The notes under the pieces: model-generated | What the model saw: only the letters and a program-made list of their open reading frames with translations | What the model was told of the DNA's origin: nothing | Database searches by the model: none | Shown: piece after piece, positions 1-32,000 of the stretch | How positions within the stretch are numbered: the first letter of the stretch is position 1 | Layout of the letters: the number at the start of each line of letters is the position of its first letter | Source: Methanosphaera stadtmanae DSM 3091 | GTDB taxonomy: Archaea; Methanobacteriota; Methanobacteria; Methanobacteriales; Methanobacteriaceae | DNA length: 32,000 nt | Reading direction: 5' to 3' | NCBI RefSeq assembly: GCF_000012545.1 | Contig: NC_007681.1 | Coordinates: 750,001-782,000 of the forward strand | Made by a program: the position numbers and the translations under genes

Positions 1-556
1 ACAAATGATTCAACATTGGGTAAGAGAATCATTTGAAAATATTTTAAAACAAGATGCAGAATCATTAGGTTTAAATGTATTATATGATGTAGCACATAAC
101 ATAATTAAAAAAGAACAACATAAAATTGGTAAAATTAATAGAAATATGTATGTACATCGTAAAGGAGCAACACGTGCATTTGGTCCTGGAAGAAAAGAAA
201 TTCCACAAGAATATAGAAGTGTAGGTCAACCTGTACTCATACCAGGTACTATGGGAACTTCATCCTATATATTAGCTGGAACTGAAACTGCAATGGATGA
301 AACATTTGGGTCTACAGCACACGGAGCTGGAAGAGTACTTAGTAGGTCTGGTGCAAAACGTGAATTTACTCCAGAAGAAATATCAAAAGATTTAGCAGAT
401 AAAGGAATTATTCTTAAAGCAAATTCACAACCAGTTATTGCTGAAGAAGCACCTAATGCATATAAAGATGTTGATTCAGTTGTAAAAACTGCTGATAAAA
501 CAGGTATAAGTAAACTTGTTGCTCAAATGAAACCATTAGGTGTAATTAAGGGGTAA
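1..556 (+). CDS. rtcB: RNA-splicing ligase RtcB, C-terminal part (gene continues upstream of the window)
   Basis: The frame is open back to position 2. Translation carries RtcB C-terminal signatures ([43 protein letters not shown]). Confidence 0.9.
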
Positions 557-561
557 ACTTA

Positions 562-1323
562 ATGATTGGTATTATTGGTGGAACAGGAACAAAAGCATTA
601 CTTGAAACATACTCTATTGTAGATAAAAAAGATGTTAAGACAGAGTATGGACAGGCTCCACAAATCACTATATTGGATATTAATAATAAAGAAGTAGCAT
701 ATATTCCAAGACATAGTCAAGGACATAGTGTACCTCCACATAAAATTAATTATAGAGCAAATATTGAAGCATTAAAAACAATTGGTGTAAATCAAGTTTA
801 TGCAACTAACTCTGTGGGTTCTTTAGATACAAATATAGAACCTGGAAGTATATTAATACCAGATAACTTCATAGATTTTACACATAATCGTGTTTCAACA
901 TTCTTTGATAATGAAGTTGTACATATTGATTGTACAAATCCTTACTGTGAAACACTTAGAACTAATTTAATAACTGGTAATGATGTACATCCCTATGGAA
1001 TATACATTGCTACAGAAGGTCCACGATTTGAAACTGGTGCTGAAATACAGTTTTATAAGTTAATAGGTGGAAAAGTTGTGGGTATGACAGGAGTTCCAGA
1101 AGTTGTTCTTGCAAAGGAAAAACAGATGTGTTATAGTAGTATTTGTGCAGTAACAAATTATGCGGCAGCTATATCACCAAATAAACTAACAATTACAGAA
1201 GTTATTGATGCTATGAAGGATTGTGAAGAAAAATTAATTAAACTTATTACAAAAACCATTAAAAACACTGTTGTTAGTAGAGATTGTGGATGTCAGCATA
1301 TATTAGATGATGCAATTATTTAA
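562..1323 (+). CDS. mtnP: 5'-methylthioadenosine / purine nucleoside phosphorylase family (MTAP-like)
   Basis: N-terminal IGIIGGTG, RHSQGHSVPPHKINYRANI, EGPRFET and GMTGVPE motifs are typical of MTAP/PNP family 2. An AAGGGG SD lies upstream. Confidence 0.85.
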   Translation: MIGIIGGTGTKALLETYSIVDKKDVKTEYGQAPQITILDINNKEVAYIPRHSQGHSVPPHKINYRANIEALKTIGVNQVYATNSVGSLDTNIEPGSILIPDNFIDFTHNRVSTFFDNEVVHIDCTNPYCETLRTNLITGNDVHPYGIYIATEGPRFETGAEIQFYKLIGGKVVGMTGVPEVVLAKEKQMCYSSICAVTNYAAAISPNKLTITEVIDAMKDCEEKLIKLITKTIKNTVVSRDCGCQHILDDAII

Positions 1324-1386
1324 ATAATATTAAATATAACAAGAGTTATATTTTAAATAAAGAGTATAATAATAAGGGGTTTATAT

Positions 1387-2301
1387 ATGACTAATGAGAT
1401 TATAAGAGAAATTGAAGAATTAAAAAAAGAAAAAAATGCCATAATTCTTGCTCATAATTATCAACCAAAAGAAATACAAGAAATAGCTGACTTTGTAGGG
1501 GATTCACTAGAATTATGTATAAAAGCAAATAATGTGGATGAAGCAGATATTATAGTATTTTGTGGTGTTAATTTCATGGCAGAAACTGCTTCTATTATTA
1601 GTCCAGATAAAAAGGTATTATTACCAGATAATAGAGCTAATTGTCAAATGGCAGACATGGTTTCACTTGATGAATTGAAAAAAGCAAAAGCTGAACATCC
1701 AGATTGTGAAGTAGTATTGTATGTAAATAGTAGAGCAGAAACTAAAAGTGAAGCTGACATAGTATGTACTTCTGCAAATGCTGGTAAAATAGTTTCTAGT
1801 TTAAAATCTGATAATTTTATATTTGCACCAGACCATAATTTAGGTATCTACTCAGCAAAACAATCAGGTAAAAATCCAATAATAGTTCCTGAAGATGGAC
1901 ATTGTTATGTACATACAATGTTTAAACCAGAAGATATTAAAAAAGCACGAGAAGATTATCCAAATGCTAAAATAGTGGTTCATCCAGAATGTAACGATGA
2001 TGTAAGACAATTAGCAGATTATGTTGAAAGTACTGGTGGAATGGTTAGACTTGCAAAAGATCCAGAAATTAAACAATTGGTTGTTGGAACTGAAATAGAT
2101 CTTACTACACGACTTACAAGAGAAAATCCTGGAAAGGAATTTATTCCCCTCAGACGTGATGCTTTCTGTTTAACAATGAAGATTATTACTCTTGAAAAAG
2201 TACTTGAAGCACTTAAAGAAGAAAAATATGAAGTTGTTGTTGATAAAGAAATTGCTGCTAAGGCACGTGTTGGAATACAAAAAATGTTAGATTTATCATA
2301 A
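1387..2301 (+). CDS. nadA: Quinolinate synthase
   Basis: ILAHNYQ, DFVGDSLEL, FCGVNFMAET, VHPEC and three-fold repeat architecture are typical of NadA. An AAGGGG SD lies 8 nt upstream. Confidence 0.94.
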   Translation: MTNEIIREIEELKKEKNAIILAHNYQPKEIQEIADFVGDSLELCIKANNVDEADIIVFCGVNFMAETASIISPDKKVLLPDNRANCQMADMVSLDELKKAKAEHPDCEVVLYVNSRAETKSEADIVCTSANAGKIVSSLKSDNFIFAPDHNLGIYSAKQSGKNPIIVPEDGHCYVHTMFKPEDIKKAREDYPNAKIVVHPECNDDVRQLADYVESTGGMVRLAKDPEIKQLVVGTEIDLTTRLTRENPGKEFIPLRRDAFCLTMKIITLEKVLEALKEEKYEVVVDKEIAAKARVGIQKMLDLS

Positions 2302-2397
2302 ATAAATCTTTTTTAACTATTTTTTTATAATCCCCTATTATTTTGTAACATAACTTTTAAATATTTTCTAGTAATATAATTTAAATATAAATTTCTA

Positions 2398-3462
2398 ATG
2401 GAGAGGAGTATTATAGATAAATTATTTAAAATTGATAAAACAATTATTGTAGGTTTAGGTCTTATTATTCTTGGATTTATCATACTAGTAACAGATTTTA
2501 TAGACTCATTTGTTACTAATCTACTATGGCCTCTTCTAGAAGGATCATCAGAAGGAAAAACAGTACTATTTCTTGGTATGTTAGGATTAATACTTATTAT
2601 CTCATCACTTATTAATCAAAATAATAGTATTAAGCATAGATTATATCCAGATAATGATTATCATTTAAAATATATTCTATTTGTTGTTGTAATTCTTCTA
2701 TGTTGTGCTGTTTTGGGATTGATTATTGAATTTTATATTAGATATAAACTTGGAATATCCTTTTTTACAATATTAACATCACTTGATCCTAGTACAAGTA
2801 CTACAAGTCCAATGCATTCACATGCCTATAAATCAATACTAGGATATTTATCAAAAAGTTTTGTACCTGCACATGTAAATACAAGCTCATCAATACTTAA
2901 ATTTGTATTTCCATATGCATTGATAGTAGTTCCTATTTGGATTGTATCATTCATATGTGGTGTAATTGGATTGTCTGATATGAAACCATTACATAAAGCA
3001 ATTACAACCATAGCTCTAACACTTGCATTAATAGGTATACTAGATGGAGGTATGTTTTCTCAGCCATTTCTTATTGGTATAGGATTTTTATTGTTAATGT
3101 ATTTTTCTAATGGAAAAATTGGTATAAAGTACTTTATTAAACCTGTTGTAATAATGGGTTATATATTACTTGTTGGAATGATTATAGAAGTTGGTGGTAG
3201 TGATATGTCATATCATACACTTAGTGTTATAAATCAAACAGAACCTGTTGACATGTCACAGTACAATGTTACAAATATTGAAGTACATGGGGATGTTACA
3301 ACATATACACTAGCTACAAAAACAGATGATAAACAATTAATTCGACAGATATTTGCCTCATTTAAGGGAAAGGCTGATGTAACATTTATGAGTTGGAATT
3401 TCTATTCTTATTTAGATAATCCTACAATGAGACAAAGACAAGCTGCAAAAAACATATCCTAA
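2398..3462 (+). CDS. Polytopic membrane protein of unknown function with a C-terminal soluble domain of about 90 aa
   Basis: Long ORF with multiple hydrophobic helices and a hydrophilic C-terminus. No family recognised. Confidence 0.6.
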   Translation: MERSIIDKLFKIDKTIIVGLGLIILGFIILVTDFIDSFVTNLLWPLLEGSSEGKTVLFLGMLGLILIISSLINQNNSIKHRLYPDNDYHLKYILFVVVILLCCAVLGLIIEFYIRYKLGISFFTILTSLDPSTSTTSPMHSHAYKSILGYLSKSFVPAHVNTSSSILKFVFPYALIVVPIWIVSFICGVIGLSDMKPLHKAITTIALTLALIGILDGGMFSQPFLIGIGFLLLMYFSNGKIGIKYFIKPVVIMGYILLVGMIIEVGGSDMSYHTLSVINQTEPVDMSQYNVTNIEVHGDVTTYTLATKTDDKQLIRQIFASFKGKADVTFMSWNFYSYLDNPTMRQRQAAKNIS

Positions 3463-3752
3463 TTTTTTATTTTTTTTTTAGATTTTTATTTTATTAAACA
3501 TCATATAAAATAGAATTTAGTAAGGTTTTAAATATATTTTCTTATTTTTTTTATCTATAACTTTTTTTTTGAATATTTCTAATTAATATATGTCTTATAA
3601 AAAATATAAATTAGAAATGTTATTTTTTTTGATACATTTTTTTTTCATTAAATAATCATAATTATAATATTATATAACATACAAAAATAATATTACATTT
3701 TTTTAAATTTAATGATTTTTTTATAAAAATTCTATAATAAAATTGTGATTTC

Positions 3753-5525
3753 ATGAAGATTAGTATTATCATACCCACATATAATGAAGAGGAATTTCTT
3801 CCTGATTTATTAAAAAGTATTAAAAGACAAGATTTTAAGGATTTAGAAGTTATTATAGCTGATGCTAATTCCACAGATAAAACAGTTGAAATTGCTAAAT
3901 CATACATGTGTAAAGTTGTACCTGGTGGTCTTCCAGCTGTTGGACGTAATAATGGTGCAAAAGTAGCTAAGGGTGAAATATTATTATTTTTAGATGCTGA
4001 TTCAGTATTAACTAATAATTATATAACATCTACTATTGAAGAATTTGAATTACATAATTTAGGTATTGCTATTACTCAAATTGTTCCATTGGAGAAGGGT
4101 TTTATCAATGAAATATCTCATGAAATAGCTAACTATCTAACCAAACAAATATCTCATATAAAACCACATGGTGCTGGTTGTTATGGTATGATTACATATA
4201 AATCATTACATGAGAAAGTCAATGGTTTTGATGAATCATTAGATTTTGGTGAAGATACAGATTATATTGAAAGAATTGCTAAAATAAGTCGTTTTAAAGT
4301 TCTTGAAAATCCACGTTTACTAATTTCTACTAGAAGATTAGAAGAGGAAGGATTAAAGGAAATTACATTAAAGTATGCAAAAAGTACTGCTAAACAATTG
4401 GTTGGTCAAAAAGTGACATTAGAGGAGTTAGGTTATAGTTTTGGACATGGTAGTTCAAAGAAAAATAGAATTCTTTACTCATTATGTGGTGAAGGATTAG
4501 GTCATGCAATTCGTAGTGGGGTAGTTATTGAATATTTAATTAATGAAGGTTATGATTTAATTGTATTTGCAAGTGATAGGGCTTATGATTATTTAAATTC
4601 TAAATTTGATAATATATATTATATTGGTGGATTCAATACTGTTTATGAAAATAACTCTGTTCGTAATAGAAAAACATTTGTATATAATATGAAGGATGTG
4701 CCTAGTGATTTAAAAAATAATATGACTAAAATGTTTAATTTAGCTCATAAATTTAAGCCTGATGTTATAGTATCTGATTTTGAATTCTATTCAAATTTAT
4801 TATCACATATACTTCGTATACCCTTAATTAGTATTGATAATATGCATGTATTAACAGAGGCCAAGTATTCAACACCAAATAAATATGCAAAGGACAGATT
4901 ATTTAGTGAATCAGTGGTTCATGCTTTTATTCAAAATGCTAAGAAAACATTAATATATTCATATTTCTTCCCACCACTTAAAAATACAGAAAACACAAGA
5001 TATGTTTATCCAATACTCAGGGATAAAATATATCAACTTAAGCCTACAGATGGAGATTATATACTAGTATATCAGACAAGTACATCAAACAATGAATTAA
5101 TAGAACTATTAAAGAAAAATCCACAACAAAACTTCATTGTATATGGCTTTCATGTGGATAAAAAAGAGGATAATGTATTATTTAGATCATTTAGTGAAGA
5201 TTTATTATATAAGGATTTTAAAGATGCAAAATGTGTAATAACAAATGGTGGATTTTCATTTATTACAGAAGCACTTCAATTAGGAAAACCAATACTAAGT
5301 ATACCTGTAAAGAAACAATTTGAACAAATACTAAATGCAATTTATCTGGATAAATTAGGTTATGGAGAACATCATAGTAAGATTAACCAGGCAATTCTAG
5401 ATAATTTCATAGAAAAAATACCTGTATATAAGAAAAATATTTCTGAAAAATATGTAAAACCTAAAAATAACAATGAAACATTGAATATACTAAAGGAAAC
5501 TATTGAAGAAGTAATAAATAACTAA
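3753..5525 (+). CDS. Two-domain glycosyltransferase: N-terminal GT2 (GT-A fold) fused to a C-terminal MurG/GT28-like GT-B domain
   Basis: The N-terminus has IIIPTYNEEEFL and a DAD (DXD) motif. From about aa 240, LCGEGLGHAIRS and the C-terminal ITNGGFSFITEALQLGKPILSIPV...EQ..NA are typical of GT-B MurG-like transferases. GTGAT SD lies 3 nt before the ATG. Confidence 0.8.
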   Translation: MKISIIIPTYNEEEFLPDLLKSIKRQDFKDLEVIIADANSTDKTVEIAKSYMCKVVPGGLPAVGRNNGAKVAKGEILLFLDADSVLTNNYITSTIEEFELHNLGIAITQIVPLEKGFINEISHEIANYLTKQISHIKPHGAGCYGMITYKSLHEKVNGFDESLDFGEDTDYIERIAKISRFKVLENPRLLISTRRLEEEGLKEITLKYAKSTAKQLVGQKVTLEELGYSFGHGSSKKNRILYSLCGEGLGHAIRSGVVIEYLINEGYDLIVFASDRAYDYLNSKFDNIYYIGGFNTVYENNSVRNRKTFVYNMKDVPSDLKNNMTKMFNLAHKFKPDVIVSDFEFYSNLLSHILRIPLISIDNMHVLTEAKYSTPNKYAKDRLFSESVVHAFIQNAKKTLIYSYFFPPLKNTENTRYVYPILRDKIYQLKPTDGDYILVYQTSTSNNELIELLKKNPQQNFIVYGFHVDKKEDNVLFRSFSEDLLYKDFKDAKCVITNGGFSFITEALQLGKPILSIPVKKQFEQILNAIYLDKLGYGEHHSKINQAILDNFIEKIPVYKKNISEKYVKPKNNNETLNILKETIEEVINN

Positions 5526-5552
5526 AATCCTTTTCTATTTTTTTTTGATAAT

Positions 5553-6425
5553 ATGAATTATATAACTGCTAAAACTATTCTTACACCAGTAAATTACTCC
5601 TCAAAATGGTTTGGAATAGATTATACAATGAATTTATATAGAGGTTGTAATCATGGTTGTATATATTGTGATAGTAGAAGAAATATCTACAATATAACTG
5701 ATTTTGACACGGTACAAATTAAAAAAGATGCTATATCTATTTTAAGAAATGAATTACGACATAATAAAAAGGGTATTATTGGAAATGGGGCTATGAGTGA
5801 TCCATACAATATTTTAGATGAAAAATATGAATTAACAAGAAAATCATTAGAATTAATAGAAAAATACAATTATGGGATATTTATTACAACAAAAAACAAC
5901 TTAATTATAAGAGATATGGATGTACTAAAAAGAATTAAGAATAAACTCATTAGTATAACAATCACAACACCTAATGATAAATTAGCATCTATTATTGAAC
6001 CGAATGTTTCTGTTTCATCAAAGAGATTTAAGGCAATGAAAAAACTTAATGAAAATAATATTCCCTGTGGAATCATGTTACTACCAGTACTTCCATTTAT
6101 AACAGATAAAACAAATGATATTAAAAAACTCATAAAACTAGCATATAAAAATCATGCAAGATTTATATATCCATCGAGTATGGGTATGACTCTATCTGAA
6201 AATCAGCGTACATACTTCTATAAAAAATTAGATGAATCATTTCCAAATCTCAAGGAAAAATATAGAAAAATATATAATGATAACTACACATGCACAACTA
6301 GAAATTATGAGTTGTATGATGTGTTTAAACAAAAATGTGATGATTATGGTATATTATATAAAATGAGTGATATAATTAAGATTTATAGAAAGGATACAGA
6401 TAAGCAATCCACATTATTTAAATAG
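5553..6425 (+). CDS. Radical SAM protein, SplB/COG1533-like (DNA-photolyase-like radical SAM family)
   Basis: YRGCNHGCIYCDSR contains the CxxxCxxC radical SAM cluster motif near the N-terminus, in the context typical of the SplB-like family. Confidence 0.78.
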   Translation: MNYITAKTILTPVNYSSKWFGIDYTMNLYRGCNHGCIYCDSRRNIYNITDFDTVQIKKDAISILRNELRHNKKGIIGNGAMSDPYNILDEKYELTRKSLELIEKYNYGIFITTKNNLIIRDMDVLKRIKNKLISITITTPNDKLASIIEPNVSVSSKRFKAMKKLNENNIPCGIMLLPVLPFITDKTNDIKKLIKLAYKNHARFIYPSSMGMTLSENQRTYFYKKLDESFPNLKEKYRKIYNDNYTCTTRNYELYDVFKQKCDDYGILYKMSDIIKIYRKDTDKQSTLFK

Positions 6426-6444
6426 AAAATATAGGGAAAAATAA

Positions 6445-7296
6445 TTATCCCTGTAAATGTTTAAGTAATGGTTTTTCAAATGATTCATATGATGGTGTTT
6501 TTCCAGTAAATATTTCAAATGCCTTAATTCCCTGATTTATTAACATGTGTGTTCCAGGAATTGTTGTTGCTCCCTGTTTTTTTGATTGTTTTAGTAGTTG
6601 TGTCTCTAATGGATTGTATATAATATCCATAACAGTATGTTTAGATGAAATTTTATCAGTTTTAATGGGAGGTGCAACTTCATCTTTAGGATACATTCCA
6701 ATAGGAGTTGTATTGATTATAATATCAACATCATCAATCACATTATCAGTTTTTTTAATATTAATAAAATCTATATTTTCAAAGTTCGTCTGATTTTTAA
6801 GATTAGTAATTAATTTTTGAGCATTATCTTTACTTCTATTTGCAACTATCAATTGATTTATATTTTTATTTAATAATGTGAATGTTATAGCCTTTGAAGC
6901 TCCACCTGCACCAATTATCATTATGTTTTTGTCTTTTAATGAAGTGTATTTTTCAATTGATACTATAGCTCCAATACCATCAGTATTATATCCCTTTGCA
7001 ATTCCATCTTTAAAATTTATAGTATTTACTGCACCAATTTTTTCTGCAGTTTCATCTATTTCATCAAGATATGGGATAATGGTAGTTTTATGTGGTATTG
7101 TCACATTTAAACCTTTAATATTCAAGGTTTTTGCTGATGTTATTACATGTTTTAGATTTTCAACTTCTACATGGAATGGAACATATTTATAATCCATATT
7201 CATTAATTTATATGCATTGTTATGCATTGGTGGTGAAAAGCTATGTTCTATAGGATGTCCTATAACTCCTGTTATTAATGTTTTTCCTGTTATCAT
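6445..7296 (-). CDS. aroE: Shikimate 5-dehydrogenase
   Basis: GVIGHPIEHSFSPPMHN, NVTIPHK, NTDGIG and GAGGASKA motifs. Confidence 0.93.
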   Translation of the reverse strand: MITGKTLITGVIGHPIEHSFSPPMHNNAYKLMNMDYKYVPFHVEVENLKHVITSAKTLNIKGLNVTIPHKTTIIPYLDEIDETAEKIGAVNTINFKDGIAKGYNTDGIGAIVSIEKYTSLKDKNIMIIGAGGASKAITFTLLNKNINQLIVANRSKDNAQKLITNLKNQTNFENIDFINIKKTDNVIDDVDIIINTTPIGMYPKDEVAPPIKTDKISSKHTVMDIIYNPLETQLLKQSKKQGATTIPGTHMLINQGIKAFEIFTGKTPSYESFEKPLLKHLQG

Positions 7297-7662
7297 ACAA
7301 TTACCTTTTAAAGTTTTTATCTTAAATTTTAAAAAATTCTTTATATAATAAAATATATATCTTTTAAATAATTTGTAGATAATTATAAATCCCTACTTAA
7401 ATATTCATCTATATGTTGTTGTAATTATTTAAATAGGTGTTTAATTATTATATAGATTGTTTTTTAAGGATATGGATTAATTATTTTAAAATCATACACT
7501 ATGATTTTTAGTAATTAGTTAATATCATGTTAAATTGTTTTATTTATTCTAATTTATTTATCCATAAATAAAGAGTTATGTGTATGTATTCTAGTATAAT
7601 TTAAAATAATTTAAAGGGACAAGTATGTACTTGTATAATTTAATAAAAGGAGTATAATAGTC

Positions 7663-8943
7663 ATGGAATTTAATAAACCAAGAGGAACACGTGATTTTCT
7701 TTTTGAGGATATGGAAGAGCGAAATTATGTTGAAAATACTATAAGAAATGTTGTTGAAAATTATGGATTTAAGGAAATAAAAACACCAATATTTGAAGAT
7801 TTAGAATTATTCACAACAAAATCTGGTGAAGGAATAAAAGAGGAAATATATCATTTTCAAGATAAAGGTGGAAGAGATTTAGCTTTAAGACCAGAACTTA
7901 CAGCAAGTGTAAGTAGATTATATAATAACAATCTTCAAAAATCTGCAAAACCACTGAAAATGTATTATTTTGGCAGTTGTTTTAGATATGAAAGACCACA
8001 AGCAGGTAGATTTAGGGAATTTTGGCAGTTTGGTATAGAAGTTATTGGTGGAGTACCAATTTATAATGAAGCTGAAATTATAGCAATGGCTAATGAGGCA
8101 TTAACTCAGGTTGGAATTAAAAATTATGAGATTAACATTGGACATCTTGGTATTATTAAAGGTGTTTTAAATCAATTAAATATTTCATCACAACAACAAA
8201 CTGCCATAATTGCAAGTATAGATAAGGAAGACTATGAATTACTTGATAAATTATTAGAAGATAACGATATTTCAAGTGAATATAAAAATATAATTACAAG
8301 TATTATTAATATAAAAGGTAGTCGTAGTGATTTAGAAACATTAAAACAATTACTTGAAGATATACCTGAGAGTTTTGAAGCTTTAGAAAATCTTGATAAA
8401 ACATTAGAGGTTCTTGAAGTATTTGGTTTTGATGATTATGTTGTTAATTTATCAATAGCAAGGGGACTTGATTATTATACTGGTATTGTATTTGAAATAT
8501 ATGTACCAGATTTAGGTGCTGAGAAACAAATTACAGGTGGAGGAACATACAACCTCACAGCATTATTTGACTCAGAAAAAGTGGAATCTACAGGTTTTGC
8601 ATTTGGTTTTGATAGAATAATGGAAGCATACCATAGACAAAACATACAAGTACCTATAAGTTCTAAACCAAAAGTACTTGTTATTCCTGTGAAAAAAGAA
8701 TTTAAATTAAATGCTATAGAAGTAGCACAACAATTACGAGCCCATAATATTGTTACAGATATAGATCTTAAGGGTAAAAAACTTAAAAAGAACCTATCCT
8801 ATGCTAATAATCATAACTTCAATAAAGTTATAATGATAGGTCAACAAGAAGTTGAAGATGAAACAGTAACAATTAAGGATATGGATTCTGGATGTCAGGA
8901 AACAATACCACAAAATACTGTTGTATCTGAATTACTAAAATAG
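7663..8943 (+). CDS. hisS: Histidyl-tRNA synthetase
   Basis: PRGTRDF, class II motifs (LRPELT, CFRYERPQAGRFREFWQ, GGGTYN/GFAFGFDR) and a C-terminal anticodon-binding domain. AAAGGAG SD upstream. Confidence 0.95.
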   Translation: MEFNKPRGTRDFLFEDMEERNYVENTIRNVVENYGFKEIKTPIFEDLELFTTKSGEGIKEEIYHFQDKGGRDLALRPELTASVSRLYNNNLQKSAKPLKMYYFGSCFRYERPQAGRFREFWQFGIEVIGGVPIYNEAEIIAMANEALTQVGIKNYEINIGHLGIIKGVLNQLNISSQQQTAIIASIDKEDYELLDKLLEDNDISSEYKNIITSIINIKGSRSDLETLKQLLEDIPESFEALENLDKTLEVLEVFGFDDYVVNLSIARGLDYYTGIVFEIYVPDLGAEKQITGGGTYNLTALFDSEKVESTGFAFGFDRIMEAYHRQNIQVPISSKPKVLVIPVKKEFKLNAIEVAQQLRAHNIVTDIDLKGKKLKKNLSYANNHNFNKVIMIGQQEVEDETVTIKDMDSGCQETIPQNTVVSELLK

Positions 8944-8951
8944 GGATAAAC

Positions 8952-9341
8952 ATGATAAAACCAAACTTTAGACATATTATAAATGGTAAAAGATTAGCAA
9001 CTGCCATAGCCCAAGATTATAAAACAGGTGAAATATTAATGGTTGCATTTATAGATGAAGAAGCTTTTAATAAAACCATACAAACAAGAAAAGCTCACTA
9101 CTATAGTACAAGTAGAAATATGATTTGGTATAAGGGAGAAGAATCAGGACATATTCAAGAGATAAAAGAGGTTCTTCTAGATTGTGATGAAGATGCAATA
9201 ATATTTAAAGTAAAACAAGTAGGTGGAGCATGTCATACAGGACATTATTCTTGTTTTTATAAGAAATTATCAGATGATGGAGAAGTTGTGACTGAATATG
9301 AAGATAAGGTATTTGACCCTGAAGATGTATATGAAAAATAA
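8952..9341 (+). CDS. hisI: Phosphoribosyl-AMP cyclohydrolase
   Basis: The strings MVAF..EEA, SRNMIWYKGEESGH, DCDEDAI and GGACHTGHYSCF are typical of HisI. Confidence 0.93.
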   Translation: MIKPNFRHIINGKRLATAIAQDYKTGEILMVAFIDEEAFNKTIQTRKAHYYSTSRNMIWYKGEESGHIQEIKEVLLDCDEDAIIFKVKQVGGACHTGHYSCFYKKLSDDGEVVTEYEDKVFDPEDVYEK

Positions 9342-9353
9342 GGAGATGTTTTA

Positions 9354-11213
9354 TTGGTTAAAATAGTGCCAGATACTAGTATAATTATAGATCAACAAGT
9401 AAGTGTTTTAGTTCAAGATTTATATAAAGGTGCAGAAGTATTAATACCAGAGGCTGTTCCATCAGAAATTGAAAACCATGCAAATAAAAGAAAAGAAATA
9501 GGTTATCAAGGACTTGAAGAATTAAAAAAACTACAACAACTAAGTACTGAAGGAATAATAACATTAGAATATGTTGGAAGAAGACCTAAACTAGATGAAA
9601 TATCCATAGCAGGTGGTGGGGAAATTGATGCTATGATAAGAGATATTGCAAGAAAATATCATGCAATTCTAGTAACAAGTGATAAATTACAGAAAGAAAT
9701 AGCAGAAGCACAAGGTGTGGAAACATATTTCTATAAAAAAGAAGTAGAACCTATTTCAACTGGTCCAACAGAACTAGAATCATATTTCTCAAAGGATATA
9801 TCATCAATACATTTACGGGAAAATACAACACCCATGGCAAAAAAAGGAACACCAGGTCATATTGAATTAATAGAACTAGATTATGTTCCATTAAGATATA
9901 GGGATTTAGATAGAATATCAAAGGAAATTATAGAACAATCAAAGAAAAGACATGATTGTTTTATTGAAATTGATAAAAGAGGAGCTACAGTAATTCAATT
10001 TGGAGATTTAAGAGTAACTATTGCAAAACCACCATTTTCTGATGGATTTGAAATAACTGCAATAAAACCTGTGAATAAACTTGACTTGGATGATTATGAT
10101 GTATCTGATAAATTACTTGAAAGATTATCAAACGATGCAAAAGGAATACTCATAGCAGGATCTCCTGGTGCAGGTAAGTCAACATTTGCACAGGCTCTTG
10201 CAGAGTATTATTATTATGATATGGAACAAATGGTAAAAACCATGGAATCTCCAAGAGATTTGAATTTAGATGATAACATAACACAATATGCACCTCTTGA
10301 GGGAGATATGGAAAATACTGCAGATATACTTCTTCTTGTAAGACCTGACTTCACAATATTTGATGAAGTTAGAAAAACAAGGGATTTTGAAATCTATTCT
10401 GATATGAGATTAGCTGGTGTTGGAATGATAGGAGTAGTTCATGCTACACGAGCAATTGATGCTGTTCAAAGATTTATTGGACGACTTGAATTAGGTGTTA
10501 TTCCATCTGTAATTGATACAACAATTTATATTAATAATGGTGAAATAGATACAGTATATTCAATAGAATTAACAGTAAAAGTTCCAACAGGTATGCTTGA
10601 AGCTGACTTGTCACGACCTGTAATTGAAATAAAAGACTTTGAAAGTGGTGAATTATTCTATGAAATATATACATATGGTGAACAAACTATAGTGATGGAT
10701 ATTAATAAAACTCAAAGACAGGATGATGATAAAGAAGATCAAAAGAGTCCTGTTAGTAAAATTGTTGAAAGAGTTATAAGAAAAGAAGTAAATAAGGTGG
10801 CTCCACATGCAATTATGGAAGTATCCTTGATATCAGATAAACGTGCACTTCTTGAAATTGATCCAGATCATACTGGTGCTGTTATTGGTAAAAATGGAAG
10901 AACAATAGCACAAATTGAAGAACGTGCTGGTATTAGTATTGAAGTTGAAGAATTAGAAGTAAAGGATATTGATAATAGATCACCTATAAATGTAAATGTT
11001 TCTGGTAATTATTTATCATTAAACTTTAGAAAAGAAGATATTGGTTCTAGCTATGATATTATAGTAGAAGATGAATATCTATTCACAGCAACAGTTGGTA
11101 AAAAGGCAAATATTCGTCTTAAAAAAGATATTGAAATGGCAGAAATTGTTATTGAAGCCATGAAAAAAGGTGAACCAGTGTATGCTAGATTAAGAAATGA
11201 GGATTTATATTGA
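9354..11213 (+). CDS. Conserved archaeal PIN domain - PilT-like P-loop ATPase - KH domain protein
   Basis: N-terminal PIN-like region, Walker A GSPGAGKST, and a C-terminal KH motif (IGKNGRTI). TTG start at 9354 with AAGGAG SD 8 nt upstream; the nearby ATG at 9346 is out of frame and terminates quickly. Confidence 0.85.
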   Translation: MVKIVPDTSIIIDQQVSVLVQDLYKGAEVLIPEAVPSEIENHANKRKEIGYQGLEELKKLQQLSTEGIITLEYVGRRPKLDEISIAGGGEIDAMIRDIARKYHAILVTSDKLQKEIAEAQGVETYFYKKEVEPISTGPTELESYFSKDISSIHLRENTTPMAKKGTPGHIELIELDYVPLRYRDLDRISKEIIEQSKKRHDCFIEIDKRGATVIQFGDLRVTIAKPPFSDGFEITAIKPVNKLDLDDYDVSDKLLERLSNDAKGILIAGSPGAGKSTFAQALAEYYYYDMEQMVKTMESPRDLNLDDNITQYAPLEGDMENTADILLLVRPDFTIFDEVRKTRDFEIYSDMRLAGVGMIGVVHATRAIDAVQRFIGRLELGVIPSVIDTTIYINNGEIDTVYSIELTVKVPTGMLEADLSRPVIEIKDFESGELFYEIYTYGEQTIVMDINKTQRQDDDKEDQKSPVSKIVERVIRKEVNKVAPHAIMEVSLISDKRALLEIDPDHTGAVIGKNGRTIAQIEERAGISIEVEELEVKDIDNRSPINVNVSGNYLSLNFRKEDIGSSYDIIVEDEYLFTATVGKKANIRLKKDIEMAEIVIEAMKKGEPVYARLRNEDLY

Positions 11214-11223
11214 GGTTATTAAA

Positions 11224-11982
11224 ATGAAAATTAGTGTTTCAACATTAGGATTATATCCTGCAACAATGGAAAATATTTTAGACTTTGTAACAGAACAAAA
11301 ATTAGATTATCTTGAAGTTATTAAAGAATATCCATATGATGAAGTGGGTGCAGATGTATTTGAATCATATGATCTTGGTTTAAGTATACATGCACCAATG
11401 TCTGATGTTAATATTGCCTCTCATGTTAAGAAAATAAGAGATATTTCTGTTGAATTAATGGTGGATTCATTTAAATTAGCAAATGATTGGGGAGCAGAAC
11501 GTGTAGTTGTACATCCTGGTACAATACCTATTATGGCACTTAAATATCCTGAAAAAATATTAAAATATAATGTGGAATCATTGATTAAATGTCAACGTGC
11601 TGCACAAGAGTATGGTGTTATGATGTGTGTGGAAAACATGCCATTATTTGAGAGAATGTTATATACTAATGTTGATGCTTTATTTGATTTAGTAGATAAT
11701 GAGATTCATTCTGGTATTACATTAGATGTTGGTCATGCACATAACAATGGATTTGCTCCAGAGAACATGTTTAAATCTGATAATATTCATCATATTCATC
11801 TAAGTGATAATGATGGTTCATATGATATGCATCATGCTCTAGGTTCTCATAACATTGATTTTCCTAAAATATTTGATATTCTCAAACAAAAGAAATATGA
11901 TGATATATGTGTAATAGAAGTTAGAACTCTACAGGGAATATTAAAAAGTATAGATTATTTAAAGGATATTAATATATTATAA
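11224..11982 (+). CDS. Xylose-isomerase-like TIM barrel protein (sugar phosphate isomerase/epimerase or AP-endonuclease-2 family)
   Basis: VHPG, CVENM, LDVGHA and HLSDN motifs. I moved the start from 11197 to the ATG at 11224 because a GAGGT SD lies 8 nt upstream of it. Confidence 0.75.
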   Translation: MKISVSTLGLYPATMENILDFVTEQKLDYLEVIKEYPYDEVGADVFESYDLGLSIHAPMSDVNIASHVKKIRDISVELMVDSFKLANDWGAERVVVHPGTIPIMALKYPEKILKYNVESLIKCQRAAQEYGVMMCVENMPLFERMLYTNVDALFDLVDNEIHSGITLDVGHAHNNGFAPENMFKSDNIHHIHLSDNDGSYDMHHALGSHNIDFPKIFDILKQKKYDDICVIEVRTLQGILKSIDYLKDINIL

Positions 11983-12003
11983 GGGAGTTGTGTTATAATT
12001 TCA

Positions 12004-12507
12004 ATGTATTCAATATTATTAAATGATAGAGTAATAGTAAAGGATGAAAATGCTCATAATTTGTATAATAAACGTTATTATGGAAATTTAACAGATTCTG
12101 GACTTGAATTATCTTTTATAGAAGCGTTATTTCTATTAACTAAAAATAAGATAGAAATTTATGATGATGATAAACTCATAACAAAAGAGGATTTAACAGA
12201 TATTATAAGACAAAAACATATATTTTCACATTATCTTGTATATAAGGATCTTCGAATAAGGGGTTATATTATAAAAACAGGTTTCAAGTATGGTAGTGAT
12301 TTTAGAATATATGAAAGGGGACATGCACCAGGAGATGGACATTCCAATTTTCTAGTAAAAATATTATCAGAAGAACAGGAAATAAAGGTACGTGACTTCT
12401 CAAGTTATGTTCGTGTAGCTCATGGTGTACGTAAAACACTACTACTTGCAGTTGTTGATGATGAATATGATATAACATACTATGATATAGAATGGACAAA
12501 ACCATGA
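12004..12507 (+). CDS. endA: tRNA-splicing endonuclease (short, homotetramer-type subunit)
   Basis: YLVYKDLRIRGY, GFKYGSDFRIY, HSNFLV and the ~170 aa size are typical of archaeal EndA. Confidence 0.9.
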   Translation: MYSILLNDRVIVKDENAHNLYNKRYYGNLTDSGLELSFIEALFLLTKNKIEIYDDDKLITKEDLTDIIRQKHIFSHYLVYKDLRIRGYIIKTGFKYGSDFRIYERGHAPGDGHSNFLVKILSEEQEIKVRDFSSYVRVAHGVRKTLLLAVVDDEYDITYYDIEWTKP

Positions 12508-12524
12508 AAAAATAATATATTAAA

Positions 12525-13643
12525 ATGAATAGGGAGTGTAATAAATTGAATATGATAGATCCATGGGGTTCTTCAATAATAGACTATGATAAACTTACAG
12601 AACAGTTTGGTATTAAACCATTTACAGATGTGGTAGATGATATACCACATGCTAGTAAATTAATGACACGTGGTATAATCTTTGGACAAAGGGATTATAA
12701 TAAAATAACTGATGCTCTAAATAACAACAAACCATTTGCTACTATGACTGGAATGATGCCAAGTGGTAAAATGCACATTGGTCATAAAATGGTAGTAGAT
12801 CAATTAAAATGGTACCAGGAAAAAAATGCTGATATTTATGTATCAATAGCAGATATGGAAGCATATGCAGCAAGAGGTATAAGTAAGGAAAAATCAAGGG
12901 AATTAGCATTAAATGAATATATTACAAACTATATAGCTCTAGGATTAGATGTTACTCGTGATAACTTCCATCTTTATCTTCAATCAGAAAATGATGATGT
13001 TAAAAATCTAGCATATATAATAGGTAAAAAAGTTACATTTAATCAGATGAGAAGTATTTATGGATTTAATAATTCAACAAATATTGCTCATATATACACA
13101 CCACTACTACAAGTAGCAGATATTCTTCATCCACAACTTAAAAAATATGGAGGTCCAAAACCTGTAATTGTACCTGTAGGACCAGATCAGGATCCACATA
13201 TTAGATTAACAAGAGATCTTGCAAGTAAATTTAATGAAGAATATGGATTTATAGAGCCATCAGCAACGTTCCACAGATTCATGACAGGACTTACTGGAGA
13301 AAAAATGAGTAGTAGTAAACCAAAAAGTGCAATATATTTAACTGATTCATTAAAAGATGCTGTGAAAAAAGTTAAAAGTGCAAAGACTGGTGGTCGTGAA
13401 AGTTTAAAAGAACAAAAAGAACTTGGTGGTATGCCAGATAAATGTTCAATATATGAATTATTAGTTTATCATTTAATTGATGATGATAAAAAATTAGAAG
13501 AAATAAGAAGTAAATGTTTATCTGGAGAGATACTATGTGGTAATTGTAAAGGATGTGCAAGTGAATTAATAACAGACATGTTTGAAGAACTTGATCAAAA
13601 ACGTGAAGAAGCAAGAAAAATTGCAAATACTTTACTAAAATAA
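12525..13643 (+). CDS. trpS: Tryptophanyl-tRNA synthetase (archaeal/eukaryal type)
   Basis: Class I HIGH-like motif (GKMHIGH) and KMSKS-like motif (KMSSSKP), plus RGIIFGQRD typical of archaeal TrpRS. The start could alternatively be the ATG at codon 10. Confidence 0.9.
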   Translation: MNRECNKLNMIDPWGSSIIDYDKLTEQFGIKPFTDVVDDIPHASKLMTRGIIFGQRDYNKITDALNNNKPFATMTGMMPSGKMHIGHKMVVDQLKWYQEKNADIYVSIADMEAYAARGISKEKSRELALNEYITNYIALGLDVTRDNFHLYLQSENDDVKNLAYIIGKKVTFNQMRSIYGFNNSTNIAHIYTPLLQVADILHPQLKKYGGPKPVIVPVGPDQDPHIRLTRDLASKFNEEYGFIEPSATFHRFMTGLTGEKMSSSKPKSAIYLTDSLKDAVKKVKSAKTGGRESLKEQKELGGMPDKCSIYELLVYHLIDDDKKLEEIRSKCLSGEILCGNCKGCASELITDMFEELDQKREEARKIANTLLK

Positions 13644-13707
13644 GTAAAATTCTGTTTTTTACTTATAAACTCTTTTTTTTAAACTATTTTTTTAGTGATT
13701 TTTTTTC
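13644..13707 (+). terminator. trpS terminator region: short hairpin plus four oligo-T tracts
   Basis: GTAAAA/TTTTAC stem (13644-13662), then T6, T8, T7 and T8 runs within 65 nt of the stop. Archaeal termination uses oligo-T. Confidence 0.55.
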
Positions 13708-13890
13708 TACTTTAGATTATTTTTATTCAAAAAATAGATAATATAACTAAATACCCAATAGGAGTATATAGTATAGACTTAAATATTAATTTTTATATAT
13801 TATTACCTATATTATAGTTTATTTTTTCTATTATTGAAATATGGAAAAATCAAGTTTATATAAACAACTACTAAAAAGGAGAGTATATGT

Positions 13891-15480
13891 ATGGAAGAAG
13901 AATTACAAGAAATTTGGACTAATTATGATAGACAAACAGTATTTAATTATGTGGAAACTCGTTTACATCACTACTTATTCACAAAAATATTTAAAGATGA
14001 AGCAGAAATAATGAGTAAAATCATTGAAATTGATGAAAGAGAACTTAAAGGATTTAAAATAGATTATTATCTTAATATTCCAGAAACTATGGATTTAATT
14101 CAGAATTTTTCAAAATTAGAAACACAACTTGAAGGAAAAAATCTATCAGAAAATCCATATTCTGAAATTCTTAGTCTTATAAAATATATGTTTGAAAATG
14201 TTAAAAACAATGATACAAATAAGATTAATAATAAAAACTTCAATGATGATGCACTTGCAAATATAAATGACAGTATTTTATCCAGTAAAAAAGAAATATC
14301 AGCAATACTTAAAAAAGATTGTTTTAAAGATATAGATACACCAGATATTATTGATATTAATTTATTAGAAGATGCATGTAAAAATACTGATGATATATTT
14401 AATTTAGCAAGAGTTTATGAAGTATATGATGAATTATTTGTATTTCCTACTAAAATTGAATTATACAATACAATAACCAAGGAAATACTTCCTGCTATGA
14501 GTAATGATAAATTATTTGAATTATATGTATTACTTAACACTTTAGAAGTTCTTGAAACTACAAAAGGTACTATTACATTCCAAAAAGCTGGTGTTAGGGA
14601 ACTAGCTGAATATTACTTCCAAGTTGAAGAAAATAATATGGAACATACAACAGTAATGCAAATATTCTTCCATGATTTACCAGAAGAATTAGAAGCAAAA
14701 TTCAAACCAATTCTTAAATATCCATACATTTGTTTACGTATGAAAAATACTGTTAAAGCTCGTAATTTAACTCGTGTAAGTTATTTATTACTTGAAATTG
14801 AAAGAATTACAGATAATCAAATTAAATATAAATGTAAAGCTACAGAAGATATACGTAACATTCTTGTTGTATGGGATCATAGATTATTCAACGATGAAAA
14901 ATCACATATTAAAGTTCTAGATTATAAAACATTACAAATGGGATTAAATAAGTCATTTGGTAATATTTTCAAATTCCCTAATATTGAAAATGTTGATGCA
15001 ATTCTTGAATACATACCATACTTTGAAGATACAAGTAATGAATTTATGAAAGTTGAAGGTGGACAACGTTACTATGATGATGAAGCTGACTTCTTTAAAG
15101 ATGATTTATATCAAGAAAATATATATAGAACCTTTGATAATCTAAAGGATTGGGAAGAAAAAGGATGGAAATATATTAATAACCATGAATTAATTAAAAG
15201 ACTTGATCTTTTAACAATCATGAAAGTTCTTTATCTTATCATGCAGAAAGAAAATACTAGACCAGGGTTTTTAGGAAAACTTATGCAGGATGGTACAGTA
15301 TTAACAATTCTTAAAAGATTAGAAGAAATTAGAAATGTTAATGAAAGTGAAATTACTGAATTATATTCACCATATAAAAAACTTAAATGTTGTCCTATAC
15401 ATGATCCTGATTTCTATGCTGAAAAAGAAAAGGAAATGGATGATCTTTTAAGTAGAAAAGCTGATGAAGTAGATGAATAA
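13891..15480 (+). CDS. Hypothetical acidic 529-aa protein, no family recognised
   Basis: Long uninterrupted ORF. AAGGAGAG SD lies 7 nt upstream of the ATG. The gene is isolated by 247 bp upstream and 1.08 kb downstream of non-coding DNA. Confidence 0.65.
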   Translation: MEEELQEIWTNYDRQTVFNYVETRLHHYLFTKIFKDEAEIMSKIIEIDERELKGFKIDYYLNIPETMDLIQNFSKLETQLEGKNLSENPYSEILSLIKYMFENVKNNDTNKINNKNFNDDALANINDSILSSKKEISAILKKDCFKDIDTPDIIDINLLEDACKNTDDIFNLARVYEVYDELFVFPTKIELYNTITKEILPAMSNDKLFELYVLLNTLEVLETTKGTITFQKAGVRELAEYYFQVEENNMEHTTVMQIFFHDLPEELEAKFKPILKYPYICLRMKNTVKARNLTRVSYLLLEIERITDNQIKYKCKATEDIRNILVVWDHRLFNDEKSHIKVLDYKTLQMGLNKSFGNIFKFPNIENVDAILEYIPYFEDTSNEFMKVEGGQRYYDDEADFFKDDLYQENIYRTFDNLKDWEEKGWKYINNHELIKRLDLLTIMKVLYLIMQKENTRPGFLGKLMQDGTVLTILKRLEEIRNVNESEITELYSPYKKLKCCPIHDPDFYAEKEKEMDDLLSRKADEVDE

Positions 15481-15523
15481 TGTTATTCATCATACTTTTT
15501 CATTTTTAAATTATTTTTATACT

Positions 15524-15602
15524 TGTATTACTTTTTTTAGTTTTATTTTTAAGTTATTATTAATTATTACTTTTTTATATTTTTTTAATTAAAAGTTAAT
15601 AC
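15524..15602. repeat. Copy I of a repeated intergenic module (tGTATTACttttt ... TATTATTAATTATTACTTTT ... aaaaGTTAATAC)
   Basis: It shares an exact 20-mer (15555-15574 = 16143-16162) and flanking GTATTAC / GT(T)AATAC elements with copy II, at collinear offsets of 588-597 bp. Confidence 0.75.
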
Positions 15603-16120
15603 AATATCATTACTTATTATAGTATATTGTTAATGAATTTATGATATTTTATTCTTTAGAGTTGTTTAATCCAATTAAAAAAAGTAATACTTTATATAGT
15701 ATGAGTAATATAATTTATAATTGTAAGAATTAATACTAAATATTTAAAAAGTATTAATAATTACGTATCATAAATAGATTTATTAAAATGTAAAATTAGT
15801 ATTTATTAATATTTATTTTTCTAAAAGAAATAGCTAATTAATAGATAATAAAAAAATAGCCTAGTTAACATCTATGTAATATAATTTCCTCTTGAATTAT
15901 TTATAATAAAAAAAATACAAACTATAATTTTTATGCACGGAATATTTTTTTTTAAATAAAAAAATATTAGAGTTATAATACTCTTTTATATTATTTTTTT
16001 AGTCTTTATTTAGAATTTTTTTTTTAAAATCATCATAATTTTTAATAGATGATAGTTATAATCTAAGAAAAAATGAAAATTAGTTTCTTATTTGAAGTAT
16101 TATCCTATGATGTATTACTT

Positions 16121-16190
16121 TTTATATAGATTATTTATATACTATTATTAATTATTACTTTTCTATGTCTTTTTTAGTTTAAAGTAATAC
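16121..16190. repeat. Copy II of the repeated intergenic module, bounded by a perfect 10-bp inverted repeat GTATTACTTT / AAAGTAATAC
   Basis: Inverted-repeat arms at 16122-16131 and 16181-16190 are separated by 49 bp. The exact 20-mer shared with copy I lies between them. Confidence 0.8.
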
Positions 16191-16564
16191 TTTATGTTAC
16201 ATGATAGCTGGTTTTATTTTCAAAAATTATTTTATTCATGATTTAAAGGTATATAATTATGTTTTACATAATAAAGTTTATATAGAAAGAGTTATATATT
16301 TTATATTATAATTATAATACAAAATATAAAAAAAGTATTACTATTATTATAAATTCAAAAAAATATTTAAAACATGTGAAAGGTTTTTATTTTTTTAATC
16401 ATATCTTATAACTCTAAAACATGACTAAAAATATAATTAATCTAAACAACCTTTAGTATAATCCTCTTGAATAAATTATACATTTTTATTTTATATAGTC
16501 TATAAGTATTATATTTTATGATTAAATAAATAATCTTTTACAAAATATAAATGGAGACATATAA

Positions 16565-17188
16565 ATGCATATACCTGATGGTTTTATTACCATTCCATTA
16601 TGTGTAGTATTATATATACTAGCAATAGTATTTGTATTTCTATCAGCAAAATGGAGTAAAGAAAATTTAAATGAAAAATATGTACCATTACTAGCAGTAT
16701 TAGCTGCAGGAATTTTTGCTATAATGTCATTTAATCTACCAGTACCTTTTGGTTCTAGTGGACACCTCCTTGGTGCAGCACTTGTAGCAATAGTATTCTG
16801 TAGTCCATATGCAGCAATACTTGTACTTGCAATGGTATTAATTATACAAGCATTACTATTTGGTGATGGTGGAATAACAGCACTTGGAGCAAACATAATA
16901 AATATGGGTGTTGTAGGTGGATTTGTAGGATACTATGGATTTAAATCATTAAATAAAATTATTGGAAAATATCCTAGTATATTTGTATCCTCATGGGCTG
17001 CTTGTTTTATTGCAGCATTAGTAGCAGCTCTTGAAATATCTCTAAGTGGAACTTTCCCATTAGATCTAGGACTATTATATATGGGTGGTTATCATGCAAT
17101 GATTGGAGTTATTGAAGGAGCAATAACTGTTATAATTATTAAAGGAATTGAATCTGTACGACCAGATTTACTAGCATGGAATAGGTGA
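16565..17188 (+). CDS. cbiM: ECF-type cobalt/nickel transporter substrate-capture component CbiM/NikM
   Basis: N-terminal MHIPDG (metal-ligating Met-His N-terminus), multiple TM helices, and a GGYHAMIG motif. TGGAGA SD upstream. Confidence 0.9.
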
Positions 17189-17478
17189 TGTATATGGAGA
17201 AAAAACAATTATACTTTGGAATATTTATAGTAGCAATAGTTATCTGTATACTATCACCATTTTTAGCATCTGGTGATCCTGATGGACTTGAAGCTTCAGC
17301 TGAACATCTAAATCCTGATAGTTTAGAAGCAAGTCAAGTAATAACTCCTATAATGCCAGATTATACCTTAGAGGGCATGGAAGATAATCCTCTTGTAGGA
17401 GTGGCATGTTTAATTGTTGGGGCTATTATATCTGTAGCAGTAGCATATGGAGTATTTTATGCAATAAGTAAAAAATAA
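17185..17478 (+). CDS. Small two-TM accessory component of the CbiM/NikM module with a PDGLE motif (CbiN/NikN-like)
   Basis: TM helix, then [13 protein letters not shown], then a C-terminal TM helix. It overlaps the cbiM stop. GGTGA SD suggests the true start may be the ATG at 17188 or 17194. Confidence 0.75.
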
Positions 17479-17638
17479 TTTTTAATTTATTTTTTCTATT
17501 TTTTTTATTATTTTTTAGTCATATCTTAAATTTTTACATTTTTAAAACAATAATGATAAAAAATAAATTATTTTTTTAAATAATAATTAATATAATTAAA
17601 ATATATATTAATAATATTGAGTGGGGAGATAATTATTT

Positions 17639-18433
17639 ATGGTTAGTTTTAGTCAGTTACAACAACAAGATATTTATGCTACACAAAATAGTATACTACA
17701 TAATGTTGATAGTAGAATTAAATTATTAGTACTATTTTTAGTAATATTATTTGCTGTTTCTTCAAGTAATTTCATAGTATTTCTAACTCTGGAGATATAT
17801 TTAATAATTTTAATACTTATCTCTGGTATTTCATTAAAAGAAGCAATGATTAGAGTTCTTTTAATATTGCCCTTTGGTTTTTCAATAGCCATATTTCAAC
17901 CATTTATACAGCCAGGTCAGGTACTCTACACATTACCATTAGGAATACATATCACTCTTGAAGGTATTAATTTTGCAGAACTTTTATTATCTCGCCTGTT
18001 TATAAGTATAACTTCAATTGTATTGTTCTCATATATAACTCCAATGAAGGATATTGCAGAGGCTTTTAGAAAATTACATTTTCCCAATGCTTTTGCAATG
18101 ATTTTTTCATTATTTGTAAGATTTATCTTCCTATTTTATGATGAACTTAGAAGTATTCAACAAGCACAGGCAAGTAGAGGATTTAGTCTTTCAAATAACA
18201 CACCATATATGTGGAAATTAAAACAAGTAGGTAGTTTGTTTTTAATGATGTTTCTTAGAGCATATGAACGTGGAGAAACAGTATATCAGAGTATGGCAAG
18301 TAGATGTTATGATGCAGATAGTAGATTATATACATCAAAGAATAAACTATCCCTAAATAGTATTTTATATATTTTAATTCCAATCTTGATTATGATTATA
18401 TTATTACTACTTGAGTATGTTCATATAATTTAA
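17639..18433 (+). CDS. cbiQ: ECF transporter transmembrane (T) component CbiQ
   Basis: LHNVDSRIKLL start, multiple TM helices, and conserved ARG/ERGE-type loops (QAQASRGF, RAYERGETV). GGGGAG SD upstream. Confidence 0.85.
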   Translation: MVSFSQLQQQDIYATQNSILHNVDSRIKLLVLFLVILFAVSSSNFIVFLTLEIYLIILILISGISLKEAMIRVLLILPFGFSIAIFQPFIQPGQVLYTLPLGIHITLEGINFAELLLSRLFISITSIVLFSYITPMKDIAEAFRKLHFPNAFAMIFSLFVRFIFLFYDELRSIQQAQASRGFSLSNNTPYMWKLKQVGSLFLMMFLRAYERGETVYQSMASRCYDADSRLYTSKNKLSLNSILYILIPILIMIILLLLEYVHII

Positions 18434-18576
18434 ATTACTTTTTATTTTTTTTAAAAATATTCTATTATAGTATTTTGTTAGTTCTCTTGTTTTATATTAT
18501 ATTTTATATAGTTTTTCAATGACTTTTTTCTAAAACAATTACTTTTTCATATTTAATGTTATTTTATATAAAAATT

Positions 18577-18614
18577 GATTTTCTATATTATGAAAGATTT
18601 TCTATATTATGAAA
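18577..18614. repeat. Perfect tandem duplication of a 19-bp unit GATTTTCTATATTATGAAA
   Basis: Unit 1 is 18577-18595 and unit 2 is 18596-18614, and they are identical. They lie about 115-150 bp upstream of the 251-aa ORF. Confidence 0.95.
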
Positions 18615-18727
18615 AATATAATGAAAGAGAACTATATATTTTTCAGATAATTTTCAATAAAAAAACAATAATCTTTTAAAAAATAAGTTACAAAGTAATA
18701 AATAGATTACTAGGAATTTAAATAAGA

Positions 18728-19483
18728 GTGTTGAATAATATGGAATCTATAGTTAAACTAGATGATATTACAATTAAAGAATGGGAAAATGGAGTTATTG
18801 AATTTGAAGTAACTGATGAAAATAATAATCCTATTAGTGGAGATGCTGCAGTAAAACTTAATGATAGTACTTTTCTTAAAGGAAAAGTTGTTAATGGTAA
18901 ATTTTCAGAAAAATGTTCCTTCCAAGAAATTCATAATGAATCATACGATATAGAAGTAGTTTTTGATGGAAATGAAGAATGTAATGCAAGTAGAGCATAT
19001 GCAAAGTTATATGTTAAAAAAATAGATCCTATTATAATATCATTCCATGATTTACAAAATGCAGGTTATAGATTAGTTAAATGGATTAATATTAATAAAA
19101 GATTACCTGGAAAAATATCAATAAATAATCATCAAATATCAATAGGACATCTATTATATATCTTTTCAGATGCAGTGATAAATCTTAATAATAATATAAC
19201 TGATGATCTTGAATTAACAGGTATTGCTACACCAAGAGTATCAAGTGAAAATCTTAAATGTAATGTGATTGTCTCAAAAGAAGAAATTGTTGAAATTAGC
19301 GAAGCTATAATTGTTTATTCAAAAGAAAATAATGAATTACCTTCTACTATAGAAACTTCAAAAGGAAAAATAGGATTTATGAACTTATTATATACTTTAG
19401 CAGTTGTTATTGCTAATAGTTCATCAACTGGTCTTTTAAATAATGTTAATGTAAGACCTTGGAAAGAAATTGTTGCTAAGTAG
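18728..19483 (+). CDS. Hypothetical protein: N-terminal Ig-like beta domain plus two pseudomurein-binding-repeat-like segments; no signal peptide
   Basis: An internal repeat is visible: N-x2-LP-x2-I-x6-I-x4-LLY-x5-I-x-N occurs twice (NKRLPGKISINNHQISIGHLLY and NNELPSTIETSKGKIGFMNLLY). The start is GTG at 18728 or ATG at 18740. Confidence 0.6.
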   Translation: MLNNMESIVKLDDITIKEWENGVIEFEVTDENNNPISGDAAVKLNDSTFLKGKVVNGKFSEKCSFQEIHNESYDIEVVFDGNEECNASRAYAKLYVKKIDPIIISFHDLQNAGYRLVKWININKRLPGKISINNHQISIGHLLYIFSDAVINLNNNITDDLELTGIATPRVSSENLKCNVIVSKEEIVEISEAIIVYSKENNELPSTIETSKGKIGFMNLLYTLAVVIANSSSTGLLNNVNVRPWKEIVAK

Positions 19484-19513
19484 AAAAACAACATTTTCTT
19501 TTTTTAAGTACTT

Positions 19514-19798
19514 CTAACAAAATACTTCACTACGTGGCATATATTCACATAAATGTATTTCTTTTTTTGTAGCATCAATTGTAAAAACTAGTATTTTATC
19601 GTTTATTTCTATCCATTTATAGTTGTGGAGAGGTTTTTCAAAAGTATTAAATCTTGTTTTATGATTTAAAATAATTTTTGCATGTGTTTGCATTTCCTTT
19701 ATTTTATTTGCAAGTATGGTGTATTCTTTAATATTTACTGTTTTTAATTCATTTAAAGTTTTTTCAAGTTCTTTTTCCATAGTAATTTCATATACCAT
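19514..19798 (-). CDS. RelE/ParE-superfamily toxin-like protein (archaeal RelE-like)
   Basis: About 94 aa. The pattern YEI..(helical K/E-rich)..Y.WIEI.D.IL.F.ID...K.I.L..Y.PRSEVF resembles aRelE. I moved the start to the ATG at 19798 because GAGGGG lies 9 nt upstream of it. Confidence 0.5.
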   Translation of the reverse strand: MVYEITMEKELEKTLNELKTVNIKEYTILANKIKEMQTHAKIILNHKTRFNTFEKPLHNYKWIEINDKILVFTIDATKKEIHLCEYMPRSEVFC

Positions 19799-20266
19799 TA
19801 ATAACATCCCCTCATTTATCTAACTATATATTGTTTAAAAAAATAATATAATTCAATACCATATTGTAAAATTTCTACTTCTTTATTATTTTTTTATACT
19901 TATTTTCATTTTTTATATTTATTTTATAAAATTTAAATCAATAAAAACTCATATCTCTTATACAATAATATATTCACTACCTTATAAATATTTATGGATT
20001 TATTGATAATAAAAAAAAAGAATATGTTATTTATAATTTCATTGTTTTTATTTAAATAAGGATAATAAATATTAAGTATAAACTATAAAATAAAATATAG
20101 ATTTAATATTTATTTAAATAACTAATTTTATCTATGATATGTTATTGTCATGATATACTGATTATTTATATATAAACCTGTAGAACAAGGGAGATAGCTT
20201 AGTAATTCTACTATCAAATATAATAGTATAGCCTAAGAATTGTTCAAAAATATAGTGTGAAAAATA

Positions 20267-21364
20267 ATGTCAGCAGCAGAGGATCGAATCAAACAGATTG
20301 AAGAGGAGATAAAAAATACTCAGAAAAATAAGGCAACATCACACCATATAGGTAAATTAAAAGCACAAATTGCTCAACTTAAGGAAAAAATTGAAAAACG
20401 TAATAGTTCTGGTACTAAGGGTGAAGGTTTTCTTGTAAAAAAAAGTGGTGATTCAACTGCAGTACTTCTTGGTTTTCCATCTGTTGGAAAATCAACAATC
20501 CTAAATTATTTAACAAATGCAAATTCCAAAGTTGGAGCATATGAATTCACAACATTAGATATAGTTCCAGGTATCATGGAATATGAAGATGCAAAAATTC
20601 AGATATTAGATATTCCAGGTATTATTAAAGGTGCATCAAAGGGAAAAGGAAAGGGTAGGGAAATTTTATCTGCTACTCGTAATGCAGACCTAATTATTAT
20701 GGTATTGGATGTATTTCAACCAGAACATATGGATGTAATTCTAGAGGAAGTTCGTAATATTGGTGTTAGACCTAATGAAAAGAAACCTAAAGTAAAAGTA
20801 TCTAAGAAAAAGATGGGTGGTTTAAGTATAGTATCTACTGTTGAATTAACACATATAGATGAAAAAACTATACATTCAATATTAAGTGAATATGGTATTC
20901 ATAGTGCAGATGTTGTATTAAGAGAAGATGTTACAATAGATAGATTTATTGATGCTATGGAACCAAACAGAGCATATATTCCAATGACTATTGTTGTAAA
21001 TAAAATTGATATTGCAACAGAAGAACATTTAAATAATCTTAAGAAAAAATTACCTAATGCATTATTTGTATCTGCTGATGATGGTATTATGATGAATGAA
21101 TTAAAGGAAAGAATATTTGTAGATCTTGATTTAATCCGTTTATATCTTAAACCTCAAGGTAAAAAAGCAGATATGGACGAACCATTGATTATAAGAAAGG
21201 GTTCAACTATAGAGGATGTTGCTAGAAAATTACATAGGGACTTTGTGAAAAATTTCAAGTATGCAAAGGTATGGGGAGAATCTGTAAAATTTCCAGGTCA
21301 AAAAGTTGGACTTGATCATGTATTAAGTGATCATGATATTGTAAGGATTATTATTAAGAAATAA
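20267..21364 (+). CDS. DRG/OBG-family GTPase with C-terminal TGS domain
   Basis: G1 [10 protein letters not shown]3 DIPG, NKID and a C-terminal TGS-like domain. The N-terminal coiled region is typical of archaeal/eukaryal DRG. Confidence 0.92.
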
Positions 21365-21473
21365 TTTTTCTTATGATATTTATTCCTTTTTTTTTAAATT
21401 AAATTTAATGTTTTTAATGTATTTTTTAGTGTTTTAGTACTACAATATATATCCTAGTTTTTCAATATAATAT

Positions 21474-21557
21474 AATTGTACCCACAAAACAAAATTATTT
21501 TAAAATTGTGATTGCATATAATTTCTATATAAAATAAATTATATAGTTTCACAGTTT
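21474..21557 (+). repeat. Copy A1 of an ~84-bp hairpin-forming intergenic repeat (possible small RNA gene)
   Basis: Conserved boxes are AATTGTACCCACA (21474-21486), AAAATTGTGAT (21502-21512) and TCACAGTTT (21549-21557). An oligo-T tract follows. Confidence 0.8.
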
Positions 21558-21727
21558 CTTTTTTATTGAAGTTATTTTTTTTAGAGAATTATTTTTTCAT
21601 AATTTTTATTTTATTAAATTCAAAATTAGTTTTTATATAATCAAACATTTTCATTTAATTTATATTTTATAAAGAAAAATTTATTAAAATAATGTAAGGA
21701 TATATACACTACTTATTATAAATAATT

Positions 21728-21808
21728 AATTGTACCCACAGAACATATAATTAACAAAATTGTGATGTTTATAATTATCTTTTCACTAATTATAATAAGT
21801 CACAGTTT
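21728..21808 (+). repeat. Copy A2 of the ~84-bp hairpin-forming intergenic repeat
   Basis: The same three boxes occur at 21728-21740, 21756-21766 and 21800-21808, at an offset of 251-254 bp from A1. A T-rich tract follows. Confidence 0.8.
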
Positions 21809-21824
21809 AATTATTTTTAAAAGT

Positions 21825-22547
21825 TTATTTAATTAAATTATTAATTTTTATATTTTCATTTTCTAATTTTAAAGATTCAATTAATTTTTTAGCATATACA
21901 AGTTTTAATTTCTTAATATCATCTGCCTCTTTTAGTTCTACTTCTATTTCAGGTCGTGAATAATTTGTTATAATATTACCAAAATCCATTCCAGCAAGTG
22001 TTATATCCTTGATTTTAAGATCATACAGTGCAATATGCACAGCTCTATCCCCATCTGTAAATCCACCATGGTTTTCAAGTAAATCATATGGTTTTGTCTG
22101 TGTTGTAGGTATAATATTTTTTAGTTTGGGAACATATTTTTTTATTTTATTAACATTATCTCCATGTGCATGAACATAGAGTATGGAACCTCTTTTATTT
22201 GATTTAAGTATACTGTCTATATTTCCATCAAGGTCTGTTACTATTATTGAGGGTATGATATTCTCTTCAAGAAGTGCTGTTGTTGCACCATCAGCTGCAA
22301 TTAAAGTATAATTATTAAGATTGAAATTATTTTTAATTAATTGTATATGTTTTTTAATTGATGGTCCTGCTCCAAATACAATACATTTATTATGTACATG
22401 TAGATGGCTTTTATTAAATTTCCCATATTTTTTAATTAGGTTATTTAGTATGTCTGCTGAATATTTATCATCATCTTCACTAAAATTAAAATCCTTACAT
22501 ATTTTTTTATACCATATATTCCAGTTGTTATTTGTTATATTATCCAT
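21825..22547 (-). CDS. mptE: MptE-like 6-hydroxymethyl-7,8-dihydropterin diphosphokinase (DUF115 family)
   Basis: FGAGPS, IAADGAT, VTDLDG and HAHGDN motifs. The ORF-track start is a GTG at 22556; the ATG at 22547, preceded by GTGGT, is the more likely start. Confidence 0.8.
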   Translation of the reverse strand: MDNITNNNWNIWYKKICKDFNFSEDDDKYSADILNNLIKKYGKFNKSHLHVHNKCIVFGAGPSIKKHIQLIKNNFNLNNYTLIAADGATTALLEENIIPSIIVTDLDGNIDSILKSNKRGSILYVHAHGDNVNKIKKYVPKLKNIIPTTQTKPYDLLENHGGFTDGDRAVHIALYDLKIKDITLAGMDFGNIITNYSRPEIEVELKEADDIKKLKLVYAKKLIESLKLENENIKINNLIK

Positions 22548-22797
22548 AAAAACCACAAAAAAATTATCATATATTCTATTGTTATATTTATATCTAAGAA
22601 AAGTATTTATTATATTATTATTATTCTAAATCTTACATTAAAACTACAATATTAAAAAGAATGAAATACATAAATAAATTTATAGTAATGATAGTGTAAT
22701 TATTGATTTTATATGATTTCATTATATTAAAACTATCTTATTATAACTTTTTAAATAAACGTTTATAAAAAAATTATAATTTGGAGGAATATTCCCA

Positions 22798-23949
22798 ATG
22801 GAAGATACTTTATTAATGATTCCAGGACCAACAACTGTTCCTAAAAGAGTATTAGATGCTATGGCACAACCTATTGTAAACCATAGAGGACCAGTATATG
22901 GTGAAATTTTAGAAGAAACAACAGCAATGATGTCTGAGGTATTTCAAACAGATAATAAATCATATTTATTAACTGGATCAGGAACTTCAGCAATGGAAGC
23001 TGCAATTGCAAACATAGTGGAAAAAGGCGACAAAGTAATAAATGTTGTAAGTGGTAAATTTGGACAAAGATTACAACAATTAACTGAAGTTTTCGGTGGA
23101 GAATCCATAGAAATTGCAGTTCCTTGGGGACAAGCAGCAGATCCTGAAGAAATAAAAAGAGTTTTAGATGAAAATGATGATGTTAAAGCTCTTACTATGA
23201 TTCATAATGAAAGTTCAACAGCAGTAGTAAATCCAATTCAAGAAGTTGGAAAAATAATGAAAGATTATGATGCATTATTTGTTGTTGATACAGTATCTTC
23301 ACTAGCAGGAGATAATGTTAAAGTAGATGAATATGGATTAGATATTTGTCTTACTGGATCACAAAAATGTATTGCAGCACCACCAGGTATGGCAGCAATT
23401 ACTATAAATGATGATGCATGGAAAGTTATTGACAGTGTAGATTCTCCTACTTACTATTTAGACTTAAAAGCTATGAGAAAAAGCGGAGATAAATCACCTT
23501 CTCAAACACCATACACACCTAATGTATCCATGACCTATGCAATGCGTGAAGCATTATCCATGGTTTTAGAAGAAGGATTAGATGCACGTATAAAACGTCA
23601 TCATATTGGTGCAGAAGCTACTCGTGAAGCAGCAAAAACTTTAGGATTAGATTTATTTGCACGTGAAGGAGATTATTCCAATACTTTAACAGCAATTAAT
23701 ATGCCTGAAGGAGTAACTGATAATCAACTTCGTGGAACAATGAGAAATAAATATCAAATTGAATTAGCTGGTGGACAAGATCACTTAAAAGGAAATATTT
23801 TCAGAATTGGTCACATGGGTACCACTGGATTACATGAATTAGCTATGACTTTTGCTTGCTTAGAAATGACTTTAAAAGAATTTGGTTTTGAATTTGAATC
23901 TGGAGCAGGAGTAGCAGCTTTAGAAGATATATATCTTAAAAATTTATAG
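22798..23949 (+). CDS. Class V pyridoxal-phosphate aminotransferase (AGXT / serine-pyruvate / aspartate aminotransferase family)
   Basis: LMIPGPT, HNESST, DTVSS and the GSQKC (PLP lysine) motif. GGAGGA SD upstream. Confidence 0.9.
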   Translation: MEDTLLMIPGPTTVPKRVLDAMAQPIVNHRGPVYGEILEETTAMMSEVFQTDNKSYLLTGSGTSAMEAAIANIVEKGDKVINVVSGKFGQRLQQLTEVFGGESIEIAVPWGQAADPEEIKRVLDENDDVKALTMIHNESSTAVVNPIQEVGKIMKDYDALFVVDTVSSLAGDNVKVDEYGLDICLTGSQKCIAAPPGMAAITINDDAWKVIDSVDSPTYYLDLKAMRKSGDKSPSQTPYTPNVSMTYAMREALSMVLEEGLDARIKRHHIGAEATREAAKTLGLDLFAREGDYSNTLTAINMPEGVTDNQLRGTMRNKYQIELAGGQDHLKGNIFRIGHMGTTGLHELAMTFACLEMTLKEFGFEFESGAGVAALEDIYLKNL

Positions 23950-23964
23950 AATTTAATCTTTTTT

Positions 23965-23999
23965 AAGGGTATTTATCCCTTTTAACTATTATTTTTTTT
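23965..23999 (+). terminator. Aminotransferase terminator: AAGGG/CCCTT hairpin followed by a T8 run
   Basis: Stem 23965-23969 / 23977-23981 and T-run 23992-23999, starting 16 nt after the stop codon. Confidence 0.45.
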
Positions 24000-24029
24000 A
24001 GTCTATTTTTTTTTATTTTTAACACAACC

Positions 24030-24037
24030 TTTATATA
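24030..24037 (+). promoter_or_regulatory. Candidate archaeal TATA box (TTTATATA) of the amt-glnK promoter
   Basis: Exact TTTATATA lies about 26-33 bp upstream of the GGAA-N6-TTCC element. The implied transcription start is near 24060. Confidence 0.5.
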
Positions 24038-24062
24038 CTATGATAATAATACTATTATTAAC

Positions 24063-24076
24063 GGAAGTGTATTTCC
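24063..24076. promoter_or_regulatory. NrpR-type nitrogen operator GGAA-N6-TTCC
   Basis: The sequence GGAAgtgtatTTCC is an exact match to the inverted-repeat operator form. A nested outer inverted repeat CGGAA...TTCCG spans 24062-24084. It sits just downstream of the TATA box and upstream of amt-glnK. Confidence 0.6.
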
Positions 24077-24205
24077 TATTTCCGATATGTAATTGAAAAT
24101 AAAGATAATAAAAAAAGTAACAATAATAATATACTAAGGAAGAAAAATAGTGAAAACATAACCGCAAATAAAAATTTAATTTATATATAATATGGAGGAT
24201 TTATA

Positions 24206-25429
24206 GTGGTAGCAGAATCGTTACTAAACACAGGTGATACGGCCTGGATACTAATGTCAACGGCATTAGTTATGATTATGACCCTACCAGGGTTAGCATT
24301 ATTTTATGGAGGTATGAGCAAAAATAAAAACGTTCTTAACACAATGTTCTTATCTCTAACCGGTTTTGCCATCGCATCAGTGATTTGGATAGCATATGGA
24401 TACCAATTCACATTTGGATCAACAATCGGCGGATTTATAGGAGCACCAACAAATTTCTTATTAACAGGAATTTCACTTGATATGCTTCATGTAGACACAA
24501 CAATACCTGAATTATTATATGTAGTGTTCCAAGCTACATTTGCAGCAATTACAGTTGCATTAATATCAGGAGCAGTAGTAGGAAGAATGAAAGCAAAAGC
24601 ATGGATGGTTTTTGTAGCATTATGGTTAACATTAGTATATGTCCCAATAGCTCACTGGGTATGGGGTGGAGGATGGTTATTTAACCTTGGTGCATTAGAC
24701 TTTGCAGGAGGAGCAGTAGTACACTTAAACTCAGGTATAGCAGCACTAGCATTAATAACCGTACTTGGACCTAGAAAAGACAGACGTTTATTACCTCACC
24801 ATTTAGGATATGCAGTAATAGGTGCAGCATTATTATGGTTTGGATGGTTTGGATTCAATGCAGGATCAGCTCTTGGAGCAAATGGATTAGCAGCAAATGC
24901 ATTTATAACAACCAACACTGCAGCAGCAATGGCAATGATTGCTTGGATATTATTAGATATCTGGAAAACAGGAAAACCAACAATACTTGGTGCAATAACA
25001 GGTGCAGTAGCAGGACTTGTAGCAATTACACCTGCAGCAGGATTTGTAGATGTACCAGCATCATTAATAATTGGATTTACAACAGTATTTGTATCATACT
25101 TCGGTATATCATACTTAAAACCAAAACTTGGATACGACGATGCATTAGATGCATTTGGAGTACATGGATTATCAGGAACATGGGGAGCAATACTTACAGG
25201 AGTATTTGCATGTCCTGCAATTAATGAAGCAGCAGGTTTATTATATGGTAATCCAAATCAATTAGTAATACAAATAATAAGTATAGTAGCAGTAGCATTA
25301 TACTCATTTATAGTAACTTACATTATTGCTCAAGTACTCGATAAAACAATGGGTATAAGAGTAGATGAACAAACTGAAATAGAAGGTTTAGATGCAAACG
25401 AACATGAAGAAGTAGGTTACAGAATATAA
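24206..25429 (+). CDS. amt: Ammonium transporter
   Basis: [31 protein letters not shown] and AFGVHG signature motifs. GTG start with GGAGGA SD 6 nt upstream. Confidence 0.95.
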
Positions 25430-25447
25430 ACATAAGGATATGATACA

Positions 25448-25786
25448 ATGAAACAAATTACAGCCATATTTAGAAATGAAAGACTAGATGCAGTAAAAGA
25501 TGCACTAGAAAAAATAAACTGTAAAGGAATTACAGTTATGGATGTAAAAGGTAGAGGAGAACAATTAGGAATTGAAGAAAACTATAGAGGAAATAGTTAT
25601 AGAATTGATCTTCTTCCAAAAATAAAAATTGTAACAGTAGTACCTGATAATAATGTTGAAAATGTAATAACAGCAATTACAGAAGCAGCAAAAACAGGTA
25701 ATGTTGGTGATGGAAAAATATTTATTACCAATATAGATGAAGTAGTAAGAATAAGAACAAATGAACGGGGAGACAAAGCTTTGTAA
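25448..25786 (+). CDS. glnK: Nitrogen regulatory protein PII (GlnK), amt-linked
   Basis: 112 aa. T-loop GRGEQLG...YRGNSY and C-terminal TG..GDGKIF motif. It sits 18 bp downstream of amt. Confidence 0.93.
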   Translation: MKQITAIFRNERLDAVKDALEKINCKGITVMDVKGRGEQLGIEENYRGNSYRIDLLPKIKIVTVVPDNNVENVITAITEAAKTGNVGDGKIFITNIDEVVRIRTNERGDKAL

Positions 25787-25794
25787 CTCCCCCT

Positions 25795-25827
25795 AATTTC
25801 CATGATACAATGTATTCATAGGAAATT
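25795..25827 (+). terminator. Imperfect hairpin immediately after glnK
   Basis: AATTTCC+ATGA pairs with TCAT(a)GGAAATT around a 10-nt loop, 9 nt after the glnK stop. No strong T-run follows, so a terminator role is tentative. Confidence 0.35.
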
Positions 25828-26126
25828 AATTGTTTATTTAACTAAATTATATTATTGAAATCTCCTCAATAATCTTCCTCTCCGTTTTAACCTCCCCTTA
25901 TTAATTCAATAAAAAAACATTTATCTAAAACACTAAACACCACTTTTCTTATTTTATTTTTTTTTAAAAGATAATTTAAACTAATTTTATAAAAAGAGTA
26001 AGTACTATTTATTATCCATTTGAATAAAATAAATATAATACTACTAGAGGACTATGACTATTTTTTACACATGGAAGAGTTAAGATTATTCTAAAAATAA
26101 GTATGTATTAAAATATTATTAATTAT

Positions 26127-26170
26127 AAAAAAAAGTTATGGGGGTTATATCTTAGAGAAATTATTCTCTA
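26127..26170 (-). terminator. npdG terminator: hairpin spanning the stop codon plus a T8 run (minus strand)
   Basis: TAGAGAA/TTCTCTA 7-bp stem with a 4-nt loop (26153-26170). An A8 run on the plus strand at 26127-26134 gives T8 on the transcript. Confidence 0.5.
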
Positions 26171-26841
26171 GAAATTCCAGTGATTCTTAATCCACCATAA
26201 TGGGATTTGTATTTTATATTTAATCCAATGAGAAGTGGAGTTATTTTTTCAATCATTCTTGCTTTTTCTAATTTACCACAATCAATACATTCAACACCAG
26301 GTATTTTTTCAATTAATTCAATAGCTATTTTTTTAGCTTCATTATCATTTCCAGCTATTAAACAGTCACAATCTATAGGTTCTGGTATGTTTTCAAGTAA
26401 TGAATTACTTATATTATTAAATGCAGCAATTACTTTAGCATCAGTTTTTTTAAGTATTTTAGCAGTTCTTTCTGCAGCTGAACCTTCCATTAAATCTATG
26501 AATCTTGCAGGTGATCCACCAATTGCAGTTTCAAGAGGAACTGTTGCATCAAGAACTATTTTATCTCCAACAAAATCTTTAATTGATTGTAATGTTGGTT
26601 TTTGTGCTGAAAGAGGAACTGTTAAAATTAATAAGTCACCAGCTTTTGCAGCATCTTCATTTGACATTCCTTCCATTTTAATATTATCATAATCTTTTAA
26701 TAAATCAAGGCATTCTTCTACTTTTGTTAAAGCCTTTTCTTCTTTTCTTGAACCTATAATAACATCTTCTCCAGCTATTGCAAATCTTTTACCAAGATTT
26801 AAACCTTGTGATCCTGTTCCACCAATTATTGATATTTTCAT
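26161..26841 (-). CDS. npdG: F420-dependent NADP oxidoreductase (Fno/NpdG family)
   Basis: The N-terminal string MKISIIGGTGSQGLNLGKRFAIAGEDVIIGSRKEEKA closely matches the Fno N-terminal Rossmann signature. The size is about 225 aa. GAGGT SD lies 7 nt upstream. Confidence 0.87.
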   Translation of the reverse strand: MKISIIGGTGSQGLNLGKRFAIAGEDVIIGSRKEEKALTKVEECLDLLKDYDNIKMEGMSNEDAAKAGDLLILTVPLSAQKPTLQSIKDFVGDKIVLDATVPLETAIGGSPARFIDLMEGSAAERTAKILKKTDAKVIAAFNNISNSLLENIPEPIDCDCLIAGNDNEAKKIAIELIEKIPGVECIDCGKLEKARMIEKITPLLIGLNIKYKSHYGGLRITGISRE

Positions 26842-26886
26842 TTTTATAACCTCATGTATTCTTAATTCATAATAAATTAATAATAA

Positions 26887-26906
26887 TTTATAATGATTTA
26901 TAATGA
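26887..26906. repeat. Tandem 10-bp duplication TTTATAATGA x2 in the npdG upstream region
   Basis: 26887-26896 and 26897-26906 are identical. The duplication lies 46-65 bp upstream of the npdG start on the minus strand, which is plausible promoter territory. Confidence 0.85.
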
Positions 26907-27040
26907 TTAATAATTACTATTAATATATATTTCATCTAATATATAAAATTTGTTAATAATTATATTAAAAAAAATATAAAAATCTATTTTTTTATCATAT
27001 AATTAAAATATAATCTATAAAAAAATAAAAGTATCAATGC

Positions 27041-27391
27041 TTAAATAGCATTAACACCACGTTCACCAGTTCTTATTCTGATAATATCTTCTATATCAGA
27101 GACAAATATTTTACCATCTCCAACATTACCAGTAAAAGCACTACTTTTAATAGTATCAACTATCTTTTCAACTTCAGTCTCAGTAGTAATAATATCTAAT
27201 TTAATTTTAGAAATCAAATCAACATTATATACATTTCCACGATATTTTTCGACAATACCTAATTGTTTGCCTCTACCTTTTACATTACTGACAGTTAAAC
27301 CTTTACAATTAATATTTTCTAAATTATTTTTTACAATATCTAATTTTTCAGGTCTAATAATAGCTTCTACTTTTTTAAACATAAAATTCAT
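27041..27391 (-). CDS. PII-family signal protein linked to the glutamate-synthase-like operon
   Basis: The strings VEAIIRPEKL, T-loop GRGKQLG..KYRGNVY and TGNVGDGKIFV are PII signatures. It lies 14 nt downstream of the FMN subunit stop. The start is possibly the ATG at 27382. Confidence 0.9.
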   Translation of the reverse strand: MNFMFKKVEAIIRPEKLDIVKNNLENINCKGLTVSNVKGRGKQLGIVEKYRGNVYNVDLISKIKLDIITTETEVEKIVDTIKSSAFTGNVGDGKIFVSDIEDIIRIRTGERGVNAI

Positions 27392-27405
27392 CCCATTAAT
27401 TTTTT

Positions 27406-28884
27406 TTATCTAACTAGAGGTATTCCAGTAATTTGTGAAGCTTCCATAGTTAATGAAACTAAATCCTCTTTTTCAAGTTTTTGAATATCAGTATTACCTG
27501 CCTGTTGAGTTAACATTTTAGCCTCAGCAGTCATTGCTTTAATATAATTAGCAACTCTTTGACCACCACGCACTGGATCTAATCTTCTTCTTAACATTCT
27601 ATCCTGTGTAGCAATACCTTTAGGACATTTACCTTTACTACATGCTTTACAAACCTTACATCCAATTGATACTAATGCAGCAGTACCAATATATGTTGCA
27701 TCTGCACCTAATGCTATAGCTTTAGCAACATCAGCACCAGATCTAATACCTCCAGCAGCTACAAGACTTACCTCTGTTCTTAAATTAACTTCTTTAAGGG
27801 CAGTATCTGCTTCCATAATTGCTTGTATTGTAGGAATACCTGAATGTTCTGTAATAACTTCAGGGCCAGCTCCTGTACCACCTTGCATACCATCAATAAC
27901 AATTATATCAGCACCAGCTTTTGCAGCAATTTTAACATCTTGTTCTACACGTCCAGCAGTAAATTTAACAATGATTGGAACTTTCCAATCAGTAATATCA
28001 CGTAATTGATCAATTTTCATTCCTAAATCCTCTGGACCTACAATATCCATGTGTCTTGCAGGACTTAAGGCATCTGTACCTTGTGGAATATTTCTAATTC
28101 TTGCTACTTCTGCTGTAACTTTTTTAGCAAGAAGATGTCCTCCCATTCCAGATTTAGCTCCTTGTCCAATCTTGATTTCAACAGCTTCAGCATTGTTTAA
28201 GTAATTTGCAGACATACCAAATCTTCCAGAAGCATATTGGGCTATTAATTTATCAGCATAATGACGTTCTTCAGGTAACATTCCACCTTCACCAGTATTT
28301 GATGCTGTACCTGCAAGTGTTGCTCCTCTTGCAAAGGAAATTTTAGCTTCTTTACTAATAGCACCAAAAGACATTGCTCCAATCATAATAGGAGTATCAA
28401 TTTTTAATGGATTTTCTGCAAAACGATCACCTAAAACAACTTCAGTTTTACATGGTTCCCTATATGAATCTATAGGAGGACGTGAAACTTGTGCAGGTAA
28501 AATACTTAAATCATCAAATGTTGGAACTATTCTTGTTGCTCCACAACCTCTAACTTTATATGAACCTGTTGAAGATTTACGTTGAATTTCAAGCATTGAT
28601 TGACTAGACCATACACCTCTTCCTTCATATGGAAGGGGAGTTACATAAATTGCATTTGTAGGACACATTTGTTCACATATTTTACATCCTACACAGTTTT
28701 CTTTATGTACTGGTTGTGGTTCATCATTTATTATTTCATAAACATCATGTGGACAGTTAGAATAACAACTGTAACAATTTTTACATAATGATTTTTTTGG
28801 ATTGTCACAGAGATACCAGCAACATCCTGGACGATTATTATTCCTTTTACATATTTCAGATCTTCTTTCTACATTAAAAGGCAT
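27406..28884 (-). CDS. Glutamate synthase FMN-binding (GltB domain 2-like) subunit with an N-terminal 2x[4Fe-4S] ferredoxin region
   Basis: CKNCYSCYSNCP and CVGCKICEQMCP ferredoxin motifs. These are followed by a GltS FMN domain (IMIGAMSFGAIS, NTGEGG, KIGQGAKSGMGGHL, DGMQGGTGA, GGIRSG, CPKGIATQD). Confidence 0.88.
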   Translation of the reverse strand: MPFNVERRSEICKRNNNRPGCCWYLCDNPKKSLCKNCYSCYSNCPHDVYEIINDEPQPVHKENCVGCKICEQMCPTNAIYVTPLPYEGRGVWSSQSMLEIQRKSSTGSYKVRGCGATRIVPTFDDLSILPAQVSRPPIDSYREPCKTEVVLGDRFAENPLKIDTPIMIGAMSFGAISKEAKISFARGATLAGTASNTGEGGMLPEERHYADKLIAQYASGRFGMSANYLNNAEAVEIKIGQGAKSGMGGHLLAKKVTAEVARIRNIPQGTDALSPARHMDIVGPEDLGMKIDQLRDITDWKVPIIVKFTAGRVEQDVKIAAKAGADIIVIDGMQGGTGAGPEVITEHSGIPTIQAIMEADTALKEVNLRTEVSLVAAGGIRSGADVAKAIALGADATYIGTAALVSIGCKVCKACSKGKCPKGIATQDRMLRRRLDPVRGGQRVANYIKAMTAEAKMLTQQAGNTDIQKLEKEDLVSLTMEASQITGIPLVR

Positions 28885-29955
28885 TTAAATCACATCCTCT
28901 TTCAAGTCAATTAATGGTTTGAATACTGGACATACAGAGTATTTTGTTCCAGATGATTTAACAATTTCATCAATATCATCAGTTAATACAGGGTATGGTT
29001 TCCAGGCAAGGTCATCTTTTTTATCTACAACTAAAGCTTTAGTAACAATTTTATTGGATACTAAGTAGTCAAGTATTGTTGTAACAACAACACCATCTTG
29101 TCCATCATAATGTTTTAATGATCTTACTGTCATTATTTTTTTATAATCTCCTAATACTTTAGATGAATCATTTCTAAGTTTTTCAGGAATGAATGTTCTA
29201 GGACATACAGCAAAACAGAAATGACAGTCTTCAGGACATTTTTTACTTTTTCTTGGTTTTGAATCTTTAATTGTTATTAATCCATCAGGACATGCATATT
29301 CACATGCTCCACATAAAACACAAGCTCCAACATCAATAACATTTTTTCTTAGATCTAAGAAATTTGAATTATTTATTTCATCAAGAATAGCATTATCTGA
29401 TATTTCTCTTTGATATAATACTGGTCTTGCATGATATTCACGTTCTTCTATTGTTTCTAAGTTGTTTTGTATTTTTTTATCTGCAATTTTATTTAATAAT
29501 TTTAGTTGGGATTCTGTTAGATCATGAGCTTCAATATATCCCTGACTAATTGCATTATTAATAACATCTTGTCCTTTTTGTGTTCTTATTATGATTGTGG
29601 ACCAGCCATCTTCTGAACCTATGGAACCTATGGATATGTCTGATGTTTCTGATGATAATTCAGCACATATATGACAGTTTTTTCTAACAACTGATTTTGC
29701 AATGGATAATGGTATTTTTTCTAGTTTTCCATTTTTAAGGAAAATAAATGCTTTACCTTTTTCAATTCTAAATTTTTCTATTTCATCCATTGTTATGTTA
29801 TATTCCTTTAATAACTCAGTAAAATAGGAATATGAAAAGTTTTCCATACAGAATAAACCTATTTTAAAGTCAATTACTGATTCTGTATAATGTTGAATTT
29901 TTGATGCTGCCATTATTTCACATGGAGTTCCAACCATTGCTACTTTTTGATTCAT
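28885..29955 (-). CDS. FrhB/FdhB-family (F420-interacting) iron-sulfur flavoprotein-like subunit, domain order permuted
   Basis: aa 5-140 match the FrhB C-terminal domain (GTPCE, GLFCMENF, CHICAELSSETSDISIGSIGSEDGWST). aa 212-251 carry two Cys clusters (CVLCGACEYACP, CPEDCHFCFAVCP). aa 268-345 match the FrhB N-terminal domain (LGDYKKIMTVRS, GQDGVVVT, GTKYSVCP). The start overlaps the upstream stop (ATGA). Confidence 0.85.
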   Translation of the reverse strand: MNQKVAMVGTPCEIMAASKIQHYTESVIDFKIGLFCMENFSYSYFTELLKEYNITMDEIEKFRIEKGKAFIFLKNGKLEKIPLSIAKSVVRKNCHICAELSSETSDISIGSIGSEDGWSTIIIRTQKGQDVINNAISQGYIEAHDLTESQLKLLNKIADKKIQNNLETIEEREYHARPVLYQREISDNAILDEINNSNFLDLRKNVIDVGACVLCGACEYACPDGLITIKDSKPRKSKKCPEDCHFCFAVCPRTFIPEKLRNDSSKVLGDYKKIMTVRSLKHYDGQDGVVVTTILDYLVSNKIVTKALVVDKKDDLAWKPYPVLTDDIDEIVKSSGTKYSVCPVFKPLIDLKEDVI

Positions 29956-30632
29956 TTTTTACCCCCTGATTCAGTTTTAGTTTCACCATTAGTTATTTTT
30001 TTAAAGTTAGTATAATCTATATCACTTAATTCAAAGCCATATTTTGTTAATACTTCTTTTAATTCATTTTGGTCATCAAGGGTTGTGTGTTTTAGTACTG
30101 CTTTTTTACCTAGACTTTTTACTTGACCTAGTACATAGATTGTTCCACGCATAATGGATTCACCAGCATCATCTGTCACATCACCTAGAACTATAAGTCT
30201 TCCACCCATCATAAGAAGTCCAGTCATGAAGCCACTATTACCACCTATAATGACTGTTCCACCTTTCATGATTTCTCCAGTTCTTGAACCAGTATCTCCT
30301 TTTACAACTACAGTTCCATTATAAATTCCTTGTCCTGCACCATCACCAGATCCTCCTTCGATAATTAATTCTCCACCAGTCATATTATCTCCAGCAAACC
30401 ATCCAGCATTTCTAGTAATATGTATTTTTGCTCCATCTACCATGGTACCAACGAAGTATCCAGCAGATCCAACAATTTCTATTTCTACTTCTTCTATTAG
30501 TCCTGCTGCAATGTTGTGTTTAGATTGTGGATTTTTTATAATTAATTTATCATAATCTAGTGCATGTTCTTTTATGGATCTATTTAATGTTTTTTCATCC
30601 ATATCTTTAGCATCAATTGTATATTCTCTCAT
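29952..30632 (-). CDS. Glutamate synthase GXGXG (GltB domain 3-like) subunit
   Basis: Repeated GXGXG beta-helix motifs (GSAGYFVG, GGSGDGAGQG, GDTGSRTG, GGNSGFMTG). GGGAG SD upstream. Confidence 0.88.
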   Translation of the reverse strand: MREYTIDAKDMDEKTLNRSIKEHALDYDKLIIKNPQSKHNIAAGLIEEVEIEIVGSAGYFVGTMVDGAKIHITRNAGWFAGDNMTGGELIIEGGSGDGAGQGIYNGTVVVKGDTGSRTGEIMKGGTVIIGGNSGFMTGLLMMGGRLIVLGDVTDDAGESIMRGTIYVLGQVKSLGKKAVLKHTTLDDQNELKEVLTKYGFELSDIDYTNFKKITNGETKTESGGKK

Positions 30633-30650
30633 ATAATATTACTCCCTAAA

Positions 30651-31568
30651 TTATATTGTATAAGATCTTGTTTCACCCGGTGCTATTTGTTCTACATGGT
30701 CTGTATCTAGTACATCTTGTAGGGACATTTCTTCTGAAGCTATTGCAAACACATCATCATTTTCTGCCATTACTCCAGGTCTTAATCCTAATTTATCCTT
30801 AGCTATACCAATACCATTTGGAGTTCCAACAAGTATTGAGAATGGTCCATCTAAATCATGCACTGCTTCTTCTAATGCTTCTTCTAATTTATATCCTTGA
30901 TGTAATTTATCTGCCATGTAATGTACTATACATTCTGTATCATTGAATGATTCAAATTTATGTCCTTTTCTTTCAAGTGGATCTCTTATTTTCCAATAAT
31001 TTGTTATTTGTCCATTGTGTACTACTGTTATATCAGGTGTTATGTAACTTTGATATGGGTGTGCATGATATCTATCCACACCACTTTCTGTAGCAAATCT
31101 AGTATGTCCTATACCATGAGTTCCTACTCTTGAAGGTACGTTGTAACGTTTTGCAATGTCTTTTACAAGTCCAACATCTTTTATCATTTCAAATGAATGT
31201 GAACCATTTATTACTTGTATATCTTCTATTTTATCGAGATTTGTAATTAATGGTTTTAGTAATGAATAGTTTTCTAGATGTATTTCACATCTATATACAT
31301 CATAGTCATCTACAGAATGAATTAATTCTTCATTGTATATTGGACTAATCTGAGTTAAAGTTGTTTTGAGTTGATCAAGCAACATTGGTTTATTTTTTAA
31401 TTCTATATTTAGTTGATAATTATTTTCTGGAAGATTTAATCCACCATATATAGCAAAACCAGCAGAATCTGGTCCTCTATGTTGAAGAGATTCTAACATA
31501 GCAGTTAATGATTCTCCAACATTATGTGTTTTTTTATCTTTATATATTACTCCTGCTATACCACACAT
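30651..31568 (-). CDS. Class II (Ntn) glutamine amidotransferase subunit (GltB domain 1-like)
   Basis: The N-terminal MCGIAGV (catalytic Cys2), HRGPDSAG and HTRFATES are class II GATase signatures. The start overlaps the pdxT 3' end by 13 nt. Confidence 0.85.
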   Translation of the reverse strand: MCGIAGVIYKDKKTHNVGESLTAMLESLQHRGPDSAGFAIYGGLNLPENNYQLNIELKNKPMLLDQLKTTLTQISPIYNEELIHSVDDYDVYRCEIHLENYSLLKPLITNLDKIEDIQVINGSHSFEMIKDVGLVKDIAKRYNVPSRVGTHGIGHTRFATESGVDRYHAHPYQSYITPDITVVHNGQITNYWKIRDPLERKGHKFESFNDTECIVHYMADKLHQGYKLEEALEEAVHDLDGPFSILVGTPNGIGIAKDKLGLRPGVMAENDDVFAIASEEMSLQDVLDTDHVEQIAPGETRSYTI

Positions 31569-32000
31569 GATTCTACCTCTAATATAAATAATTTATGAAT
31601 TAATGTATCTTCAGTTAATTCAGGATGGAATGCTATTCCAATGTACTGATTTTGTTTAACTGCAATTATTTTATCATCATATTTACTTAATACTTCTACA
31701 TCATCACTAATTTGACTTATGTATGGAGCTCTGATAAATATTCCATGATAATCTTCATTATTGAATTTAATTTCTGATTCAAATGACATTCTTTGTCTTC
31801 CAAATCCATTTCTTTTTACTGTTGAATCTATTAATCCAAGTAATGGTTGGTCTTGGTCAGTTTTTTTGGAAAGTAGTACTAATCCTGCACAAGTACCTAA
31901 TATAGGTATTCCAGTTTCTTTAAGGTAATTAGAAAGTCCAGTTTTTTCTAGATGCATACCTATTGTGGAACTTTCTCCACCAGATATAATTAATCCATTA
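31556..32000 (-). CDS. pdxT: Pyridoxal 5'-phosphate synthase glutaminase subunit PdxT (N-terminus outside the window)
   Basis: The frame is open upstream of the listed ATG to the window edge and reads LIISGGESSTIG. GTCAG (catalytic Cys) and AFHPELT motifs are present. Confidence 0.88.
   Translation of the reverse strand, partial: NGLIISGGESSTIGMHLEKTGLSNYLKETGIPILGTCAGLVLLSKKTDQDQPLLGLIDSTVKRNGFGRQRMSFESEIKFNNEDYHGIFIRAPYISQISDDVEVLSKYDDKIIAVKQNQYIGIAFHPELTEDTLIHKLFILEVESCVV

Follow-up and report, generated by a model that had tools for sequence, protein, structure and literature searches.

The window analysed here, a 32,000-nucleotide stretch of Methanosphaera stadtmanae DNA, contains a locus that probably (roughly 60%) encodes the glutamate synthase (GOGAT) of this organism in a split archaeal form, with a permuted FrhB-family protein passing electrons from F420H2 instead of GltD. 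The data support reading the locus as a split GltB-type glutamate synthase operon into which an FrhB-family gene is built; its gene content, order, coupling and conservation, and its retention of cofactor and F420-proximal motifs, are observed directly. The F420-dependent reading was already published in 2011–2013 and is not a new hypothesis. An F420-dependent GOGAT was proposed for the orthologue in Methanothermobacter (Kaster 2011), the name FGltS(II) was given by Susanti and Mukhopadhyay (2012), and an FGltS(II)-type protein was aligned with FrhB, its swapped domain order being noted in the legend of Fig. 9 (Mills 2013). The enzyme is still 'putative' in a 2024 paper and in a July 2026 paper, an F420-dependent GOGAT is absent from a 2021 F420 review, and the PDB holds no split GOGAT structure. 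The initial annotation described such enzymes as proposed and not biochemically characterised, in agreement with the literature up to July 2026; its own proposal of an F420H2-driven GOGAT is strengthened by the split operon, the conserved FrhB-like gene and the F420-proximal motifs, but yields its novelty to the earlier proposals.

Organization and conservation of the operon

The features of the locus are as follows.

24063–24076, plus strand: GGAAGTGTATTTCC, fitting the NrpR operator consensus GGAA-N6-TTCC (consensus search of the window)
24206–25786, plus strand: convergent amt-glnK pair (Ammonium_transp 432.1 bits; P-II 102.7 bits)
26161–26841, minus strand: npdG/Fno, F420H2:NADP oxidoreductase, 226 aa (TIGR01915 249.1 bits, cut-off 149.8)
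27019–27058, minus strand: terminator-like hairpin over the PII stop codon, a 12-pair stem and then the T-run TTTTATTTTTTT
27041–27391, minus strand: PII protein (PIIa), GlnK-family paralogue, 116 aa (PF00543, P-II, 98.7 bits)
27406–28884, minus strand: ferredoxin plus FMN (GltB synthase-domain) subunit, 492 aa (PF01645, Glu_synthase, 433.6 bits; N-terminal Fer4 pair)
27625–27660, minus strand: four-cysteine motif CKVCKACSKGKC of the FMN subunit, aa 409–420 (aligned to GCVMMRACHLDTCP of 7mfm_G)
28636–28794, minus strand: N-terminal 2x[4Fe-4S] ferredoxin domain of the FMN subunit, aa 31–83 (Fer4 families)
28885–29955, minus strand: circularly permuted FrhB-family subunit ('subunit 4', FGltS(II)-alpha), 356 aa (FrhB_FdhB_C 158.8 bits, FrhB_FdhB_N 64.6 bits)
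28912–29112, minus strand: FrhB 'N-terminal' domain, last in the protein, aa 282–348 (PF04422 64.6 bits)
29179–29367, minus strand: inserted 2x[4Fe-4S] ferredoxin domain of the FrhB-like protein, aa 197–259 (Fer4 family matches)
29443–29949, minus strand: FrhB 'C-terminal' domain, first in the protein, aa 3–171 (alignments to FrhB 6qgr_B and 9r51_B)
29952–30632, minus strand: GXGXG-domain subunit, equivalent to the GltB C-terminal domain, 226 aa (PF01493, 100.2 bits)
30651–31568, minus strand: class-II (Ntn) glutamine amidotransferase (GATase) subunit, 305 aa (GATase_7 62.8 bits, GATase_6 61.4 bits)
31556–32000, minus strand: pdxT, glutaminase subunit of PLP synthase (SNO 128.5 bits; TIGR03800 140.1 bits, cut-off 105.55)

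On the minus strand the genes run in the order pdxT, class-II amidotransferase, GXGXG, FrhB-family, ferredoxin plus FMN and PII, and neighbours from pdxT through PII overlap or are separated by gaps of 0–23 nt. All ORF coordinates in the initial annotation proved exact, and Pfam and NCBIfam matches exceeding the curated cut-offs uphold its description of the amidotransferase, GXGXG and ferredoxin plus FMN domains of GltB as separate minus-strand genes. Base-by-base reading also recovers both junctions that it placed around the FrhB-like gene: an ATGA at 29952–29955 forms the overlap with the GXGXG gene, and the FrhB-like TAA is followed directly by the ATG of the FMN subunit (0 nt at 28885/28884). 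The GATase and GXGXG genes are spaced by 18 nt. A further member of this overlapping string, pdxT, shares its last 13 nt with the start region of the GATase gene, an overlap found in 29 of 33 loci, and runs past the window end, where its 5' end lies; its full-length product is 192 aa in locus L089. Both pdxT and the GlnK-type PII gene would be co-transcribed with the operon. No GltD-like ORF occurs among the nine ORFs at 24206–32000 or among ten of the larger upstream ORFs, and for these ORFs the reported lack of a GltD small subunit stands.

In ~72 of 80 Methanobacteriaceae loci the order GAT-GXGXG-FrhB-like-FMN is kept. The FrhB-like stop abuts the FMN start with 0 nt between them in 43 of 68 loci and lies at ≤17 nt in all 68, and the distance from GXGXG to FrhB-like is ≤25 nt in 62 of 71. 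Because the order recurs and the tight junctions are conserved, the arrangement reflects more than chance, and this neighbourhood survey bears out conservation of the FrhB-like gene beside GltB-domain genes in relatives. In some methanogens no FrhB-like gene adjoins the three-gene core. One of these is M. maripaludis, where all three genes for GltB domains are essential and treated as GOGAT, with no recognised small subunit.

The amidotransferase begins MCGIAG, with cysteine right behind the initiator methionine, and its translation contains HNGQITN and DTE motifs. It scores above the cut-offs of GATase_7 and GATase_6 and, at 19.2 bits, slightly below that of GATase_2 (19.9); its closest solved chains are PurF and GlmS, and it fits PurF/GlmS-type models better than the GltB-type GATase_2. 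The FMN subunit, identical to ABC57065.1, aligns with residues 860–1158 of B. subtilis GltA (7mfm_G). The match to the NCBIfam large-subunit model, at 204.8 bits, is far under the cut-off of 1047, as expected for a fragment. CKVCKACSKGKC lies where bacterial GltB has its [3Fe-4S] motif, and its CxxCxxCxxxxC pattern is present in 66/66 homologues; since it has four cysteines, the FMN-adjacent cluster is predicted to be [4Fe-4S]. Two CxxCxxCxxxC motifs, at aa 34 and aa 64, are likewise both found in all 66. The ferredoxin domain in which they lie could take electrons from soluble ferredoxin, a point against F420H2 as the donor.

The permuted FrhB-family subunit

The FrhB-like protein is identical to ABC57066.1 and, by Pfam, also carries a two-cluster ferredoxin motif. 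Its Pfam domain order is swapped, a point absent from the initial annotation, and it aligns in two swapped pieces to 8riu_B and 8rja_E. The FrhB_C-type domain contains Cys12/36/94/97, an IEKGK turn (aa 64–68) and DISIGSIGS (aa 106–114), and it has invariant columns in A1 and A2. In the ferredoxin insert, whose match in FrhG is the C-terminal ferredoxin domain (6qgr_G 173–232, E 1e-7), the cysteines are Cys212/215/218/222 and Cys240/244/247/251. The FrhB_N-type domain, aligned to residues 7–164 of 8riu_B, has a QDG motif at aa 286–288, of which Q286 and G288 are invariant. Across the permuted clade, Cys12/36/94/97 and the eight cysteines of the ferredoxin insert vary little or not at all. The F420-proximal motif definitions used for this comparison are those from the Frh structure, namely the IGKGK turn, the S209/V210 loop and Cys104/134/192/195 (Mills 2013), to which IEKGK, DISIGSIGS and the aligned cysteines of the FrhB-like protein correspond.

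Among solved structures, its nearest relatives are without exception F420-reactive modules (E 1e-35 to 1e-51), whereas identity to the ferredoxin-dependent HCAR is only 14–15%. AF2 yields a compact, confident model (pLDDT 91.1, pTM 0.91), and FrhB chains superpose on it over ~180 residues at 1.6–2.2 Å. The protein is predicted to be an electron-input module with FAD and 3x[4Fe-4S], and the embedded gene product most likely supplies electrons to glutamate synthase. FrhB-family membership alone does not guarantee F420 use, since HCAR uses ferredoxin and the Frh of Thermococcus onnurineus is reported to reduce rubredoxin. Distant members of the permuted clade stand at the head of POR operons and of a PreA gene. 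PreT, the usual partner of PreA, is a homologue of GltD, and the permuted protein at the head of PreA thus represents the same subunit swap.

We infer complex formation, an electron path through the subunits and F420H2 as the donor. Glutamine would be hydrolysed by the 305-aa amidotransferase and the ammonia delivered to the FMN subunit, where 2-oxoglutarate would be converted to 2-iminoglutarate and then reduced, while the GXGXG protein would have the structural part that the C-terminal domain has in GltB. The permuted protein would stand in for the NAD(P)H/FAD subunit GltD as electron supplier. Its FAD would accept hydride from F420H2, and single electrons would pass from its [4Fe-4S] cluster through the two-cluster insert to the FMN subunit's N-terminal ferredoxin domain and on to the FMN-adjacent cluster.

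PII, Fno and nitrogen-gene context

PIIa is co-oriented with the FMN gene, and the 14-nt distance reported earlier is correct for its first ATG; the GenBank start at 27382, which yields a 113-aa form, lies 23 nt away. The junction sequence contains no terminator between the two genes. PIIa keeps all generic PII motifs (T-loop YRG, TGxxGDGKIF and RIRT) and shares 54% identity with the amt-linked PIIb, encoded 1.3 kb away, from which it forms a separate clade; PIIa and 4 of its 5 orthologues have I-[S/T/N]-K in place of LPK at the base of the T-loop. A PII gene lies directly 3' of the operon in only 5 of ~66 other loci that include the 3' end of the operon, all of the Methanosphaera lineage, with FMN-gene/PII gaps of 9–77 nt in those five species. 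Most Methanobrevibacter have no PII after the operon, and Methanobacterium has amt-PII pairs instead. On the simplest view, PIIa is a GlnK paralogue particular to this lineage that reports 2-oxoglutarate/ATP status.

The hairpin and TTTTATTTTTTT likely mark the end of the operon. The 199-nt spacer between PII and Fno and the identity of the latter were confirmed by base-by-base reading and TIGR01915; the spacer is AT-rich, with a GAGGT site ahead of the Fno ATG. Fno follows PII in only 3 other loci, all among the five with operon-adjacent PII, and is a general NADP-reducing enzyme of all methanogen orders (2021 F420 review). This housekeeping gene probably forms its own transcription unit. In the convergent pair, Amt spans 24206–25429 and PIIb 25448–25786. 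GGAAGTGTATTTCC, 130 nt upstream of amt, is the sole GGAA-N6-TTCC match in the window, and in related loci 34 of 50 amt genes have this motif upstream; an NrpR operator is absent upstream of the M. stadtmanae GOGAT operon.

Alternative readings and comparison with known systems

The enzyme could be a GOGAT whose reductant is ferredoxin or another carrier entering through the ferredoxin domains, leaving the FrhB-like protein to another substrate or an F420-pool side path. We consider this rather unlikely. The two-cluster domain of the FMN subunit in every homologue, the FrhB-fold proteins with other partners noted above, the essential M. maripaludis core with no recognised electron-input subunit and the attachment of the permuted clade to ferredoxin-dependent POR are consistent with it; the conserved IxKGK turn and DISxGSxGS loop, the uniformly F420-reactive nearest relatives and the family-wide translational coupling to the FMN gene, costly for a dispensable side path, argue for F420H2. 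It is highly improbable that the four proteins form an amidotransferase-flavoenzyme using a GltB-like scaffold for a different glutamine-dependent reductive amination. The Glu_synthase match, ~300 residues aligned to solved GltB, the presence of three GltB modules together beside amt, glnK and NrpR operators, and the essential M. maripaludis homologues regarded as GOGAT all oppose it, although the amidotransferase leans towards PurF/GlmS, the large-subunit score is low, as a fragment's would be, and the enzyme has never been assayed.

The initial annotation went further, making the operon PII a dedicated sensor of GOGAT activity or assembly and Fno a nearby balancer of the F420 and NADP pools. 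That PIIa binds and regulates GOGAT, with Fno coupled to it, is unlikely. Its short distance from the FMN gene with no intervening terminator, the persistence of this arrangement in five other species of the lineage (three with Fno next), its distinct clade and its altered T-loop base are in keeping with such a role. However, the adjacency is confined to one lineage, PIIa looks like an ordinary GlnK paralogue, and none of 15 literature titles and abstracts surveyed mentions a PII-GOGAT interaction. Fno, a general enzyme, sits behind the hairpin, T-run and spacer with its own ribosome-binding site.

The F420H2-dependent split GOGAT preferred here has the same family-level operon, with an embedded FrhB homologue of swapped domain order, as the putative Methanothermobacter F420-GOGAT (MTH193 / MTBMA_c06440 'subunit 4'; FGltS(II)), and both are proposed and unproven. 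The M. stadtmanae lineage adds PII directly after the operon and then Fno, and M. stadtmanae is without the operon-upstream NrpR operator carried by sister species. Compared with methanogen GlnK-AmtB pairs, PIIa is a canonical PII by motifs but is not amt-adjacent, lying last in the GOGAT operon, at its 3' end, in the Methanosphaera lineage only. Methanococcales FGltS(I) and ANME 'FrhB10' glutamate-synthase clusters share the proposed FrhB-family electron input for a split GOGAT, but these and FGltS(II) involve different FrhB clades: FGltS(I)-alpha, of canonical order, clusters with FpoF/aFsr-beta, whereas FGltS(II)-alpha clusters with FrhB and its sequence 'departs significantly' (Susanti 2012).

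Bacterial NADPH-GOGAT, GltB-GltD (Azospirillum 2vdc, B. subtilis 7mfm), has the same chemistry and the same Ntn amidotransferase, FMN and GXGXG modules, and likewise uses a separate flavin/Fe-S subunit to feed an FMN-adjacent Fe-S cluster. In M. stadtmanae, however, each module is a polypeptide of its own, there is no GltB central domain, an FrhB-family protein takes the place of GltD, the FMN subunit bears an additional two-cluster ferredoxin domain at its N-terminus, and the cluster motif has four cysteines rather than three. The F420H2-oxidase modules whose ferredoxin domain is N-terminal (Fsr-N 7np8/7npa, FpoF/FqoF, and the F420-reducing CODH and Fwd modules 8riu_B and 8rja_E) share with the FrhB-like protein the two-cluster ferredoxin, FrhB_N and FrhB_C domains, the non-canonical four-cysteine cluster and the plug-in role of connecting F420 to an Fe-S wire. 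Their order is Fd-N-C and that of M. stadtmanae C-Fd-N, a circular permutation that places the new N-terminus at the N/C domain boundary.

Organization and conservation of the split glutamate synthase operon

The operon described in the initial annotation is real and well conserved, and a six-frame ORF listing reproduces all of its gene coordinates. The genes are arranged as follows, with the source of each assignment in parentheses:

31556 to past 32000, minus strand: pdxT, truncated by the window edge (ORF listing)
30651-31568, minus strand: class-II amidotransferase, 305 aa, starting MCGIAG (ORF listing)
29952-30632, minus strand: GXGXG protein, 226 aa (ORF listing, Pfam)
28885-29955, minus strand: FrhB/FdhB-family protein, 356 aa (ORF listing, Pfam)
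27406-28884, minus strand: FMN subunit, 492 aa, an N-terminal two-cluster ferredoxin domain plus the glutamate-synthase FMN domain
27041-27391, minus strand: PII protein (PIIa), 116 aa (ORF listing, Pfam)
26161-26841, minus strand: NpdG/Fno, 226 aa, 199 nt past the PII gene (ORF listing, NCBIfam)

The junctions, read base by base, are tight. The pdxT and amidotransferase genes overlap by 13 nt (31556-31568), the amidotransferase and GXGXG genes are separated by 18 nt that include AGGGAG, and the GXGXG and FrhB-like genes share an ATGA overlap. The TAA stop codon of the FrhB-like gene directly abuts the ATG of the FMN-subunit gene, ahead of which lies GAGGATGTGA. The gap between the FMN-subunit and PII genes is 14 nt, or 23 nt with the GenBank start. 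The FrhB-like, FMN-subunit and PII proteins are identical to ABC57066.1, ABC57065.1 and ABC57064.1, respectively, the PII protein in a 113-aa form. The PII start is ambiguous (27382-27391, minus strand): the longest ORF codes for 116 residues (MNFMFKK...), whereas the 113-residue form (MFKK...) is that of ABC57064.1 and most cluster members. GGGATGA precedes the second ATG and favors the shorter form, and with it the 23 nt gap. An Rfam scan of positions 25700-32000 returned no match, and a sigma-70 promoter scan found 45 sites against 41.5 expected, which is not an enrichment and comes from a bacterial model that is inapplicable to an archaeon. A pseudomurein-binding-repeat protein encoded elsewhere in the window fits the assignment to Methanobacteriales.

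A genome scan with an alignment designated A2, using one genome per species, retained 80 loci, all in Methanobacteriaceae, and the census is limited to these. Conservation of the FrhB-like gene beside GltB-domain genes, on which the initial annotation staked its reading, holds: about 72 of the 80 loci keep the order amidotransferase, GXGXG, FrhB-like and FMN subunit on one strand. In 43 of 68 loci no nucleotide separates the FrhB-like stop codon from the FMN-subunit start codon, and in the rest the distance is at most 17 nt; the GXGXG and FrhB-like genes lie at most 25 nt apart in 62 of 71. Such junctions are the pattern of subunits produced in fixed proportion. The arrangement, with an FrhB-clade gene lying among split GltB-domain genes and in the same orientation, is that of FGltS(II), or ‘subunit 4’. 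The pdxT gene codes for another glutaminase subunit; it overlaps the amidotransferase gene by the same 13 nt in 29 of the 33 loci that have it there (Methanobacterium and part of the Methanosphaera lineage), and is absent at this position of the operon in most Methanobrevibacter.

The catalytic core is of the GltB type. The amidotransferase exceeds the cut-offs for GATase_6 and GATase_7 and carries its catalytic Cys1 right after the initiator Met; it scores 19.2 bits with the GltB-type GATase_2 model, under the 19.9 cut-off. The GXGXG domain (PF01493) is a stand-alone 226-residue protein, scoring 100.2 bits against a cut-off of 32.5. In the FMN subunit, the synthase domain (Glu_synthase, PF01645) scores 433.6 bits against 20.4, the alignment with solved GltB chains covers approximately 300 residues (E 1e-45 to 1e-50), and the N-terminal domain contains two CxxCxxCxxxC motifs, as it does in all 66 homologues. 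Four extra cysteines (C12, C21, C22 and C26, within aa 12-26; 28807-28851, minus strand) precede both of these ferredoxin motifs. No GltD-like small subunit was found among all nine ORFs at 24206-32000 and ten of the larger upstream ORFs of the window.

A circularly permuted FrhB-family subunit

The FrhB-like protein matches both Pfam domains of its family above cut-off (FrhB_FdhB_C, 158.8 bits; FrhB_FdhB_N, 64.6 bits). Their order is C (aa 3-171, of which the Pfam match covers aa 3-148), a two-cluster ferredoxin (aa 197-259, with the motif at aa 205-255) and N (aa 282-348), and not the canonical N before C; judged by sequence, the protein is a permuted member of the family and not a non-member. 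The closest solved chains, 8riu_B and 8rja_E, are the F420-reducing modules of the ethanotroph CO dehydrogenase and formylmethanofuran dehydrogenase, and they align in two swapped pieces, query residues 197-345 with chain residues 7-164 and query residues 3-171 with chain residues 176-348. Its C-Fd-N order is thus a circular permutation of the Fd-N-C order that Fsr-N, FpoF and 8riu_B have. The best match to its ferredoxin insert is the C-terminal ferredoxin domain of FrhG. In an exhaustive search of cluster representatives, approximately 14 clusters match colinearly and hence are permuted in the same way; most clusters instead have the canonical order and match as two pieces. An AlphaFold2 model of the protein is compact and confident (pLDDT 91.1, pTM 0.91). 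Foldseek superposes ~180 residues, about half of the model, on FrhB chains (rmsd 1.6-2.2 Å, TM ~0.46). This is the outcome to be expected when a sequence-order aligner meets a permutation, and such a method cannot show whether both halves hold their canonical relative places. The permutation cannot be claimed as a new finding: although a literature search found no paper in which ‘FrhB’ and ‘circular permutation’ occur together, the legend to Fig. 9 of Mills et al. 2013 already reports the swap in the orthologue of M. marburgensis.

The same study defined on FrhB the cluster cysteines, the F420-proximal IGKGK turn and the S209/V210 loop, and each has a counterpart here. Cys12/36/94/97 align with the [4Fe-4S] ligands Cys104/134/192/195 of M. 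marburgensis FrhB; within the permuted clade they vary little or not at all, and the same holds for the eight ferredoxin cysteines and a QDG motif. IEKGK (aa 64-68) aligns with the F420-proximal turn (IGKGK/ITKGK), and DISIGSIGS (aa 106-114, DISIGSIGSEDGWST) aligns with FrhB DISTGSVGS, the small-residue loop with S209/V210 by the F420 ring, which belongs to the longest conserved stretch.

More distant permuted relatives (30-38% identity) are located directly upstream of other redox enzymes. These relatives occupy the following coordinates (L-numbers label the loci):

L081, 868-1995
L082, 6001-7035
L085, 6001-7092
L087, 2066-3166
L088, 55-1518

One set of neighbors is por, the archaeal pyruvate synthase gamma/delta/alpha/beta genes (PorA, 568 bits against a cut-off of 550), and another is the dihydropyrimidine-dehydrogenase subunit PreA (429 bits against 335); further relatives precede a polyferredoxin/NapD cluster and adjoin mtd. 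PreT, the usual partner of PreA, is a GltD homologue, and thus an FrhB-type protein appears as a stand-in for a GltD-type subunit in two enzyme families. These neighborhoods support an electron-input or electron-output role for the permuted FrhB-like protein, which seems to be an electron plug-in of general use. A permuted paralogue (45-50% identity) also stands alone in some Methanobrevibacter, away from GOGAT and other redox genes (L066, 7893-9083; L079, 7992-9101; also L060, L073, L077, L078 and L080); RNase_H_2, methyltransferase-like and peptidase proteins are among its neighbors.

Nitrogen regulation and the PII and Fno neighbors

The window contains a single match to the NrpR operator consensus (GGAA-N6-TTCC), at 24063-24076 on the plus strand and 130 nt ahead of amt. 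Of 67 related loci, 22 carry the operator ahead of the GOGAT operon, an enrichment over the background of 0.145 matches per kb, and it precedes amt in 34 of 50 cases. Methanobacterium loci are among those with an operator at the GOGAT operon, and in four loci of the Methanosphaera lineage (L033, L034, L036 and L041) the operator is ~40 nt before the amidotransferase gene. NrpR control of the M. stadtmanae operon was considered and set aside: although the operator is enriched in relatives, none is found, even with one mismatch, in the 445-bp AT-rich region upstream of pdxT (3990-4434 of L089, M. stadtmanae DNA past the window edge), and nitrogen control of this operon is therefore not evident from the sequence. 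Compared with its closest operator-bearing relatives, M. stadtmanae has pdxT standing where they have the operator. Methanobacterium loci (L042-L072, about 10.8-15.6 kb) form a nitrogen-assimilation supercluster in which the pdxT-GOGAT operon is followed by two same-strand amt-PII pairs, often with NrpR operators. The Methanosphaera lineage is rearranged by comparison: a single PII gene directly follows the operon and is succeeded by Fno and an inverted amt-PII pair.

PIIa is in all likelihood co-transcribed with the GOGAT operon, as no T-run separates them. The protein scores 98.7 bits with the P-II domain (PF00543) and contains YRG, TGNVGDGKIF and RIRTGE, as compared with an E. coli GlnB reference sequence. 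It shares 54% identity with the amt-linked PII encoded 1.3 kb away and keeps the generic PII motifs. Linkage to amt, which marks the GlnK subtype, is found for the second PII gene (25448-25786) and not for PIIa, which follows the FMN-subunit gene. Only five other loci (L011, L020, L035, L039 and L041, all of the Methanosphaera lineage) have a PII gene directly after the FMN-subunit gene, at gaps of 9-77 nt; most Methanobrevibacter have none there, and Methanobacterium has its two same-strand amt-PII pairs instead. In PIIa and four of its five orthologues the ‘LPK’ at the T-loop base (residues around 58-64) is I-[S/T/N]-K; L039 has IPK, and the amt-linked copies and E. coli GlnB retain the proline.

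The Methanobacterium order FMN-amt-PII-amt-PII raises the possibility that PIIa is a GlnK1 orphaned by loss of amt1. A neighbor-joining tree of 58 PII proteins (~110 residues, no bootstrap) weakly opposes this, as it places PIIa sister to the amt-linked PIIb of its own lineage and apart from both Methanobacterium clades. The proposal that PIIa is a dedicated sensor of the GOGAT was drawn from adjacency, which is confined to the Methanosphaera lineage and concerns a protein with generic motifs; such proximity does not in itself make PIIa a GOGAT sensor. It is improbable that PIIa was recruited in this lineage to bind the F420-type GOGAT and tune it to 2-oxoglutarate/ATP status, a binding that would constitute a direct PII-GOGAT control point; the titles and abstracts covered by the literature search describe no PII-GOGAT interaction.

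Fno fares similarly. The gene product is a full-length NpdG (TIGR01915, positions 1-220 of 220; 249.1 bits against a cut-off of 149.8). A 12-pair hairpin that covers the PII stop codon, with TTTTATTTTTTT after it, lies ahead of the 199-nt spacer, and a GAGGT site belongs to Fno itself. Only three other loci have Fno after PII, and the enzyme is the general NADP-reducing one in all methanogen orders. A dedicated role in balancing F420 and NADP pools for the GOGAT, as first suggested, is not indicated by these features. The sequence thus presents PII and Fno as lineage-restricted neighbors and does not indicate functional coupling to the enzyme.

Probable electron donor and proposed electron path

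Ammonium assimilation depends on GOGAT for its obligatory second step, and to our knowledge the electron donor of a methanogen GOGAT has never been demonstrated. The operon probably encodes an F420H2-dependent GOGAT, to which we assign a probability of about 0.6; the main rival is ferredoxin as the donor. An FrhB-fold enzyme that depends on ferredoxin does exist, HCAR, but it is far more distant from the FrhB-like protein (14-15% identity) than the solved F420 modules, which match at E 1e-35 to 1e-51. In genomic terms, the case for F420H2 is clearest from the Methanobacteriaceae operon, because its 0-nt junction fuses the FrhB-like gene into it.

F420H2 as donor is thus the most likely reading, as initially annotated, although it is not a new one. 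Kaster et al. noted that ‘subunit 4’ of the Methanothermobacter enzyme had earlier been annotated as FrhB, and cited activity work in Methanosarcina barkeri. Susanti and Mukhopadhyay 2012 defined two types, FGltS(I) and FGltS(II), of which Methanothermobacter has the second. Mills et al. 2013 aligned the M. marburgensis protein with FrhB, and FrhB paralogues of the FGltS and Pfor-linked kinds appear in the tree of Chadwick et al. 2022. Concept, gene family and domain swap have been in print since 2011-2013, and the core of the initial annotation restates a hypothesis already published. The F420-dependent glutamate synthase is absent from a 2021 review of F420 and still ‘putative’ in papers from 2022, 2024 and July 2026, and a Tn-seq study of M. 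maripaludis states that a GOGAT small subunit is yet to be identified. The literature search found no published assay of glutamine plus 2-oxoglutarate-dependent glutamate formation for this split enzyme type, and the PDB holds no split GOGAT structure. What the window adds is small, namely the lineage-specific PII gene and its Fno neighbor.

Both M. stadtmanae and Methanobrevibacter belong to the methanogens of gut and rumen, and the enzyme would therefore link methane-related F420 metabolism to nitrogen assimilation. The donor of the archaeal GOGAT is a directly testable question.

From the conserved parts we infer the following path. F420H2 would pass a hydride to the FAD of the FrhB-like subunit, from which electrons would move through its [4Fe-4S] cluster to its two ferredoxin clusters. 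They would then enter the two clusters of the FMN-subunit N-terminal domain and proceed by way of the cluster beside FMN to FMN itself and 2-iminoglutarate, with ammonia supplied by the Ntn amidotransferase. This path would mirror the bacterial GOGAT route of NADPH, FAD (in GltD), two [4Fe-4S] clusters, [3Fe-4S] and FMN. The two appear to differ at the cluster beside FMN. In the bacterial and plant enzymes, a Cx5Cx4CP motif binds the [3Fe-4S] cluster at this position, whereas the M. stadtmanae FMN subunit (aa 409-420; 27625-27660, minus strand) and all 66 Methanobacteriaceae homologues have CxxCxxCxxxxC at the aligned site. The three cysteines of the GltB motif are present together with a fourth, which occupies the position of the ligand that the GltB motif lacks relative to a ferredoxin motif, and a [4Fe-4S] cluster is thus predicted beside FMN in place of the bacterial [3Fe-4S].

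Follow-up and report, generated by a model that had tools for sequence, protein, structure and literature searches.

A circularly permuted FrhB-family protein encoded in the glutamate synthase operon of Methanosphaera stadtmanae

Introduction

Proteins of the FrhB family canonically carry an N-type domain (N) followed by a C-type domain (C). A 356 aa open reading frame of Methanosphaera stadtmanae DSM 3091, located on the minus strand at positions 28885..29955 of the 32,000 nt stretch of DNA that was analysed (the window), carries motifs of both domains in the reverse order, with a ferredoxin domain (Fd) between them. A preliminary description of this DNA had proposed that the protein is a circular permutant of FdhB, which has the order N-C-Fd, and that the C-Fd-N order may shift the FAD/F420 site with respect to the Fe-S wire that supplies the FMN subunit of glutamate synthase (GltS-FMN). 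The locus raises the questions of whether this domain order is real, which architecture was permuted and whether the permutation has anything to do with glutamate synthesis.

Part of the answer was already in print. The legend to Fig. 9 of Mills et al. (2013; eLife, PMC3591093) states that the termini of M. marburgensis ADL58239 match FrhB in swapped order. Kaster et al. (2011) list MTH193/MTBMA_c06440 as ‘subunit 4 of F420-dependent glutamate synthase’, an enzyme that in their words ‘remains to be proven’ and was still termed ‘putative’ in 2026 (PMC13381448). The name FGltS(II) was given by Susanti and Mukhopadhyay (2012). Chadwick et al. (2022) reported that FrhB paralogues cluster with Pfor and GltS genes and did not consider domain order. 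None of the literature that we searched combines the term ‘circular permutation’ with F420 or FrhB. The swapped order as such is known, and the Methanosphaera protein is the orthologue of Methanothermobacter FGltS(II)-alpha, or ‘subunit 4’.

Results

The FrhB-like gene is part of a glutamate synthase operon

Four tightly coupled genes on the minus strand of the window make up the operon. The first encodes a class II glutamine amidotransferase subunit (GATase; 30651..31568; Pfam GATase_7 and GATase_6) that starts with MCGIAG. It is followed by the gene for a GXGXG subunit equivalent to the C-terminal β-helix of GltB (29952..30632; Pfam GXGXG, 1.3e-28), by the FrhB-like gene and by the gene for the glutamate synthase FMN subunit (27406..28884; Pfam Glu_synthase, 8.5e-130), whose product carries an N-terminal 2x[4Fe-4S] ferredoxin (Fer4, aa 31-82) and aligns with GltB residues 860-1158 of 7mfm_G. 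The start codon of the FrhB-like gene overlaps the stop codon of the GXGXG gene (ATGA) and has GGGGGT before it, and its own stop codon is immediately followed by the start codon (ATG) of the GltS-FMN gene. The next gene, just beyond the operon, encodes a PII-type nitrogen regulator, as judged from its translation (27041..27391, minus strand). An Fno-like F420:NADP oxidoreductase gene also adjoins the operon, as it does at three related loci (L005, L007 and L017).

A scan of GTDB with a 6-sequence alignment (A2) as the query returned 80 loci. All of these are from Methanobacteriaceae, and therefore the scan is uninformative on distant lineages. The order GAT-GXGXG-[C-Fd-N]-GltS_FMN is kept in 72 of the 80 loci, including those of Methanothermobacter (L048) and Methanobacterium oryzae (L019), and in 46 of these 72 the operon is followed by a PII gene. 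The linkage has exceptions, since the permuted gene lacks a GOGAT neighbour at the other eight Methanobacteriaceae loci (L049, L061, L068, L070, L076, L077, L079 and L080).

The window holds separate genes for the GATase, GXGXG and Fd+GltS-FMN proteins, as expected for an FGltS(II)-alpha operon, and both the operon and the swapped domain order are like those of Methanothermobacter FGltS(II)-alpha (MTH193/MTBMA_c06440, ADL58239). Specifically, the Methanothermobacter protein at L048 is collinear with residues 4-348 of the Methanosphaera protein at ~47% identity, and its genes are arranged alike. The Methanosphaera locus differs in that the protein has QDGV in place of QDGG and in that PII and Fno-like genes follow the operon.

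The protein has the domain order C-Fd-N

The canonical N-then-C order is absent from the 356 aa protein. Pfam places FrhB_FdhB_C at aa 3-148 (29512..29949, minus strand; model positions 2-149 of 150, E = 1.2e-46) and FrhB_FdhB_N at aa 282-348 (28912..29112, minus strand; model positions 12-77 of 78, E = 9e-18), and no N-type domain comes first. In a test with PF04422 and PF04432, both domains score above the gathering cut-offs (158.8 bits versus 23.3 for the C domain and 64.6 bits versus 22 for the N domain). A 2x[4Fe-4S] ferredoxin domain is located between them at approximately aa 205-255 (29191..29343, minus strand; Pfam Fer4 dicluster models). The HMM domain scan confirms the order given in the preliminary description, and because of these placements and E-values we take the order to be real and far beyond chance. 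A broader N-type model covers 83 residues (aa 268-350), and the protein ends 8 residues beyond the FrhB_FdhB_N domain. Its C-type part extends to approximately aa 173, the canonical C-terminal helix running on past FrhB_FdhB_C to this point.

All motifs that had been listed for the three parts are found in the translation. The C half contains VGTPCEI (aa 8-14), GLFCMENF (aa 33-40), CHIC (aa 94-97) and SDISIGSIGSEDGWST (aa 105-120), and bears the motif SDISxGSxGSxxGWST. The two ferredoxin clusters are CVLCGACEYACP (aa 212-223) and CPEDCHFCFAVCP (aa 240-252), with the cysteine spacings C212-x2-C-x2-C-x3-CP and C240-x3-C-x2-C-x3-CP. The N half contains LGDYKKIMTVRS (aa 268-279), GQDGVVVTT (aa 285-293), WKPYP (aa 318-322) and GTKYSVCP (aa 336-343).

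Two NCBIfam models, frhB and FpoF, both match the protein in two stretches, its N-terminus aligning with the C-terminal halves of the models. The protein scores 193.3 bits against the frhB equivalog model (TIGR03289) and is not an FrhB equivalog, because the cut-off is 331.5; it also scores below the cut-off of the FpoF equivalog model (NF040616; 130.2 versus 475). The protein is neither the hydrogenase subunit nor FpoF. Its departure from the canonical order rearranges the same fold by permutation and is no argument against FrhB homology, and the encoded protein is a genuinely circularly permuted member of the FrhB family.

The permuted architecture is of the Fd-N-C type

The preliminary description was correct in recognizing a circular permutation and mistaken in taking the FdhB order as its source, as blocks of sequence tie the protein to the order Fd-N-C instead. 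In a PDB sequence search, aa 197-345 matched residues 7-164 (Fd and N) of 8riu_B as one block, and aa 3-171 matched residues 176-348 (C) of the same chain. A two-block pattern was likewise obtained with 8rja_E and 7npa_A. These chains represent the Fd-N-C modules, which comprise the zeta subunit of the F420-reducing CODH (8RIU_B) and its Fwd-associated counterpart (8RJA_E), both from Ethanoperedens complexes, the N-terminal half of Fsr (7NP8, 7NPA) and FpoF/FqoF. Such modules give the best sequence matches to the query (E 1e-40 to 1e-51), share its three modules, its cofactor ligands and its contiguous Fd and N domains, and are alike in role as F420-coupling modules attached to another enzyme.

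As to the breakpoints, N and C are separated by a median of 1 aa among 124 Fd-N-C relatives. Permuted proteins begin approximately 2 residues within the C-domain model, with a median of -2. They extend approximately 5 residues past the N-domain model, and in 95 of 95 the distance from the end of C to the start of Fd is 41-53 aa (median 49). Unlike the Fd-N-C modules, the query starts at the former junction of the N and C domains, and its former C-terminal helix is joined to the former N-terminal ferredoxin by a new linker of ~25 residues. We assign this linker to approximately aa 173-196 (29368..29439, minus strand), which remain unaligned between the two stretches matching 8riu_B and 8rja_E. 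Opening of the chain at the N/C junction and its closure between the old termini account for the order C-Fd-N of the query. In 8RIU, a C-terminal extension forms a dimer interface and the N-terminal ferredoxin anchors the subunit, whereas both segments are internal in the query. What has been cleanly permuted in the protein is the Fd-N-C architecture (Fsr-N/FpoF/CODH-zeta type), not the FdhB type.

Two other accounts of the domain order had to be weighed. An artefact of assembly, frameshift or gene calling, such as the merging of two neighbouring genes, could generate an apparent rearrangement, and we found no support for it. The identical protein is recorded in the NCBI, ENA and Logan assemblies (P0001), several hundred homologues are collinear with it (the best 120 all across 97-100% of the query), and the N-termini of 62 permuted homologues coincide in the alignment. 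Furthermore, C, Fd and N share a single uninterrupted frame in 80 of 80 related GTDB loci, and the full-length AlphaFold model is confident. We reject the artefact explanation, in keeping with the earlier statement that the ATGA overlap gives the gene a well-defined start. The other account derives the protein from FdhB by transfer of the N domain to the C-terminus. Such an ancestry is implied by Susanti and Mukhopadhyay (2012), who call the protein an FdhB homologue, and C-Fd-N is formally a rotation of N-C-Fd. FdhB of F420-dependent formate dehydrogenase (8RVU_E, 7BKB_E) belongs to the FrhB family, has an extra 2x[4Fe-4S] domain and, in Foldseek alignments of 277-290 columns, is collinear with the query over C and Fd. 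However, these long alignments have an rmsd of 9 Å, and by sequence FdhB matches in a single stretch confined to the C domain (8rvu_E, E = 3e-20, versus 2.9e-51 overall for 8riu_B). In contrast, Fd and N form a contiguous block with those of Fd-N-C proteins, both by sequence and in a model of this half, which aligned with FdhB over only 55 columns compared with 171 for 8riu_B. The ferredoxin domain of the query is homologous to the N-terminal ferredoxins of 8riu_B, 8rja_E and Fsr and to the C-terminal ferredoxin of FrhG; the C-only match and the short structural alignment speak against such a relationship with the C-terminal ferredoxin of FdhB. Among the best 150 representatives, 113 have the order Fd-N-C and none has the order N-C-Fd. 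We consider descent from FdhB very improbable.

The preliminary description had also allowed that all FrhB proteins linked to other enzymes might share the order C-Fd-N, in which case there would be no permutation. This is not so, since canonical orders are found in other enzyme-linked members: Fd-N-C in 8riu_B (CODH), 8rja_E (Fwd) and Fsr (7np8/7npa), and N-C-Fd in FdhB (8rvu_E). FrhB of the [NiFe] hydrogenase (4OMF, 4CI0, 6QGR, 9R51) shares the N and C domains, the four-cysteine [4Fe-4S] site and the fold, and has the order N-C; it lacks a ferredoxin domain, which is provided by FrhG. Among 261 relatives, no duplication intermediate (Fd-N-C-Fd-N-C or similar) was found. One candidate (P0178; Fd-Fd-N-C-Fd-Fd-Fd) was rejected as a canonical protein flanked by polyferredoxin.

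Structure models and cofactor ligands

AlphaFold yielded a full-length model with a pLDDT of 92.6 and a pTM of 0.92. On searching with Foldseek, this model aligned with FrhB chains over 175-190 columns at 1.9-2.4 Å, the matching part probably being the C half, as judged from the sequence, and no PDB chain was collinear over the whole model. Foldseek alignments are sequential, and therefore the Fd+N half was modelled separately and searched. It matched the Fd+N part of 8riu_B in one piece (171 columns, TMq 0.76) and that of 7np8_A with a TMq of 0.68. Each half fits solved FrhB-family structures. From these two separate half-matches of a cofactor-free model, the three-dimensional fold and the chain of cofactors are expected to be unchanged.

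Of the cysteines in the C domain, C12, C36, C94 and C97 are those of the FrhB [4Fe-4S] site. By alignment offsets, they appear to correspond to Cys104, 134, 192 and 195, the cluster ligands of M. marburgensis FrhB (Mills et al., 2013). All four are kept in 93 of 93 permuted proteins, in approximately 146 of 147 Fd-N-C proteins and in 6 of 6 N-C relatives, and the eight ferredoxin cysteines are invariant or nearly so in permuted homologues. The QDGG motif of the N domain, which we take to be the FAD loop, reads QDGV in the 356 aa protein and QDGS or QDGV in 118 of 120 close homologues. QDGG itself is present in 130 of 148 Fd-N-C relatives and in 77 of 95 permuted relatives.

The permuted order occurs with several partner enzymes

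Distant lineages were reached by a second protein search, nine contig look-ups and one metagenome scan. C-Fd-N genes head operons for 2-oxoacid:ferredoxin oxidoreductase (POR) at L083, L085, L088 and L089, and the metagenome scan adds further POR-linked cases (L090-L092, L095, L097-L103 and L111; L096 and L083 are one contig). Others reside in Nap-like clusters (L084, L086, L112 and L114), beside a PreA-like gene (L087) or beside Mtd (L093, L105, L106, L107, L110 and L113), with six distant permuted members translationally coupled to Mtd. No recognizable partner is present at L081, at L082 and at the eight unlinked Methanobacteriaceae loci; genes without a GOGAT neighbour are present in Methanobrevibacter. 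Breakpoints and linker length are the same across these partner-diverse relatives. The survey shows that the permuted order does not track GOGAT.

Neighbour-joining trees with 100 bootstraps were computed from N+C columns (239 columns, 255 sequences) and from Fd+N+C columns (298 columns, 245 sequences). The permuted proteins form four groups with deep nodes unresolved, and bootstrap support for their monophyly is 0 with either set of columns. Mean distances from one permuted group to another are smaller than those from permuted to non-permuted proteins.

Discussion

Proposed role and electron donor

The FrhB-like open reading frame probably encodes the electron-input subunit of a four-polypeptide glutamate synthase of Methanobacteriaceae, a permutant of the Fd-N-C module whose order is a subfamily-wide trait and whose geometry is likely to be unchanged. 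Domain order, breakpoints, conservation of the operon and of the cofactor ligands, and the fold of either half follow directly from the analyses above; F420 as the donor, the formation of a complex and the path of the electrons are inferred. The complex would consist of the GATase, the GXGXG protein, the FrhB-like protein and the Fd+FMN subunit. In the FrhB-like protein, which would contain FAD and, in addition to its 2x[4Fe-4S] ferredoxin domain, a single [4Fe-4S] cluster within the C-type domain, hydride would pass from F420H2 to FAD, and electrons would proceed to the FrhB [4Fe-4S] cluster and on to the two clusters of the ferredoxin domain. The GltS-FMN subunit is presumed to be the electron acceptor, and its FMN would reduce 2-iminoglutarate to glutamate.

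A comparable task is performed by the GltD- and PreT-type small subunits of bacterial glutamate synthase and dihydropyrimidine dehydrogenase, in which NAD(P)H is the donor and a flavin and two [4Fe-4S] clusters feed a GltS-FMN or PreA-type partner. Their fold (FAD/NAD(P) Rossmann) is unrelated to that of FrhB, making the role analogous with no homology. Permuted FrhB proteins adjoin both kinds of partner, namely GltS-FMN in the window and a PreA-like protein at L087.

The FrhB-like gene lies inside the GOGAT operon in most Methanobacteriaceae loci (72/80, as noted above), and termini shifted to the N/C junction could in principle alter interfaces, as would suit the earlier suggestion that the permutation repositions the FAD/F420 site to serve the wire to the GltS FMN. 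However, the identical order is found with POR, Nap-like, PreA-like and Mtd partners or with none, and both halves superpose on canonical structures, Fd+N as a single rigid piece. An adaptation to glutamate synthase is most improbable on this evidence, and we regard the permuted order as a feature shared by a broader FrhB subfamily whose members serve several enzymes. With regard to the donor, HCAR, another member of the FrhB family, exemplifies the use of ferredoxin or another donor and is detectable as a structural relative (5dqr); were the query similar, it would belong to an archaeal GOGAT that depends on ferredoxin. The putative status of F420 dependence in the literature, the change from QDGG to QDGV or QDGS in the clade of the query and its scores far under the curated frhB and FpoF equivalog cut-offs speak for this alternative. 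We nevertheless regard it as unlikely. The closest solved relatives (8riu_B, 8rja_E, Fsr and FrhB) are all F420-reactive and match at E 1e-35 to 1e-51, compared with 1e-3 for HCAR. Furthermore, the Mtd to which six distant permuted members are translationally coupled is F420-dependent, an Fno-like gene adjoins the operon in the window and at three other loci, and a passage in Kaster et al. (2011) credits Raemakers-Franken (1991; M. barkeri, ammonia assimilation) for the F420-dependent enzyme.

Implications

On its own, the gene in the window carries little weight, as it is an ordinary Methanobacteriaceae orthologue of a described, putative glutamate synthase subunit. With it, the FrhB family displays all three rotations of one set of modules: Fd-N-C, N-C-Fd and C-Fd-N. 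Public records label permuted members ‘coenzyme F420 hydrogenase beta subunit’ or ‘hydrogenase’, a label that misleads metabolic reconstructions of methanogens and uncultured archaea.

It is possible, albeit doubtful, that all C-Fd-N proteins constitute one ancient subfamily, founded by a single duplication-fusion event in an Fd-N-C gene, and that this subfamily serves as a portable F420(H2)-coupling module. If so, the internal ferredoxin and new termini would give it a docking mode unlike that of the Fd-N-C modules, and enzymes deemed ferredoxin- or NAD(P)H-dependent would become F420-linked, the candidates being glutamate synthase, 2-oxoacid:ferredoxin oxidoreductase, Nap-type nitrate reductase and PreA-type dihydropyrimidine dehydrogenase. 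The gene neighbourhoods themselves suggest candidate F420-linked forms of the 2-oxoacid oxidoreductase, the nitrate reductase and the dihydropyrimidine dehydrogenase.

Domain order of the FrhB-like subunit

The minus-strand ORF at 28885-29955 encodes a FrhB-like protein of 356 aa. Its ATG, preceded by GGGGGT, shares an ATGA overlap with the stop codon (TGA) of the gene upstream, and its TAA directly abuts the ATG of the next gene. In Pfam searches, residues 3-148 match FrhB_FdhB_C (C; E=1.2e-46, covering positions 2-149 of the 150-position model), residues ~205-255 match several 4Fe-4S dicluster models (Fd), and residues 282-348 match FrhB_FdhB_N (N; E=9e-18, covering positions 12-77 of 78). 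The swapped domain order is correct and statistically unambiguous, and the gene is real and conserved. The preliminary description, made by eye from the sequence, had the C-Fd-N order and the well-defined start right, and all of the FrhB and ferredoxin motifs that it listed are present in the translation. The NCBIfam frhB and FpoF models also match in two stretches, with the N-terminus of the protein aligned to their C-terminal halves, and both scores fall far under the equivalog cut-offs.

Homologue alignments reveal conservation of the FrhB-cluster residues C12, C36, C94 and C97 and of eight ferredoxin cysteines. The QDGG motif of the N domain reads QDGV at aa 286-289 (29089-29100, minus strand), and QDGS or QDGV is present in 118 of 120 close homologues from Methanobrevibacter and Methanosphaera, the two genera that supply the closest FrhB-like proteins. 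QDGG is kept in almost all other relatives, permuted and canonical, and the substitution is a clade-specific change.

The gene product is already known in Methanobacteriales as the electron-input subunit of their putative F420-dependent glutamate synthase: Kaster et al. (2011) call it subunit 4 (MTH193/MTBMA_c06440 in Methanothermobacter), and Susanti and Mukhopadhyay (2012) name it FGltS(II)-alpha. The swapped order is likewise already known, as the Fig. 9 legend of Mills et al. (2013; PMC3591093) describes this very arrangement, a swapped-order alignment to FrhB, for the M. marburgensis orthologue (ADL58239). Chadwick et al. (2022) report FrhB paralogues adjoining Pfor, CODH and glutamate synthase genes and do not discuss domain order. 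The term 'circular permutation' was not found for the FrhB family in the literature searched, and the enzyme was still described as 'putative' in July 2026 (PMC13381448).

Operon and genomic surroundings

The operon lies on the minus strand and begins with a class II glutamine amidotransferase gene (30651-31568), followed by genes for a GXGXG protein (29952-30632), the FrhB-like protein, and a protein with an N-terminal 2x[4Fe-4S] region and a glutamate synthase FMN domain (GltS-FMN; 27406-28884; Glu_synthase E=8.5e-130). A PII gene (27041-27391, minus strand) comes directly after. Two genes downstream of the operon is a gene for an Fno-like F420:NADP oxidoreductase (F420_oxidored; NADP oxidoreductase, coenzyme F420-dependent; 26161-26841, minus strand), a possible local link of the F420 and NADP pools with nitrogen assimilation. 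Elsewhere, an Fno-like gene adjoins the operon only in the closest relatives (loci L005, L007 and L017). An amt-glnK pair (24206-25786) occupies the plus strand.

The GltS-FMN subunit carries the cluster motif GCKVCKACSKGKCPKGIATQ at aa ~419-438, with four cysteines (C-x2-C-x2-C-x4-CP), whereas bacterial GltB (7mfm_G) has the three-cysteine [3Fe-4S] motif GCvmmRACHLDTCPVGVATQ in the corresponding position. This difference suggests that the archaeal subunit may bind [4Fe-4S] instead of [3Fe-4S]. PDB sequence searches found no archaeal-type glutamate synthase.

Outside this region the window is ordinary Methanobacteriaceae chromosome and carries housekeeping genes as well as a gene for a pseudomurein-binding repeat protein. 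A plus-strand ORF of 354 aa (2398-3462) has no Pfam match, another of 529 aa (13891-15480, plus strand) matches only DUF6508, and G+C is 0.22-0.25 across 14-22 kb (14000-22000), below the flanks.

Parent order and route of the permutation

The preliminary description had taken the N-C-Fd order of FdhB as the parent of the permutation. The best PDB sequence matches are instead Fd-N-C proteins, namely the subunits 8riu_B and 8rja_E of the F420-reducing CODH and Fwd of Ca. Ethanoperedens, together with Fsr. The ferredoxin and N domains together (residues 197-345) form a single aligned block with 8riu_B 7-164, and residues 3-171, the C domain with its C-terminal helix, align with 8riu_B 176-348, leaving only aa ~172-196 unaligned. 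In contrast, the FdhB match is confined to the C domain and is much weaker. Together, these alignments uphold the permutation and argue that the protein is a rotation of Fd-N-C, with its break at the N/C junction and a short new linker joining the former ends.

Structure models point the same way. A full-length AlphaFold2 model built from an alignment of 62 permuted homologues is confident (pLDDT 92.6, pTM 0.92), and Foldseek retrieves only FrhB-family chains from the PDB with it. These superpose over ~175-190 columns at 1.9-2.4 Å (TMq ~0.45), corresponding to one collinear half; FdhB chains cover 277-290 columns but at 9 Å rmsd, and no solved chain in the PDB is collinear over the whole length. 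Modelled by itself (pLDDT 86), the Fd+N half superposes in one piece on Fd+N of 8riu_B (171 columns, TMq 0.76) and matches Fsr at TMq 0.61-0.68, versus only 55 columns for FdhB. These two separate half-matches of the models to canonical structures give no sign of a cofactor rearrangement, and the earlier proposal that the FAD/F420 site is repositioned relative to the Fe-S wire feeding the GltS FMN is unsupported.

Breakpoints were compared across 95 permuted and 124 Fd-N-C relatives. In the canonical proteins the N and C domains lie a median of 1 residue apart. The permuted proteins start ~2 residues into the C-domain model and stop ~5 residues past the N-domain model, and their C-to-Fd distance is 41-53 residues in all 95; the tail plus head of the Fd-N-C proteins comes to a median of 37 residues (IQR 25-46). 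Such a pattern is predicted by a duplication-fusion route to circular permutation. No duplication-fusion intermediate was found among 261 relatives.

One candidate intermediate, the 593 aa metagenomic representative P0178, was rejected because its order is Fd-Fd-N-C-Fd-Fd-Fd, a canonical FrhB core flanked by ferredoxins. Its C domain and following ferredoxin are collinear with our protein over aa 3-230, and P0178 shows that both ferredoxin attachment points are usable at once. Separately, one contig (L085) carries two canonical Fd-N-C paralogues (1183-2388 and 2907-4049) on the same strand just upstream of a permuted gene (5001-6155); such adjoining paralogues are the raw material that duplication-fusion needs.

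Permuted relatives and their partners

Of the 150 top-ranking cluster representatives (50% identity), 113 have the order Fd-N-C, ~17 have C-Fd-N and 10 have N-C. All of the top 80 GTDB loci are from Methanobacteriaceae, and 72 have the order amidotransferase-GXGXG-[C-Fd-N]-GltS_FMN. The other eight (L049, L061, L068, L070, L076, L077, L079 and L080), mostly from Methanobrevibacter including M. cuticularis, have no glutamate synthase gene within 6 kb of the permuted gene (matched near 6001-7060 in most). These genes form a separate clade, with 58-95% identity inside it and 42-53% to the linked type, and none of their assemblies recurs among the operon-linked loci of the top 80. Six of the eight adjoin a conserved gene of ~341-347 aa.

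More distant permuted proteins (29-40% identity), found through contig look-ups and a metagenome scan, have other partners. In uncultured archaea the permuted gene is the first of a POR-type 2-oxoacid:ferredoxin oxidoreductase gamma-delta-alpha-beta operon (L083 6001-10064; L085 5001-9182; L088 2076-6214; L089 5001-8976; and 12 further metagenome-scan contigs, L090-L092, L095, L097-L103 and L111), often overlapping the next gene. This placement suggests an F420-coupled 2-oxoacid oxidoreductase; FrhB6-Pfor clustering has been noted in ANME-1 (Chadwick et al., 2022). Nap-like clusters (L084 1162-8687; L086 141-7680; L112; L114) encode a molybdopterin oxidoreductase, NapG-like, NapH-like and NapD proteins, the permuted protein, a multihaem cytochrome and a COX1-like protein, in that order. 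In L087 (3983-7302; GCA_001045015.1), a 4-nt gap separates the permuted gene from a PreA-like DHO_dh+Fer4 gene, in a cluster that also includes CN-hydrolase, class III aminotransferase and xanthine/uracil permease genes. The gene content resembles that of a pyrimidine-catabolism cluster, with the FrhB-like protein apparently taking the place of the NADPH-dependent PreT/GltD-type subunit. Six other contigs (L093 1611-3532; L105; L106 4974-6901; L107 511-2449; L110 1931-4213; L113) place the permuted gene 3-10 nt before mtd, which encodes F420-dependent methylene-H4MPT dehydrogenase (PF01993, E 1e-102 to 1e-110). The permuted genes of L081 and L082 have no obvious partner.

Because C-Fd-N proteins accompany POR, Nap-like, PreA-like and Mtd partners and also occur unlinked, the permuted order is a subfamily trait and not an adaptation to glutamate synthase, and the order does not track glutamate synthase linkage as had been considered. 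Neighbour-joining trees did not recover monophyly of the permuted proteins; mean distances between the permuted groups are smaller than those to canonical proteins, and the groups share breakpoints and linker length. What interest remains is modest and concerns how broad the permuted subfamily is and how varied its partner enzymes are.
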